This document shows, piece after piece, positions 1 through 64,000 of a DNA stretch of 64,000 nt. The position numbers and the translations under genes are program-made. This DNA comes from Blasia pusilla (lineage: Eukaryota): assembly GCA_050084515.1 (NCBI GenBank), contig CM114271.1, positions 12,338,001-12,402,000 on the forward strand, given 5' to 3'. Every line of letters begins with the position of its first letter. Within the stretch, counting starts at the first letter, position 1. Under the pieces are notes generated by a model. The model saw only the letters and a list, made by a program, of their open reading frames with translations, was not told the origin of the DNA and searched no databases.

Positions 1-971
1 TACATACCAATCATACATATAGAGATAGTTGAATATTTGTCCATGTCTATAATTATATAACCGCATCGTTTGTATTGGTGGAATTTCGTACACTTCCTTG
101 TTTGGATGGTTCGATTGGACGCTCCTTTGCTTGAGGCTATTCAAAACAGACATTTCGTTGTGAGTTAACACAGTAGTCATAATTCTGAAATCTGAAGAGA
201 GTAGCAAAACAACAAGATGTGAAGAGAAAGTACCCTCCCATCCTCCAACCACAAGTCGTCATCCTCTTCAGTCCCCAAGAAATCCACCTCAAGGAGTGGA
301 TTATAATAGGGGTCTTTGGAATCACTATTTGAACAATCTTTTCGAATCTCCTCGGGGATTACGCTTTAGTTAGTGGCCTTCTCCTCCAACCGTAAGCTGC
401 GTCTTTGTGGAAGGGAAGGATTCCAAAATGGCAAAGGCTTGCGCTCCTTCACAACCCTTGGAGCAACAAACCTTCAAAATATGATCACACAAATTCTGTC
501 ATATTTCCTAATGTACAACCACTATATGAACATGATACACTTGACCAAATAAAGCAAAAGAAAAAGATTATCCAAGATCATACTTACCAATCCTTCAACC
601 CACCAAACAACTCCGCCTCTTTGGCCTTTCTTTCTTTCACTCTACGATTCCTTTCTTCTTCGTATGGATTAGGACTTTGTTGAACATTATCTATACCATC
701 CCAAGATGAACTCTGATTGGATTCCACGTTCTCTTCAGTCATATCAGGTACACAGTTCCAAGCGCCTCCCTCCCTCTGTAGACGACAAGTTAGCAAGAAT
801 AACACCTAACTTGACGGGAATTCGAGAGTTCTACTTGTTGCCGTAGAGTTTCATTCCATTATGCCCAACAACACCAGAATTCACTTACATCCTCGTAACA
901 AAAGTCAATTATTTGAATCATACCAAAAAAACACACAATGATGAGTACCAAAGAAACAACTATGAATTAAT

Positions 972-3900
972 CTAATCTGATTCCGAGTTATTAGAGTCTG
1001 AATCAACATCTTCTATCATATCGCATACATGGATTATTGGCACATGTTGCACATCCACTCTAGTAGTTTCCATCTCTGCATCACTTAGGACTCTAGCTCC
1101 TAAGGTACTTGCATCTAGTAGATTCCCTGGTTCCATGCATGTGGCATGGAAGGTGGGCAAAACATTACAAGCTCCATCTAGCGACTCTAAGTCATCAAAA
1201 TAAACTCTCCAAGCTCTAGAAACCTTCCTCATTACCACTTTCCATCCTACACCCTCATCGGCATCTCCATAAAACATTTGTTGCACTTGTGATGGGAAAA
1301 AAAGTGGTTGGTGATCTAATGGCTCGCATGACCTCAAGTTGGCCAACAGAAAACCCTCCTTATCTAATTTCATGGATCCTACTCTTGAATCCCAATCTGC
1401 TTTAACTCACCGCCCTCGCATTAGTATTATGGGTTGTTCTACAACCCCATAATCAAGTAAGAGAATATCAACCAACACTCCAACATATGAGTATAGATGA
1501 TTCTGGTTGGAACTTTTTTCATCAACAAATACTGCACCTATTCCACTATCATAAGTGGAGAAGGGTGTCGCACCACTTGGCCCTTCTACCCTAAAGTGGT
1601 TTCCGTAGGCTTTCATACTCTTGAATGACAATGCCCTACTATTAGGAGGTATAGCTAACGATAGTAGGTGAGCATCAGGATCTTTTGAGTTGTCAATTGC
1701 ATCCTGTGTAATGGCAAGGCGAATCCACTTTTCAAAAGGAATGTCTCTCGAACATAACTCATATTTCCTATTCAATAACAATGTTAATGGTATTAGTACA
1801 TTATTTTGTATTTAATGTGTCAATACCAAAATAATATACACTTTGAGAGTCCGAACCGTAATTCACATAACTATAACCTTGAAAAGCATATATTGGAGAG
1901 TTTTACCTTTTCCAATCAACCATGACCTCTGTATTATGCAACACATAATGATGTGCTAAGTTGATCATTTCTTGCAAAAGTCGAACTGGAGTGCCCGCAC
2001 CTTCTAGCTCCTCACCAACAACCCCCTCTTCCTCCCCATCATCCCACACTCGCGTCCGCACGTCTTCAAACCTTTTCATATACTCAGTCACAAACCCTAA
2101 TGCCTCGTCCTTCACATACCCTTCTGCCATACACCCCTCTGGTCTAGCTTTAGACCGTACATATTTCTTCATGTACCCCATATATCGCTCCATTGGATAC
2201 ATCCATCGACATGCTACTGGCCCACACATGTCCAATTCTTCTACGACATGAATCAACAAATGTGTCATCACGTCGAAGAAAGATGGAGGGAAATGAATTT
2301 CAAATAGACAAAGGGTTATGGCAGTCTCTTCCAAGAGTTTTTCAAATAAAGCTGGATCATACACCTTTGTACACACCATTCTAAAAATGCCGGATAATCT
2401 AATAACCACCATTCTCACGTGGTCCTTCAGAAGACCACGGATGCAATGAGGAAGGACTTGCTGAATGAAGACATGGTAATCATGTGATTTCATATTGCCC
2501 AATTTTCGATTAACCACATGCTTGGAGAGTACTCCACAATATCCAGATGGCACTTTCAAGTTTTGAATCTTCAAAAGGAAAGTGTTCAAGTCACGGGGAG
2601 ATAGATAATAATCGGAAACTGGTTTAAGCAAAACTTGGGGTTTACTAGGATGGGGTTGCAACCACAAATGGGATCAAATCCCACGTGCCTCCAAATCTCT
2701 CCTTACTTTCACAGTATCTTTCACTCCAAATAAGGTCTTGACTAGATTCTCAACGATATTCTTCTCAACGTGCATTACATCTAACGTATGGCGTATAAGC
2801 AAATTTTGATTGTATCGTCAAGGAAGCATGGACATCTCACAACTTCAACATGATAGCTAATATCCAAAATCAAATCAAACAAAAGCTATCCTCCTCTATA
2901 GCCACTATTTCATAACATAAAGAATGGATAATATAGAGAAGAAGCAGGATACTGGCCAATATGGCAACGAATATAGTATACTCAGCCTTTTCACCCCAGT
3001 TCTCTTGTAGGGATCAGTAGGGCCATCTTCTCGACCCCCACTCTCATCATATGCATGTTTTTCATTTGCCCATCCAATAATATCTCTGGAAAGTAGTCTA
3101 GGCACGCGTAGTCTAAGTTCTGCACTCCCGTTGAAGTGAGATCCATACCTGCGGGTCCTCCATGGATGGCTCAATGGGAGATATCGACGATGACAATCGT
3201 ATATGGGCTTGCCACAAGACTTTGAAAAATCAGAATCCACTCGAGGCCCGCATATAGTACATCCTAGTTTTCCACCATGGCTCTGCCCAGCTATAGTTCC
3301 GTATGCCGGGTAATCATTTATGGTCCATAGTAAGGTAGCCCTGAACATGAAGTTCCAACTGTCGCCTACCTTCCGGACGTCATGAAATTGAACCCCTTTC
3401 CACATTTCTTGGAACTCTTCCACTAGAGGAAGCAAGTATGTGTCTATGTTTTTCCCATTTACACTCTCCTTTCCTGGTATGATCAAAGAGAGCATCACAA
3501 AGAATTTTTTTGTCTGGAGCCAGGGAGGCAAGTTATAATTAACAAGAAGCACTGGCTATGTTGACCACGAACTCGACTTGTCTGAAAATGGATTCACTCC
3601 GTCCAAAGCTAGCCCAAATTTGCAATTCCTCTTCTCCTCGGCAAAGTCTGGATATAAGTTGTCCATGTAGCGCCATGACTTGCAATCAGTTGTATGTCTT
3701 ACTAAGCCATCCTTGCTCTGATTCAAGGGGGCCCAAGTTAACAATTCAGACAACGTCTTGCATCTAAACATACGTCTCATCCGAGGTATGACAGGAAAAT
3801 GCCTTAATACCTTACATGGTACCAACGCTCTACCCACTTTCCGGAACCTTGGTTTCCCACATAATGGAAAGATCTCAGCTTCAGCCAAATCACCCCGGAA

Positions 3901-4759
3901 TAAAACACATCCAGCTGGACACGCATGGATACTGTTGTAACCTAAGCCTAGTTTACCAATGAGTTTTTTTGCTACATAATAACTCGGTGGCACCAAGTTC
4001 CCTGCTGGTAGGACCACCTTACACAGGAGTTTCAGAAATTCGTCAATAGCTACATTTGGGACGCCATGGGTGGTTTGAATGTTAAATAGTAACATGACAA
4101 AAGCCAAAACAAATGTTTTTGCTATAGGGAACAAGGGTTTGCAAGCTTCAGCTAGCTCCTCATATTCATCTCCATGATTGAATAGTGGTTCTTTGTTTGA
4201 TATTCTCGGTTCTGGTAATTCATCAGATGGGAGAGATGTCTCTTCAATTTCATCCTCCTGTATATGGTCGTATTTCTGGAAAATATCATTGAGCATTTTA
4301 TGAACGTAAATGTGCTCGTCTATATCTGCCATTGAAGATCTCTCCCTTCCATCCACATGGAAGGTGGGGGCTGACTCCATTGTCTTATCCTCTTGGCTTC
4401 TTTTTTCAGCAAGATCATGCATAAGCCACTCCTCATCTGAAGAGTCCCATCCATCCCTAGAATTCGGCACTCGACAAAGCGCCGAGGCGTCCATTTTTTC
4501 TCAAATGTGCTTCCACCTTGCCGATGGACAATGTAGACCAACCCTTACAGTCATTGCACGGACACCGCAATCTTTTACAGCCCAATACACTAGCACGTGT
4601 GCTTTCCCGTTGCCACAACTTGGAATCATGTGCCTTTACTCTAACTGGGTGGTTCAAATCCATTCTAAGGGGATTGGAAGTGGATTTCCGCAAACTGTGA
4701 ACTGAAACATTCCAAACACATCCAAAACCATGACATTTTGCCTCAATAACGAATTCCAT
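972..4759 (-). pseudogene. CACTA/En-Spm transposase (TNP2/TnpD-like), inactivated
   Basis: Ordered minus-strand segments: RCPCNDC..VEAHL (transposase-associated), IHACPAGCVLF, DGVNPF..ST*PVLLVNYNLPPW..MLSLIIPG (Transposase_21), RHTLDVMHVEKNI, MKSHDYHVF, FPPSFFDVMTHLLIH..GPV..RWMYPMERYM..RPEGCMAEGY (DUF4218-like), QPLFFPSQVQQMFY..GWKVV (DUF4216-like). Premature stops at 3556-3558 (W>TAG) and 2674-2676 (probably R>TGA). Confidence 0.93.
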
Positions 4760-7269
4760 AAACCACGGCTGGACGAGCTATCATCTGAATGCATACCCAC
4801 GTGAAGTCAAGACAAGAATGATAAGGCACGTATACCTAACATGGTTCTTATCTCCATGGAGATCTCAATCATCACTAACAATCCTCACCGATGCGGTCCA
4901 ATGCTTCCAACGACATTCCTGAATGACAAATGTAACACACCCAACTTTAGATAATGACTCAATCCTAAAAGTGCTATGGAAAATCAGTCAGTCAATAGGA
5001 AAAGAAACGCAAGACGAGTGAGGAACACATCAGAAAGCTGAAGCTTTTCGTCAACTTAGTTCTAGAATTTGGAGCAAGCAATCATTGAGAAGTAGAGGTT
5101 AGAGATACATACACGCATTCAGGAGTCAATATCTGGTCTCAATATGTCTCCATGCAATTTAAAGTAATTCCTAGCATCTCCTTTATGACTATGTAATGCA
5201 GCAAACGCAAGTTTGTACTTTTAGGGAAACCGATGCGATGCACAAGCTTATCGTAAGGTTCTCTACAGATTGTTGCAGAGGAGATGCGGTCAGGTGTGGC
5301 TGCAGAGAAGAAGTGGACATACATGGAGGCGATGGAAAAGGCATTGTCCAGAAAACAAGAACTTCCTAAACCTTCTCTTGATACTAAAAAGTTAGCGGCC
5401 AAACGAGGCACTCTGGTGCTTGTAGGTAACCAACACCATCAGATGATGTCTTGTCTTCTAACAGGGAAGGTACTCATCCTTCTGAGTACTTCAGAATTCT
5501 TCCCGCTCAATCTTTCTACACAGGGGTAAGATTCTCCTATAATCAAGTGTAAGAGCATCACACTTGCTATTTTTTCAAGTGAATTTTTTGGCTATTTGCA
5601 GTTGCATTTGATATTCCTACTACTCATGTAAAGCCAAGTCAAGTGTGTGTTTTGCTTGCTTCTCTGTGCATCCTGCATTATTTAGCCCCTCAATCACAAG
5701 CAAGTTGGTCAAGAGGAGGAGCTGGTGCACAGCAATACCAGGAACTCTCCTCAATGCTGGCAATACGGATACTCTCAACGCTCATGTGAATAGTTTTGTG
5801 CCCTATTTATCATTCAGAGATTTTAAAACTTGTCGGATAATCTCCCAACGAATAATCTTTGTCATCCGCACATGACAAAGATATCTGCCAACAGTAACAG
5901 TACCAACTAAGTACTACGCTGTAATGACGTAAATATTCAACAAAATATGTTGAAACAGTTGGAGAACTCAAGACATTCATTGCAACGAAACAAAACTACT
6001 CTTACTCCTGCTACGAGGACATGCAGATCTTGCATTAAGCAGGAAGAAGTTACGCACATGTCCAGAATACGTTCAATGAAAAATGTTAGCAATTTCCGTA
6101 TCGAATAATTCTGAGGTATTCTAGCAGTAGTAAGTTATGATGGGAGAGACCATAGACGGTCATGAACTTCATCACAGAGGATTCTAACAAGGATCCGTCA
6201 AGCCTCCATTAACTTGAGAGCAAGTCTAGGGCAATTTCAATTCACTGATTTTGAGAATCTGAAATTAAATTTGAAGTTAAACACATCAACAATTCAAGTA
6301 GGGTAATACAAAGAGCATAAGGATACTCCTCTCCTAGCTACCTGCATGCTGGAGCTCTCAAAATAAAATCAAACAGTCCGTCATGATTTTCGACCCGGAT
6401 TTCGGAACCAGCATTAAAAAAAAGAAAAAAACTATATCCACAAAATCTAACCGTTGTCACGTAGTTGAGGATATCATGCAACCAAAAGCTCCATTGTGGT
6501 TTGTCGGGTTGAAATAGTTGATAATTCTAGTTCTAATTCTAGCCAAGCTGTTCTAGTGTACCATAATGGAGGCTTGCTATTATTCCATATCCTATGGTTG
6601 GGACTACTACATCGATCAAGTCTGCCCCTCAGTAACTAAGAAATGCTTTAGTTTCATAATACTCTCACGAAAGGCCCGAAATTTATTCGCATAAGCAACT
6701 GCCTGAAGGTGTAGTGTCAAGCTTACCTTACCTTAAGACAAATGCAAATCAAAATCGCTTGGATAGTAAATAAATTGGATTCTTTAATGATACCTTAAAA
6801 GGATTATTTCGAACTCGGTCAGACTGCCAAACCTTCGAAACGAGCGACCAACGCTTCGAACTGACACGAAAGTCTTCAAATCTATTTAAGTTCTTCTCTC
6901 GAAGGAAATTGATTCTCCACCAATCTAGAGTTGCGACTTAAGATTAATGTGCTTACATTCTTTATTCTTGGAATGGCAAGTCTTGCACCTACTTTGGATT
7001 TACCACATTGCAACATCATGACCAAGTTGTCAATTGTAACCTTCACGGTAAAATGAAATTGAACACTATGACGTAAAATATTCTTGAACGCCAGTACATT
7101 TGATCTAAGATGAGCGGCGTTGAAGTAGACATGCAAAGCACTAACTCCAGTCTGAGAACTACAACGTATACTTTTGAACGAAAAAATACCAGTGAGCTTG
7201 CAGTGAGCACTCTATCAGTTCAAGTTTACTGGAAATTGATGTCCAGCAGTAGCTTAGAAGGATTATACA

Positions 7270-7755
7270 CCCTGATTCTAGATGACCAGAGAGTCTGTTT
7301 CCTCTCAGGGTGAGTACATGGAGATTCTCCAATTGCCTCAGGGAGGAAGATATCTCACCGATGAACCTATACTGTGCAAAATTGAGCCTGGAGAGACTCG
7401 ACATAGCTCCTAAAGCTCAAGCAGTTGATGAGCGCATGTCGTTGCTCTCAAGGAAGAGATCTTGCAGATTCTTCAAGCCAAAAAACGACTATGGCATACC
7501 TCTGGTGAGGTTGTTGAAGCTCAGATCTAAGTAGGTGAGCGCTGACAGAAGTCCTAGATCCTCCGGGATGGCTCCATTGAAATGATTGTGACTAAGCGCC
7601 ATTTGGAGAAGATTGAGGAGTCCACCCAGAGGAGGCAGAATATTGGAGAGGGAGTTGTCACCAACATCCAAGATTACAAGGCTCTGGAGCTATCCTAGAG
7701 CTCCAGGGATGGTCCCTTCCAAGAGATTTCTGCTCAAGTCGAGCTACAACAAGTC
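7270..7755 (-). pseudogene. Plant extracellular leucine-rich-repeat fragment (LRR-RLK/RLP-like)
   Basis: Repeated LxxLDLSxNxLxGxIP units: LDLSRNLLEGTIPGALG*LQSL, LSHNHFNGAIPEDLGLLSALTYLDLSFNNLTRGMP, LENLHVLTLRGNRLSG; in-frame stops; no kinase or TM domain seen. Confidence 0.85.
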
Positions 7756-7969
7756 TCATGCTTCTAGGAATCTTTGTAGATATATGGGCTCACCTTAGTC
7801 GCAAAAAAGCTTAGCACCGCATGTAGCAATATCAATATAGAAGAGTTATTGGCATTAGGCTTGAGCGGAACCTCACTGTCACAGAAATCTCCCTTGACGC
7901 TAATGGTTCCAACAACGGAGCTGCTCTGCCACATAACAGCTCGGAGTTGCTCGGATGCATCCAGCTGCG

Positions 7970-8182
7970 TTGAGACCGCAACCGATAATCATCAATGAAG
8001 AACCGGAGTTTGAGGTGGAGAACATCTTGCGTTTGAGGTGTAGGGCCGACACGTACGAGTACTTGGTCAAGTGGAAGGGATACTATGTGAAAGAGGCCAC
8101 TTGAATTGCGGAGGCAGATCTCGAACACGCAGAAGAGGTGTTGCAAGACTTCAAACGGATGCGGAAAAAGCACATGCGTTAA
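7970..8182 (+). mobile_element. Chromodomain remnant, probably a chromovirus integrase C-terminus
   Basis: Manual translation (not in the ORF track): PQPIIINEEPEFEVENILRLRCRADTYEYLVKWKGYYVKEAT*IAEADLEHAEEVLQDF; conserved W replaced by TGA at 8102-8104. Confidence 0.88.
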
Positions 8183-8894
8183 TACATGGAGTAGCTAGGG
8201 ACATGACTTGTAACCATAGGAAGTTTGGGCCAAAGGCCATTGTAACTAGATCAGGATAGATTTGCAATAAAGGAATGCATGGATTTGGAGATTCGATGAT
8301 TGTACGTGTGTTAATTAAAAAATTTATGTAGTAGTGCATGGCAATAACTAGTTCCTCGTATGCTTAGGATGTAAGTCAAGAGGATAGACAAGGAGTATTT
8401 GAGGTGAGAGATTGTATTTGGATTAGCACGTAGAACAGGACCAAGTTTTGGATGACTAACACTTGGGCTCACCCTAACGTCGGCGGGGCAGATGACTCTA
8501 TCTTGGGGATTGGGGTGATCTTACTCGTGGTAGCATGAGTGAGCTTAAAACGAGCTTAAGTCGAATATGAGAGTGACCCAAAAGTAGTATGACTTGTGTA
8601 CTAGGTAAACAAGTGGGATGTTTAAGTGTTGTGAGCTAGAGAAGTCTTTGGTAGCAAACTTAGTTAGCTTATTTGATAGGTTAGGTTAGTTCCATGGAAG
8701 TGATCTAGGATTTTCAAAGAAGAGATGCTAAATGATGCTAAGTGTTTCTGGTGACAATTTAAGACTTAAGCCAAACGAGGGACTATGGATTAGCTACCAA
8801 AATGCAATTCGATGTCGAGGAGTTAGCTTCCCAAAAGGACTTGAAATTAGAAGTTTTTTGTTGATGAGGGCATCAACCTCTTAAGAGAGGCGAG

Positions 8895-9605
8895 TGTTGC
8901 AACCCTCATAACCAAACAAGCTCCAAGCGCAACATCTGAATCTAGCGGGCTCACGCTATGAAGGTTTGCGTGTTGGAGTGATCTCTTGGAAGAGTGCCAC
9001 AGACAGAAGAGAAAAGACGTGAACAAGGTTGAGCATTTCATGCATTAGGGGTTGCGACTCAGAAACCTGAACCAAATGCAAACCAAGACTTGAAAGTCAA
9101 GTCTACCAAGCTGATTGCCAAAAGAGGTGAGAACCGGATTTAGAATATGACTAGCGTTTGGGATTTGGATGTGTTTAGGACAAGTAGATGGCGTTAGAAA
9201 GCTCATGAAAATTCCGTTCCAACGCACCAAAGATCTTAGTAAACGCACAAGCAAAGGATGAGATATTGGCTGAAAACGATTATACGGGGAGTCGGGTTGA
9301 GGGCCAAAAAGAGGGGCTTGGATGTCTCTTCCCCAAAGGTAGGGGAAAGGCAGAGATTCTGAGAAGTACTTGTTAGGGGGAAGGTCTTCAAAAGTATTTG
9401 GGACTCAAACCCCACAATGAAGCACCGCGGGGCGATCCAAGGGCACGGAATGGATCGGGAGTTTTGGTGTCGACATTCGAAACTTGGAACAAGTCCAATA
9501 GAGTGGATTTTGGAGGTCCCTATTAGATTCCAACCCGCATATCATTTTTTTTGGGTCTTGGTTTGGGGTTCGTACGAGGTCCATGGGACAATTGGGACTG
9601 CTAGG
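8895..9605 (+). repeat. Dispersed LTR-like repeat family X, copy 1
   Basis: Starts TGTTGCAACCCTCATAACCAAA; colinear similarity to 21079-21828 (+) and 24180-24945 (-). Confidence 0.8.
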
Positions 9606-9639
9606 TACTTAGACTAAGGAGAAAGTATGTCCCGGTTGG

Positions 9640-11864
9640 GAACCATGTTCCCTATTCAGCAGCATATAGGAGTGCATATGAGAGCAAGATCCGTTCATTC
9701 AAGTCATTTGTTATGCATATTTTTGTACAAGAGAGTGGCGAACGGAAGCACTCCCCAATTTTTTTTATAGGAATTAAGTACGTATGGGGGCGAGTTCTCC
9801 ATGTTGGTGCTCTTTGGAGCACCTTGTAGCTTGCTGGATTGTATTTTTACAGGTTTGCGATTTTCTATGGGAGAAATCAGAGCAGAAGCGTTGCCAAATT
9901 TTACGTAGGAGTAGAGGCCACGGGTTGCAAGAAAGTCTCTGCAAGTTTTAGATTGAAGGACTGATGAAGCAGCTGATTTGATGACATTGTAGCTCAAGAA
10001 GTCATGCATGTTGGTGAAGAAATGATGCACACGTTGGACATCTGAGTACAAAGTTGTGGCTGATCTCACAAGTTACCATAGCCAACTCGTAAAGGAAGGA
10101 GTCATTTTCGAAAATTCATGATAAAATCTTTAGTTGTCAAGAGATAGGAAAGTAAAATAATTTTATTTTAGTAGGGCCAAACAAGTGAAGTTATCACTTG
10201 GAGAAACATGTTAGTGAAAAAGTTATTTTTGGAGGAGTTGAGCCACCATTGGTGGAAGTGAGGAGGGGATTTCTGAGTGTAGATCCGGATTTTGAGGGGG
10301 TATTGTAGTTTAAAATTGTTTTTTGGTGCAGGCGTCTCTTCGAATTTAGGTCTTCGGGCCCGCACGTCCGCTTGCTGTCAGTTGCAGGTCTACAACCAGC
10401 TGCCGCTACCTGTTGCCTACTATCGTTGCGCGTGCAGGCCGCCGCGCATTCCTCCCACGCAGCCATTCCTTCCCTGCCTTCCGGCGGGGTCACTTCCATA
10501 GCCGGACTATGGGCCGACTCGACTACTGCCGGTCCGTCGTTTGGAGAAGCCGCAAACTGCCACTATTGCCGTGCAGCTGGCGCGAAGGTCCTATTGGAGC
10601 CGCGTCCGCTGTCCTCCGTCTGCACCCGCTCTATCTACACCCCGTCGGTCGGCCCTCTTCCGCTGCTATGGCGTTGACGTCGGTCGGCCCTCCCTGACGC
10701 TGACACCGCTACCGCTGTGTGCGGCCACCGTGGGTCTCTCCAGCCGCCAGTCGTCGAGTCCCGGCAGTAACCTCCGGGCCACGGCGACACTTGCTGTCAC
10801 GCTGGTGTGACACTCGCCTACGTGCCGTCACTCACGACCACGAGCTTGCCATCCGCCGTCCATGACGTTGCCGTCCAGACGGCCCGCTGTTGAGAACAGA
10901 TCAACTATGACCGTCGATAAGAAGAGAAGAAGATGCACTTCGATAAAAACGAGTGATGGAAAACCGATCGGAAGTACAAAAGAGGGGAACTCAAAGTGTC
11001 AAAACCTGAAGGCCACAACAAGACCAGAAAAGGAAGAAGGGGGCATTCCCCCCCTTAGCGACGAAACTCACCAACAGCAGAGACAATATCAGCAACAACA
11101 AGAGAGCTATGACTACTACTAAGTGGGCCTCTAGCGCCGGCGTCTCCCACAGCCTGAGCTGTGGCCTCGATAAGTTGTCGTCGTCCGCTGAACAGCCGCT
11201 ACCTGCCTTTAGCTACCGTTGGTTCCATGTTGAGCTTGTCGCACACCCATCGTTTGCAAGTACCGTCCATTAATGACATGTGATCTTTTTATTTGATTTG
11301 GTTTGAGTTCTCTTGGAGCTTTGCTATCTATGCCTTATGATTTGTATTCGTTTGATGATGATCGAATGTCATGTCGCTTGACAGCCATAGTCACCATGCG
11401 TCGTTGATTGTCACATTGTGTCGCTTGTGCCGCGTCATACCGTCTCAATCGTGGAGCCGCACTAGCCCAAAGAAGCAGAGCATCTCTTACCAATAGACGG
11501 GAGGATGTCACTTAGTGTCACATCTCATCATCGATAGTGCCGTGTCATTGATAGTTGCTCATTCCAGCCAGTGTCGCACCTTTCTGATTTGCTGGCACTG
11601 CACATCAAGGTGGTTGGAATATCGTTAACATTGGGAAGTGCGACTTGTTGACAGGAGGAGTTTGTCTTCATGGATAAGTTCGGTTCGAGGTTTGAAATTG
11701 CTGAGGAGCGACAACGATATTATTTCGAGGTTACCCATTCTGGTCTTTTGCCTTGCACGTGTGAGGGAATTCTAGATACTCGGTAGTTATCTAGCATTTT
11801 GGGTTTGTGCAGATGCTCAGAGGATCATTAATGTATGTGGTGAGGGACACAAACGTGTGTGACA
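9640..11864 (+). mobile_element. 5' leader region of the PHD/DNMT Gypsy family, truncated by another copy
   Basis: 9700-10080 matches 46585-46940, and 11640-11864 matches 47690-47915, both upstream of gag in the 45942-54539 element. Confidence 0.75.
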
Positions 11865-12624
11865 TGTCGTGCGCATACACATCGCTACACAACCCACATT
11901 TCTGGTCACATCTACACACCACACAACACCCATATTCCCAACACACATGTCAATCCATCCATAAACAAAAAAAAACTCACACATATATATTGAGACCCAC
12001 AATAATGTAAAAATCATAGGAAAAATGGCACACCCGACCTTAAACTCCACTCGTGAATCGACATCGGCATATGGAGCCTCGTCCACCCTCCGCTATGAGG
12101 GAATCCAAACGCTAACACCTTGGTCCTACCTCACACACGAGCAAGAGAGGTGCTCCATCGGCCCAACGTGAGAAAGATGGCTTGAGAAAGCCATCTTCCT
12201 CCTTTATATAGGTTTGGGAAGAGCCAAAAAGGCTCTTCCCCTGAAAATAGCAATCCTCTTGGTAACCTGCGTGCACAGAATACTAAGGGCGGATGACTAT
12301 TGAACCAATCCCCCGTCCGTCAGAGGCCAAAATAGGAAAGTCGTCAGAAATGACGTTCCTGATACAACGGACCTATCCTAAACCTTATCCGACACTTCGG
12401 GATGAAGTTATACTCAATACAATCTAATAACTCCCTATATCGTCGCTGCAATAGATCTCTACCTATTCACTACTAAGATGTGACAACTGTCGTGCGCATA
12501 CACATCGCGACACAACCCACATCGGTGGTCACATCTACACACCATCCAACACTGATCTTCCCAACACACGGGTCGATCCATCCATAAACAAAACAAACTC
12601 ACGCATATACATCGAGACCCCACA
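11865..12624 (-). repeat. B-A-B terminal structure: B 12488-12624 and 11865-12001 around a ~490-bp A segment
   Basis: Two ~137-bp direct repeats reading TGTGGG..GCACGACA on minus, preceded by purine-rich AGGGGGGCGG; the spacer has a CCTATATAAAGG TATA-like motif at ~12201-12212. Confidence 0.85.
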
Positions 12625-12702
12625 ACCGCCCCCCTAATTGCCAGTTGGATCCCCCCAACTCCACATAGCACATATCACATCTCCCTGACATGACCTACTA
12701 CC

Positions 12703-12842
12703 CTATACACATCTCGGACATATCCATGGTATGTGGGAACTACATCAAGAGGGAAGGTTAGACATGACATATGCCACCCTCGAGAACAACCATCACACAC
12801 CGACATGGTAGCTGCACCCCTTGCAGTTCTGCACAACATACA
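12703..12842 (-). pseudogene. PHD finger (C4HC3) at the integrase C-terminus
   Basis: CMLC..TMSVCDGCSRGWHMSCLTFPLDVVP, then after a frameshift WICPRCV* (12726-12703); all eight zinc ligands are recognisable. Confidence 0.9.
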
Positions 12843-14914
12843 CCTCAAGCTTGCAGGTACCACTACCAAGCTTGGATCCACGTTTGAAAGATGAAATGAC
12901 GCACAATTACACACATGATCCTTCCAAACCGTACCATCCCGTCCCTCCTACATGAGGACTCTGGTCGGTAACACCTTACGCACATGTAAGATCATGCGCC
13001 CTGTAGTGACATCTAGTGTTGTGTGTGACGCATGCTGTAGCTATATATAATCTCTAGGATGGAATCTCTTAATCCCTGGACGAAAATCTCCTCCATGAAT
13101 CATTGCGTATCTCTATGTATCAATGTGCTGCATAATAGCTAAGTTCTCAAATGCAATGGGCATAACTCTACAAAAAATCTCCACCCTTTGAGAACATGCT
13201 TGTACCCACACATCTGAGTCATCAAGATCAAACAATTGTCCCAAGTCACGTCAAATAGCTGTAGGTAAATCTGGCTCTCTCCCATGGAGCAAAAAGTACA
13301 ATGAAAATGACGCCAAGGATGCCTGACGGATGAAGTGATAACCCATAGCCAACCATGGCAACTCATTCCCTCCTTGACTCTCTCCGCCAATCCGCCTGCC
13401 TGAGGAAGATTTTTGGACGTGGTGTGGTGATCTCTACATGCCTGATTACACAAGGCCTGAATCTCTCCCTTGAACTCGGTACCCCAGTCAGTCAACACCT
13501 CCGCCGGTGCACCAAAATGACTAACCATACGATCTAGCTAGAAACGTATAAGTTGTTCCCTCACTTGCCTTGTCTAGTAGTGCCACCAACTCTATCCACT
13601 TGGAGAAATGCTCCACCATAACTAACATATACATATGATGATACCCCATCAATGGCAAAGGTCCTACGAAGTCTAGACTTCACCAATAACCTAAACCCAT
13701 AATCAACAAAAGATGCAATTGTAAAGTGGGAGCATTGAAGGATGCTCGCACTCGGTCACATACCATACATCTGGCTACAAACTACTAAACCTCAGTGTGC
13801 ATGTCGTGCCACCTATTAATATTGAACCTGAAGTAAATATGCTTAATTTTGGTTCAGTATTAATACGCTTGACTCCAAAATGCCCCAACTCCTTGTGGGC
13901 ATGTCGCACTACACGTGCTCGCTGGGAAGGATGAGGTACCATTCGTACCCTACCATTTCCCCATACCTGTAGAATATGTGTCCCCTCCTACTTGAACCTC
14001 ATGGTTCTTTGTAGGATCCAATCCCGCTCTCTAGCACTCACTGTGCTTGCTATGACGTTAGTCCGTAGGAACTCCACAACCTCCACCTGGTCATGGATAT
14101 CACCACTACTCCTTGCCTCCTCACTGATCTCCACATCTGAAGACTCATCATCTAATCCTACCACTGGAGTCACCACCTGCTGCTGACCTATCATAGTCAA
14201 CCACAAAGAAAGGTAGATGTGTGCCAAGTGGGCACCATCTCCTCATGAGTCTCTTTGTGCCATCGAGCTCTTGTGTTGTCTCTCTTACTCGGACATGGGT
14301 TGCGACTCAACCCATCTACATCTTGGTTCAGCTCACCTGGCCTATGAACCACCTCAAACTCGTACTCCTACAAAAATAAAGCTCACCTGGAAAGCTTTCT
14401 CGTAAGCTTGTTGAACTCCATCAACCACCTCTTTGGTTGATGAATAGTGCTAACTGTGAAAGGGTTGCTAAATAGAGAGCACCTGAAATATGCAACGGCC
14501 CTCACTACAACCAAACACTCTCCCTTGTAGGAGTTGTACTTTGTCTCTGCAATGTTGTTTGATCGGCTTGCATAAGCCACAACAAACTCCCTCTCCTCAT
14601 CATCTCTGTGAGTAAGCACTACTCATAGACCTAACATGCTCCAATCTGTATGTAATTAGAATGGACGAGCCCTAACTAGTTTGGAAAATGGATGAGCATG
14701 TCAGCCTATCCTTCAGCTTTTGAAATGCTCTCTCTTGATAATCTCCTTAATGCAAAACCTGATCAAGTTTCATCAGCAAGGTCAAAGACATCATGATCAA
14801 ACTAAAACCCTTCACATATCGTCAATAGAAGTTCGCCAATCTAGAAATTCTTGGACTCGACTCACATTTGTAGGGCGTGGAATCTCCACAATATCCTCCA
14901 CTTTCGTCTACTGA

Positions 14915-15182
14915 CACTAGAAGAAATCCCTGGTTTTATGACTAGGTTACATGACTCATATGAGTCATATTTTACATACCACGACTAACAATGACTAACG
15001 ACTACTTTAGACACAAAAGCCAAGTCAGCACCATAGCACTATCCATTGCAGGCTCGGGCTAGACTCTAACAATTATCTCTTGTCTAGTCATATACTTCAT
15101 GGGTAATTTGCCTCTAATAGAGTTCTGTATTTGGAAGGGAAAAGGCTCAATGACTCAATGGAAAAAAAAAAAAAAAAAAAAG
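14915..15182 (+). mobile_element. Probable CACTA terminal fragment inserted in the Gypsy copy
   Basis: Begins CACTAGAAGAAA exactly where pol similarity stops; many (A/C)TGACT-like short repeats; ends in a ~21-nt A run. No partner TIR found. Confidence 0.45.
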
Positions 15183-17251
15183 GAGTCTGGCTCACCTTGA
15201 TGGCCATCTCCAATACCGTGGTTGACGTTGACCCCCTACAAGTTGGCATAGGATTTGTCTCTCCAACTCCTTGCAACGTCCACGCACCTGCCCCACCTGT
15301 GGGCACCGCTGGTCAGGGCGCCATCGATGGTGTGTGTAGTGCCTCTCATAATGTAAAGGACTGTGGAACCTTGACTTTTTGCCCATCGGTCCTCTCTTGT
15401 GGGTCTATCTCCACCTCATCTCTCAATGACTCGGTCACCCTCGCAATACCCCGGGTCACCATTACAACAGCCTCTACCTAAGCCACACTGCATATGAAAC
15501 CAAGGCCAGAGAAATCCCCGGCTCTATCGTAATATGATGTGGAGGTGCCACCTGATGTAGATTCTCTTGGGTCCATCTCCATCCCTGGCTGCGTCATTGA
15601 CATGCTTGCAATCATATGCTCTAATTGGTGGATGCACGAGAGAAGCGCCATCTCTGTTGTCCACACTCCATCTCCTCCGCCAACTGGTGGACTTTGACCA
15701 CCGCGACCAAAAACTCCACGACTTGCCCCAAGAGAATCATCCCTAGGCTCTTGGCCTACCTTTGGTCGTGCATGCCTATTGGTGAAGATTGAAACAACTA
15801 TCTCTTGTGTGACCATATCGATGGCAATAATCACACTATAATTGTAGTGGGACCATCCAAGATGGCTCTTAAGCAATCGAAGCCATCCTTGGCCCTCTAC
15901 CATGTTGAGGAAAGTCCCTCTGCCTATGGGGCCCACCACACATCCAATAGGCCATCGTGGATCCTTGTTGGGCAACATAGGTCGCTACGGGTTGTTTCCT
16001 CATCGATTCCCGATACCCGACCTGCTCTCTAGGCACATCGGCATGCTCCCATGGTACTAGTGCACGTTGGGGCACGTGTGGGGTTATTGTCACTCACAGA
16101 CCCGTCGACTATGAGGAAAAACCTATGGTCACCACCTCCTCCTCACTCATGTTAAGCTTAATCTGCTCAAGCAACTCAAAGATCACCTTCAATGTGGGCT
16201 TCGCCAAGTGAAGCAACATCGCATCTCGCACTCTTCTCCGTAGTTCTAGGTCCACAACTACTTATCAATACTAGACCGACTGTGCCTTAGTCACTCGATA
16301 GGTTGCAAAGATCAGTCTCCATAGGCGCATGAATGCCTCCCTCAAACTCTCACCCGATCGTCACTAAAAATCTTGCAGACTCGTCAGCTTGTCGGTTTGC
16401 ATGCCATGGTAGCTTCTCCCCAACTGTCAGAAGAACTCCATTGTAGGACTGAAATTGGGTGGCCCTCTACCACCAGAGGTCTTTGCCACCTCACCACGTA
16501 CCCTCACTATCATCCTCTCCATCTAGTCCCTGCCTTGATAGTGTGGGTTTCTCCATCCTCACTATCCCATCATATGCCTCACGGGCACTAGTGGATACAT
16601 ACCCTCGAGCCCAATACATCCTCCAGGCATCAATTTCAGCTGAGTGTGGCCATTAGAACTCCATGTAATCATCCATCAGAGGACCCTCCAAGTGCTGGAA
16701 CAAACCCTTCCATGCCATAAAAGGGTTCAACCTTGTAGGGGCCCGTATCTCCTAAAAGCCGCACCATGTGTTGAACTCCTGGATGAATTCTTCTAAGTCG
16801 ATGGTGCCCACCAAACTTTGGAAATGACGCATGACTCGATGGCCCATATCGTCCATCTCTTGCCAAGTGACATTGTCCCTTACTACAATCTCGTCACCAG
16901 ACCCCCTATCTAGTGATGACGATCCAACTACTCGAAACCCCTCGGTATCTCACTCCATTCCGTGACACACCATCACCCTTGCTCAAACTACCCCGTTCTT
17001 CCCAACTCTGGTAGAACGCCTTGATGATAACCCCATCTCACCCACTCAAGCACTCACACTCATCGACAGTCTCCCGCACTCCTCACTAGGTCATATATGC
17101 TTATGATAATCTCATGAAGATACACCCGGCCTCACGCACACTCATCACTCTACTCAAGGACGGGTTAACATCCGTGCCCATACTAATGAGACCTATTAGG
17201 GGGCATCCTTTCTAGTTGCATACAAATTGGAGTATGTTGGGGCTTGGAGCA

Positions 17252-18708
17252 CTACTCTAACTCCTTGTAATGGTCTTCCAACACATGTTGGATCTGTTTA
17301 GCCGTGGTCACCATTCCACGGTCTTTTCTCTTCAAGGCCTTTACGTCATTTTTGTCCCTGGACTTGCTCAATTTCTGCTCTTCCATCCATAACTTTTTTT
17401 GATTCTTAGTGAAATTCTCATTGATGGATGAGTATGTCGCTTGGTTCAATTTCTTCTTGTGCATGCGTACGAGCAGACGAGTTTCCTTGCATAGGGCCAC
17501 ATACTCTGCCTACAAGGATGCATCGTCTTTGGCTTTGGCACTTGTTACATATGCTTCCCTTCGTTTGCCAATGGCCAAATGAAGTTTTAAGGACCAAATT
17601 GCCAGCCTCCCAAGAAGACTATGTTCCCCTTTTTCTGGAACCCAAGGCAATCAGTTTTCACACTATCAAACGCTGCCTCTATTACAGCAGCAGATTCACT
17701 ATTTGTAGGCATGTAAATACACCCAATATACATATCTTGCATGTTGCACTCTGCTCAAACTTCGACCCATATGCCGTGTTCATACTCGAGCCCTGTGCTG
17801 ATAATCTCACACCTGTCCACCATGAAGTCTCTGATGAAAAACCCGACACCCTTCATACCTCTAGTTTTTCCTGCCTGGGTGTTGCACATCTTTCCAAACC
17901 ATGCATAGTGTGGTACATGGGGTATCTCCATTAACTTGGTTTCCCAAGTTTCCTGACCACTGCATATATGTATTTGATTTTTCAGCAAAACTTCAGCAAC
18001 CTCCAGCTGCTTCACTGCATGGGTCAATCCACAGAAGTTCCAGGTACCCAAATGGAGACCTATCACTAAGTGGGTTGGGGGTCGGCACGCACGCTTTTGG
18101 CGTAGGTGTGGCTGCTTGCAACATGGAACCCCTTCATGTGCACGCTCTTCATCGCTGGTTCCTTGGAGAGCACTAAAGATATTAGGTGTGTAGATCACTA
18201 GGGGTTTTGTGGAGATGGGCCTTTCCTTCAAGCTGGAACCACCCTTGACTACCATAGCCCTCCAGTTGTAGGCACATCTTAGTTCTTGAGACACTTGGTT
18301 ATAATGGCAAGCCAAGTATTGGCCTCCTCTGCCCTTGATTGACGCCTTGAAGATACATTGATAGCCATTCATCATCCGAGTAACCCCAACTGTAGCCAGG
18401 AATTCAAAGCCCAAAGCTACGCATATGATCTTAAATGAGACAAAGACTACTATGAGACGTACACCAAAAATGATCATGTGGAACCGTGGTCTCCTCCTAC
18501 AGACCAGATTGAACTCTCTGCCCACATCTGAACTACTGGGGGCCTTTGATCGTCTCACATAAACATGCCGGTATTCCCCATCCACCTTGGGGATGCTGAA
18601 CTTTGGTATGCACCTTTGATAGGTGAAGTGATACTCCTCACAAGCTTGGGAGGATGGAGATATGTTGGGCTCAAGCCCGCTGATTATATGGAGAGGTTTG
18701 GCAAACAA
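17252..18708 (-). mobile_element. Non-LTR retrotransposon (LINE) remnant: APE endonuclease and linker, RT absent
   Basis: LGTWNFCGL, CSGQETW, GVGFFI, then MYIGCIYMPT..GNIVFLG (APE motifs); downstream KDRGMVTTAKQIQHVLEDHYKEL resembles the pre-RT linker. Confidence 0.82.
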
Positions 18709-18944
18709 TTGATTTAGGATCTGGGGAGAACGTTTAAGCTCCCATCCTGAGAGTCTAGACAGGGACTCGCTGTCCTATTTGTGCGGAGGGGCTTCCTCTA
18801 AGCGTCAGGGTGCCCAAAGAGAGCCCGCTTATTACCCCCAGAGATTATCACTCCCTGCCAAGGTGAATAGCCTTGACATTAAGCTGCAGAGAAGGGTCCG
18901 TGAGTCCAACTTCAAAAGAAGGACATGTCTCAATTTCTCCAACT

Positions 18945-19093
<149 letters not shown>

Positions 19094-19350
19094 CGGCCTG
19101 GTTGGGTTTAAACCCCAAAACTACAAGTCCTGATAAGCCTGGTATGTTGGGATGACATGTTCTAAAGCACTGCTCTTGGGTAGCTTATAATGAGTGAACC
19201 GCGTGCAAACAATATAGCAATACTCTCTATTGAGTTGCCCATTGCTGTAGTTGGAACGTGTTGTGAGCTTGCGATGTCGTTTCCTTGGTTGGTAGGTGTG
19301 GATTAGTGTGTCCTGTAATTCATGTGACTTGTGGCAGTTGTGCCACAAGT

Positions 19351-19513
<163 letters not shown>

Positions 19514-19546
19514 TTTGTGTGCATACTGTGAGAAATCTAAATTTAT

Positions 19547-19673
19547 TTGAGATATTTTGGTACTCAATCGTCTCAATGTTTAGATATCATGAGTTAGTAT
19601 GGTATCTTGTGTGCTAGTGTGTGTATTTGGTGGCAACGATGTATGTTTTGTAGCGATGTGTATGCGCACAACA
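19547..19673 (+). repeat. Terminal B repeat of the PHD-Gypsy family
   Basis: GAGATATTTTGGTAC..GTAGCGATGTGTATGCGCACAACA matches the reverse complement of 44113-44238. Confidence 0.8.
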
Positions 19674-21073
19674 TATGCAACTATGCATGGAGGAGGCTAT
19701 CGACTAGGGATATGGAGATTCCATATGGTGATTATGTCTATTTACAGTAGACGGTGCCAATAAGAATGTATGTGATGATAGTATGCACTATTTTGCGAGT
19801 GGGAGAGATTGTACCTTCAAGAGTCCTTCTTTTAGAGGGTTGTGATGGTACCGTTTGGAAAGATCATGTGTGTAATTATGCGCCATGTCATCTTCTGAAT
19901 ATGGATGCATGGGAGTATTGATCCAAGATTGCCACTTATTCCTACAAGCTTGAGATGTATATTACGTGGGCTACTAGAGGAGAAGCCATGATGCTAGTCT
20001 AAGATGAGTGTTTTTGAGGATGGCATATGTCATGTTTGACGTCACTTCTTGACTTGGTTCCTCTGAGATGTATGTAGATATGATAAGTAGATTACAAGAT
20101 GACTCTTAATGTTATGGATTGTATGAAGGTGACAAATATCATGACACCTGAGATTCAGCATAACATTAACATACATGACATCCGATCTCCTAATCTTAGT
20201 ACCAAAAATATGCATAGTATTTAAACTTATTTTGTAGGCTATCTGGAGTAAGAAGGAACTAATCACCAATTAGGAGGGTACTTGGAATTTTATAGTTATT
20301 TAAGTGTAGATATGTTAGGATTCATAGTTAGATGGATCTTAAACTTGTGAGCATGACAGCCGATGTATGTTGGCAACGATGTCTATTTGCACGACAAATG
20401 TCATGGTAGATGAGATATAGGGCGAGATAGTATCAAGGCCTTAGACTAGTCTTATCCTTCCCTATTTTGATAAGTCATATGTGACCTTCTTTTAGGAGAT
20501 AACCTCCGAGCGTAGGTCACCCTTACCTTTATGAGGAGTGACAACCTTGGAGAGGTGGACCATCTCATCGTTTCTATGGAGCCACTTGAGCTTATAGGGT
20601 TCGAGTATTAGTTGGAAGTGGAATAGTAGTTGGTCTTATGAGAGGACCACATGTGTAGTTGTACAAAGGAGGTTACCTATGTGTAAAAGTCATCCATGGA
20701 GGTGCCAAATGGGGTTATACCTCGGACGAAACTCATTCAGAGCTCATATTCCTTGGATCAAACTCATGTTGGGATAGTGATACAATATAGCTTGCATATA
20801 TTGAGCCTAGATTCTCTCTTGAAGAGTGGGCTATCGTCAATCATACATATTGAGAGTTTATTGCAGACTATCTCTTATTGTTATTGTGGTGTGTATGATT
20901 GAGTGGATGTTTGGATGAAGCATAGTTGATTGCAAATTTCATCAACATAGCACTTTTATATTGGGGTTGTCCAATCATTTATGTGTAAATATGTTAGGAT
21001 TCATGATACACGGGTCTTAAATTTTGTGGAAGACACTTGATGTATGTTGGTAGCAATATCTATTTGCTTGACA
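19674..21073 (+). mobile_element. 3' fragment of PHD-Gypsy: integrase tail, PHD, B-A-B (B 20283-20396 and 20962-21073)
   Basis: LLLEGCDGTVWKDHVCNYAPCHLLN, DECF*GWHMSCLT; purine tract TTAGGAGGG; paired repeats containing TGTTAGGATTCAT..GATGTATGTTGG..TATTTGC..GACA. Confidence 0.8.
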
Positions 21074-21078
21074 CTTAC

Positions 21079-21828
21079 TATTGCGACCCTCATAACCAAA
21101 TGAGCACCAAGCAGAACATCCAAACTCTAGCAGGCTCATGCTAGGATGGTTTGCGAGTTGGAGTGATCTCTTGGAAAAGACGCAAGAGACATAAGAGACA
21201 AGACATGAACAAGGATGAGCATTTCATGCATTTATGGTCAAAAATAGGAAACCTCGACCAAATGTGAACCAAGACTTGAGAGGAGTCGAGTCTAGGAAAG
21301 TTGGTTTCCAAAAAGGTGAGAACCGGATTTGGAACGTGACTAGCGTTTGGGATTTTGACTGCATTTTGGACGATAAATTTTAGTACCAAGATGCATTTAG
21401 GACAAGTAAGATGGAATTTTGAAGCTCATGCAAAGCCAGTTCCAACGCATCAAAGATCTCAGCAAACGCAAAAGTAGAGACTAAGAAATTGGCCGAAAAC
21501 AATTGTAAGAGAAGTCGGGTTGAGGGCCAAAAAGAGGGCACGAACGTCTCTTTCCCAAAGGTAGGAGGAGGGCGGAGATCCTCAGAAGTACTTGTAAGGG
21601 GGAAGGTCTCCAAGAGTGCTTGGAACTCAAATCCCCCTTTGGGACATCGCGGGGCAACCCAAGGGCGCAGAATGGATCGGGAGTTTTGGCGTTGGGATTC
21701 AAACCCAAACGAAGTCCAATAGAGTCGATTTTGGATGTCCCCATTGGATTACAATCTGCGACTCATTTATTTGGATCTTGATTTGGGGGCTCATATGAGG
21801 TCCATTGGATAGTTGGGACCGCTAGGCG
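21079..21828 (+). repeat. Dispersed LTR-like repeat family X, copy 2
   Basis: Colinear with 8895-9605. Confidence 0.8.
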
Positions 21829-22139
21829 CACGAATGCCGTATTAGGTGCCTAAACTAACCAAAAAGATTGTTTGAAGTCTCGGAAGAGTTGCTCGTATTA
21901 GAAAGGTAGGAATTAGGGAAGGTTGAGCTTGATGAGATGCCGAGTTGAGAACTAGGTGGGTTGGAGGGCCGATTGACCCAAACCCGACTCACGTGAGTGT
22001 GTTTGGGTGTAGATCGATAGTGAGAGCATGTCCTACTAAATGTACGCTTCCACAACACTAAAGATTGACATTCAAGAGGAGTAGACCCATGACACGTATA
22101 ATTTCCATGGATGGAAATGGAATAAAAATTCAACAAGGA

Positions 22140-24079
22140 GACATCCTTAGAGTTCTTCTTATCTTACTTGTTTTTTTATGGCCAAGAGTTAGATTTACTT
22201 ACGATCATTCATGATAGTATTGGTAAGGTTTCGAACCTCGATCATCTTGATGTATGGGTAAGAGCATGTTCTCAACGGGCTGAGTTGTTCCAAAGAGTTA
22301 TGCCCATGGCATTCAAGAACTTGGCTTTCATCAAGGAGACTATGTTTACTTGTAGTAGACAATACCTACCATTTGGATGTTATAGCATGATGCTTCATCG
22401 TGAGAGTGAGTGAGATATTGCCATCTGGTATTCTCTTATTGGAGGGAGATGATGAGATGGTTTGGAAGGACCATGTGGATAATTGTGCGCCAATGTCACC
22501 TTCCTAATATTGATGGTACCATAGATCTGACCTTACTAGTAGTTCATGTTCAACTTGGCTTGCATAGTATGTTGTGTGGATTTTCTTGTGGTGCTGCCAC
22601 CATGCTAGTTTGTGATGAATTGGATGTGCCGTAGATGTACATCAAGTAGGTACTAGGTAGTCATAGATCTAGACTCGCATTAGAGACATGGAGGAGAAGA
22701 AGGTGAATAACAATAAGGCTACATGAACATCCAACCTTTTTGCTCTTAGCATCCTAGAGATGTGTGCTCAGGTAAGTAGGGACGGATGGTTATCTTGAGT
22801 TAGAGAGACCTTATTCGTAGCTAGGGGGTGATTGGAGATATTTTGGTACATGATTGTCTCAATGTTTATATGCCATGAATGGATATGGTATCTCATATTT
22901 ATGAACTTGAAGCATGTGATATTGATGTATGTTGTGTAGTGATATGTATATGCACGATAATTTTCACGCCTTTTAGGATGGATTGAAGAGTATCCAAATT
23001 GCACCTTCGAGGAGATCGGAGGAAAACCTTAATTAATGTCATAGATTTCTTCCTCTACTTCACCAAGCTTCATCCCAAAGCACTCATAACCTTCAACATT
23101 TCATGTGTATCATCGCTAGTAGCTATATTGACTGCTTGTTTGGTGTCTTATGGTTGTGTTTTCATTGCATTTTGTGAATAGTCTTATGGCGTCTTGCCCA
23201 TCTTGACTTCTCACATGTTCCTTGCTTGTTGCCCTTGACTTGGCACTCGCCTCCAAGGCCCAAACCTTGCTTGCCTTAGGTTTGTCCCTGCGAGTAGCTA
23301 TGCCCCTTTCTTACCTTAGGCTAGTCACATGACACGTGAGTCTGGCCTAGCATTAGTTACTGCAGCTAGTTCATCCTTCCTAGTCTCAATTGCAACTTTG
23401 ATAGGTTACACCAAAGTCTTTTCTCCTTGGACCTTCGATCATGAATCACATCCCGAGTCCCCGTTAGTATGGACGTCATACACTTAGCTTTTCACAACGT
23501 TCAAGAGATTAAGGATGGCATGTTGAGGCCTTGGGTAACCCGAGAGAGCAAGTTTCTTTTTTTTTTGGCTCATTGGGAGCCATATTGAGAAACTTATTAT
23601 TTCATGTAAGCTCTTAATAAAAGCATAGTAGAATTTCCACTTCGGGAAGTTTGTGGAGCTATGGTCCTCCTTGTCTTGTGACCCCCTATAGCAGATCAAG
23701 AGCTAAGGAGCTACCCTAGAAGCATAAATTACCTTGGAGAGAGCTTGGGAAATGGGAAAGGGTATACCCAATGAGAGCGACCTTTAAGGCTCATTCTATC
23801 TTTGTTAGAGCTCTTGGCATGAGTTGGTGGAGCTATGGTCCTCCTCATCTTATGAGAAACCCAAGCCTCTTATTAGGAGAGTGGGTATGGTTTGACATGA
23901 GAGAGATGCAGATATTTTGAGAATTTGGAGCACTTTAGATTGACACCAGAGATATTTTGGTACAAAACTATCTTGGTGTTCAAATACCATGAGGGAGTAT
24001 GCATATGGTATCTTATATTTATGTGCTTATAGTTCGTGATAACAATGTATGTTGTATAGCGATGTGTATGCACATGACA
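22140..24079 (+). mobile_element. 3' fragment of PHD-Gypsy: integrase tail, partial PHD, B-A-B (B 22833-22959 and 23947-24079; A interrupted at ~22990-23505)
   Basis: WVRACSQRAELFQRVMPMAFKNL, CHLPNIDGTID, MLCGFSCGAATMLVCDE; GCTAGGGGG tract; A segment matches 46020-46400. Confidence 0.85.
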
Positions 24080-24179
24080 TAGATTGCTCCACCTCCACTT
24101 GCTTAATGAGATAACACGGGCAAATCTCGAAAGACTTGGGACAGACTTTCTGGTCGGTTCAGGAATCTGAAACGGCGTT

Positions 24180-24945
24180 TCGCGCCTAGCGGTTCCAACT
24201 GTCCAATGGACATCCAATGAGTTCCTCACCAAGACTTGCACGAAGTGAATCTCCGGTTGGAATCCAAGTGTAGCGTACAAAGTCCACTCCCTTGGATTAG
24301 GTTTGGGTTTCGAGTTCCAACGCCAAACTCCCGTTCCATCCCGTGCCTCTGAAACGCCGTTTGGCGCCCAAAGTGGGGATTCGTGTTCCGAGACATCTCG
24401 GAGAGACTCCTCCCTTACTAGTACTTCTGGGGATCTCCGAGGGCCCCCTACATTTAGGGAAAGACACCCGGGCCTCTCCAATTGGCCCTCAACCCGATTG
24501 CTCTCTCAATCGTTTTCGGCCAATATCTCAGCGTGTACTATGCGTTTGTTGAGATCTTTATTGCGTTGGAAGAGTCTCAAGATCAGCTTTCCAATGCGCC
24601 CTTTCTTGTCCCGAACGCATCTCGGAGCTCAACGTTATGGTCCTAAACACAGTCAGATTCTCCCAAACGCTAGTCGTGTTCCAAACTGGTTCTCACCTCT
24701 TTGGAAACCAACCTCCCAAGACTCAACTCTTCTCAAGTCTTGGCTCGCGTTTGGTCTAGGTTTCCTGGTCGCGACCACTAACGCATGAAACGTACAACTC
24801 TGTTCCGTGTTTCGTCTCTTAAACTTTTCCAAGAGACTTTTCCAAACGCCTCTCCAAAGCGCAAACCTCGCAGCGTGAGTTCACTTGAGTTCTGATGTTT
24901 CGCTTGGCGCCTATTTGGTGTTGTTTGGTTAAGAGGGTCACGACA
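24180..24945 (-). repeat. Dispersed LTR-like repeat family X, copy 3 (inverted)
   Basis: Minus strand starts TGTCGTGACCCTCTTAACCAAA; colinear with copies 1 and 2. Confidence 0.8.
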
Positions 24946-24967
24946 ACCTACCACGAAGACAAAGCAT

Positions 24968-25298
24968 CAGGGTTGCACATGGAAAAAGTCAATGTCCGCG
25001 GACTTATGTCCGTCTTATGGACGGACATGTCCGTGCGGGCCCGGGTACACGCGGCCCGCACTAGAGCCCCTCAAGAGCCCACCCAGAGCCCCTCAAGAGC
25101 CCACCCAGAGCCCACCGCGTAGACCCGGGTTGACGGAGCCCGCACTCGTTGCGAGGCCTACGGCAGGCGCACAACTAGCCCCGCAATTGGTGCGGGCTCC
25201 GTCAACCCGAGTGTGCACACCAGGCTCTGGGGCGGGCCGGGTATGTCTGAGGACATGTCCCTCCCATGGACGCACTTGTCCGTTTCTGTGCAACCTTG
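24968..25298. mobile_element. hAT-type MITE, 331 bp
   Basis: TIRs CAGGGTTGCAC / GTGCAACCTTG (1 mismatch in 11); perfect 8-bp TSD CAAAGCAT at 24960-24967 and 25299-25306; inverted subterminal GGACATGTCC motifs; internal AGAGCCC repeats. Confidence 0.92.
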
Positions 25299-27572
25299 CA
25301 AAGCATCCTACCCTATTTATCCTCCACTAGCTAATCATGACAAACCATTAGCTACAATTCCCATGGTCTAGTAAAGTACATCTACCAGACAGACATGTGA
25401 TTGCCTTCTACAAAAGTATAACCTTCAAGATTAGGATCATTCTTGAATTTCGTTGCTTTCACAACTCAAATGCAACTCCCAACTGTGTGTCTATGAAGGT
25501 GTTGCTTGATAAGGACAGAAATGTCTCTCTTCTCCTTGCTTACATCTGATGTCATCTTTCTCATCCATGAGAAAATAACGCTTACATACATAGGTCTCGA
25601 CCTTAGTCTACATGCGAATTTCAAGGGAAACTTGTGCTTGTTGCCCTCCATTTCCAACTGTGATTGGTGTACTAATATGATGTATTTCCAAAGACTACCT
25701 ATGGAGTGCCAAAGACTATCAACTTATCAGTCTAGCATGGGCGTGTCAAGGAGTTCAGCATGAGCATGGCTCTCATGCTCGGGCAGGTAGGGCTTCCACT
25801 CACGTCGTAATGAGGACATGCTGCATTCTACTCTACAAACGAGTATCTTCTTACATGTAATAACAAGAACTAAGCATGTTAGCGGAAATGTTGGTTACAC
25901 AATAAGGGGGCTAACTGAGTGTAGAACTTTCCAAGTATGCCTGCGTAGAAGAGTCGGCATACCCGCCAGCCTCGTAAGCAAATGCCTCAAGGTTTTGGTT
26001 TGGGATTTTTTTGTGACGATAGTGTTTCAAAGTGGATATCCTCTTCAAACGTCAAATGGAAATGAATCTCGTACTGTACAAAACGATGATAATGTTGAGA
26101 ATTATGAATTACCAACTGCCAGGAGTTACTTAATGCGTACGTGTGGGAGACCGGAAGCCTTCAAGACTCCATCTCTGGATAAATTCGGCGATGTGCGTAT
26201 AGGGCACATACGCCGAAATGATATCGGCCATAATTTGATTTCATTTCAAACCCCTGCGACGATGCCCGGGAATCCGGGATTCTATGGTGAATCTATGATA
26301 GGAGCAGCTTAGGAGTTAAGGCACATTACGGTTACCCTAGAGATGACGCTGATGAACGAAGAGGTCAAACTACGAGACCAGGCGTGGTTTACTCACTCAC
26401 GCGAAGTCAATAACATAGTTTTTTGGAGCGGACCTATAAGACATTCCGTTGATGTAACGGACGGAATAGAATGAACTAGGAGGCGGAGAATATCTTCACA
26501 ATAAGTCGACTTTGGCAATGACCTTAAATAAAAATTGTGGATATTGCTGAGATGAAGACAGTTCCGACACCAAATCAAAGATTTCCTTGTAAAAATGTTG
26601 AATTTCTGACTGGGATTTGCAAATTACTTGACCGGAATGACTTCCTGTCGGCAATTCGCCGATATGCGTAGTATCTACCCGAGCCTTGGAGCACATAGAG
26701 GGACGGAGCGGGAGGGAGCATACATGGGCTTTCCCGCCAGATCCTGGTTGGTATGAATGAAGCTCCAATTACAAGGCACCGTCCATAAATCGGCCATCCC
26801 GTACGTGTAGCGAGGGCAGAGGCCAAGGAGAGTCTAGAAACGGTCCTTCGGCTTTGCAAGTTTGCAGACGGACGACCCAGGGTCCGGGGAGTTTTTCCCC
26901 GGGAAACAGCTACTTACCGTTTTCCCTGTCCGGAATCGGATTTTCCCAAATGTCAATCGGTAATGGAAGATAGTTTTTAAAACAGGTCGAATTTATGATG
27001 TTTTACTTTTGCTACAGTCAATTTCTGAAATTTTAAAATTTTAAATAGCACATTTTCTATTCTTTTGGAGGCCCCAGCCAATTTCCGGCTCAATTTCAAA
27101 ATAACCGGCTGAATTTTTTCCTTTGCATAACCTCCTTTGTATAACTTGGATCCTATAGAAACGTCACCAACTAAAGATCCTAACTCTCCAAAATCATCAT
27201 CTCAACTTTCTTCCTTGGCAGGGTTTGAACTTGGCAAGCCTCCCACCACTTGGGAAACAAGGATTATCCATTTGACATTTTTCTTAAGTCTTGGTATTCT
27301 TATCTTCACTCCCCCTATATCCCACATTCACATCCTTAGCAGGAATTGAACCTGGCCAGGATTCCCACCAATTGGGAACCAAGGATCCAACCCCTTCATA
27401 GTACATTAAAGGTTTTATCACAAAACCTTTAATGTACTACAAAAGGGACCCTAACCTCTCATCCCTCCATCCCCACCTACTAAACATCTGAAATTGGTGC
27501 ACTTGGACAATCTTCTACACTTGCTGCCTCTATTGGAGTGTCCACGTCATTCACGTATTTCTCAGGATTAGA

Positions 27573-29580
27573 TTACACATATCTAAAGTGTGCAGAATTT
27601 TTCCAAAGCACTATCGACTCGACCAAAAGATCCTGATAGTCAACAATCTTCCCCTCCAATGCTATCCTAAGAATAGCATGTAAACGCTTAGTCATTAATC
27701 TATTACGACACTTTGTCTCAATCATATTCTGCACAGAGAAAGCTCTCTCACAAATCGAAGTACTCACACATTGTACCCTAGCAATGTTAGCTAATACAAG
27801 CAAATTTGAGAACTTACATTGCAAGGATGGACTCCAACTTACCATTGTCCACAGATCTCGAAAGTTCATGTCTTTCCATTCTGTCATGGCCATGAGCTTA
27901 AATGAATGAAACTCTAGTTTTATAGCTGCTCAATTCACAATAGCAGGTTGCAATTGAACCCTCACAGGAGAATCTCTTCCAAAATGTGCACAAAGATCAT
28001 CAACATCCTTGCAACCCCGACTATTTAACCCCACAAGCCTTGAGGGCATATGCAGAGGATTCAAAATCCTCATTGCACCTATCAAATTATTGTCCCTGAA
28101 TCGATCTTCTAAGGCCGCACATACATTCTCAGCATAACTTTTCTGGAAAGTTAGAGCAACCAGTAAATCCTTTCCAGTAGGATCCCTCAACATTTCAATA
28201 CTATGGTACTTTCTACTCCTGATCTCAGATTGCAATCATTTTAAATAACCACCAGGGGGTCCAAAATCAAGTCAGAGATGGTAACCTGTTGCCTCCAAGA
28301 ATGTAGAAGTATTCAAGTCATGACTCTCCATCACAAAGTTCATTGTAATCGAGGAAATTTCAGAATTCATAATAGTACCAATGGTACTAACATCTACAAA
28401 CTTGTATTGGAAAACCTTACTCAAGTTAGCAAGTATACACAAAATGTCTGCCAAAAAATACAACTGGTAGATCATTTGAAATGATCCCAACTTGTTGTAC
28501 ATATTAGGAGCATTACCATCGTCTTCAGAACGGGGAATAGCCCTGAAATATGTTAGGACAAACTCCAACTAATCACACAAAGTAGTCACGGCTTGCCATC
28601 GTGACAACCAACGAATTTTATGATATCTTTTCATGACCCTCTGAGAATCATTCAACTTCTCCTGCAAAGCTGCAAGACCACACTTCCTCTTTGAAGACCT
28701 TCTAAAGTATCCAACTATAGTATTCAAGATAGAATCTATTTCTATAGATACATCTTTACACCCTGCTCCTTTGGCTGCTCTCAAAGCAACTAAGTTAGTT
28801 CTATGCGCAACGCAATGCACAGATAGCAAAAAATGATTCACCTTTTGCTTCAACTGAGAAGCTACTCCATTTTGACTACCTACCATAGTGGAGGCTCCAT
28901 TTGATCCAAAAGCCACCATCTTAGAACTATCTAGTCCACAATCCTTGATCAACTCTATAACATTGTTAGTAATTGAATTAGAACACTTCTCTAGACATTG
29001 CAACAATCCTATATAAGAATTCTCCACTTGCTCCTCTTGTATGTATATTGCAAATACTACAAGGTGACCCGTTACTGAAATATCAGTAGACTCATCAATC
29101 ATGATCCAAAAAAAAGGGGATATTTGCACTTACAGAAGGGTTCTTCTATATAGCACTTGATTGATATAATAACACATTTCAGCACCACTCTTCTCATCCT
29201 GGTATAAATCTCGGGTAATTGGTGCATTCACAGAAAGAAGCAACTTACACAGATTCGGAAATTTGGCAAAAGCCATGGCTTCCTTCGTAATAAAATATGT
29301 GCACTTCAACAAAGTCAACAAGGCAGTGTCACAAGTCCTATTAGTACTGGCAATGGCCTTGACCACGGACCCGTTTCTTATATTTGCAGCCCAAGAAAGC
29401 TTCACATGTTCATTAGACTTACCATGATTTGTAAAGGCCAAAACCTTACAATTTATGGCACCATCTCTTGCAAAGGAATTCTTGCCCTTCCCCTTTTTAC
29501 AAACATTGCAAAATATTCTACCGGATTCTTCATGAAATTCTATCCAATCAAATAAGGTGTACCATACATCCTTCTAAGCC
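27573..29580 (-). pseudogene. hAT-superfamily transposase (DUF4371/ZNF862-like), inactivated
   Basis: N-terminal zinc finger (DWIEF..IFCNVC..H..SNEH), IMIDESTDIS, FGSNGASTMVG (D>N), VHCVAHRTNL, KIRWLS, C-terminal dimerisation motif VSTSICERAFS; split by several stops. Confidence 0.92.
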
Positions 29581-30701
29581 AATCGATTCTTCTCGACTTG
29601 ACTTTCAGAAGGACCACTAGATTTGTCCATTTCCTGCCCATCCGATGATCTTGACCCCGACCGACTTCTGTCCTCTGGAAAATCTTGCCTTACTTCTTTG
29701 TTTAACTCTCCCTCATAGTTCGCCGTCTCTTAGCCATCTATGACAGAACAATAATGTCCAAGCAGATAGAGGTTGGAACTCACCTAGTGTAGTTTAGGTC
29801 AAGGAACTTTAAGACCTTTTTAAGTCACAAGTTCCCACCCTTAACCGAAAGCAAAAGTCTGTTTGCAATGACGAAAAGTAAACAATAACGAAAAGGAAAA
29901 CTTGTTGCATATATGCACAAGAAGGGCATCAACTAAAATTCTAAAGCATGTAAAAGAGCAAATTGAAAGCCTCAAAAATTGTGATAAGAAACCTATCAAG
30001 TTATAAATTCTGTCTAAATACATAGCATGCTAAAGGCGATTGTGAGTACTATAATACTCTCGTTGAATGGAGTATCCAAAGGCCTGACTAATCTGCAAAA
30101 ATGCTGTGCAAGCAGAAGTGGCTCGCGAGCAAAATCAGAAGATTGCGGAGCAAACAGACAGATTGAATCCTTGACAGACTACAGAGCTGAATATAGATTT
30201 CTAGGAAGAGCGAAGTTTCGCAGCGTTCGAGAGAGATCCGGATGTCAGGTGCTGCGGCTACTCCATTGTTTCAATGGGGGGAGATTCTTCGTTGATACGC
30301 AACAGCATTGTAGCGGACTAGTCATGAAAGGAAAGAAAGCGTCAACAAAGTCGACACCGCTGAAGCCTAAGGGCGTGCAAATTCAGGAGACAAGTCTGAA
30401 TAGCATAGTCAGAATCCAAACAAGAGATAGTAGTCATTCATTGACAAGTCCGAGCTGCAGAGCAAGAGTCGAGAGTCGCAGCCACATAGTGAGACTCGAG
30501 ACACAGAGCGAGAGCTACAGCCGCGTAGCCGTAGTGCCTCAAAATGAAAGTCGAGACTCAACTCGAGAGTCACCCGTAGTGCCGCACTATCTTGCAGAAC
30601 AAGAGCAAGAGTCCGGACAGAGCAAGAGTTGACAGTCGAAAGTCGAGAGAGTCACACGTTCTCACCGTCTCACACCCGTGTGCCGTAGTGCCGCTGCTGG
30701 A

Positions 30702-30833
30702 GCACTGTCTCGCACAATGTGAGAGCAACAAAGAGACGAGACGAAGTCACGAAGAGACGCTGCTGCCGCACTGTCTCGCACAATGTGAGAGCAACAAAGA
30801 GACGAGACGATGTCACGAAGAGACGAGACGAAG
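30702..30833 (+). repeat. 66-bp tandem duplication (2 units)
   Basis: GCACTGTCTCGCACAATGTGAGAGCAACAAAGAGACGAGACGA at 30702 and 30768. Confidence 0.9.
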
Positions 30834-31239
30834 AGACGATTGTCGGGACTGGAGACGCGCAGGCTGAGAATCGTGAGATCACAAGGAAAATGGCATCCCT
30901 AAGCTCCACTCGACCCACTACCCCCTCAGACCCTCCGGAGTCTGGAATCCGAATGTGTACTATGTAGCATCACGACCGCGAAGGCGGCTTGCCCTAGAGC
31001 GGACGGCTTCAAACGCCCAGAAAGAATCTAACGGACGTCACGAAGTGGTCAGGGTCCATTCAAATGCTGCCACCTCGTCCTCCCGTCTTCTAAGTTTTCC
31101 GATGCTCGGCTAGTACCCCGGTGATAATCCGGCTATCCGAAATTGCAAAACAGTGCTATTCCAGCAATACCTCCCGGGAACAAACATTTTCCCGACCAGA
31201 TTCTCCCGGCAAATAACAAACGTCCGGAGTTTTTCCAGG

Positions 31240-31410
31240 GGAACCAGTATATTCCCGGTTTTTCATACCCGGGATGGGTAAAGCCGGTTTGCGAACCGGT
31301 TTCACCGTTCGAACGCCGGTTTCGAAACCCCAATTTCCTGCCAGTTTTTTCTGATTTCGACCGGCTGAGATTACTCGTAACCCGGATCTCCCCGATCACT
31401 GCCGGGGATA
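31240..31410 (+). repeat. Diverged CCGG-rich repeat, copy 1 (copy 2 at ~34440-34625)
   Basis: TTACTCGTAACCCGGATCTCCCCGATCACTGCCGGGGA versus TTACTCGTAACCCCGGATTTCCCTGATCATTGCCCGGGA, both preceded by AACCGGTTT motifs. Confidence 0.65.
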
Positions 31411-34400
31411 TGGCCTCGTCGGATAGAGTGGGGAAGCTCCAGTGCCCGGCGTCTGGAAGTTAAGTTTGGCGAACCGAAACATGCAGGCCAAAGTTGTTCA
31501 GGACTTGCTATGTTCTGGGGAGAACTGGCTGGGATCATCTCCCGAACAGACAGGAGGACATTACCCGGTCGTACCAGATGGAACAAGGAGAGTAGGCGAC
31601 GCAGACCGTCCGTCTGGTGTGTTGTCAATGACGAACCCCGCTCACTGCCAAAGCGTACTATCTGTAGGGTGATCCCGTTAGGTTCATTTTAGCTGCAGGG
31701 TAAAAATGGATATGTGGGGAGCGAATCCCGGGAGAATTCAGGGAACTGTGATTGATAGAGGGCGGGGGCTGGTCGGAGTATGCGACACCAGTCACGACAG
31801 TCGCTCGGTCGGGTCTGATTGGGTACGCTTGCGGGTGTTTTCCCTGCGCTGCGCGGTCCGGGCTGGAGTTGGGCATATTTGGTTCAGCCATGATGAAGCT
31901 CTCTTCATATCTCCGCCGACGGAGGGCGACGGAAGTCCAGTGAGTAGGGCGGAGGCGAGGGCGCCGCGGGGGGGGCGGGGGGTGGGGGCACGCTACTGCG
32001 CGTGCGTGCAGCCTGGCGCCCTGTGACGCTTCATCAGCGGGCGATTAGACTTTTCGAGCTCCCCGGTTTTTCCCCGACACCAAGAGGGTCTGATCGGGAA
32101 TTTCCAAATATCAGCCGGTTTTTTTCAATTTTTACAAAGAAACTGCATTTCCCGGGTCGGTTTCTTTCCGAGACTGTGCCGATCCGATCGGAAATTCTTA
32201 AATTTTACCGGCTGACATTACAAAGAATGCCGGTTCTTGGCGCCCGTAGCGCTTCATTGATTAATTACGTGAAGCTGCAATGGGGTGAAGGACTGCAGGA
32301 ACAGCGGCTTCATCGTATGGATGCCGGCAAGCCGCGGGGTGTCTCTTAAGCAAGGCTTGGGTAATTACTTTAGACGTACCGGGATATTTCCGACAGGAAG
32401 CGATCCCGGTCCAGGCATTTGCGAATCCTAGACGGCAATTCCCGGATTTTATATCCAAAAACTTTATTTAAATTCTGAAAATTCACTGGGAAATTATAAA
32501 TAACTTTTCATAAATTCATAAAATAGAATTCCCGAATTTAAAAGAATGCCCTCACTGGCCAAGCGCTGCTGCTTTTCGTTCTCTTCAGGGACTGCGACGA
32601 TGTCAAGCCGGACCCTCCGAGCTTTCTCCCGGCGGATCCGCAGTCCAGTACTCTTCCCCACGTGAAGCAGACACGTGAAGCGGCAAAGGTCCATGGCGTC
32701 GACGACCCTGCCAGGGATTCAGTCTGACGGGACGGGACTTGTGTCTGACCTTTGCGTGCTGGGAGTGGGGATTTCTAATGGGGAAAAGGCCGGCTAGATA
32801 GACTTGAATCCTAAAGATCGTGTATTTAAATCTAATTTCTTAATTAAGGCATGTGTCAGACTAATCCACCCGTGTTTCCCATGCACAGGCGCAGCCTCTA
32901 AGAGTCTAATCCGGCGCTGCCTGTACCACGGCATGGGGTCCCAATGGAGCGAGGGAGAGTGAATGCGATATTTGGATACCGTCAATAGCTTATCAGAGCA
33001 GGTCAGGCGTATTGTTGCAGGGCTCTCAATCATCGAAAGCGCCTCGTTCTTCCGGGATCCCAGAGAGCACGTGGGGTTCTAGGGCAGGCAATGATTCGTT
33101 CTCACCGTGCGCTCACCATCCCGCTCGCCGGTGCACAATGCCAAACGCGCCAGCTAGCCATTGCCCTGCCCGGCCGGTGGTGGCGGACATTCCTTCTCAT
33201 CTGCTGAGGCCATTCCAGAGTCAAGACTCTTGCCAACCTACCGAGAGACCAGACTTTCAACCCATCTCCACCGGGAGACCTGCTAGCCCCGGTATGACGC
33301 TTCTGTTCTGATGCCGGGCGTGACCGGCCCATCTGCCAGCGCGGTTTACGCAAGAGGTTGTTGCCCAGCTTTGCCGCCTGATACGGTCGGGAGCAGGGTT
33401 TCACTGCCAGAACTACAGTTACCGTACTTGCAACCTGTTTGACCCAGGTTCTTGCACAATAAATGATTTCGTATACGGCGGTGCTTTTTTTGCGACGTGA
33501 AATCGTATTTCCTAAGCAGTCGCACGAAGCCCCACTCCTTGCAATGACTTGGGTTTGGTTCGAAGGCATCACCGAAGCAAAGTCTCGGAATGATCACTAA
33601 TTTCTGTTTTACTTGCGGCTTCAATGAAATATTCCCGTGCGCGAAATGGGTTGTTAGTACGGTTTATTGAGAGCCGTTCGTCGTCAGGCGAGGATGGGCA
33701 CGAGTTCGTCCCGAGATTACTCTGAAGTAAAACTCTACCCGACTCACTGACCGAGTCGTTGGGTTCGTTGGGTTTGGATCCGGTAACGTAGGTCAGGTTA
33801 ATCCACAACCTAAAGCAAGTCCGTCAGAAGATCGGGCGAGAGCAAGGAGCAAGTAGACGAAATAAATGTGAATTTCAAATAGCTACTCTATGATATCTAT
33901 CGATTGATCGAAAGGAGTCTGTCTGACACATGAATTTGCAGTTTGTGGGGAGGGGAGGGGATTGCCACTTGACAACCTTGACTTGACCAGCGGAGGCACT
34001 TGACCGACGACTGGATCGGAGGGAAACGGATTTCTACTGTTCGTTCTTTCCCATCAATGCTCTCTCTAATTCTGCTCGTGCGCTTGGAGGCCGGTTTCCG
34101 CCGGGAAGGAGAAGAAAGAGAGGCGGCCCGGGGGCCCCACCGCACGCTCTCCATTAACACTGGCCTGATATGGTGCTTTTCCCGCTGCCACGTACCGCTC
34201 CGCTGGTCGATGGGCAGCTCATCAGATATCGTACTAATTTAATATGACCTAATCTAATCAACTCGAAGTCTCGAACTAATCGATTCTTCCCTCGCCCTCG
34301 TACGAATGCGATCAGATTCCCTCCCCTAGTCTTCCGTGTACGTATGGGGGGAGGCCATGCGTAGTCCTTTCCACCTATATGGCTGGCCGAAGGGGAGGAA

Positions 34401-35833
34401 AGGGACCCGGGGAGCAGGGTTCGGGGAGTCTTTTCGTGGGACCCGGTACATTACCGGGAATGATAAATTCTCGTTTTTGAACCGGTTTTCAGATACGAAA
34501 TATAAAGATCGTCTTCAAATCCAACCGGTTTTTCGTAGGCAGTTTTAAAATTAATCGGCAATTCTCAGATTTAACCTGCTAGCCTTACTCGTAACCCCGG
34601 ATTTCCCTGATCATTGCCCGGGAGATGCGGTTCTCGATTCGGAGATTGGTGGTGATGAAATAATAAGGGGTCTCAATGGAGGCATGTAAAATATCCGGAA
34701 GTTTTCCCGATGGGAAACGAATCCTAGCCGGATGGAATTTTATAGGCCCGGGTAGAGCAGACGCTATTGAATACGATCGTATCACTTATATATATGTATT
34801 TGGTATTTATACATAGTTTTAGAGTATGTGTACCACATGAACTTTTACCCGGGTGCCTAAATGATGGGAATCAAAAGCCAAAGCGTCCATCATCAAGAAT
34901 ATACAAAATTATACATATACATTTTATATTTTTGTGTGATGGGCGATGATCTTCCGAGTATAGTTGAGGAAAAGGAAAGGGGTACGTTGGCAAATAAATG
35001 ACGAGTCTAAGGGGGAAGGAAATATATATATGGGTATGTCAAGAAGGCCTAGAGCGATGGCAGGCCAGGTACCAAGCAAAAGTCCACAAAACAACATATC
35101 CTCTGCCCAAGGGTTCAAGCATCCATCTCATCTTTCACCGGATCGTTTTGCTGTATTAGCCCGTTTGCCGTTCATTAGGCCATCCTCAAAACCCACTCGT
35201 GGCCCTGTGTCCCGGACAGTCCACTCTGCCACCGCCACCGCCACCGCCACCCGATAGCTGGACGGACCAGAGCTAGTCGAGTGTGTTTCGGTGGAGCACG
35301 AAGCAAGCACAAGACCGGCAGCATTCTGTAGCACTGGACTGCTTCCAGAGAGGGTATCTGTCTGCCACTCTTGTTGTAGCATCTCGAGATTTCTTTCTCG
35401 TCTCTCACTCGTGTACCCCCGCGTGTAAGAACTGGTCGTTTCCTCTTTTGGGTCGCACACAGCTCGAGGTGGGAGCTCCGATCATAGGTTGAAGAGCCAT
35501 CGATTGAAAAAGAAAGGCTTCATACTTGCGAGTAGATACCGAGTAGCGGAAGTCAAGTGGTGTGTTGCGAAGGAAGTGTGACTCGGGGCCAAATTGGGTT
35601 GCTCGTGCAGTAATTGAGACACCGAAACGTGGCCAACCTGCAGGCGCGGCTCTTTGCCCCTCTTCTCCTCCAGAAAGAGTTAGCGGACGCCTTATCCTCT
35701 CGCCTCCTTCTCCCTCTCTCACTCTCACACAGTCTCGTTCCCCCCTCCTCGCTCCTTGCGTGGCTTTAAGTAGATAGGTGCCCTCTCGCTGGGGAAACGT
35801 GAGACCAGCGAGACGCATGGATAGACTGAGGTG

Positions 35834-38800
35834 ATGGAAGTAGAAATGAGTGCTGCGGAGAAATATTTGGCTGCGGACTCTGCCTCGCCTCATTGTGGTG
35901 CCGCTCCGGCGATGTCTCCCTCTTGTTTCTCCCTGTCTCCCACTGCCAGCACCCAACCCTTGACCATCAACGACAGCAGTAACAACAATGGCTTTAACAA
36001 GCGCAAACGTCGACCGGCAGGCACTCCTGGTAAGTCTGCACCTGCCACTTTCTCCCTTCTCGAAATGGAGCGTTTTTCTAAAGGTCTTTGCACGTATTTT
36101 CAAACCAGTGATCGTTTGCACGCATTTTACAAGCAGTGATCGTTTTTCACGCATTTTACAAGCAGTGATCGTTTGGAAGCATTTGACAAGCAGTGATCGT
36201 TTGGAAGCATTTGATAATCAGTGATCGTTTGGAAGCATTTGATAACTAGTGATCGGCTTGACTTCAAGTGGGTAATGAAGAAGAGGTTCAAGTGTTGTCA
36301 ACATTCGTCATTGTTTAAGAGTGGATAGTTCCCGAGAGAGAGATCGTCAAAGGCAGTGATCGATACCCTTGAGCAAGACGTAACAAGACATGCGATTATG
36401 AGTTGTCTACGGCTGGGTTGAACATACACGGTTTACATGCATCATAGAGCATCGCAATTGGCCTCGAGCTGCGCTCGTCCAATTTCGTGTAGTACCTACC
36501 CCACTTACTCTAGACAGTTTCCCTAGGTTTGCAAGACCTGGGAGTCGTTGACCTCTTTCGTACGTAGGCTTTTACGATGTGGCTGTTGGGGCATGAATGT
36601 ATGCTGCAGCAGTCGCGTTGCCAAGCTGTAGATCTGCAGAATCCCCCGTGATAATTGAAACCGTGGCCAACCAGTAGGACGAGGTAGTCGTCGAGACAGA
36701 TGATGGAAGATGCGGAAATCTTCTAGGAAGTGACAAACATGCAGGAGCACATCGTTGTAAATTGCGAGTTCAATGTGAGATTCCACAAGGCGTGTGTCGT
36801 CCGAACTACCTAGAACATCACGTGAAACACGAGCAACCTCATACGGATACGAAGAGAATTGAGCCAAACTTATCTGAAGACTCGAAACTTCGTAATGGTT
36901 GACTCAGGGTTCTTTGTGCAATTACAGATCCAGACGCGGAAGTCGTGGCTCTTTCACCTCGAACCTTGTTAGAATCAGACAGATACATCTGCGACATCTG
37001 CAGCCAAGGGTTCCAGCGTGACCAAAACCTTCAGATGCACCGTCGGCGTCATAAGGTTAGTGTCATGTGCACGTATTCACTCAACCCTGAACGTGTGAAA
37101 TACGAAAGGACATTTGGGTGCAAGTCAGCACTGTGGATCTTCAGTGGGCCAACTGTTGCAACGGAGCATTTTCTGTCAGTTGGGATTTGCAGCCTAGTTT
37201 CCTGATGCTGATTAGCGTAGAGCTACTGAGGAATTGCTTTAGTTTTGATTTAATGTTCGGTCGCTTCACGTGCAGGTGCCCTGGAAGCTCCTCAAGCGAC
37301 CAACTACTGATACCCGCAAACGAGTGTACGTCTGCCCAGAGCCGACATGCTTGCACCATGACCCCAGTCACGCACTGGGTGATCTGGTGGGTATTAAGAA
37401 GCATTACCGTCGTAAGCACAGCACTGACAAACAGTGGAAATGCGAGAAATGCTCGAAGGGCTATGCTGTACAATCTGATTACAAGGCACATCTGAAAACG
37501 TGCGGCACGCGAGGGCATTGCTGTGACTGCGGGCGCGTTTTCTCTAGGTGAATGTCTCCGCTTCTCGCTAGTTCCATGGATACACATTCCTCACACCTCG
37601 GGTTATTCGCAATTCTCTTCGTGCATTGCTGATAACTTTGTAAGGATTGCATTTAACCACTTGAACCTGGCATACGGCGGACCAAAACCACTATTTTCGC
37701 ACGTTCTTACTTCCCATAACTTGCAAGGAGAAACACAGTTTTCTAGTTTCGAATTTCCCTCAGACGTAGAGTAACTGGTAAAGTCAATTTATCTGCCGTT
37801 GTCTGTCCTTAGCACAGACTATTTTTCATCGTAAATCAACGAGGATTTCATGCGATTATCTCACTCATCTTTCAATAACTACAGCTGCGGACGAGGGTTT
37901 TATATATGTCGTTCGGAAGCACCTCAGCGTCGGTTTCAAATTTGCCACAGCCTAACGCAAACTTCCACTTATCACTTGCACGCACCCTTTCCCTTCGAAC
38001 TTGATGAGATGCCCTATGCTGTCAACAGAAGCGGCGACTTCATATCTGCGGGTTCGAAGGAATTTTTCATTTGCGAATAGGAGTCTAATACATGCTTTGA
38101 CACGTTCACTTTACATCGTCATGCAGGGTGGAGAGCTTTATAGAGCACCAGGACACTTGCACCGCCGCGAAGGAGAAGTCTGCCTTACAAGTGGGTGGAG
38201 CAATCCATGCGAGTCAGGCAAATGGGGCTCCTGCCGATAGTCCTAGCAGCCGCTCTCTATCGACGGACTGTCTGAGCGTGGATCCTTCTCGATCGGCTAT
38301 TTCTGATTCCGTGGTCATGCCAGGTGCAGGTGAATACGGCGAAAATCCTGTGTCTAGTTCCTCTCCATCCAGACATCAGCATTGGATCATGATGGCAGAC
38401 AGTCGGGAGCTTCAGTTACTTCCGGAAGAAACGTCAGCTACTCGAGCTTCTCCAACGGGTATAGCGATGATGCCAACTAGCAGCAGTGGTTGTGGCAGGA
38501 GAGAAATCCCTGCGATGGACCTGAAGTGTAGCACGCCTACTACTTCTCGGAGCCACTGCGGAGAGACTGCCCCAAGGTTACAGCTGTCCATTGGGCCTTA
38601 TTCACTAACTGAAGATGCACCAAGTCACAGAGAGAAAAGCTCGACTTCAATGATCGGGCCAGCTCTACCGGATGTTTACGAGGTGAAGCCCATAACGGTT
38701 ACGGAAAGGGCGGCGTTGAGCAATTTGCATCAGCACAGGCTGCAGAGGAGAGGCAGTGAAGGAAAAACTTGTGGTGCAACATTGGCTATGTCGACAGCAA

Positions 38801-40035
38801 GATCTGTACATAATTTGTCCCGAGGTCAGTCGTCGAATTCCAATGGTTCGGATTCTGGAGGAATTGGAGATGGCTTGTCGCTGTCTGGCACATCTATGTC
38901 CACTACAACAACCAGCGTGAGGGAATGTTCAGATCACACAAATCTATCGAGCACTCCGTTTCCTGTGAGGAGTGCTAGGAAAACTAGCAATTTGTTAGGG
39001 AATGTGAAGGAGTCGAGTCTACTATTGAGGAGGAAGAGTAATTCTAGATCACCAGTTCGATTTGATCACGGGAACAATTCCGAGCTAGTGGTGGTCTCTA
39101 ATTCGGACACTTTGGCGTGGAGGCAGGCCAGCAGGCAACAGAATACTCCCATGACCCCCACCACTCCATCGACGACTACCAACGGGGGCGGATTTGTGAC
39201 AGATCTGGACAGTGCAACAACTATCACAATACGTAACAGTAAGAAGGCAGTTCGAGAGCAGATGGAGGCAGCAGTTCGGGCAATCGAAGAGGCGTCGAGG
39301 CAGAAGGAGATGGCGAATAGTGCAAGAGAGCAAACACGCTCTGATATCGGGTGCGCGTGGTCCGACTTCGCTGCCGCTCGGCGAACGAAAGATCAGGCTC
39401 GTGTTGAGCGTGAGGAAGCGGAATCTGAACTGGCGCAAGCAGAGCTGTTCAAGCGAGAAGCTCGAGAGCAACTAAAGCTGGCATCGGCAGAGAAAAGTTA
39501 TGCCGAGCACACAAGAGAAAATGCCAAGAGGCAGCGGGAGCTCGCGGAGTCGGAGCTCATTTCTGCAAAGCGTGTGAGAGAGCAAGCTCAAACGGAAATT
39601 GCTAAAGCTCAAATGTTGAAAGATCAAGCTGATCGTTTCATGGACGTGGCATCTAGTCGCTTCTCGTCCATCACTTCTGTTGCTGCAGTAATCTCTAATG
39701 TTCATCCGAGTTCTGATTGTTCCACCCAACAGGTGCACAAGAGTCAACGTCCTGTCCCTCCGAGTCTAGATTTCACCTCGCACCCGCTGCCCATGCCCAA
39801 TTTCTCCTCAACGTCTTCCCCATTCCAGATTTCCACTCCTCCACGCTATTCTTCCAGCATGATTCCGGTCACATTTATCGGCACATCTGCTCTTTGTCCT
39901 CCTCCAATGTCGCTTCCTCCGTGTGCTACGGTTTGCACTATTGCAGCATCCGGGGGAAGTGCTCCCAGCTGCAGCTATTCGCCATCCATGACTGGGGAGG
40001 CTCACCTTCACACTCCTAAGTCGGAGATGATTTAG
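35834..40035 (+). CDS. SGR5-like: INDETERMINATE-domain C2H2 zinc-finger transcription factor, SGR5/IDD14-16 subgroup; exons 35834-36029, 36928-37055, 37276-37547, 38127-40035 (834 aa)
   Basis: KRKRRPAGTP|DPDAEVVALSPRTLLESDRYICDICSQGFQRDQNLQMHRRRHK|VPWKL..CPEPTCLHHDPSHALGDLVGIKKH..CEKCSKGYAVQSDYKAHLKTCGTRGHCCDCGRVFSR|VESFIEHQDTC. All introns are GT-AG and exon lengths sum to 2505 nt in frame. LQLSIG motif and EQLKLASAEKSYAE coiled coil are typical of the subgroup. The start ATG is inferred. Confidence 0.95.
36106..36255 (+). repeat. ~28-bp minisatellite (5+ units) in intron 1
   Basis: CAGTGATCGTTT(GC/TTC/GG)A(C/A)GCATTT(T/G)A(C/T)AA repeated. Confidence 0.92.
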
Positions 40036-43000
40036 TAGCAGTGCTAATTGTCATAGTGCTTCTGAACTTAGTGTCCTTGGAAGCAAATGGAGTCGTTACC
40101 AATGCTCGGTGCTCATCAACTCGCGCACTGTACATCATCAATAGTACTTGCTTCTACTGCCTGCGAAGCTGACTATTTCGAGAGCTCGAAATTGGTAGAA
40201 GGGCATGACCACTACTCCCTGAGATGTCCGTCAGAGTAGAGCGAGCTGGACATGAAGCAGACACAAAGGATCAGTCACCCTCAAACCCACCTGAACTGAC
40301 GAGAACGAAGACGTGGGTTGTGGGAGGTATAGCAGAGCACGCTTCAGCAGTTCCAAATTCTTGGAAGTACACATTATTCTTCCTTTCACATGTGGCAAGC
40401 AGGCAGCAGCAAGTGTGGCGCAAGTTTGTAACCTTGTAGATAGATCTAGTAGCACTGACATATTGATTGGTCAAATGTCAAGACCGCGCACGGACACTCC
40501 AGCACCTTTGTTTGGAAAATTTATGGCTCTCGTTTAACTCTAGATGGAGCTTAGCCCAAAAGTGCATTCCCATTCTCTCTGCAAGTGCTCTGCTTCTGGA
40601 GTGTGGACATTAGGTAGTTGTCACAGTGCGGGTACAGATGAAGGAGCTGAGCCTTGCTCTTTTCAACGAGCCATGTTCAATTGATGGATGGTCTTGATCT
40701 CATCCGTGCATATACCTGTTCTACGATATCCATTCCCGGGGTTGCACAGTTGATGCTTGCTCCTAACGGTAAGGAGTCATGCGTGGAAGCTTGTTGGGGA
40801 GTCAATGTAGGCCCTGAACAAACAGTTGCCAGCTACTGCAAGCGTTGAGACTAAGGCTGCGCGTGGAACACTGTTGCCGGTAAACTCGGCTGGGTAATGA
40901 CGGCGGATAAAACCGCTTGAATGGATGTGGATCCTTTGAAGCATATACTTGATATCTGCTTGCCTCTTCCCATGCAGTCCCCAATCTATGGCCAGTGCGC
41001 AATAGAAAGCGCTTAGGGCTCTTTCGCGATTTATTGCCTGGATTGTGCAAGCGAGTACGGCACGATGGAGGGGAGTGGTCGTGGAGCTCTGTTATGTTAA
41101 ATCGTGACCAGGAACTCTATGGGTCGCGACTTGATTCTTCTGGAATGTGTTTTGAAAGGTAGTGGATGGGATTTTTCCTCCAAAGTTCCTTTCTCTAGGA
41201 ATCGAGATGGAGGGATGTACATGTACGCCAATCGAGCTGGCATTGTTCCTTGTGTCGATCATCTTCATGAAATGATTGGTTTGGAAAACGATTTTTTTTT
41301 CTCAAAATCCTGAGAATGTCAGACTTGGGAGAAAAACTGAAAAGAATAATTTATGTTAACCTGACAACGCCTGACATGTGACTAATGCCGTAACTAACCT
41401 ATCATCAGTTATGGCTTCTTTGTTCTCATCCGTGTTACGACCTGTCACGAATCTTGTCTACAGCTCCGTAGGTTCGTTCCTGCTAATTCAAGTTGCTTAA
41501 CGCGGTATGTCCCATGTTAGCGATGTACGAGTCAGACATGTATTCAATGCGTAGCGCCGCTTACGTGAATTAATCCAAGCGGTTCTTGTCATGGCACTGA
41601 TGAATGACAGCATGACTGTTCTCTCGTTCCCGCATTACTAGGCGAAATTCAAAGTCCAAAGCTCTCACTGTTAATTAATGTGTCCTTGGGTCGTGAACAG
41701 CTCGGTCAAAGTTAACTTAAGTTTGTTGGGACAGTGTGAAGAGCTTCATTACTGAAACCTTATAGTGACGCTCCATACTTTCGGTGTCGTGAACCCTAAC
41801 GTCAAAGCCTCACTGTCTACTCTCCTCACTTCATTTCTGTGTCCAGCCCAATGATCTCAGTCACAGTGCAACGAGAGTGCGAGTTGTATTGTCGCCTGGG
41901 CGCTACTTTGTGACCAATCCCTCTTTTCAATTCTGTAGCGATAACCGAAGATAACAATCATGGGAAGTAAACTAAACAAGTGAACCAATGAAATCTGCAG
42001 ACGCATAGTGTACGCAACCCTGTAGATGCAGAGAAAGCATCACTGGTCAGAAAGTCGGCATTTCCCAGATTACAGCTGCTTGCAACGGCGTCCTTGTTGT
42101 GGCGCGCTTCTCTCCTAGGTTTGCAGTATATCTAGTGAGACCAAGCACCAATTGGCCGAGAATCCATGTACGTACGTGGATAGACTTGGAACCGTCTTCC
42201 TAACCTATAGGCTTCCCCTCCTCTAGAATCTGGATGAATTGGAGGCACGGCACGGCACGTCATGTCCAGGTCCGTCCAGGTGTGGCTGTCTGGCATCCAT
42301 CCCAACGTAAGGAAATCTTTTGTAACAAAGAGACAATTACGGTCGCAAGTTATCGATTCATATTTTAGTCCTCGCTGATCCAAGGATAGCCGGTAATGGC
42401 GGGGCGCCAAGATTTTTCCTATCCGGGCGTGGACAATTGGTCCACGCCCTATGCATATACTCGTGATGTCCATCGTCTCCACCAGCGGCCCGCGTCGATG
42501 GCTGTCTCGCTGGTCCTCAGTGTAAGTTCTGGGGACAAAATATAAAGCGTGTACACTGCAGTAGGCTGTGGATGGATGAGGCTTCCACTCATCATCGTCA
42601 CATGGAAGAAATTCTAGGTGGAAAGAGCAGCTCTCCACTCCACCAGAAAAACTTTCTTAAGGGTTCGCCTTTGTGACTAGCAATATTTTTCTGGCATCTG
42701 ATTCAAGAAAGGTCAAGTATTTTCGCGGGTTCCAAATTCGGATAAAGTAGATGGATATTGTCGTAGAGTTTCTTGGTTAACGTGTCCCTCAAAATTCCGT
42801 GGTAACGAGTGCTTTGTTTGGTCCGTATACCGACTGACGTTATACGAGAGGCTTGGTATGAGTCTTGTTGAATGCTTGAAGCGTTCCGGATCCACAAATC
42901 CCGGCTACAAGCACCCGAAAGAAGCACCGCCCAAGGACGGGCTACTGCCGCGAGGCTATGGCATGCACAATGCATTACAAGTACAGTCTATCTCTGGTCG

Positions 43001-44112
43001 AGCTGATCCGAAGGGTCTAAAGGGCATGCATGATTCTCGAGGCTTAATGAGTACATTCTCCTCAACAGGGTTAACGTAGACGCATCTGACTCTCCACGTC
43101 AAGATTCCTACAAGTCTGAACGGCGAAGTCTTAGGAGGTGAATTGAGTAGTTCGAGGGAGGAACCCAACCACCCAAGTTGTAAGGCCGACCGACTTCTCT
43201 GGAGATTAAAAGGGGAAGGGTTCAACGGGGGGAGTCAAACGGACTTGGTGGGTCTTCCCCACCAAGTCCGTGCCATGCGATCTTTTGTAGTGCCAGTTTC
43301 TTTCTATCTCGGGGGAATCATTTCTCGTTTGAAAGGAGTTACTCTCGCTGCCACTACGTGATAGACTTCCACTCCACCAATTCTCGTGCCCATCTCCATT
43401 CCGTAATAAAATCTTTATATCTTCCCGATCCTCGAAATGAAATAATGGCTTAATAACCCCCTTAGGAAAATGTTGTGCCTTAAGAGGGCCATGTGAAAGA
43501 AATAACACATTACAGGCCCCTTCGGCATGGCCATGAAGAACTCAGCCACCCCATTACCTCGTGAAGGGGCCTCTCAGGGCCTCTCAATCACCAAAGGGCT
43601 CGGAGGAACTTTGTAGGTTGAAGCTGGTCGTTTCACCTTCACAATTTTCTTTTTAGTGCAAAACGCTATAGCCTTGCTGAACCTCTGTCTTATATGCAGA
43701 AACTGAAACTAGGGTCCCAATTACTTAGTAACTAAAAATTGAATGAGATGCTTTGTCTTTCTAGTTAGGTTAAATGGAGGATTGTTTGTGCAAGTTATGC
43801 AATTTTTGAAGTAGGAGAAGCCTCTGCATAAATTGAAGGAGATGATTACAAGGAATGGATATCAGATGAACCTTTTGATGGACCGATGGCATGATTCTTC
43901 AAATGGGTCACTCCCAAGCTATTATCTGACTAAGTCATAGAGTGGGAACGATAATTCCTACACACAGTAAGAGACCTAGATTACAATCCTACAATTGTTC
44001 AAAGTATAATGTGGAATAGATGAGGGAGAATTGAATGTAATTGCGAGTCTGTCAACCTAATATAATTGGCCCATAGAGGAAAATGCAACCTCATATAATC
44101 ATATTTATCCCA

Positions 44113-45941
44113 TGTTGGGCGGATACACATCGCTACACAACATACATCGTTGTAACCGAACACACACACAAACACGCACGATCCCATGCTAACTCATGGC
44201 ATCCAAACAACGAGACAAGAAGTACTAAAATATCTCTAATAAATCAAGATCCAATCTCTGTCAATACCATAGGTCTCAAATGTGTGCACTCTCTCTCTCA
44301 ATGTCAAACCAAACCCACTCTCCTAATGAGAGGCTAGGGTTACACACACAAGGCAAGCAAGACCATAGTTCCGTCGCCTCATGCCAAGAGGTTCAACAAA
44401 GAGAGAATGAGCTCTCGAACTCTCTCTCATTGAGGTATACCCCTCCCCTCTCCCAAGCTCTCTCCATGGTAACCTATGCTCCCAAGTCATCTCCTTGGCT
44501 CTTGACCTGATGTAGGAGGTCAAGGGCCACTTACCAAAAATAAAAAGGCGACCATATACTCAAAATAATACTTACCTAAAATAGTAAGTTCATGAATATG
44601 GCTCTAAATGAGCTGAAACGAAGGGGAAACCTACTCTCTCAGGTTTCCCGCGGCCTCAACAAGTCATCCTCGACCTCCTGAGCCTTTCCTTCTCTACTCG
44701 CGTAGGCACTCTACTCGATCTCACCGATTTAACCTAAAAGGTGTGAAAGATGTCGTGCGCATACACACTGCTACACAATATACATCGTTATCACCACAAA
44801 CAAACAATCACGATCCCATGCTAACTCATGGCATCCAAACAACGAGACAACAAGTACCAAAGTATCTCCAATCGCTCCCCTAGCTGGTGGTTAGGTTCCT
44901 CTAACTCCAGATAGCCATCTATCCCTACCTACCATGACATACATCTCTCAGACGCTAAGAGCAAGAAGGCCCGGTGCTCATGTGGCCCCATCGTTAGTCA
45001 CCTTCTTGTCATCCATGTCATAGACACAAGTCAAAATGTAGAACTACCTACTCTATGACACATCCATCGTCCCTAAGGAACCCTAGTGAGACGTGGCGTC
45101 AAGCAAGCCATATGCCATCCTCTCGAACATACTAGCATAGTGGCTACACCACGGGCAGAACCACACAACATATATCACAAGCCTCCAAGAACTCCTGCTA
45201 AGCTCGGATCAACTGTATCGTCAATGTTCAGAAGGTGACACGGCGCAAAGTTATGCATATGGTCCTTCCAAATCATACCATTGCGTCCCTCCAATAAGAG
45301 AACACTTAATGGCAAAACCTCACGCACTCTCAAGATGGTGCGACCTGCAGTCACATCCAACGTTGTGGATGCCGTCTACTGCAAGTAGACATAGTCTCCT
45401 TGATGAAACCTTCGGAAAGTAGGTTGATAACCACCCCCGCGAATAGTCGCATACCTCAATGTATCCTGATGCTACGCAATCGCCATGTTCTCAAACGCCA
45501 TGGGCATCACTCTCCGAAACAACTTTGTACTCTAAGAACATGCTCGCATCCATACACCAGGGTCATCAAGGTGTCAACAACATCTTGACGAATAGCCGTA
45601 GGTAAATCTGGCTCACGGCCATAAAGCAACAAGTACGGTGAGAAAGACGCTAAGGATGCGTGTATGCTGAATCTGTATCCCATCGCCAACCACGGCAACT
45701 GAAGGTCCCAATCTCCTAGGTGACCTCTCTGCAAGCCATACTTACGTTGTCCTCTCTTCACCGTCTGCACAATCCACTCCGCTAGTCCATTCGTCTCAAG
45801 ATGATCTCGCGAAGTACTGCAATGGTCGATCAGTGCCTAATCACACAAGGCCTTAAACTCCCCGTGGAACTTTATACCTTGGTTTGTCAATATCTTAGGT
45901 GGTGCACTGTAATGACTTAGCACGCGATCTAGGAAGGCATA
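44113..45941 (-). mobile_element. 3' part of PHD-Gypsy: integrase core and tail, PHD (45052-45175), B-A-B (B 44751-44870 and 44113-44238)
   Basis: YAFLDRVLSHYSAPPKILTNQGIKF, TNGLAE..VQTVK, SPYLLLYGREPDLP, LLLEGRNGMIWKDH, MLCG..MLVCSRGWHMACLTP..WMCH; GCTAGGGGAG tract before B1. Confidence 0.9.
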
Positions 45942-46455
45942 TATCATGTCTTTTAAGATAGATCGGTGAGATCTAGTAGAGCGCCTTCGTGAGTAGTGGA
46001 CGACACGCTCAATAGGTCGAGGATGATGTGCTGAGGCCCCGGGAAACCTGAGAGAGCAGGTTTCCCCTTCGTTTCGGCTCATTTGGAGCCATATTGAGGA
46101 ACTTACTATTTTAGGTAAGTACCATTTTAAGTATATGATCAATTTTATATTTTTGGTAAGTGGCCTTTGACCTCCTACATCAAGTCAAGAGCCAAGGAGG
46201 TGACTTGGGAGAATAGGTTACCATGGAGAGAGCTTGGGAGAGGGGAGGGGTATACCTCAAGGAGAGCGAGCTTGAGAGCTCACTCTCTCTTTGTTGAACC
46301 TCTTGGCATGAGGCGGCGGAGCTATGGTCCCTTGCCTTGTGAGTGTAACCCGAGCCTCTCATTAGGAGAGTGGGTTTGGTTTGACATGAGAGAGAGTGCA
46401 CACCTTTGAGAGCTATGGTGTGAGATGGTGTAGAGAGAGATTGGATCTTACTTTA
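45942..46455 (+). repeat. 5' terminal A repeat
   Basis: High similarity to the reverse complement of 44239-44750 (A between two B repeats) and to 23505-23945; here it is not flanked by B on either side. Confidence 0.88.
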
Positions 46456-48227
46456 CAAAGAGAGAATGAGAGAGTGAGAGAGCCTCATGGGGGAGCTTGC
46501 TGGTTACTCGCTATTTTTGCAGGTTGGGGACGGTGTTCCCCGTTCAGCGGCTCATGGGAGTGCTCATCGGAGCAAGGGCTGCTTTGATTGTTCTTTGCAT
46601 TTTTCGTGTGGGAGAGTGGCGCGCGGAAGCGCTGCCCAATTTTTGATAGGGATTGATCATGGGGGTGGGTTGCCCCATGCCGATGCTCTTGGGAGCACCA
46701 TGTAGCTTGCTGATTTGTATTTTTACAGGTTTTACATTTTGGTTGGGAGAAATCAGCCCGGAAGCGCTGCCAAATTTTGTGTAGGAGAAAGAGACATTGG
46801 GCTTTACAATAGTCCTCGTAAGTTTTTACTGGAATGTCCAATTCCAAATATGTTTTGATTTTGTTGTAGATTGTAAAGCTGTGCACGTTATGCAATAAAT
46901 GGTGCGCAATTTGGAGTTGCGAGTAAAAAGTTATGGTCAATCTTGAAAAACTGCCATTGCTAGGCGATTTTTAGGGTTAAATTGTTCAAACCCTAAACCA
47001 GCCGCCACGCCGGCGGCGGCCGTCGTCGTCATAGTCACCGTCACCAGTCAACAGTCAACCATCACCATCGACGGTCAACTATCACGATCAATGGTCCGTC
47101 GTCATCATCAATGGTCAACCGTCACCGTCAACGGTCCACGGTCCACCGTCGCCGTTGCCTAGCGTTGCTTAGAGCTGGATTCGGCCGTTTTCCACCCTTT
47201 GGTTGCCATAGCCGCCACTACGAGTGGAGGGTCTTCAACGACCACCATTGATTCTCTCACTTGCGCCGCCGCCACATACTTTGGTGTGGCCGCCACCGTC
47301 ATCGTAGTTTCGTCATCAACCAGTGATGGTAGATGACCTCCGGTTATGGTGTTTGAGTTTTGATTTCATGCTGCTATGTTGTGATTGGTAGCCGCTCGAT
47401 GACGATCCAGTACCGTGCCGTGACGCTTGTAGCTGCAACGCACCGCCGATTTTCGCGCCGTGCCGCTCGTGGCCGCACCGCACCATCTTGATCGCGGAGC
47501 TGCACCGTCATTGTGGAGCAGAGTGTGGGTTTATTGTTGATTGAGGAGGGTATGCCGCCAAGTGCCGCATCCCACCATCGAGGGCCATGACGTTCGTAGC
47601 CGTTCCGTGCCGCTTGCACCGCCGCACCGTTCCGCAGGAACCGCACTATCCATCAAGGAGTTTTAAGCAACGTCACTACGGGAGGAGTATGACTTGTTGA
47701 TTGGAAGAGTTGTCTCCATAACCGAGTTGGGGTCGAGATTTGCAATTGCTGAGGAGCGACATCGACCTGTGTTCAGGTTACCCATTCTGGTCCTTTACCC
47801 TGCACGTGTGAGGGATTCTGGGATTTGGGTAGTTTATTTGGGGATATTGGGTGTGTGCATGCTGAGAGCATCATTTATGTATGTGGTTTAGGGGACATAG
47901 ACATGTGTGGGATATCCGTAGTTGAGGGTAGATTGTCGATGAGATGATAGCATGGTCAATTTTCCGCACCATGTCGCTTGTTGCCGCACGTTACACGTTT
48001 TGAGGAGGGAAAGTGTAGATCGAGTGTCGCATGTTTGGGATGAGTGATTAAGGGATTACTCGCGAGGTTGAGAGTGATCATGTGAGAGGGGCACAAGGGC
48101 CATCACGACGTCCTTTCAGGATTTTGAGAGGCAAGGTAATGGACCTGAGAGTAGCTCTGGAGGGTTTACCCGGAGTGGTGCGAGGTTTCGAGGGTCTCCA
48201 CGTGAGAGACCACCTCCATCTCCTTCT

Positions 48228-49629
48228 ATGTCATCTTTAGACGAGGGGGAGCGTGTAGAGGAGTTTGTGAGCACATCGCCACAGATTGTGAGTGGTCCTA
48301 CCAGTTGGGCGTATGAGATGGACGATCAGGCTAGAGGACCGCGTAGGTTTTCAGGTGCATTAGGGACGATTGAGTTGCACGATTTCATAGCAGAGTTTAG
48401 GAGTTGGTGCGACTCCAAGCGGGCCAGGAACTCTAGAGGGTTCAACCCGTTTACAACATGGAACGGTATGTTCTAGCATTTAGAGGGGGCGCCCATGGAC
48501 GATTACCACGAGTTCTCTCAGAGATATGCACGTGAGATCGAGGCGTGGAGGCTCTACTATGACCTACATTATGTGTCATGGACGGAGCCATTCCCAGATG
48601 AGGAGGAGGAGTCATGAGAGGCTACTTCCTCTTCCACTAGTGATGTTTTAGGAGGGGTAACTCGCATGGGAGTAGTTGCACCTTCTACTCGGGCTCGTCC
48701 CAGGTTCAACCGTGTGGTTGAGTTCTTTGCTGAGTTGAGGGCGAGCTACCAAGGGGTACAGACGGAGAAGTTGCGGAGCATCCACGACTTCCAGAGGCGC
48801 TCGGGTGAGAGTTTGCGTGAGGCTTACACTCGCTTGCGCGTGTTGATCAACGTCACTCAGGGGGTGACAGAGGCTCACGCTATCCAGTCATGGTACGCGA
48901 TGCTAGACCGGACCCTGCAGACACGGGTGCGGGAGGAGGTGCTTCTTATGAACACCTCCCCTACATTGAAAGATGTTTTCACGACCGCCAAGAACATTGA
49001 GCGCAATATGGCGGAGGAGAGCATAGCCACCATGGGTTCTCGGCGAGAGCAGTCACGATTGACTACACTACCTGTGCAACAACGTGGACTCTGAGATAGG
49101 TCGATTGTGGCACCACGCGCTTAGGGAGGATACCGGGAGGCCGTGCCACAGAGACCTGCCTTCATATGCGGCTCAGCAGCCGCCGCCTTCTATTACTTGT
49201 TGGTCATGTAGTGGAGCCCATCATCAGTGCGATTGCACCCGTCAGGGTTATGGACGTGTGCCTCAGCATGGAGGAGGAGATGGTGTTGCACCAGGTGGTC
49301 CTGTTGGGGGACGAGGACCTGGAGTTTCCCAACAGGGTGGTGGAGCTGCCCATGGAGGAGGTAGAGTCCTACCACCTAGACGCGTCGAGAGAGATGCCGG
49401 GCGTGAGGCTAGGATGGCTCCTCAGATACATCAGCTACAGGAGCAGATTGCCGCTATGGCATTGAGATTACCCGATGCCAGATCCGTGGCATCGACATCA
49501 TATGGAGCAGCTAGAGATATAAGGGATCCTGGTTGGATGTGCGGGGTTGCCCAAATGGAGGCAGCCGCAGTTGTGACGCATGGAGCAGCCGCAGAGCTGG
49601 ATCCACAGCAAGGGGAAGCCAGGAAATAG
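48228..49629 (+). pseudogene. gag with CCHC zinc knuckle
   Basis: RRFSGALGTIELHDFIAEFRSWC, FQRRSGESLREAYTRLR (retrotransposon gag-like), CWSCSGAHHQCDC. Confidence 0.8.
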
Positions 49630-50089
49630 ACTAGGCTTCCTTAGTCTTTCACGTTGTCCAAGACGATGAGGACCCCATCGATGGGTCTTGATCAGAGTTC
49701 CTAGAGAGTTGGTGATGTTGTTGGTGTGCAGGCACGAAGGGCAATGGGAGAAGCAAGTGCGACGACTCCTATTGTTGATGCTCAGAAGGGGCATGTATCG
49801 AGCACGTTGTTGGGGGCAACCACCATTGTGTACCGCGTTCCTTTATTTTCTGCTTCCGATGTTATGAAGTTGGGGGCTACGCCCGCCGAGGCTTTTCGGC
49901 TGGCCGCTACGCTATATGAGCGTGGAGTTGGAGTTCTTGCATCACGTTTAGAGGTGATTGTAGAGGAGGTGATGGACCTATCCTTGGAGTGGATGCTCGA
50001 GCCGTCCACGTCAGATTCATGGCAAGCTGTGGCTGCTAGGATGGCGGAGATGCCCGCTAGACCCGCGATAGAGCGTGCCATGGCTTCTC

Positions 50090-50490
50090 CTGGTGTTGTG
50101 TTGCTGGATAATCGAGAAGAGGTCTTCCAGTTGGTGAGTCCCGGAGGTAGAGCTTTTAGTCCGAAACGCGTCTTGTTGGATTCAGGAGCACAACCCCTGA
50201 TGTTGGGGAAAGCGTCATTCAGAGGATTGGACTTGACGAGAGCCAATGTGGAGCGTTGTCCATTCCGCATATAGACATCCTTGGGTGGAGCGAGTACCAC
50301 ATAATATATCACCCGACAGGAGGTCGTGGTGAGGATTCGCCCGGGACATCCTATAGATGAGTCTGTGGTGCGAGCCAAGGCGATAGTGACTGATGTAGAG
50401 TCCTATGACGTCTTGGTTGGTGGAGCAGTGTTATGACTGATGGGATTTTCCCTCGATTATTGGGAGCAATGAGCATCCTACAGACCAAGA
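50090..50490 (+). pseudogene. Retroviral-type aspartic protease
   Basis: RVLLDSGAQ (DSG at 50179-50187) and the downstream YDVLVGG motif. Confidence 0.85.
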
Positions 50491-50906
50491 TGAGAGTCAG
50501 GTGATGGGCGCCTTAGCTCATTAACCATTCGATTCACATGTGCAGTGATCGAGCAACGGCCAGGAGAGATGGCGACCTTAGCAACATTTAGTAGTGCCAT
50601 CACTTGGCCTAGTGATTTGATTGAGGGACATATCCATGTAGAGGATACTCCTGTTCCTGAAATTTCTATGGAGAGGCGTGTTATGGTAGCCGTATCATTC
50701 CGTGGATGAGAGGTGCCGTTGTGGGGCTCGATTGAGGAGCTTCGACGATTGGCAGATGAGCACGTGCAAACCGCACGGAGCGAGGCGTTTGCACCAGAGC
50801 ATGACGGGTCTGAGGAACCCGAGGTAGTAGGGAGTGCTATGATGACACCCTTTGATACCACACTCATTGTGTGGTGTACCCCCTTTGATACCACACCCAT
50901 GAGGGT

Positions 50907-52845
50907 ATTCGAGTTTTAGATCTCTTTGGAGGGATTAGCACCGGGTTAGCAGTTGTTTTGCAGGCAAGAGTGCGAGTATAAGAGTACCTGTATGTGGAGA
51001 GTGATGATGTTGCAAGGCGCATCTCACTACAACATGTGGTGCAGTTACCCCTACATTTTCCCGACTTATTGTCTGTGTCCACGGTACAGGGATACCAGAG
51101 TTCCTTACCGAGGGATATTTCATTGTTGGGGGCGCAGGACTTAGAGCCGGTAGGAACCATTGATTTGGTCATTTCTGGTTGGCCATGTCAGGGCCAATAC
51201 TGGGCTCACTACCTACTAGTTCACGGAGAAGATGGTGCAAGAGAAGGACTACCAAGAAGTCTTGATGAGCGATACTAAAGCCTTATGTCTGTCTGCACAC
51301 TTTTCTTCATCTGAACTTTCACCATATAAAACTTTGCTTTCGAAGTACCTAGATGTGTTTGCCTGCACCATGGAGGAGATGAAAGGAGTACCAAAACAAT
51401 ATGGGGAGCATAGAATTGATCTCAAGTCTGAGGCAATCCCTGTGCGAATGATGCGGTATAGATTGAATCCAAAGTATTCCTTAATGGTCAAAGATGAAAT
51501 TGATCAGAGGTTGGAATCAAGAGTCATTTATCCGATATTGAGTAGTGAGTGGGTATCCCCCAAAGTCATTGTTCTTGTGCTTCATCCTCTAGACTGGACG
51601 AAGAAATTCCACGTGTATATAGACATCTCTTCATTTGCTATTGGTGTAGTACTCAATAAATTAGATGAGAAAAAGAAGGATTATATACCCTATCTATTCT
51701 GCAGGTCGGCAACTCTCGGTGGCGGAGCAGAAGTACACTACTACGGAGAGGGAGGCCTTGGAAATGGTCTTTGCCTGCAAGAAGTTCCGGCATTACTTTC
51801 TGGGGTACCCATTTATTTTTCATGTCGACCATTTTGCGCTTTGTGCCTTGGTGGTCAAAGCGGATTTCTCACGCAGGATTGCCCAGTGGATAATGCGGAT
51901 TTCTTATCAGGGTTGAGGACGCCCAAGGTCAACCTCACGAAGACCCTGTAAGATGATTTTTCGGACGAGGAGATGTTCCTTATAAGCAAAGAGACCTTGA
52001 GAAGATCTTCATACGAGGACATTTTGCAGTTCCTCGTCACTTTTAGATTGCCAACCCTTATGACAGAAAAAGAGCGGGTAGTGTTTTTACATAAGGTACG
52101 GCCTTATGAGCTGTGCTAGGAGGTATTATTCAAGCTTGGCACAGATGAAGAATACCGGAGATGCTTGGAGAAGGAGGAAGTACCCCAAGTGTTGGACAAG
52201 GCAGCGGGTTGGATGATACTCGGTCCAGGTTGCTTTGGGAGATGTTGAGGGTCTTACAGCAGTTACAAGAGCACCAGTCTCGTTCTCCAACCTACATTCT
52301 GGAGAATATGCCCATCTTAGGAGACTCCAGGTCACGGGTGGTGATGAGTGCTCATCAGGTGTGTGCCTAGATCGGCCCAACACTGTTCTTGGATGCGGCG
52401 AGTGTAGGTTCTAGAGCCCATCGCCCGTGTCTATGGTGGACCAACTTGGTTTCCCATGCGGTGTTACGGAGGGCGTATGCGAGAGTGGAGCGCCCCTCCC
52501 ATTTGTTGGTGGATCCCATTATGGAGCCAAGTCGTTGATCACACGCAGTGAGGAACGATGATCAACCACCGTTGACTGTGGTCAATAGGGTAGGCAGGCT
52601 ATGGGCAGCCTTTCCCACGTTTATGAGTTTTCGTGCTTCCTACGCATACAAGGAGGCCAGTCCTAGCTTGGTTTGGGATGACCAGGTTCAGAGGTTGGTG
52701 GAGCCCAACGCCAACGAGAGAGAGCGGGCGATGGGATTTCCCCCAGAAGTGACGGCAGTCTCGTCAGTATCAGAGGCATCACGACGCCATGTCTTGGGTC
52801 AGGCGATGGACTTGAACTCCTTGACATGGATCTTCAGCTTGGGAG
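50907..52845 (+). pseudogene. DNMT3-like C5 cytosine methyltransferase domain, copy 1, split by an insertion at 51198-52184
   Basis: Motif I IRVLDLFGGISTG; motif IV IDLVISGWPCQG; GL..RSRLLWE; motif VI YILENM; motif VIII DAASVGSRAHRPCLWWTNL; motif IX ERERAMGFP..T; motif X RRHVLGQAM. Confidence 0.92.
51198..52184 (+). mobile_element. LTR-less, internally deleted pol fragment of a different Gypsy lineage
   Basis: EHRIDLK..YRLNP..SEWVSP (RT N-terminus) joined to FHVYIDISSFAIG, AEQKYTTTEREAL (RNase H) and LFKLGTDEEYRRCLEKEEV (pre-integrase); absent from the paralogous MTase at ~58300. Confidence 0.85.
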
Positions 52846-53299
52846 TGGCTGAGCAGTGTCGGATGAGATCGCGACAGATCACAACGGTTGCGTTGGTGAG
52901 CCCCATGCCTACCAAGATGGTGGAGGCAGTGGCTGGGGGCGATACCCGAGGAGATCAACATACCAAGGTAGATCGGGAGAGACACCCTTGGACTTCTTGG
53001 GATGTTTTGCAGGTACGCCAGGAGATGATAGCCACAACATCGAGCGTGGTTCTGGGCACTGCATGTGGAGGAGATCAGAGTTTGCACTTGGCTGCAGGAG
53101 AGTGGTCGAGTGTTGTTGTTTGAGATGGGGTTGCACCATAGCAACCACTCATATCCACGCCGGAGAGTCCTACCGTAGTCACGATGGAAAGTTGGGAGCT
53201 AGATATGGGCCCTTTGTTGATAGGAGGAGAGTTGCGTCGAATACATCAGTTCCTCAAGAGTTATAGGAGCCGCTTTGCATTTAGCATGGAGGATTTGGG

Positions 53300-54539
53300 T
53301 ACGCTGAAGGGACTAGGGATCCGCATTGAGTTGTCGAGTGATACGTCGATCTTCCGATGACCCTACAAGTACAGTGATATGGAGAGGGCTTTGATTCAGA
53401 GTAGGAGCCACGACTTGGTTGGAGCAGGATTAGTGGGGATGTCGCATTGGAGTATGCATCTGCCACTGTCATGCCCGCCAAGAAGGATGTGCATGGCAAC
53501 TAGACGGATAGGCGGATGTGTGGTGATTACCGACCTATCAATCGGCAGACGAAGTCCAATAGGCATGCCATGCCCACCCCTGAGGAGATCTTTGATGCTT
53601 TTGGTCATGCAAAGGTTTTCAGTTCATTGGATTTGCGAGCCGAATACCATCAGCTGCCTATCAGATTGGAGGACAGGCAGAAGATGACATTTTGGGGCAT
53701 CGATCCTCACGGGAGGGATTGTTTGTACAAGTGGCGGTTCTTACCATTTGGGTTAAAGAACGCCCCGGCTGAGTTTTAGAGGGTCATGGATAGGATCTTG
53801 GCTGGTCTGGATTTTGCTAGGTGTTATATTGATGACATCGTAGTCTTTAGCACCACGGTTGAGGAGCATGAGCGACATCTAGAGGAGGTATTTTGACAAT
53901 TGCAATTACATGGGCTGAAGCTACATCCAGGCAAGTGCAAGTTCTTCTACGACCAGATTGAGTACTTGGGTAATACAATATACCTAGGGGGCCTTGGTGT
54001 TCAGCAGACAAAGGTAGAGGCTATCTCACGCATTCCACGCCCTACAGATGTGAGTCGTGTTCGCGCATTCATGGGATTGGCGAACTTCTATCGGCGGTAT
54101 GTCAAGGGATTCAGTTCGATTGCAAAGCCGCTGACCTTGCTGAACAAGGTGGATCACGAGTGGCACTAGGGGGATGAGCAAGAGCAAGCATTTCAGTTGC
54201 TCAAGGATAGGGCCCATCTTGAGGAGACCAATTAGGGGACTTCCTTTCCAGTTACACACAGATTGGAGCATGTTGGGGCTTGGAGCGGTGCTTACCCAGT
54301 ATGATGATGAGGGTAGAGAGTTCGTGGTGGCTTACGCTAGCCACTCAAACAATGCTGCAGAGGCGAAGTATAGCTCGTATGAGCATGAGTGCTTGGCTGC
54401 GGTGTGGGCTGTCGCGTATTTCAGGTGTTACTTATTCGGCAATCCCTTTACCATCATCATTGATCATCAACCACTGAAGTGGTTGATGGAGTCCAACAAG
54501 CTTACAGGAAAGCTTGCGAGATTGGCTCTGTTGTTGCAG
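53300..54539 (+). pseudogene. Gypsy reverse transcriptase and RNase H
   Basis: RMCGDYRPIN, FSSLDLRAEYHQ, LPFGLKNAP, YIDD (53825-53836), KCKF, FMGLANFYRRYV, FQLHTDWS..GLGAVL, YSSYEHECLA, DHQPL. Confidence 0.95.
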
Positions 54540-54594
54540 GGATCTTGGAAGATTGGCGTGTCACTCGATAACTCAATGCGGATCCCTAGACCCT

Positions 54595-57182
54595 TGTGAT
54601 ACCCGCAATTTTGTACTTTTGAAGATTTAGAGTTTTTTATTCGAAGAAAACTTGTGTATACATAATGATTTTGGATATTGTGGTTGTGTACTAGAAGAAT
54701 GAGTAATACTGAAAGAGATCACGAAGCTCCTAGGACAAGGCAGAGAGGTGGAAGATCAAGGATTTGCCTTAGAGGAGAGAGAAATGCAGTAACGAAGTCT
54801 AAAGACTCGGAGCGAAGCTTGAAAAATCAATGAAGCCCTATTGAGAACTTGTTCATGAAGTGCTTCGCTCTTGAACGAAGCATAAAGACGAAGAGGAAGA
54901 AGTACTTGGCTCTTCAGTGAAGCACAAAGCACTTGAAACCAGAGCGAAGAATGGAGCGCTTCGTCTTCAGATCAGGAGAAAGAGATTTGTCCTCAAGTGA
55001 AGCAAAAGAGGTCTAGACTTCGCAGCGAAGCAAAGCTAAGACTCGAAGTGATTTCAAGAGGCATACTGATAGAACAGTTAGACTAGGAAGAGGCGCAACT
55101 TTTGGTATCAGATAGGAAGTTAATACAGTTACGATTAGCGGATTCACAGGGATCATAGGAAAAGAAACCACCATAGATCTAGGTAGTTACAATTGTTGAA
55201 GAAATACCAGATTCCTCAAGAACGCTTCGAATCCTTAGAACCACTCCTACTTCGGAGAATATTTAAGAAGCATGAAAGTAGCTATCATCATTATTCTTTC
55301 ACAAAGTCCTTATGCTGTAGGAATGGTCCGAGCAAGGGAGTAGTACCCTCTCACGCTTGTATACACTTTTGAAGCTTTCTCATTCTTGATGGAGTAGTAA
55401 AGTACTCGTTTCTTCATTCTGATGTGCGATGCATATGTCTGAGTATTCTCATTGGGTCTGTAGAGTGAAGAGTGAATCAAGAGAAGCTTTTCATCAATAG
55501 AATAATCAGCACAGAGTTGTAAGAAATTTGTTCGACAGAGAGTAGCTTGCCTAGACGGATTGAGTTTTGAAAGTAGGAGAAGACAACTTCTTGTTGAGGT
55601 CTTTGTGAGGTTCTTTGATGCTGAGTGAAGATCTACCTAAGCGTGATTTCAACTCCACTAGAGAGAATAGAGGAAAGAAATATTGGTACTAAGAGAGATC
55701 TGAAGAAATTGATAAGTCATTAAATCTGAATTATATACACTTAATTACAACTAGTGCAAGATAAACAACATCTTGACCTCTCTTTCCACATGTGATACCC
55801 ACAATTTTGTACTTTTGAAGAAATACATCTTTTTATTCAATGAAGACTTGTATATATATTATGATTTTGATTATTATATATTATTATGGAGAGGAATGAG
55901 TAAAATTAAAGTGAATCATGAAATTCCAAGGACAAGGTAGAGAGATAGAGAATCAAGGATTTGCCTAAGAGGAGAGGAGAATAAAATAACGAAGTCTAAA
56001 GACCCAGCAAGAAGCTTCGGAAGGACAACAAAGCTCTGTTAAGCTCTGATAAGCTCTGTCTATGAAGTGCTTAGCTCCTAAACGAAGCATAACGAAGCAT
56101 GAAGAAGAAGAAGAAGAAGAAGAAGAGAAAGAAGTACTTCGCTCTTGAACGAAGCTCGAAGAACGAAGCACCTAGAACAAGAACAAAGAATAGAGCACTT
56201 CTTCTTTAGATCAGGAGAAAGAGCTTCGTCCTCAAGCAAAGCAAAAGTGGTCCAGACTTAGCAGTGAAGTTAAGCTAAGATTGACAGTGATTTCAAGCGA
56301 CACATAGTTAGAACAGTTAGAATAGGAAAAGGCGCAACTCTTTGTATAAGATAGGTAGTTAAGACAATTTTGTTTTGTGGATTCATAGGGATCTTAGGAA
56401 AAGAGAGGAGCACCGTAGATCTAGGTAGTTACAAATGTTGAAGAGACACCAGCTTCATCAAGAACGCTTTGAATCTTTGGATCACTCCTACTTTAGAGAG
56501 TATTTAAGAAGCATAGAAGTAGCTATCATCATCATTCTCTTACGGAGTCCTCATGCTGTAGGAATGGTCCGAGCAAGGGAGTAGTATCCTCTCGAGCTTG
56601 TATACACTTTTGAAGCTTTCTCATTCTTGATGGAGTAGTAAAGCTGTCATTCATTCTTTCTGATGTGCGATGCTTATGTTTGAGTATTCTTTTTGGGTCT
56701 GTAGAGTGAAGAGTGAATCAGGCGAACCTTTCTCATCAATGGAATAATCAACATAGAGTTGTAGGAAATTTGTTTCATAGAGAGTAGCTTGTCGAGAATG
56801 ATTGAGTTTCGAAAGTAGGAGAAGCCAGCTTTCATGTTGAGGTCTCTGTGAGGTTTCTTGATATCGAGAGGAAATCTACCTGAGCGTGCTATCAACTCCA
56901 CTAGAGAGAATTGAGAAAAGAAACCTTGGTACTAAGAAAGATCCGAAGATATTGATAAGACATTGAATATAAATCATACACATTTAAATACAACTATTAC
57001 AATAGAATTGTAATTTTGAACTCTCTTTTCATCAAACAATGATCCTCTTGGGGATCGAACTCAGTAAACGATTATAAAATTGAAACTCTTATACATTACA
57101 CCATATAATCATGATCCTCTTGGGAATCGAACTCACTAAATTAATGTAAAAAGATCAATTCTTATACTTCTTGTACATTACA
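54595..57182. mobile_element. Tandem pair of LTR-like units (54595-55790 and 55791-57182) with a 5-bp TSD
   Basis: Both units start TGTGATACCC and end in CA, and are colinear over ~1.15 kb; ACCCT is duplicated at 54590-54594 and 57183-57187; no coding capacity seen. Confidence 0.88.
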
Positions 57183-57636
57183 ACCCTTCAGCGTACCCAA
57201 ATCATGCATTCTAAATACAAAACAACTCCTATAACTCCTAAGGAACTCGTGTACGCGGCGTCGCTCTCCTCCTATCAACGTAGGGCCCATATCTGGCTCC
57301 CAAGCCTCCATCGGGATTATGGTAGGACTCTCCGGCGTGGGTTTTTGTGGTTGCTATGGTGCAATCCCCTCTCGGACAACAAAACTTGACTGCTCCCCTG
57401 CAGTCAACTACAAAATTGGATCTCCATATGCAGTACCCGGAACCACGCTTGATGCTATGGCTACCATCTCCTAGCGTACCTGCAAAACATCCCAAGAAGC
57501 CCAAGGGTATCTCTCTCGATCACCTTTGGTGTGTCGATCTCCTCGGGTCTCGCCCCCAGTTACTGCCTCAACCGTCTTGGTAGGCATGGGGCTCACCAAA
57601 CGCAACTCTTGTGATCTGTCGCATCCTCAAATGACG

Positions 57637-58599
57637 CTACTCAGCTACTCCTAAGGTGAAAATCCATGTCAAGCAATTCAAGTCCATCGCCTGGCCAAAG
57701 ACATGACATTGTGATGCCTTTGATAGTGACGGTACTGCTGTCACTCCTGTGGGGAATCCCATCGCTCGCTCTCGCTCATCAACATTGGGCTCCACCAACC
57801 TCTGTACATGGTCATCCCAAACCAAGCTAAGTCCGGCCTCCTTGAATGTATAGGAAGCGGGAAAACTCACCAATGTGGGAAAGGCTACCCGTGGCATGGC
57901 AATCTTGTTGACCACAGTCAACGACTTTTGATCAGCGTGCCTCACTGCTTGTGATCGACCGCCCGGATCCAATATAGAATCCACCAACAAATCGGAAGGG
58001 CGCTCCACTCTTGCATATGCCCTCCGCAACACCTCGTGTGGTACCAAGTTGATACACCAAAGACACGGACAATGTGCTCGTGAATCCACACTTGCCGCAT
58101 CCAACAAAACTGTGGGGCCAATCCATGCGCGCATCTGATGTGCACTCGTCACCACATGGGACCTTGAATAGCCCAAAATCGGTATATTCTCCAGAATGTA
58201 TGTTGGAGGACGAGACTGATGCTCTTGGAAGTGTTGCAAGATCCGTATCATCTCCCAAAACAAGCTGGACCGAGAGTCGGCTAATCCGCTACCCCGTCTA
58301 GCACTTGACTCGCTCTGACATGGCCAACCAGCAATGACCAAGTCTATGGTCCCTACTCGCTCCAAGTCCTGCGCCCCCAACAATGAAATGCCCCTCAATA
58401 GGGAACTTTGGTAACCTTGGATGGCAGACGTACACAACAAGTCGGGAAAGCGAATGCATAACTATGCCACATGATGAAGTGAAGCACACCTCGCAACATC
58501 ATCAATCTCCACATAGAGGTACTGCTGCACATGTACTCTTGTTTGCAAAATAGCAGCTAACCTTGTGTTGATCCCTCCAAAGAGATCCAACACCCGAAT
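57637..58599 (-). pseudogene. DNMT3-like C5 cytosine methyltransferase domain, copy 2 (no large insertion)
   Basis: IRVLDLFGGINT, IDLVIAGWPCQ, GLADSRSSLFWE, YILENI, DAASVDSRAHCPCLWCINL, ERERAMGFPTGVT, HVFGQAMD; one stop near 58462, then a 267-codon open stretch. Confidence 0.93.
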
Positions 58600-60557
58600 A
58601 CCCTCCTCTAGGATGTGCCACATAATGGGTGTGGTGTCCAAGGGCGTCATCATAGCACTCTTGACTACCTTGGGTTCCTCTGATCCGTAACATTCTAGTG
58701 CAAACGTCTTACTCCACGCGGTTTGCACATGCTCAATGGCTAAGCGTCGAAGCTCCTCAGTCAAGCCCGAAAGCGGGTCCTCTCCTCCACGGACGCATGC
58801 GGCAACCATGACACTCCTCTCCATAGAAATATGAGGAACGGGCATATCCTCTCAAATCAAGTTCCTCAATCAAATCACTAGGCCAAGAGATGGCGTTACT
58901 AAATGTTGCTAAGGTCACCATCTCTCCTGGCCGTCGCTCAATCACTCCACATGTGAATCGAATGGTTAATGAGCTAAGGCGCCCATCACCTGACTCCCAT
59001 CTTGGTCTGTAGGATGCTCATTGCTCCCAATAATCCAGGGAAAATCCCATCGGGTATAACATTGCTCCACCAACCAAGACGTCATAAGACTCTCCATCAA
59101 TCACTATCGCCTTGGCTCGCACCACGGACTCATATGTAGGGTGTCCTAGGCAAATCCTCACCATGACCTCTTGTCGGGTGATATACTGGGTGGTACTCGT
59201 TCCATCCAAGGATGTCTATATCCAAAATGGACAACGCTCCACATCGGCTCTTGTCAAGCCCAATCCTTTGAATGACGCTTTCCCCAACATCAAGGGTTGC
59301 GCTCTTGAATCCAACAAGACGCGTTGTGGACTAAAAGCTCTACCTTCTGGACTCACCAACTCGAAGACCTCTCCCCGGTTATCTAGCAACACAACACGAA
59401 GAGAAGCCATTGCACGCTCTATCGCGGGTCTAGCCGGCATCTCCTAGCAACTGCAGCCTGCCATGAATCCGATGTGGACGGTCCGAGCATCCAATCCGAG
59501 GGCAGGTCCATCATCTCCTCTGCAATCACCATTGAACGTGATGCAGGAACTTCAACTCCACGCTCACATAGCGTAGTGGCCAGCCAAAAAACCTCGGCGG
59601 GTGTACCTCCAAAAGTCATAACATCAGAAGCAAAAAATAAAGGAGCGCGGTACACAACAATGGCCATCCCCAACAATATGCTCGACACATGCCCCTCCTG
59701 AGCATCAGCAATAGGAGTCGTTGCACTCGCTTCTCCCATCGCCCTTTGTGTCTGCATACCAACAACATCACCAACTCTACGCGAACTCTGATCAGGACCC
59801 ATCAATGGGGTCTTCATTGCCTCGGACGATGTGAAAGACTGAGGAAGCGTGGTCTGTTTCCCAGCTTCCCTTTGATGTGGATCTAACTCTACGATTGCTC
59901 CATGCGTCACAAGTGCGGAGGCCTCCATCTGGGCAACCCCGCACATCCAACCAGGATCCTCCATATCTCTAGCTGCTCCATATGATGTCGATGCCACGGA
60001 TCCGACATCAGGTAATCTCAATGCCATAGTGGAAATCTGCTCATGTAGTTGTTGTATTTGAGTAGCCATCCCAGCCTCACGTTTGGCGTCTCCCACAACG
60101 CGTCTAGGTGGTGGGACTCTACCTCCTACACGAGTAGCCCCACCATCCTGTCGGGCAACTCCAACTCCTCGTCCCCCAACAGGACCACTTGGTGGATGTG
60201 CGGGCCAAACACCCAAACCAGCAACTTGCTGTGGTGCCCTCTAGCCCTCGGTCCAAACGTAACTCAGGGTGTAAATTGAAACACCTAGCGCATGTGTGAC
60301 CATACCTCTAAAAATAGTCCCAATGACAACCTCCTGGTGCAGCACCATCTCCTCCTCCATGCTGAGGCACACGTCTAGGACCTTGACGAGTGCAATCGCA
60401 CTGATGATGGGCTCCACCACATGACCAACAAGAAATCGTAGGCGGCTGCTGCTGAGCCGCATATGAAGGTGCAGGTTTCTATGGCATGGCCTCCCAGTAT
60501 CCTCCGTGTGTTGGCGGTGCCACAATTAACCTATCTCGGAGTCCACGTTGTTGCACT

Positions 60558-63500
60558 AAGGAGCGTTTCTTGTTGGCCAATAAGCAATGATCTCCTCCCA
60601 AAAGTCAAGGATGAATCCTAGGGGATATAATATTGTACTCCCCACCAACACATCGTATGACTCAGTTGGTGTCGTAATTGCACGTGTGCGCACCATAGCA
60701 CTATCCGTTGCATGCTCTGGCTGGACTCTGACAACTATCTCCTATCGAGTCATATAGTGCGTGGGTGACACGCTCCCAATCGAGGTCTGTATTTGGAAGG
60801 GACAAGGCTCAATGTCAGCCTTCCGTAACCCCAAAGCTAAACAAGCCGCCTTCCCTAACATCAAGGGCTGCGCTCCCGAATCAAGTAGGACACGTTGTGG
60901 GTGGTATGTTGTCCTCATCGGACTAACCAAGCGAAATACTCCAGCTCCGTTATCTAGTTACACTTCTCCAAGCATCACCACTGCTCACTTCATGGCCGGT
61001 CGAGCTAGCATATCTACCAACTTCGTTGCCGCCGCGTGCCATGACCTTGTGGGGAACGTCCCGAGCAATGGCTCTGAGGGCAAGTCCACCACCTCCTCAA
61101 CTACCTCTGAACAAGAAGCAGTCACCTCTCCACGCTCACACAACGTGGCGGCCAGCCGGAACATCTCAGCTGGTCCAACTCCCAACGTCGCCAACTCTAT
61201 GGCAGAAAATAGCAAGTCTAACTTACTCTTGTGGCCTCCAACACTATGGTCGACACTGATTCCACTCGAGCCGGCATAGGATTTGTCACTCCAACTCCTT
61301 GTGATGTCGACGTACATGCCTGAGTTGTAGGCACCGCTGGTCGTCGAGGCACCATCGATGGTATGTGTAGTGCCTCCAAAAATGTGAATGACTGTGAAAC
61401 CTTGGCCCACTGCCCATCGGTCCCCTTCGATGGGTCAATCTCAACTCCACCGCTCGATGGCTCGGTGCCTCTTGCAGCACCCCGAGTCACCACTACAACT
61501 GCCTCAACCTGAGTTGCACTACACATAAACCCCATACTAGCAAGATCCTCACCTGGGTCAGGGTAAGAGGTAGAAGCTAGAGCCACACTAGCTGCTCGCG
61601 ACTCCGTGCCTTCCCTAAGCTGCATCATCGTCATGGCAGCAATCCTCTGCTCCAACTGATCGATGTGTGAGAGAAGTGCCGACTCTGGTGCTCCTGCTCT
61701 ATCTCCTCTGGCCGGTGGTGGTCCTCTACCACCACGTGCAGGAAGAACTCCCCGATCTCCTTGAAGACGATCGCCCCCAAGCCCTTGGCCTACCTCTAGA
61801 AGTGCCTCTCGACGAAGCTCAAAACATCTATCCCTAGTGTGAACATATCTGTGGCAATAGTCACACTAGTACTGTGGTGGGGCCATCCTCTATGGCTCCT
61901 CAGCAATCGGAAGCGCTCGTGGTCCTCTCCCATGTTGTAAGCACTCTCTGCCTACGGGCCCCTCCACACGTCCAACAAGACAACATCGGTCCCTACTGGG
62001 CAACATATGTAGGTACGAGTACCCAGCCTGCTCTCTGGTCACACTTGTCCGCTCACGTGGTACCGGTGCTCGCTGTGGCACCTGTGGGATCACCTTCACT
62101 CGTGGACCCATCGATTCTTGAGAAAATCCAGCGGTCACTACCTGCTCCTCACTCATGTTGAGCTCAATACGCTCAAACAACTCAAAGACCACCTTCAATA
62201 TGGGCTTCGCTATGTGAATCAACACCGCATCTCGGACTCTCCTCCGTAGTTCTCAATCTAGAACCCCATAATAATACTGGACTAACTGCGCCTCAGTCAC
62301 TCCATACGTAGCAATGATCAGCCTCCTCATGCGTGTGAATGCCTCTCTCAGACTCTCATCCGATTGTCGCTGAAAATCCTGTAGACTCTTAAGCTTGTCG
62401 GTGCGTACGCCTTGGTAGCTCTTCCCCAACTATCGGAAGAACTCCATTGTGGGGCTGAAGCAGGATGGCCCTCTACCACCAGAGGTTTCTGCCACATCGC
62501 TTGTCTCACTGCCCTCCTCTCCATCTAGTCTCCGGGCTGATGGTGTGGGTCTCTCTCCTCTCATGATCTCATCATATGCCTTGCGACCACTAGTGGACAC
62601 ATACCATGGAGCCCAATTCATCCTCGAGGCATCAATCTCTACTAAATATAGTGATCAAAACTCCATGTAGTCATCCATCGAAGGAAGCTCCAAGTGTTGG
62701 GTTGAACCGTGTCGGGGTCTGTATCTCCTGGAAGTCGCAACACGTGTCGAACTCCTAGATAAAATCATTTAAGTCAATGGTGCCCATTGCACCCGAGAAA
62801 CGACGCATGCCTTGATGGCCCATGTCGTCCATCTCCTGCCAAGTGATACTGCCTCCATCTGCAATCTTGTCACCAGACCCAGTGTCTAGTGATGACGATC
62901 CAACCATGGATGGATGTTGAGGCAGCTCCTCACTTGTAACCCCTCGGTATCTCAGTCCACTCCGTGTCACACCACTACTACTGCTCGCACTATCCTGTTC
63001 TTCCAAACCCTGGAAGAACGATGTGATGACAACCTTGTCTTACTTGCTCAAGCATTGAGACTCACCGAGAGTCTCCCACACTCCTCATTAGCTCACCTAT
63101 GCTAACGTCAATTCTGTGACGACACACCCAACCTCACGCACACTCAACACTTGGGCTCACCATGAGCCTCCCACTAACTCACCTAACCTACCAACACGCT
63201 CGGGTCATACATACAACCCCTACTTGGCAACCGCCGCATATCCACCAACATGCTACACATCAAAAGAGTCTACACTCGTCACCATCACTGCACCCACCTA
63301 GCACAAGATTCTACTTGATACCCAGCACTCTCAATCACAGAAGATAAGTGCGAGAAAAGGGACTCGAATGGGTAACTTGATCATGCCCTCCAACCTACGC
63401 ATCGTCAACACTCACTCCTCCATGTGGCACGGCAACCTCTGCAACATGATACTCTCCTCGACCAACACGTCAAACCTCCCATCAATAGATGCAGCCTACC

Positions 63501-63600
63501 CGTCGGCATCAGTGCATGTATCTCCAGCACTCCACTCCGTCGAAACACTCTCCACCACAAACTGATGGTGCGGACTCATCTCACTCCCAATCCGCAACAA
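60558..63600 (-). mobile_element. 5' part of a related Gypsy subfamily: leader, gag, protease; truncated after the protease
   Basis: WQEMDDMGHQGMRRFSGAMGTIDLNDFI, PQRVLLDSGAQPLMLGK, YDVLVG; gag closely resembles 15200-17050. Confidence 0.88.
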
Positions 63601-64000
63601 ACAACCATTACCAATGGACTATGAAGGTCCTCGGAAAAATTTCAACCCTGAGAAATCCAAGGTTAGCCCGCTCTACCATGTCCACGCCCACCCACTTCTT
63701 CTACCTTGCTCAACCCCGTTGACCCTACAACCACGTCGACCGCCCAACCTTGTAAAGTCACAACCACGTTACCCACATCCAGGATTCTATCGTCCATCCC
63801 AACCACATCCGCCCGTTCCCTTACCACGTCCCCTTGGCATCTACCATGTCGATGCGGGGTTGGCTGGCCTGCGTCCCTATGCGGGATGGGCCTCTTTAAA
63901 TGCGAGGGGGGTAAGGGATGGCCCCGGCGGATGGCCCTCGAGATGGCCCCCGGGGATGGTTGGCGGATGGTCCGCTCACTCTGCCAATCTGCCTCGTCAA

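Follow-up and report, generated by a model that had tools for sequence, protein, structure and literature searches.

The PHD finger remnants in the 64-kb window (the whole stretch of DNA analyzed here) are best read as four dead 3′ parts of a Ty3/gypsy family with the order gag-PR-DNMT-(leaky stop)-RT-RNase H-integrase-PHD followed by a B-A-B repeat block, in which the PHD would serve as a tether to the histone H3 tail. We give this reading as a whole a probability of roughly 60%. The PHD is the last domain of the integrase, the place taken by the chromodomain in chromoviruses, and by homology the PHD-bearing and DNMT-bearing copies of the window can be assigned to one Ty3/gypsy lineage. Pieces from both kinds of copy stand in Ty3/gypsy order according to Pfam and tblastn (Table 1).

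Read on the minus strand from position 12842, copy 1 gives CMLCRTARGAATMSVCDGCSRGWHMSCLTFPLDVVP, with CMLCRTARGAATMSVCDGCSRGWHMSC...LDVVP in that frame. The last ligand pair (WICPRC) lies one frame over, where the translation reads ...WICPRCV and then meets a stop. When copy 1 is read across this one frameshift ahead of the last CxxC, all eight C4HC3 zinc ligands are present with canonical spacing. The 90-aa ORF at 12675-12947 (-) exceeded the gathering cutoff of the Pfam PHD profile PF00628 (27.6 bits, E 2.9e-6, cutoff 24) with just profile positions 1-33 of 47 in frame, and a C4HC regular expression applied to the six frames of the window had a single match, the copy 1 PHD. A search with this ORF returned seven proteins, six of them with a precomputed PHD. 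One of these, P0004 (388 aa, rve+PHD, labelled as coming from the liverwort Calypogeia fissa), served as a tblastn query on the window and matched exactly four integrase-plus-PHD places. The C4HC3 PHD that the first-pass annotation had placed after the integrase tail in four fragments is thus borne out by both the PF00628 match and the four tblastn places. The terminal position recurs in the relatives, with P0001-P0006 ending 0-5 residues past the last PHD cysteine and P0007 breaking off within the finger. Alignment of the window copies revealed that zinc ligands are lost in each of copies 2-4: copy 2 lacks Cys1 and Cys2 and carries two stops, copy 3 ends after the third Cys (...VCD), and copy 4 meets a stop ahead of Cys1, loses Cys4 to a 3-residue deletion, and meets a further stop before the last pair. 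All four IN-PHD copies therefore read as dead relics (pseudogenes), and, every copy being broken, none of them functions at present.

Table 1. Positions of retrotransposon features in the 64-kb window.
Feature	Positions	Strand	Basis
B-A-B block downstream of element 1 PHD (B 12479-12625, 11858-12002)	11858..12625	-	direct repeat 86% over 148 bp
PHD finger remnant, copy 1 (C4HC3)	12703..12842	-	Pfam PF00628 27.6 bits; translations
Integrase core, SH3-like C-terminal region and PHD, element 1	12735..13781	-	tblastn P0004 residues 4-374, 58% identity, E 5e-119
RNase H-to-integrase linker and H2C2 zinc-finger region, element 1	13865..14137	-	tblastn P0036, P0013
End of RT and RNase H, element 1	14239..14913	-	Pfam RT_RNaseH 56.7 bits; tblastn P0013
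gag, element 1	15151..16829	-	tblastn P0011 residues 12-538
Integrase C-terminal fragment and PHD remnant, copy 2	19674..20065	+	tblastn
Integrase C-terminal fragment and PHD remnant, copy 3	22102..22619	+	tblastn
B-A-B tail of copy 3	22835..24069	+	blastn vs 44112-44872 and 46005-46400
B-A-B tail of copy 4 (B 44750-44872, A 44240-44740, B 44112-44240)	44112..44872	-	blastn
Integrase (from residue 81) and PHD remnant, copy 4	45040..45941	-	tblastn P0004, 67-69% identity; alignment
A repeat upstream of plus-strand DNMT element	45950..46455	+	blastn, 87% vs copy 4 A
DNMT-bearing element, gag-PR-DNMT-RT-RNase H	48333..54539	+	tblastn P0011, P0013, P0036
In-frame TAG between DNMT and RT (TAG CAA CCA)	53139..53141	+	frame from tblastn HSP coordinates
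Second DNMT-bearing copy: part of gag, PR, DNMT, RT start	57171..60478	-	tblastn; Pfam
gag-PR fragment, subfamily of element 1	60574..62832	-	tblastn P0011; blastn vs 15208-17149

Element 1, to which copy 1 belongs, runs on the minus strand from gag through the end of RT and RNase H to integrase, PHD and the B-A-B block; its Integrase_H2C2 Pfam match (13775-13987) is weak. An internal deletion between 15151 and 14913, with ~240 bp left, removes exactly PR-DNMT-RT in the tblastn alignments. On the plus strand, the DNMT-bearing element has its DNMT at 50892-51212 and 52194-53006, with an insert of ~1 kb between the two parts and motifs I and IV found in the domain; it ends after RNase H (RT_RNaseH 113 bits at 54144-54596), and a 1.2-kb tandem repeat comes next. 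The DNMT of the minus-strand copy lies at 57625-58866, where ORF 57640-58461 (-) matches PF00145 with 43.7 bits. These two DNMT-bearing copies are inverted partners sharing 81-88% nucleotide identity in a blastn of the window against itself. The first-pass annotation had tied the PHD copies to the DNMT copies by a related gag, near-identical RNase H peptides and a shared A repeat, and each of these was recovered. The gag at 15208-17149 matched 61236-63151 with 72% identity over 1980 bp (blastn), and the peptides were located at 14554-14595 (-) in element 1 (EREFVVAYASRSNN) and at 54312-54353 (+) in the DNMT-bearing element (GREFVVAYASHSNN).

The A repeat is shared as well, though as an inverted match (44240-44740 vs 46455-45950, 87% over 511 bp). 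The inversion fits, since the match pairs the A of the minus-strand copy 4 tail with an A at 45950-46455 that suits the role of 5′ A of the plus-strand DNMT element and is presumably contiguous with the gag starting at 48333. At 87%, the A repeats of copy 4 and the DNMT element match as closely as the two DNMT copies do. When the window was compared with an A-coding-B-A-B arrangement, B-A-B followed the PHD in copies 1, 3 and 4, both ends were present on no single copy, and no terminal repeats were found on the 9.3-kb metagenome contig L017 described below. The minus-strand DNMT copy and copy 4 might be two halves of a single minus-strand element, with the plus-strand element lying between them. 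That a simple inversion had joined copy 4 and the plus-strand DNMT element was considered and rejected, because what comes after the RNase H, at 54540, is the tandem repeat and not integrase N-terminal coding. The remainder of the window holds a CACTA-type transposase, a hAT-like gene and microsatellites, which makes the region TE-dense, and the clustering of seven fragments in these TE-rich 64 kb is explained equally well by retention in gene-poor DNA.

Relatives of the window copies carry both domains in one element. P0195 (2811 aa, P0049 cluster) is a single ORF of the order PR-DNMT-RT-RH-IN-PHD, with PR at residues 1004-1095, DNMT at 1380-1481, RT at 1845-2008, RNase H at 2072-2201, integrase at 2384-2552 and PHD at 2765-2808. 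The metagenome contig L017 comprises an intact gag-PR-DNMT, one in-frame TAG, and RT-RH-IN-PHD, all domains being confirmed by Pfam: ORF1 (976-5082) encodes PR and DNMT (51.1 bits), and ORF2 (5086-8226) encodes RT, RNase H, integrase and PHD (40.6 bits). Both relatives show the Ty3/gypsy order PR-RT-RNase H-IN with RVT_1, RT_RNaseH, Integrase_H2C2 and rve. The contiguous DNMT-plus-PHD copy that the first-pass annotation had proposed to look for is therefore at hand, once as a single ORF and once as two. A scan of metagenome contigs yielded 80 loci, 28 of which had flanks of 4.8 kb or more before the integrase and 1.3 kb or more after it. DNMT was found upstream on the same strand in 24 of these 28; the other four were L024 and L073, both also without RT and RH, L069, and L055. 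A PHD or PHD remnant was present in 28/28 loci, 21 at first pass (tblastn E<=1e-5) and the others by relaxed alignment. The 7-8 loci gained in this way had PHD-homologous segments, so the first-pass count had understated PHD presence.

Protein searches gave the same association. With the window DNMT ORF as query, 30 longer proteins were obtained (26 with precomputed PF00145), some of them attributed by name to Marchantia polymorpha, Calypogeia fissa and Sphagnum fallax; one of them, P0036, has RT, RNase H, rve and PHD besides the DNMT. Among the 120 longer proteins listed for the P0004 search, 119 had PF00628, seven had PF00145 and six had both. A cluster of 533-aa DNMT ORFs and a cluster of 1033-aa RT-RH-IN-PHD ORFs have six contig sizes in common, and a second such pair has two, which suggests that these are adjacent ORFs. 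Phylogenies agreed with this picture. In an RT-RH tree of 59 rows, the element 1 RNase H, whose row fills 28% of the columns, paired as sister (SH-aLRT 83) with the RT-RH from the plus-strand DNMT copy, and the two joined the Marchantia protein P0025 (DNMT-RT-RH) with SH-aLRT 99. In an IN-PHD tree of 82 rows, built with a random 30 of 115 RT-RH-DNMT-IN-PHD proteins and after dropping 12 near-identical cluster members, both window copies fell in a 16-row clade (SH-aLRT 99) together with P0049 and P0195. Both are LG+G4 quick trees with SH-aLRT support only. The DNMT-PHD link drawn in the first-pass annotation is upheld by the agreement of the two trees and by P0195, L017 and the 24 loci that have both domains. 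The outcome named there as fatal to it, separate RT/RNase H clades for copies that never co-occur in one element, is contradicted by the sister grouping and the joint copies.

The TAG between DNMT and RT in the plus-strand element has a counterpart in the minus-strand DNMT copy, where TAG CAA CCA begins at 57356, in frame with both flanking domains. The stop of L017 stands in the context TAG CAG TTA, and P0195 has no stop between DNMT and RT. These contexts fit UAG-CAR-YYA, a consensus for leaky stops, which is matched in only 2 of the 28 loci and in both window DNMT copies. We tentatively interpret the TAG as a readthrough (leaky) stop. Should it be leaky, the DNMT, lying upstream of it, would be made with Gag-PR and the PHD only after readthrough, hence as separate proteins; the position of the DNMT on the gag-PR side and of the PHD at the far end of pol would likewise leave them in separate proteins once processed.

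To survey domain orders, local profiles seeded from P0195 were run over 323 fetched proteins, a sample biased by the queries used. In this query-biased sample DNMT and PHD occurred together in 121 proteins and in two orders: 60 proteins had RT-RH-DNMT-IN-PHD, plus 55 N-terminally truncated forms, and six had the window's type, DNMT-RT-RH-IN-PHD. A further 48 RT-RH-IN-PHD proteins mostly begin within 190 residues of the RT and so carry little information on an upstream DNMT. At least two long polyproteins with a PHD (P0301 and P0298) are without DNMT, which makes the PHD more widespread than the DNMT and indicates that the two modules are not obligately coupled. A search of representative sequences with P0004 found 531 clusters at E<=1e-30, of which the best 150 nearly all matched through the PHD region of the query; Haematococcus, Pleodorina, Tetrabaena and Volvox are likewise among the organisms named for P0004 matches. 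The full C4HC3 pattern was present in 250 of 262 PHD segments, with C2C-11-C2C-4-H2C-14-C2C as the main spacing, and the dN/dS of the segment was ~0.21 (59 non-independent pairs among 18 gap-free copies). The PHD is conserved and kept by purifying selection throughout a large clade of elements whose members come from chlorophytes, bryophytes and environmental contigs.

The DNMT of the element is classed as Dnmt3-like. All 25 PDB matches of the Marchantia protein P0011 were DNMT3A, 3B or 3C, and motifs I, IV (PCQ) and VI (ENV) were found together in 25 of 30 DNMT domains of the window's order. In the RT-RH-DNMT-IN-PHD order the DNMT often falls under the Pfam cutoff (14.5-22.8 bits in four of five sampled, always in the same profile region), and the alignment showed conserved FGGLCAG, GWECQ, ENT and AHRLRNFWTN motifs, in which the catalytic Cys is retained and Glu replaces the usual Pro. 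The conserved variant motifs GWECQ, ENT and AHRLRNFWTN speak against taking these DNMTs as catalytically dead.

H3K4me3-reading PHDs of the BPTF/ING type have an aromatic cage with a Trp two residues before the zinc-binding His. The family motif ...CSRGWHM... has Gly at His-2 and an aromatic residue at His-1, and the cage Trp is absent. The best PDB matches by sequence were CHD4 (1.2e-14), DPF2/3, KMT2C/D, KDM5A/B, ATXR5, PHF21A, BAZ2A/B, UHRF1 and AIRE. The 181-aa tail of P0002 was modelled with AF2 (mean pLDDT 70.5, PHD part 63-81, a moderate confidence); the model starts with a helix and an SH3-like barrel, and a disordered linker leads from there to the PHD. In Foldseek, this PHD matched ATXR5-H3, BAZ2A-'unmodified H3K4' and UHRF1 with target-normalised TM of 0.66-0.74 and rmsd of 2.2-2.6; with DPF2/3 included, the TM was 0.63-0.74 on isolated single fingers and less on longer DPF chains. 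Superposition on ATXR5, BAZ2A, UHRF1 and DPF2 gave an rmsd of 2.1-2.6 over 45-48 columns, and the PDB entry titles of the fold matches name unmodified H3 ligands. By sequence and predicted fold, the PHD is thus of a cage-less type nearest to the unmodified-H3 readers CHD4, DPF2/3, BAZ2A, ATXR5 and UHRF1, and its predicted ligand is an H3 tail unmethylated at K4.

We propose, by analogy with the chromodomains of chromoviruses, that the PHD anchors the complex of integrase and cDNA on nucleosomes by way of the N-terminal tail of histone H3. The tail would most likely be read in its K4-unmethylated state, given the missing methyl-lysine cage and the closeness to unmodified-H3 readers, and new insertions would then be steered off H3K4me3-marked or active promoters. 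The DNMT, as a separate protein from the gag-PR side, could methylate the cDNA of the element or its insertion site, so that reader and writer might cooperate at the level of the element's strategy and not within one enzyme.

How far the PHD and the DNMT belong together, and what the PHD binds, could be seen otherwise. If the fragments came from different elements that are merely neighbouring or nested in the window, their link would be coincidental. It is true that tblastn across the 64 kb found no window copy with DNMT and PHD together, and that by blastn the integrases of element 1 and copy 4 share 67% nucleotide identity and their terminal repeats are unrelated. Single ORFs and intact elements with both domains, the 24 of 28 loci, the concordant RT-RH and IN trees, the 87% identity of the A repeat between the DNMT element and PHD copy 4, and an element 1 deletion spanning exactly PR-DNMT-RT nevertheless make such a coincidence extremely improbable. 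At the other extreme, PHD and DNMT could act as one coupled reader-writer, the PHD bringing the DNMT to H3K4me0 nucleosomes, much like ADD in animal DNMT3, and the element methylating itself where it has landed. The presence of both in one polyprotein (P0195, L017), a Dnmt3-like DNMT joined to a PHD nearest to unmodified-H3 readers, and the RT-RH-DNMT-IN-PHD order of 60 of the 323 proteins, in which the DNMT directly precedes IN-PHD and a DNMT-IN-PHD product is conceivable, would all suit such coupling. However, RT, RNase H and integrase separate the two domains in the window's family, an in-frame stop also intervenes in L017 and both window copies, protease processing would part them, and DNMT-less PHD elements exist; we hold direct coupling to be quite unlikely.

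A third view accepts the PHD as a conserved integrase accessory and denies that it reads the H3K4 state, assigning it instead to another mark, a host chromatin protein, nucleic acid or integrase assembly. Acidic residues before Cys1 or in the first loop contact K4 and R2 in BHC80 and AIRE. In the window's subclade G-L-R precedes Cys1 and the loop after Cys2 is GSARGAAT, so that the acidic contacts typical of H3K4me0 readers are absent; acidic DDAD-type loops and a D at position -3 do occur in other subclades. A larger zinc module is hinted at by a C-x2-C-H motif that is conserved ~25 residues upstream of the PHD in 157 of 252 proteins, and the barrel and PHD together resemble the Tudor-PHD cassettes of PHF1, MTF2 and UHRF1, albeit weakly (TM 0.23-0.28). 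Yet nearly all of the closest solved PHDs, by sequence and by fold, bind the H3 tail, and the family retains Asp next to Cys3 (CD.C) as well as the signature L.PPL..(V/I)P.G.W.CP.C. This accessory role is improbable in our view. A bolder extension of the H3-tether reading is that one ancient clade, reaching from chlorophytes to bryophytes, has a PHD on its integrase and mostly its own Dnmt3-type DNMT, and so both chooses and writes its chromatin state. The DNMT would occupy one of two positions, the RNase H/IN interval with an unusual E-C catalytic motif or the PR/RT interval before the leaky stop. We regard this extension as speculative and on balance unlikely.

Retrotransposons bearing a reader (chromodomain, MBD or PHD) and retrotransposons bearing a DNMT are each known, and they have been used as windows on the arms race between transposons and hosts. 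The PHD-DNMT family has both modules in one polyprotein, is abundant (the 531 clusters above) and taxonomically broad, and extends the reported range of Gypsy-DNMT3 beyond Klebsormidium. While the relics in the window add nothing functional themselves, intact copies can be had from public metagenome contigs, and some family members are assigned by name to Marchantia. The family thereby raises two questions: whether a transposon-borne PHD directs integration, and whether a transposon-borne Dnmt3 acts on the element's own DNA. Were the PHD to steer integration to H3K4-unmethylated chromatin and the DNMT to mark the new copy, this would amount to a self-silencing or stealth strategy, and Dnmt3 genes of transposon and host could have been exchanged in plants by way of this family.

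A parallel outside transposons is the ADD domain of animal DNMT3, a PHD-type reader of unmodified H3K4 that lies beside the methyltransferase and exerts allosteric control over it. In the present family too, a putative PHD-type reader is associated with a Dnmt3 catalytic domain. In contrast to ADD, it is a plain C4HC3 PHD, at the opposite end of pol from the DNMT, and the two probably end up in separate mature proteins.

The PHD elements of Chlamydomonas are likewise green-lineage LTR elements with a PHD in pol. One of them, REM1, reportedly described by Perez-Alegre in 2005, is said to be a PHD-bearing retrotransposon of this alga. Several reports (PMC9940879, PMC8557442, bioRxiv 10.1101/2021.11.30.470311) document PHDs in the Gypsy elements of Chlamydomonas and in other transposons, and one of them describes the PHD as 'a common accessory domain' among TEs of C. 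reinhardtii (PMC8557442). Gypsy-7a_cRei, with the order RT, RH, PHD, INT and no DNMT according to a figure legend (PMC9940879 Fig. 6), differs in that its PHD stands before INT, whereas the PHD here follows the integrase. The algal Chlamyvir clade was considered as a PHD carrier and set aside, the papers describing chromodomains there and no PHD.

Chromoviruses offer a parallel for the position of the reader. Their chromodomains direct integration via histone marks (Gao et al. 2008, as cited in the text of PMC6673714), and in both groups the integrase continues past an SH3-like domain and finishes with a module of the histone-reader type. The module is a chromodomain there and a PHD here, which makes targeting by the PHD an analogy; no Chromo family was detected in any Pfam scan of the window ORFs or relatives. 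EpiLTRs (bioRxiv 10.64898/2026.05.21.726589) are also LTR elements that pair a chromatin reader with DNA methyltransferase domains. They occur in Cymbomonas and Euglena and differ in their modules, a chromodomain with a DNMT4-related DNMT and a DAM adenine methyltransferase, whereas a PHD is combined here with a Dnmt3-like DNMT. The same preprint names 'streptophytes (Gypsy-DNMT3)'.

Gypsy-DNMT3 and PHD-bearing algal Gypsy elements are thus each known, and their combination appears not to have been described so far: a literature search at the level of text passages and legends found no description of PHD and Dnmt3 in one Gypsy family, nor of a bryophyte-chlorophyte spread or two domain orders of PHD-DNMT Gypsy. 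Among the systems closest to the present one is KnitGypsy-Dnmt3 of Klebsormidium, Gypsy elements with a Dnmt3 domain whose acquisition was placed 'in the K. nitens lineage' in the published text (de Mendoza et al. 2018, PMC5890265). The same text reports that retrotransposon DNMTs methylate CG de novo, and its Fig. 1 and Fig. 4 legends give SymbioDIRS repeats as A-coding-B-A-B and state that the K. nitens element shares the DIRS repeat structure. On this published description, the two families are alike in their Gypsy pol and in a Dnmt3-like C5-methyltransferase inside the polyprotein, and may be alike in repeats of the DIRS kind, of which the B-A-B part is seen here after the PHD. A PHD is present here, while the words PHD, finger, zinc and Marchantia do not appear in the text and legends of PMC5890265. 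Compared with KnitGypsy-Dnmt3 as its published text presents it, the family described here is also named from Marchantia, Calypogeia, Sphagnum and volvocine algae, and it comes in two domain orders.

In both DNMT copies of the window and in L017, a metagenome contig carrying an intact relative of the element, gag-PR-DNMT and RT-RH-IN-PHD are divided by one in-frame TAG. UAG-CAR-YYA is the leaky-stop consensus, and the contexts of all three stops (listed in the table) match it. The TAG is probably a readthrough site, with the DNMT on its Gag side. This context was present in only 2 of the 28 related contig loci with enough flank, and the 2811-aa single-ORF relative P0195 has no stop.

Another domain order, RT-RH-DNMT-IN-PHD, was found in relatives such as P0099, P0082, and P0104, where the DNMT is placed between RNase H and integrase. 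In these proteins, catalytic motif IV is a conserved variant (G-W-E-C-Q) in which Glu replaces a Pro that is near-universal at this place, motif VI reads E-N-T, and the DNMT often scores under Pfam's cutoff. Furthermore, the relatives P0301 and P0298 are long PR-RT-RH-IN-PHD polyproteins that carry the PHD without a DNMT, so the PHD-bearing integrase either predates the gain of the DNMT or has a wider distribution.

Within the window, a tandem direct repeat lies exactly at the post-RNase H breakpoint of the plus-strand DNMT element and is flanked by the two inverted DNMT copies; no coding similarity was found for this repeat. The DNMT of the plus-strand element is itself split by an insert whose ORF (51220-51948) gave weak RNase H-like matches (E 5.6e-5), and this insert is thus probably a piece of another retroelement. 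Copy 2, an IN-PHD fragment, is rearranged, given the B-type terminal repeat directly upstream of its truncated integrase. As for the other content of the window, both strands of the (GA)n/(CT)n microsatellites contain open frames (ERER, SLSL) that are spurious, and the longest open frame, which had no Pfam match, could be a host gene or due to chance.

Features of the window and the L017 stop codon
Feature	Position	Strand	Details
CACTA/En-Spm-type transposase	975-4500	-	Several ORFs; Transposase_21 136 bits, DUF4218 126 bits
Further repeat family, three copies	8897-9605, 21081-21826, 24185-24919		~0.7 kb; 68-76% identity
C-x2-C-H motif of element 1	~12880-12917	-	Mutated to NCASFH
(GA)n/(CT)n microsatellites	18950-19110, 19330-19520		Long
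B-type terminal repeat	19535-19674	+	Upstream of copy 2
hAT-like gene remnant	28572-29573	-	DUF4371 below cutoff; C17orf113-type zinc finger 45.5 bits
Longest open frame	38101-40032	+	644 aa
Insert in DNMT	51213-52193	+	~1 kb
In-frame TAG	53139-53141	+	TAG CAA CCA
Tandem direct repeat	54595-55788, 55791-57031		~1.2 kb; 79% identity
In-frame TAG	57354-57356	-	TAG CAA CCA
In-frame TAG	L017:5083-5085		TAG CAG TTA

In 157 of 252 PHD-bearing proteins, the stretch linking the integrase SH3-like barrel to the PHD holds a conserved C-x2-C-H motif, N-C-A-P-C-H-L-P. In the relatives this motif sits ~25 residues ahead of the first cysteine of the PHD, and a His often precedes it by 3-4 residues. The dN/dS of the motif is 0.13, below the PHD value, and the motif may form an additional zinc site. 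In a model of the tail of the relative P0002 obtained with AF2, the pairing of the SH3-like barrel with the PHD, which may be relevant to nucleosome binding, weakly matched the Tudor-PHD cassettes of PHF1, MTF2, and UHRF1 (TM 0.23-0.28).

Follow-up and report, generated by a model that had tools for sequence, protein, structure and literature searches.

Classification schemes and LTR finders presume that an integrase comes with two equal long terminal repeats (LTRs), and that split A...B-A-B repeats come with a tyrosine recombinase. Split direct repeats arranged as A1...B1-A2-B2 typify tyrosine-recombinase retroelements of the PAT/Ngaro/TOC1 type, which belong to the DIRS order. The locus at positions 44113-46455 of a 64,000-nucleotide stretch of Blasia pusilla DNA (the window, meaning the whole stretch analyzed) raises the question of whether this link always holds and, if not, how such an element is built. 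The copies described here belong to a bryophyte retrotransposon family of the Ty3/gypsy type, which encodes a DDE integrase and carries split terminal repeats rather than equal LTRs. This combination had been proposed in the initial annotation, and both the layout and the DDE integrase are confirmed. The family breaks the presumed link, and its split-repeat layout will lead standard LTR finders to mis-delimit or miss it.

The family proteins comprise gag, protease, a DNMT3-like domain, reverse transcriptase (RT), RNase H, a DDE integrase, and a PHD finger. Pfam searches of the ORFs of a full-length metagenome copy (L051) and of two intact relatives (P0029 and P0033), together with the window map, show that Pol is ordered protease-RT-RNase H-integrase and that the integrase has an rve (DDE) core. 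The rve and H2C2 (Integrase_H2C2) domains of a DDE integrase occur in all three. No Phage_integrase match, indicative of a tyrosine recombinase, was returned by Pfam for any of the 18 L051 ORFs of at least 90 aa, nor was such an enzyme found in P0029 or P0033. The integrase C-terminus holds a PHD finger at the position expected for a chromodomain. The DNMT domain is present in P0009, P0029, and P0033 and gives a weak match in L051. In the window, PF00145 (Dnmt3-like C5 methyltransferase) matches at 57637-58458 on the minus strand (E 3e-11), and comparison of the DNMT3-like domain with PDB gave DNMT3A, 3B, or 3C in 24 of the 24 matches listed. Named relatives come from the bryophytes Marchantia, Sphagnum, and Calypogeia, and Closterium is the sole named algal source among those retrieved. 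The family is abundant in bryophytes: a single metagenome scan yielded 349 confirmed stretches, and many of its Marchantia members are annotated as "hypothetical proteins".

The window holds no intact copy; it contains four decayed 3' ends and one 5' end. The initial annotation had described a PHD finger and a purine tract followed by B-A-B at 11865-12624, 20283-21073, 22833-24079, and 44113-44870. The arrangement was recovered at all four places with the coordinates given, each unit lying behind a decayed integrase-PHD reading frame and a purine tract. Copy W (11865..16717, minus strand; tblastn, Pfam, and repeat comparison) is internally deleted and its 5' end is absent. It retains gag (16405-15782), the C-terminal part of RT with RNase H (14913-14311), and integrase (14062-12735) with the PHD finger at 12947-12678 (Pfam PHD, 27.6 bits). 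A polypurine tract (PPT) is then followed by B1 (12626-12488), the dinucleotide GT, A2 (12485-12006), and B2 (12003-11865); the two B copies (11849-12625) are 84% identical over 126 nt at a spacing of 623. Copy T is a plus-strand 3' fragment (19674..21073) in which tblastn locates the integrase C-terminus and PHD finger at 19674-20068, followed by the PPT, B1 (20282-20396), AA, A2 (20399-20960), and B2 (20961-21073). A lone B copy on the same strand (19545..19673) directly precedes it. Copy U, likewise a plus-strand 3' fragment (22105..24079), has integrase and PHD at 22105-22619 (tblastn), then the PPT, B1 (22831-22959), AT, an A2 of about 985 bp (22962-23944), and B2 (23945-24079); repeat comparison gives 22831-24081 for the B-A-B unit as a whole. 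A and B are strongly diverged among the window copies, with identity down to about 70% at the lowest or undetectable by BLAST. A further repeat, termed Z, occurs at 8897-9605, 21081-21900, and 24112-24919. It was considered as another subfamily's equivalent of A and, having neither a self-primer complement nor a clear boundary, is treated as unrelated.

The remaining two copies share the locus at 44113-46455, which had been read as one element and proves to hold two in opposite orientation. On the minus strand, copy Y consists of a decayed integrase core and PHD finger (45052..45941; tblastn, 64-68% identity), the purine tract AGCTAGGGGAGCGA (44872..44885) directly upstream of B1, B1 itself (TTGGAGATAC...GCGCACGACA; 44751..44871), the junction dinucleotide (44750-44749) with A2 (44240..44750), and B2 (44113..44239), whose terminus ..CCCAACA lies at 44113. 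Repeat comparison places its B copies 632 bp apart and 91% alike over 78 nt; by BLAST they are 84% identical over 129 nt. On the plus strand, copy X opens with A alone as its 5' terminal repeat, A1 (45942..46455), which starts with TATCATG and ends in ..CTTACTTTA. As had been proposed, this single A matches the A inside copy Y (44113-44872; 87% identity over 511 nt), and the limits of homology coincide exactly with the B1/A and A/B2 junction positions. The body of copy X extends from the leader onward (46471..54594), and tblastn with the L051 ORFs assigns gag (48753-49286), a protease-like region (49477-50460), the DNMT3-like domain (50473-52853, with a foreign insert at 51252-52193), RT (53142-54211; Pfam RVT_1), and RNase H (54237-54539; Pfam RT_RNaseH). 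At 54595 the copy is truncated by tandem LTR-like repeats of a different family. The integrase of copy Y begins at about residue 68 of the L051 integrase-PHD ORF, and its break at 45941 adjoins the start of A1 of copy X at 45942. Nesting of X into Y is tentatively favored over a single element with an inverted 5' part because the breakpoint lies exactly at the left end of A (A-left), as an insertion would give. A tblastn search of the window found no integrase N-terminus to the right of 54594.

Metagenome copies define the ends of the element. Among 13 loci whose upstream flank is long, three full-length copies (L009, L014, and L051) display A1...B1-A2-B2 and are bordered by the target-site duplications (TSDs) AAGG, TCTC, and CATA, respectively. 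Four further full-length copies (L001, L007, L046, and L052) have a single B and the TSDs TGTT, TACA, ACTA, and TGTG. In all seven, a 4-bp TSD borders A-left (TGTCA..) and the right end of B (B-right, ..TGACA), which implies that precisely these ends were the ones that a DDE integrase joined; the flanks thereby supply the TSD length sought in the initial annotation. Every 5' end stops at one and the same base, A-left (13/13, seven of them with a TSD matching that at the 3' end). The same annotation had reported an A that does not start with TG, which holds for the decayed copy X and fails for the family, where A-left reads TGTCA. It had also named two competing arrangements, B-A-B at both ends and free B-A-B units of the TRIM type. 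B adjoins A1 in none of the 12 subfamily-1 5' ends, nor in L080 of the second subfamily (0/13), so integrated copies have A only at the 5' end and B-NN-A-B at the 3' end in place of two equal LTRs. B-A-B always lies behind PHD and the purine tract and carries no TSD of its own; the TSD encloses the whole element of 9.1-9.2 kb, from A1-left to B2-right. PRE-B-A-B occurs in 17 of the 46 metagenome loci that reach B1, equal to 11 distinct sites, and together with its presence at all four window 3' ends despite their divergence, this recurrence is far beyond chance. The loci with one B only (26/46) may represent B1/B2 recombinants or assembly collapse. The metagenome contigs are mosaic within repeats (the flanks of L031 and L052 are 95-98% alike and their interiors 91%), which weakens both the comparison of B1 with B2 and the reading of single-B copies.

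The termini and the internal junction mirror one another. A-left TGTCA and B-right TGACA form a short inverted repeat of the TG..CA type, and the internal B1-NN-A2 junction is the palindrome ..TGACA-NN-TGTCA.., composed of the right end, two bases, and the left end. NN is always 2 nt (GC, AC, or AT) in 17 of 17 metagenome loci; in the window copies it is GT, AA, AT, or TC, and loose ends in RNA reads have the consensus ACGACA-AC-TGTCACG. TG..CA is present at A-left/B-right in the window and in subfamily 2, and is missing there at the termini that reverse transcription would define, B-left and A-right. Subfamily-specific variants are common to B1 and B2, no B column differs between them by majority, and in 11 of 11 elements the identity of an element's own two B copies exceeds their mean identity to other elements. 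These shared variants indicate that both B copies are remade from one template in each cycle. Apart from two small duplications, both junctions vary by single bases only, a pattern that does not discriminate between the replication models considered below.

Sequences resembling priming sites lie at the other two boundaries. The purine tract adjoins B1 at B-left in 17/17 metagenome B-A-B loci, and in the other three window copies it stands at the same position as in copy Y. A primer-binding site (PBS), predicted from complementarity, begins 0 nt after A1 in three lineages, namely subfamily 1, subfamily 2, and window copy X. The complementarity amounts to 16 nt exact in L009 and 11 nt in L001 for subfamily 1, to 12-14 nt for subfamily 2 (L080 PBS against the A2 of L061, L067, and L069), and to 14/15 in copy X. 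The complement is located within A in every lineage, 26-31 nt past a TATA box. The PBS of copy X, CAAAGAGAGAATGAG (46456..46470), is of the self-primer type and contains no TGG; its complement CTCACTCTCTCTTTG (46279-46293), the predicted transcript start and self-primer, is found in A1 28 nt downstream of the TATA-like TATAC (46251-46255). Complement and PBS sequences differ between lineages, and hence the pairing co-varies. TATAAA and the palindrome CTCAAAGAAC-ATA-GTTCTTTGAG are kept by the majority of 19 A copies, and in the minimum-free-energy fold of L009 the PBS is base-paired with the predicted 5' end. Of 20 subfamily-1 A copies, only 6 retain the exact 10-nt arm of the self-primer, the palindrome being mutated or deleted in the others; in copy X the tract is of low complexity, and the predicted fold favors another partner. 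The PBS after A1 is regarded as a putative Tf1-like self-primer, with the PPT before B1 in a retrovirus-like place. The reported lack of a tRNA PBS after A stands, as judged by the absence of TGG in the first 10 nt, and is accounted for by the site present instead, which is of the self-priming (Tf1/sushi) type. No tRNA genes were found within the window. The accompanying idea of non-standard priming is not supported in that form, since the purine tract directly before B1 and the PBS directly after A1 occupy standard places. The odd step is a different one: the priming sites delimit a single LTR, the expected product of reverse transcription, whereas the integrase-type, TSD-defined ends fall at a palindrome midway along it.

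RNA and DNA reads bear on the same boundaries. RNA of the sense strand extends over the body and across the B/A junction, showing that the family is transcribed in the source species. Both read types break or join at 45942/45944, and in an independent data set heterogeneous flanks meet ..TG at 45944; at the end of copy Y, RNA loose ends and joints fall at 44119-44129. Between 28 and 41 RNA reads per run cross from heterogeneous flanks into A1, so that some transcription enters from outside. Among the RNA-mapping entries listed, none marks a transcript start at the predicted position or a poly(A) site, and the window stretch itself is not listed in the indexed RNA runs.

With the PPT at B-left and the PBS at A-right, reverse transcription should make an LTR of the form B-NN-A. 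We therefore favor, at a probability of roughly 55%, the reading that each integrated copy is a circularly permuted canonical provirus, opened mid-LTR at B/A by a route that we infer. The transcript would begin inside A1 and finish in or past A2. As in Tf1, its 5' end would serve as its own primer at the PBS, while plus-strand synthesis would start from the purine tract, giving a standard cDNA with B-NN-A at each end. Head-to-tail joining of the cDNA ends (A-right and B-left), as in a 2-LTR circle, would then create the A2/B2 junction. Integrase could cut the palindromic B-NN-A of the PBS-proximal LTR, leaving a 2-bp stagger, and the two CA-3'OH ends so exposed would be inserted by the same enzyme; cutting before joining would yield an identical product. 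Of the two A copies, only the 3' one would be followed by B2, which may aid 3'-end formation. If a 2-LTR circle were cut symmetrically, A-B-A...B should be as frequent as A...B-A-B; none of the 13 5' ends shows the former, and the model therefore requires an asymmetry that it does not explain. A more specific proposal is tentative and on balance doubtful, namely that the DDE integrase obligatorily uses an att palindrome inside the LTR, either on end-joined cDNA or by cutting first with host joining. If true, a retrovirus-like element has converged on the permuted, circle-derived layout of tyrosine-recombinase retroelements, and the displaced B2 gives the 3' A a context missing at the 5' A, for example for 3'-end formation.

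That asymmetry would be unnecessary if reverse transcription directly yielded a linear cDNA already ending at A-left and B-right, the very ends that the TSDs border. Such a route would place both primers at the B1/A2 junction (minus strand on the start of A2, plus strand from the end of B1) or invoke extra template switches. It appears improbable, given that the A start (TGTCATGACC..) contains no TGG and has no complement found for priming, and that B1 does not end in a purine-rich stretch. Moreover, it would deprive the conserved PPT before B1 and the co-varying PBS after A1 of a role and leave the copying of B2 from B1 unexplained. A compound origin, in which a small separate A-B element (TRIM-like or solo) repeatedly lands at the end of an LTR-less A-internal-B unit, is considerably less probable still. 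A-B does have TG..CA ends of its own, and A reaches 10-30 times the depth of the body in DNA contigs, a ratio that is not a copy number. Yet a single TSD encloses the whole element with none around A2-B2, the junction is invariably 2 nt, B1 and B2 co-vary by subfamily as do A and B within each window copy, and the A-internal-B unit would lack terminal redundancy for replication.

Two further explanations conflict with the TSDs. The A1...B1-A2-B2 layout is the one described for elements with a DIRS/PAT/Ngaro-type cycle, in which a closed circular cDNA is inserted by a tyrosine recombinase, possibly acting in trans. Insertion by a tyrosine recombinase leaves no TSD. The 4-bp TSDs in all seven full-length copies already contradict such a cycle, as do the inverted TG..CA ends, the presence of a DDE integrase, and the lack of a tyrosine recombinase among the 18 L051 ORFs and in the two intact relatives, which makes it highly unlikely. 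Scarcely any weight attaches to an ordinary element with B-A-B or B-A as the LTR at both ends and truncated or misassembled 5' ends. The decay and nesting of the window copies and the mosaicism of the metagenome contigs might suggest it, but it is contradicted by the 13 5' ends at A-left, seven with a matching TSD, and by the independent reads meeting ..TG at 45944. In addition, A1 stops exactly at the position of the A/B2 junction and is followed by the PBS. Beyond replication, the DNMT3-like enzyme, PHD reader, and sense transcription make the family a candidate system for studying the dealings of a transposon with host chromatin.

In PAT/Ngaro/TOC1-type elements, the internal B1A2 copy is identical to what joining the two element ends would give. 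The bryophyte family shares the split repeats and an internal B1A2 that corresponds to its joined ends, and it differs in its DDE integrase, 4-bp TSD, TG..CA ends, and retrovirus-like PPT and PBS positions. In retroviral 2-LTR circles, integrase has been reported to cleave the palindromic LTR-LTR junction in vitro. Both systems contain a ..CA-NN-TG.. palindrome formed from right and left integrase ends; that of the circles is a by-product, whereas in the bryophyte family it is a heritable part of every LTR. Unlike in the circles, it is the other junction of the bryophyte family (A/B) that resembles joined cDNA ends.

For Tf1/sushi elements, self-priming has been defined by complementarity between sequence within the 5' repeat and a stretch of at least 10 nt that begins 0-5 bp downstream of that repeat (Neumann et al. 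2019, PMC6317226). The bryophyte PBS falls within that definition and is likewise not of the tRNA type, a likeness drawn from this feature. According to the same source, the plant Tcn1 clade of Tf1/sushi-group elements occurs in mosses (PMC6317226). The bryophyte family departs from Tf1/sushi in its PHD finger in place of a chromodomain, its DNMT domain, and its split repeats.

The Chlamydomonas element Gypsy-7a_cRei was considered as a case of the same layout and set aside, as it has a PHD finger but a left LTR only 8 bp short. The closest counterpart is KnitGypsy-Dnmt3 of Klebsormidium nitens, to which the Fig. 4c legend of de Mendoza et al. (2018, Nat Commun 9:1341, PMC5890265) ascribes a DIRS-type repeat structure with Gypsy domains, the DIRS arrangement being given in the Fig. 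1e legend as A-coding region-B-A-B. The main-text literature searched yielded no further accounts of integrase-type or Gypsy-DNMT3 elements with split repeats. Text and legends on KnitGypsy-Dnmt3 give no TSD, end sequences, PPT or PBS positions, or replication model. The anatomy described here makes the 2018 legend remark testable, in particular as to whether an LTR-retrotransposon integrase has an internal or circle-type junction as its natural substrate. As far as those legends describe it, KnitGypsy-Dnmt3 shares with the bryophyte family a Gypsy polyprotein, a Dnmt3-like domain inside Pol, a streptophyte host, and the A-B-A-B layout, while bryophyte hosts and the C-terminal PHD finger distinguish the latter. 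A-B-A-B on a Gypsy-Dnmt3 element was therefore already known from Klebsormidium, and the bryophyte family, likened to it by layout and domains, is a new member.

Full-length relatives carry the argument for the repeat layout. The PHD ORF of copy W retrieved integrase-PHD proteins, one of them named from the liverwort Calypogeia fissa. Metagenome contigs scanned with an alignment of such proteins gave 349 confirmed stretches, and 80 loci were retained. Self-BLAST identified A1...B1-A2-B2 in three of the 13 loci with a long upstream flank (L009, L014 and L051, each 9.1-9.2 kb), which upholds the split repeats that the initial annotation proposed for an integrase-bearing Gypsy element. Loci were then classed by mapping the parts of L009 onto all 80 with BLAST; 46 of them reach B1. 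The part upstream of B1 continues into B-A-B at 17 of these (11 distinct sites by flank), into a single B and then flank at 26, and into B-A and then a part of A in inverted orientation at three. A followed by the leader occurs at 12 loci, none with a B beside that A. In subfamily 2 (L057, L061, L067, L069, L078 and others), B-A-B again follows the PHD finger, and the only visible 5' end (L080) has A alone. B-A-B at both ends, the arrangement raised against the split-repeat reading, was thus looked for at 13 visible 5' ends (the 12 loci and L080), and B was present at none.

Single-B forms could stem from recombination between B1 and B2 or from assembly collapse. Full-length copies of this form retain target-site duplications (TSDs). 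L052 (single B) and L031 (B-A-B) have a common flank with a 95-98% match, whereas their interiors match at only 91%; the contigs are therefore mosaic. Other arrangements were also observed. In L025, L026 and L056, a fragment of A (positions 181 to 2) lies inverted at the right end of A in B1-A2 (e.g., L025 3360-3878), and L003/L043 has, 1.2 kb upstream of the integrase, an A without leader at 8465-8801. Nested insertions or assembly artefacts may account for these arrangements.

Within the window, repeat finding and BLAST bore out all five coordinate sets reported for the A and B repeats. At 44113-44872, a 510-bp A is flanked by two B copies spaced 632 bp apart, which are 91% alike over 78 nt by repeat finding, or 84% over 129 nt by BLAST. 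The B-A-B layout recurs at 11849-12625 (copy W), 20282-21073 (copy T) and 22831-24081 (copy U), and a lone B lies at 19545-19673. The 3' ends of copies W (11865-12626) and Y (44113-44871) are on the minus strand. A decayed integrase-PHD frame precedes every B-A-B (tblastn with ORFs of a related full-length copy; Pfam), and sequence inspection places a purine tract directly beside B1 at all four 3' ends. The two Bs of one copy are alike and have little resemblance to those of other copies. The plus-strand A at 45942-46455 has 87% identity to the A of copy Y, and its homology stops precisely at the B1|A and A|B2 junction positions; the window alone does not prove the layout of a single element. 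The span 44113-46455, initially taken as one feature, therefore holds real B-A-B and A repeats that lie on opposite strands and belong to copies Y and X.

From 45942, copy X runs through A, leader, gag, protease-like, DNMT-like, RT and RNase H segments until two tandem LTR-like repeats from another family interrupt it at 54595. Since copy X adjoins the broken integrase of copy Y at 45941/45942, its insertion into copy Y is the simplest reading. No intact family member is present in the window. The tandem repeats that end copy X after RNase H (54595-55788 and 55791-57031, plus strand, 1.2 kb each) are 79% alike, start with TGTGATACCC and enclose no internal region. The minus strand at 57171-62411 holds two more partial family copies in head-to-tail order: one from gag to protease-like (62411-60601), the other from gag through DNMT to RT-N (60478-57171), including the best-preserved DNMT ORF.

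Other features accompany these copies. A repeat of about 0.8 kb, termed Z (8897-9605, plus; 21081-21900, plus; 24112-24919, minus), adjoins family termini in three of three cases. It lies 7 bp beyond B2 of copy T and, inverted, 30 bp beyond B2 of copy U; the third copy takes the expected A1 place of a leader fragment at 9634-9911 (74% to 46522-46787). Two (GA)n microsatellite blocks in inverted orientation (18924-19089 and 19350-19513) sit between a 339-aa unannotated ORF (17755-18774, minus) and the lone B. CACTA-type DNA transposon remnants occupy 1903-4500 (minus), with Transposase_21 (tnp2) and DUF4218 ORFs. At 36903-40035 (plus) lies a host gene from the BIRD-IDD zinc-finger family, with PF22996 and PF22995 on 37249-37551 and a 644-aa ORF downstream; it places the host among land plants or their close relatives.

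The element ends are sharply defined. A starts with TGTCATG (TGTCAA in subfamily 2; TGTCAC or TGTCATG in copies W and T), and B ends in ..CACGACA or ..CATGACA. Flank comparison, the proposed check on ends and TSD length, yields 4-bp TSDs around these two ends in seven of seven full-length copies (AAGG, TCTC and CATA in three B-A-B copies; TGTT, TACA, ACTA and TGTG in four single-B copies). The B1|A2 junction invariably reads ..ACA, two bases, TGTCA.., so that right end, dinucleotide (NN) and left end form a palindrome; NN is GC, AC or AT in the 17 loci and GT, AA, AT or TC in window copies. A2 joins B2 directly (..CATTTTCA, then G or A, then TTGTGG), with small duplications in two sites. TG..CA is absent from the left end of B and the right end of A in subfamily 2 and window copies.

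The purine tract (GGGGGGCGAG in subfamily 1) stands directly before B1 in 17 of 17 loci. No TGG follows A1, in line with the earlier failure to see a tRNA primer binding site (PBS) there. The suggested search after A does return a candidate, as the bases starting 0 nt past A1 could pair with a stretch inside A, 26-31 nt downstream of a TATA box. In subfamily 1, CTCAAAGAACTAT.. is complementary to ..ATAGTTCTTTGAG (an exact match of 16 nt in L009 and a match of 11 nt in L001); in subfamily 2, AATCACCAAAAGTG with CACTTTTGGTGATT (12-14 nt against A2 of L061, L067 and L069); and in copy X, CAAAGAGAGAATGAG with CTCACTCTCTCTTTG (14/15). Across the three lineages the PBS sequences differ, but pairing and position are kept. 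The stretch comprising TATAAA, a 14-nt spacer and the palindrome CTCAAAGAAC-ATA-GTTCTTTGAG is retained by the majority of 19 subfamily-1 A copies, with deletions in several, and the exact self-primer arm is intact in six of 20. In the minimum-free-energy fold, the first 14 nt of the predicted L009 5' RNA pair with the PBS; the copy X fold prefers another GA-rich partner over the predicted pairing.

The positions of purine tract and PBS would set B-NN-A as the expected LTR of reverse transcription. The inserted ends, as marked by TSDs, are the left end of A and the right end of B, mid-way in this unit, and integrated A...B-NN-A-B is thus a circular permutation of B-NN-A...B-NN-A. B1 and B2 have subfamily-specific variants in common and no position-specific differences, and the identity of an element's own pair exceeds its mean identity to other elements in 11 of 11. 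Both Bs therefore appear to be copied afresh in each cycle from a single template, which is what the permutation model predicts. In the mechanism we prefer, cDNA ends would be joined head to tail, creating the A|B joint, and integrase would cut the B|NN|A palindrome within the PBS-proximal LTR with a 2-bp stagger, so that two CA-3'OH ends are left recessed behind 5' overhangs of 2 nt. The model is weakest on the mirror product A-B-A...B, which is absent at all 13 5' ends. Speculatively, the asymmetry could arise if the PBS-proximal LTR turned double-stranded long before the other.

One DNA contig set and the reads of three RNA runs from 2026 that carry the same species label were mapped to 43900-49900. 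The RNA is strand-specific, with reads in sense for both copies X and Y; most of them are 90-95% alike to the window and therefore derive from paralogues. Split reads connect 44119-44129 with 45942-45944 on opposite strands, which is the B-right|NN|A-left junction, and the loose-end consensus is ACGACA-AC-TGTCACG. Heterogeneous flanks ending in TG join at 45944, marking the left end of A as an element boundary in many copies, and 37 DNA contigs run from 46455 into the left end of B. Among the rows listed for the three RNA runs, neither a transcript start at the predicted start nor a poly(A) site appears. In the DNA contigs (run X1; 44240-44700 and 46100-46512), the 3' two thirds of A reach a summed depth 10-30x that of the element body, and the B1 bin is near body level. 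Contig depth is not copy number; A may also be present in many solo or non-autonomous forms.

Coding capacity is that of a Gypsy element. ORFs of L051 match RVT_1, RT_RNaseH, Integrase_H2C2, rve and PHD, and DNA_methylase weakly (Pfam); since its eight remaining ORFs of at least 90 aa match nothing, no tyrosine recombinase was found in L051. The window ORF at 57637-58458 (minus) matches DNA_methylase (PF00145, E 3e-11), and the 24 solved structures listed as matches to the DNMT segment are without exception DNMT3A, 3B or 3C. In Marchantia polymorpha and Sphagnum fallax, relatives of this segment carry the annotation hypothetical protein. More distant intact polyproteins, some named from Closterium, carry zf-CCHC, protease, DNMT, RT, RNase H and integrase, with a PHD finger in some. 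Two distant relatives differ in the place of DNMT: P0029 has it between protease and RT, as in this family, and in P0033 it follows RNase H and precedes integrase. This suggests more than one DNMT capture or internal rearrangement.

Our literature search returned no description of bryophyte members, TSDs, the att palindrome or priming-site positions, some of which the supplement of the 2018 study may contain. A 2026 preprint mentions "streptophytes (Gypsy-DNMT3)". The figure legends of that 2018 study define the DIRS arrangement as A-coding region-B-A-B (Fig. 1e) and assign KnitGypsy-Dnmt3 of Klebsormidium nitens a DIRS-element repeat structure with Gypsy domains (Fig. 4c; de Mendoza et al. 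2018, PMC5890265). The headline is therefore already in print for a charophyte relative; the feature is real and well defined, and the bryophyte member is new. Its anatomy raises a sharp, testable question on mechanism. The complementarity of the bases after A1 to a stretch within A agrees with the criterion by which Neumann 2019 (PMC6317226) recognises self-priming in the Tf1/sushi and Tcn1 groups.

Follow-up and report, generated by a model that had tools for sequence, protein, structure and literature searches.

Two head-to-head copies of a Ty3/Gypsy element

The window analyzed here is a stretch of 64,000 nucleotides of the Blasia pusilla genome (assembly GCA_050084515.1, contig CM114271.1, positions 12,338,001 to 12,402,000 of the forward strand). 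Within it, a Ty3/Gypsy LTR retrotransposon family is represented by two decayed copies that lie head to head, inverted relative to each other and 4 kb apart; they are named here the + and − copies after their strands. Their parts, and those of neighboring fragments, are listed by window coordinates, with P numbers designating relatives.

45232..45953, − strand: C-terminal integrase fragment of a family member, copy assignment uncertain (tblastn to P0134 residues 1930-2163, 44-48%)
48318..49629, + strand: + copy, gag-like region (tblastn, colinear with residues about 4-330 of Marchantia P0100/P0101)
49762..50640, + strand: + copy, aspartic protease region (alignment with the protease regions of P0103, P0115 and P0113)
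50641..51198, + strand: + copy, N-terminal half of the DNA methyltransferase (DNMT) domain, motif I to PCQ (3 stops, 1 frame change; tblastn)
51199..52185, + strand: 987-bp insert splitting the + copy DNMT (gap in the two-copy alignment)
52186..52853, + strand: + copy, C-terminal half of the DNMT, motifs VI, VIII, IX and X (2 stops; tblastn, 70% to the − copy)
53426..54539, + strand: + copy, reverse transcriptase and RNase H (PF00078, PF17917; tblastn to P0103 and P0134)
54528..54595, − strand: − copy, 68-bp continuation past the LTR-like insertion (inverted repeat of 53307-53374, 82%)
54596..57183, + strand: insertion into the − copy, foreign to the element (two tandem 1.2-kb TG...CA units plus 150 bp)
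57184..57636, − strand: − copy, DNMT-RT linker (81-88% identical to + copy 52854-53311)
57637..58851, − strand: − copy, DNMT domain (one internal TAG and the end stop; PF00145, translation, motifs)
58865..59440, − strand: − copy, protease region with DSR (2 stops in translation; DNA 91% identical to the + copy)
59443..60556, − strand: − copy, 3' part of gag (blastn to + copy 49074-50041; tblastn)
60574..62832, − strand: third gag-protease fragment, more distantly related but of the same superfamily (residues 1-741 of P0100 by tblastn)

In the + copy the protease (DSG at about 50179-50187; the open reading frame 49705-50274 encodes VLLDSGAQPLMLG) is followed by reverse transcriptase (RT) and RNase H, which is the Ty3/Gypsy pol order. 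Integrase is missing from this truncated copy and follows RNase H in P0134. The Ty3/Gypsy assignment made in a sequence-only reading of this locus holds. The gag-like piece, searched itself against Pfam, gave no match. The + copy ends abruptly at about 54540, past which 630 DNA reads extend into sequence absent from the window. The − copy starts in mid-gag. The tandem units of its insertion (54595-55790 and 55791-57031) are 79% alike, and 37 DNA reads join 54589 to 57183. The third gag-protease fragment shares 65% DNA identity with the − copy protease region and stops short of the place expected for the DNMT. Both element copies are truncated, and a search within the window for the LTR ends of the + copy gave no clear result; a 500-bp repeat of very high genomic depth (45950-46455 on the + strand and 44740-44240 on the − strand, 87% alike) is a candidate LTR.

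The DNMT domain is best preserved in the − copy, where 58851..57637 comprises 405 codons with an internal TAG at 58462-58464 and a terminal stop. Its 274-aa open reading frame matches the Pfam family DNA_methylase (PF00145; E 3.1e-11, 43.7 bits against a curated cut-off of 22), the profile with which the earlier reading had proposed to check the domain and whose failure to match it had named as a refutation. The three DNMT pieces of the + copy, searched singly against Pfam, gave no match; with the − copy protein as tblastn query they align at 50641-50874, 50880-51206 and 52179-52853 with 68-71% identity. Five in-frame stops, one frameshift and the 987-bp insert right behind the PCQ motif damage the + copy domain. 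This insert contains an internally deleted Gypsy pol fragment with weak RT_RNaseH matches, and is skipped by 355 DNA and 17 RNA reads that join 51198 to 52188. Both copies are pseudogenes, and neither is a working gene.

Motifs I, IV (Pro-Cys), VI (ENV), VIII, IX and X follow one another linearly, colinear with DNMT3A and unpermuted. In the register of the family alignment, the − copy motifs read LFGGI, WPCQS, ENIP, AHCPCLWC, ERERAMGF and GQAMD. The sequence-only reading had described the complete series in both copies: the order and the catalytic PCQ are indeed retained by both, but motif VIII is decayed in the − copy, and several codons are decayed in the + copy. It had also placed the domain after the protease and before RT in both copies. 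The domain does follow the DSG or DSR protease in each; RT directly behind it is visible only in the + copy, because the − copy stops at 57184 without reaching the RT core.

Nature and conservation of the methyltransferase domain

Compared with PDB chains, the DNMT profile ranks DNMT3A first (70.6 bits), followed by DNMT3B/C (61-62 bits), plant DRM (41.8 bits, through motifs I-VI only and in the permuted position), HaeIII/HhaI (about 25 bits) and DNMT2 (about 22 bits); no DNMT1 or CMT chain is found among its 57 PDB matches. An AlphaFold2 model of the relative P0001 (pLDDT 66, pTM 0.74, target-recognition region of low confidence) retrieved with Foldseek only DNMT3A/B/C among its best 50 PDB matches. 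By similarity ranking and predicted fold, the element domain is thus DNMT3-like, in agreement with the initial preference for DNMT3 over the permuted DRM.

This ranking also bears on the substrate. In the manner of DNMT2, the enzyme could methylate RNA, either the element transcript or a tRNA primer, instead of DNA. The domain would adjoin RNA in the particle, and for the Symbiodinium LINE-borne DNMT, which according to the published account did not methylate DNA in yeast, RNA methylation was raised by de Mendoza et al. (2018; PMC5890265). Nevertheless, the DNMT2 match is weak beside that of DNMT3A, and for the DIRS-borne DNMT3 the same account reports de novo methylation of CG (PMC5890265). 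We consider RNA an improbable substrate.

A comparison of the DNMT codons of the + and − copies gave a dN/dS of 0.25 (bootstrap interval 0.19-0.33; dS 0.61), a value that includes neutral decay after the death of both copies; wrong-frame controls gave 0.75 and 1.47. These codon comparisons show that the domain evolved under purifying selection, as judged from sequence, and the ratio is not near 1, the outcome that the sequence-only reading had named as speaking against its proposal. Eighty metagenome loci were left out of the selection tests; all 80 are decayed, the longest open reading frame through the DNMT being 467 aa.

Residue conservation was scored over 281 family domains, in groups of 157 with the order RH-DNMT-INT, 10 with the order PR-DNMT-RT, and 114 others. 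The catalytic Cys is present in 157/157, 9/10 and 103/114 (9 of the 114 being gaps), the Glu of ENV in 157/157, 10/10 and 112/114, and both motif VIII Arg in 156/157 and 10/10 members of the first two groups; the motif I glycines are nearly invariant throughout. In 6 of the 10 PR-DNMT-RT and 64 of the 157 RH-DNMT-INT domains, Glu stands in place of the Pro in the catalytic Pro-Cys. This replacement, together with the low confidence of the target-recognition region in the P0001 model, is what a non-methylating module would have in its favor, that is, a DNMT3L-like binding or scaffolding domain that recruits or titrates the host DNMT3 or steers integration. However, DNMT3L-like proteins have lost these catalytic residues, which are nearly invariant here. 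We therefore regard such a module as unlikely, if slightly less so than an RNA methylase.

Relatives, copy number and transcription

Apparently intact relatives carry the domain within Pol. P0134 is a single predicted protein of 2240 aa that contains the protease (residues 625-713), DNMT (928-1001), RT (1327-1486), RNase H (1551-1680) and integrase (1809-1975), and the gag-PR-DNMT-RT-RH order of the window is colinear with the Marchantia polyproteins P0100 and P0103 (gene models). The DNMT lies inside the Pol frame in P0134 and P0103. An unrelated nested element was considered and rejected, on the grounds given below for a local capture. The gene models of the Marchantia P0100 cluster number 18 at 90% identity or more; the members listed are on chromosomes 1, 2, 4, 5 and V, and at least six are 1278-1281 aa long. 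At 50% identity and E <= 1e-30, the family comprises 436 clusters.

The same domain order occurs in the liverworts Marchantia and Calypogeia and in Sphagnum; Riccia is represented by a DNMT-like match only. The zygnematophycean alga Closterium also has the PR-DNMT-RT order, and its sequences are on the PR-DNMT-RT side of the DNMT tree. In this tree, which is unrooted and built from element-borne domains only, a branch with SH-aLRT support of 99 separates all 10 PR-DNMT-RT sequences and the window from all 40 RH-DNMT-INT sequences. Liverwort and moss copies are the neighbors of the window DNMT, which shares a 14-member clade (support 100) with Calypogeia and Marchantia. The window family is a streptophyte lineage. 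No named Klebsormidium protein was among the relatives from the homology searches, including that with the DNMT part of P0124 as query, which returned EukProt entries and contigs.

In the host, DNA reads cover the + copy DNMT at a depth of 373-608, versus 3.2 over the private 987-bp insert: the family is repeated about 100-fold in B. pusilla. In three RNA-seq runs, depth was 8-28 across the DNMT and 54-68 across RT; six runs that share only 5-17% of the words of this stretch were left out. The family RNA is strand-specific, with a bias that reverses with element orientation. Of the roughly 2,500 RNA reads in each run, no more than 5-10 match this locus at 99% or above, and the RNA therefore comes from other copies.

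Taken by itself, the locus could be a local accident, in which a fragment of host DNMT3 was captured or nested once, then duplicated, and never belonged to a transposing unit; both copies are broken, 4 kb apart and inverted. Such a capture and duplication is refuted by the recurrence of the gag-PR-DNMT-RT order in Marchantia, Closterium and other contigs, by the 436 clusters, by the host read depth, and by the dS and dN/dS between the copies, and we give it almost no credence. Confinement to this locus, another outcome that the earlier reading had named as contrary to its view, is likewise excluded by these relatives and by the host depth. Its proposal that the methyltransferase was part of the transposing unit is supported by the P0134 polyprotein, the colinearity with Marchantia, the dN/dS and the roughly 100-fold depth. 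The window very probably holds two decayed copies of a streptophyte Gypsy family with a DNMT3-like methyltransferase between the protease and RT of its gag-pol.

Proposed role and comparison with known systems

The mechanism that we propose, tentatively and at somewhat below even probability, has three steps. First, the DNMT domain would be made as part of Gag-Pol. Second, it would travel in the particle beside RT. Finally, it would place de novo methylation on the freshly made double-stranded cDNA or at the site of integration, such that new copies would arrive pre-marked. Release of the domain from the polyprotein, which the sequence-only reading had suggested, is likewise a hypothesis. Alternatively, the target of the enzyme might be the host genome or competing transposons and not its own cDNA; through such action in trans it could, for instance, silence these competitors or modify silencing by the host. 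High copy number and transcription in the host would allow an appreciable amount of enzyme in the cell, and no sequence feature binds the activity to cDNA. The place within Gag-Pol beside RT nevertheless favors packaging, and a Pfam search of the PR-DNMT-RT class found neither a nuclear targeting nor a chromatin reader domain, while the chlorophyte class described below has a PHD finger. Action in trans thus appears rather unlikely, though less so than RNA methylation or a non-methylating module; packaging with RT and methylation of cDNA or integration site remains our preferred mechanism.

More speculatively, and with considerable doubt, bryophytes including Marchantia polymorpha may carry an ancient and still active streptophyte lineage of Gypsy elements that writes 5-methylcytosine with its own DNMT3-type enzyme, and a large chlorophyte sister group would have the same module at another place in pol. 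If so, part of bryophyte transposon methylation would be laid down by the transposons themselves, and the origin would be a single old green-plant acquisition followed by relocation within pol, not a Klebsormidium-specific capture. The role of transposon-borne cytosine methyltransferases became a question in 2018, in organisms poorly amenable to manipulation; the bryophyte elements bring it to plants in which genome editing, methylome sequencing and reporters of retrotransposition are routine. The finding also bears on the distribution and loss of DNMT3 in land plants. DNMT counts in bryophyte gene sets should be read with caution, as they include transposon copies, some of which are named 'DNA (cytosine-5-)-methyltransferase' in UniRef.

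Several known systems invite comparison. EpiLTRs of Cymbomonas and Euglena (preprint 10.64898/2026.05.21.726589) are, like the window elements, LTR retrotransposons with a cytosine methyltransferase; this enzyme differs in being reported as sister to DNMT4 and at the 3' end of pol, and the elements as described also carry an adenine methyltransferase and a chromodomain. The host DNMT3 of non-flowering plants, PpDNMT3b, has the same unpermuted DNMT3-type catalytic domain and is reported to methylate CG and CHH sites de novo, but as described it is encoded by a cellular multi-exon gene outside any polyprotein (Yaari et al., 2019; PMC6453930). SymbioDIRS-Dnmt3 and SymbioLINE-Dnmt of Symbiodinium are retrotransposon-borne cytosine methyltransferases as well, the former Dnmt3-type and within the Pol ORF in two domain orders. 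They differ by their DIRS or LINE backbones (tyrosine recombinase or endonuclease) and dinoflagellate hosts, and their authors inferred independent acquisition (PMC5890265).

A further comparison is with the chlorophyte Gypsy elements of Scenedesmus sp. PABB004 ('pol') and Hariotina reticulata, for which our literature searches found no description. They share with the window a homologous DNMT (220-410 bits with the same profile), the Gypsy backbone and conserved catalytic residues. Unlike in the window, their order is RT-RH-DNMT-INT-PHD, in which the DNMT separates RNase H from integrase and the C terminus bears a PHD finger, and they are on the opposite side of the support-99 branch.

Finally, KnitGypsy-Dnmt3 of Klebsormidium nitens (de Mendoza et al., 2018; PMC5890265) is, as described, an LTR Gypsy element of a streptophyte host with an unpermuted Dnmt3-type domain within the Pol ORF, conserved key residues and purifying selection at Ka/Ks < 0.2, compared with a dN/dS of 0.25 here. 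Its host is a charophyte alga, whereas the closest relatives of the window family are in liverworts and mosses, the likeness being one of description; its copies are few according to the same account, against about 100 in the window host. The retrotransposon-borne DNMTs that the sequence-only reading had named for Klebsormidium and dinoflagellates are described in this publication, and in agreement with that reading our literature searches found no land-plant description of DNMT-bearing Gypsy elements. The window family is of the same kind as KnitGypsy-Dnmt3, and since this kind has already been published for a charophyte, the novelty is a taxonomic extension.

Layout and local history of the two copies

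Broken copies of LTR retrotransposons are nested together in this part of a transposon-rich window. Self-comparison of the window identified 49074-53311 (+) and 60556-57184 (-) as inverted copies of one Ty3/Gypsy element, and the + copy is colinear with Marchantia polyproteins through gag, protease (PR), methyltransferase (DNMT), reverse transcriptase (RT) and RNase H (RH).

Features of the two copies and other transposon remains (window positions)
1903-4500, -: transposase pieces of CACTA/En-Spm type (Transposase_21, DUF4218), two of whose ORFs are separated by one in-frame stop
12759-17149, -: further related element, gag plus RNase H-integrase, its gag 72% identical to 61236-63151
45232-45953, -: integrase (INT) fragment of the DNMT-Gypsy family, which may belong to either copy
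48318-49629, +: gag of the + copy, by alignment to Marchantia polyproteins
~50179, +: protease motif DSG of the + copy
50641-51198 and 52186-52853, +: methyltransferase of the + copy, in two pieces
53426-54539, +: RT and RNase H of the + copy, by alignment to Marchantia polyproteins
60556, -: start of the - copy, in mid-gag
within the - copy, -: protease with DSR and 2 stops
58851-57637, -: methyltransferase of the - copy
to 57184, -: linker following the methyltransferase of the - copy

The element at 12759-17149 is an internally deleted copy, since only ~480 bp stand at the place of protease, DNMT and RT. The longest open frame of the window (38101-40035, +, 644 aa) has no Pfam match at E <= 0.01. 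A repeat of ~500 bp at 44100-46655, with inverted copies at 44240-44740 and 45950-46455 that are 87% alike, has the highest DNA depth (~1860) and RNA depth (to ~107) of the stretch, and many reads link its two arms on opposite strands.

The sequence-only reading had placed the methyltransferase after the protease and before RT in both copies. The first placement holds for both; the second can be seen only in the + copy, the - copy ending in its linker at 57184.

The + copy ends at ~54540, where 630 host DNA reads continue into other sequence. Adjoining this end are 68 bp (54595-54528) of continued - copy, separated from 57184 by an insertion of 2.6 kb made of two tandem TG...CA units; 37 host reads link 54589 directly to 57183, without this insertion. 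The probable local history is a + copy cut off at ~54540 against the piece of the - copy, and a - copy interrupted by the 2.6-kb insertion. The two tandem 1.2-kb units (54595-57031) are AT-rich and 79% alike, both begin TGTGATACCC and end CA, and directly adjoin each other with no internal region; they resemble a pair of LTRs from another element that inserted into the - copy.

Both window copies are fossils. The methyltransferase of the - copy spans 405 codons, closes on a stop and contains one internal TAG; in the + copy it is interrupted by 5 stops and one frame change. Immediately 3' of the catalytic PCQ (motif IV), the + copy carries a 987-bp insert (51199-52185) holding part of the pol of another Gypsy element, internally deleted so that the RT start is fused directly to an RNase H fragment. 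Motifs I, IV, VI, VIII, IX and X are all found in linear order, which bears out the unpermuted C5 methyltransferase series first noticed in the sequence, and the 274-aa ORF of the - copy matches PF00145 at 43.7 bits, above the cut-off of 22. Motif VIII reads AHCPCLWC in the - copy, against AHRPRxWW in the family.

A methyltransferase within the transposing unit

With the - copy protein as query, 96 relatives about as long as the query and 28 that are longer were retrieved; those named belong to Marchantia polymorpha, Calypogeia fissa, Riccia sorocarpa and Sphagnum species, with best identities of 58-62%. Pfam domains follow the order DNMT-RT-RNase H in the Marchantia protein P0103, PR-DNMT in the relatives P0115, P0113 and P0116, and CCHC...DNMT in P0120, while P0134 (2240 aa, from an 8.3-kb contig) carries PR, DNMT, RT, RNase H and integrase in sequence. 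The Marchantia cluster P0100 has 18 members at >=90% identity; those listed are spread over chromosomes 1, 2, 4, 5 and V, six of them with lengths of 1278-1281 aa.

When the window copies are compared over 397 methyltransferase codons (7 skipped), dN/dS is 0.25 (interval 0.19-0.33; dS 0.61), against 0.75 and 1.47 in the two wrong frames; it is 0.40 in the protease region and 0.73 at the end of gag. Identity between the copies falls from 85-93% in gag-protease to 76-81% from the methyltransferase start onward. Differences are mostly transitions in gag-protease, and include many transversions from the DNMT start. This step could reflect either a recombinant ancestry of the copies or conversion of gag-protease between the inverted neighbours; whichever the cause, most of the methyltransferase divergence accrued under selection. 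Almost no variation is seen across 281 family domains at the catalytic Cys, at the Glu of ENV (motif VI) or at either Arg of motif VIII. Taken together, the single protein P0134, the 18 Marchantia cluster members and the dN/dS of 0.25 support the view that the methyltransferase belonged to the transposing unit, as the sequence-only reading had proposed.

At motif IV, the Pro of Pro-Cys is replaced by Glu, the Cys being kept, in 64 of 157 domains lying between RNase H and integrase (RH-DNMT-INT) and in 6 of 10 lying between protease and RT (PR-DNMT-RT). Such a replacement is unusual for C5 methyltransferases.

Reads from one WGS and three RNA-seq runs bearing the host species label were mapped at >=90% likeness. 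DNA depth is 373-608 over the methyltransferase of the + copy, 60-109 over that of the - copy and 3.2 over the 987-bp insert, which is near single-copy in host reads; taking the insert as single-copy, there are roughly 115-190 similar copies for the + copy and 19-34 for the - copy. Most family copies lack the insert, as 355 DNA reads join 51198 to 52188, and 17 RNA reads span this insert-free junction. In RNA, the + copy is covered to a depth of 8-28 across its methyltransferase and 54-68 across RT. The first mate lies on the - strand in about ten-fold more RNA pairs over the + copy, and the reverse applies to the - copy; for libraries of the usual dUTP type, this bias would correspond to sense transcription. 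Transcription of the window locus itself is at most slight, because just 5-10 of the ~2,500 RNA reads in each run match it at >=99%.

DNMT3 likeness and two architectures

A profile built from 19 family sequences gave 57 hits among all PDB chains, headed by DNMT3A (70.6 bits, E 1e-18, motifs I-VIII and IX-X colinear) and DNMT3B/C (61-62 bits). Plant DRM reached 41.8 bits through motifs I-VI only, at its permuted C-terminal place, followed by HaeIII/HhaI (~25 bits) and DNMT2 (~22 bits); no DNMT1 or CMT chain was among the 57. The AlphaFold2 model of the relative P0001 (mean pLDDT 66, pTM 0.74, poor in the target-recognition region) retrieved only DNMT3A/B/C chains in its Foldseek top 50, with E from 6.6e-13 and TM ~0.72 on the target. 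As ranked by profile similarity and predicted fold, the methyltransferase is DNMT3-like rather than of the permuted DRM type, in agreement with the initial reading.

A 15-sequence profile, run as a full HMMER scan, yielded 436 cluster representatives at E <= 1e-30. Among the best 150 of these, 85 have RT/RNase H before DNMT and/or integrase(-PHD) after it, 6 show PR-DNMT or DNMT-RT, and 59 DNMT alone. Named members of the PR-DNMT-RT class come from bryophytes (Marchantia, Calypogeia, Riccia, Sphagnum) and three Closterium strains; those of the RH-DNMT-INT class are the 'pol' of Scenedesmus sp. PABB004 and Hariotina reticulata proteins, both chlorophytes. RH-DNMT-INT Gypsy proteins (P0229, P0165, P0156, P0124, P0370 and others) have a homologous DNMT and a C-terminal PHD finger.

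An unrooted DNMT tree (IQ-TREE quick, LG+G4) was computed from 81 of the 281 domains, leaving out 200. The sample comprised each of the 10 PR-DNMT-RT rows, the window and 22 short rows of bryophyte type, together with one in four of the RH-DNMT-INT rows and one in six of those remaining. A branch with SH-aLRT 99 separates all 40 sampled RH-DNMT-INT rows and 3 of unknown class from the window, the PR-DNMT-RT rows (all 10) and 27 further rows of unknown class. The window groups with Calypogeia, Marchantia and Sphagnum-like sequences in a clade of 14 (support 100), which makes a bryophyte the most likely host. RH-DNMT-INT forms a chlorophyte sister architecture to PR-DNMT-RT; no prior description of RH-DNMT-INT was found in the literature searched.

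Possible function and published relatives

The domain lies in the pol frame of intact relatives, its catalytic residues are conserved, and it has undergone past selection and is transcribed with the element. The methyltransferase may be translated inside Gag-Pol and packaged beside RT, where it would methylate new cDNA or the integration site; we hold this specific route only tentatively, at somewhat less than even chances. The same idea was proposed for a DIRS-borne enzyme, said to methylate CG de novo (PMC5890265). Alternatively, the methyltransferase could act in trans on host or rival elements, the domain could have a non-catalytic role, or it could methylate RNA.

In the literature searched, with subscription journals and supplements outside its scope, no description of an element-borne DNMT3 was found in a land plant, in agreement with the sequence-only reading, or in chlorophytes. 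None appears in the available portions of PMC6453930 and PMC5784723. In the accessible text of a 2025 paper (PMC12344493), and likewise of a 2026 preprint (10.64898/2026.05.21.726589), element-borne DNMT3 is cited for 'streptophytes' and dinoflagellates only, via de Mendoza et al. 2018. The evidence supports well a real Gypsy-borne DNMT3-like methyltransferase of an already known kind, the novelty being its extension to bryophytes and the chlorophyte sister architecture. As the sequence-only reading had noted, the kind is known from Klebsormidium and dinoflagellates (PMC5890265): KnitGypsy-Dnmt3 of Klebsormidium, with Ka/Ks < 0.2, resembles the family studied here in carrying an unpermuted Dnmt3-type domain within the Gypsy Pol ORF (de Mendoza et al. 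2018).
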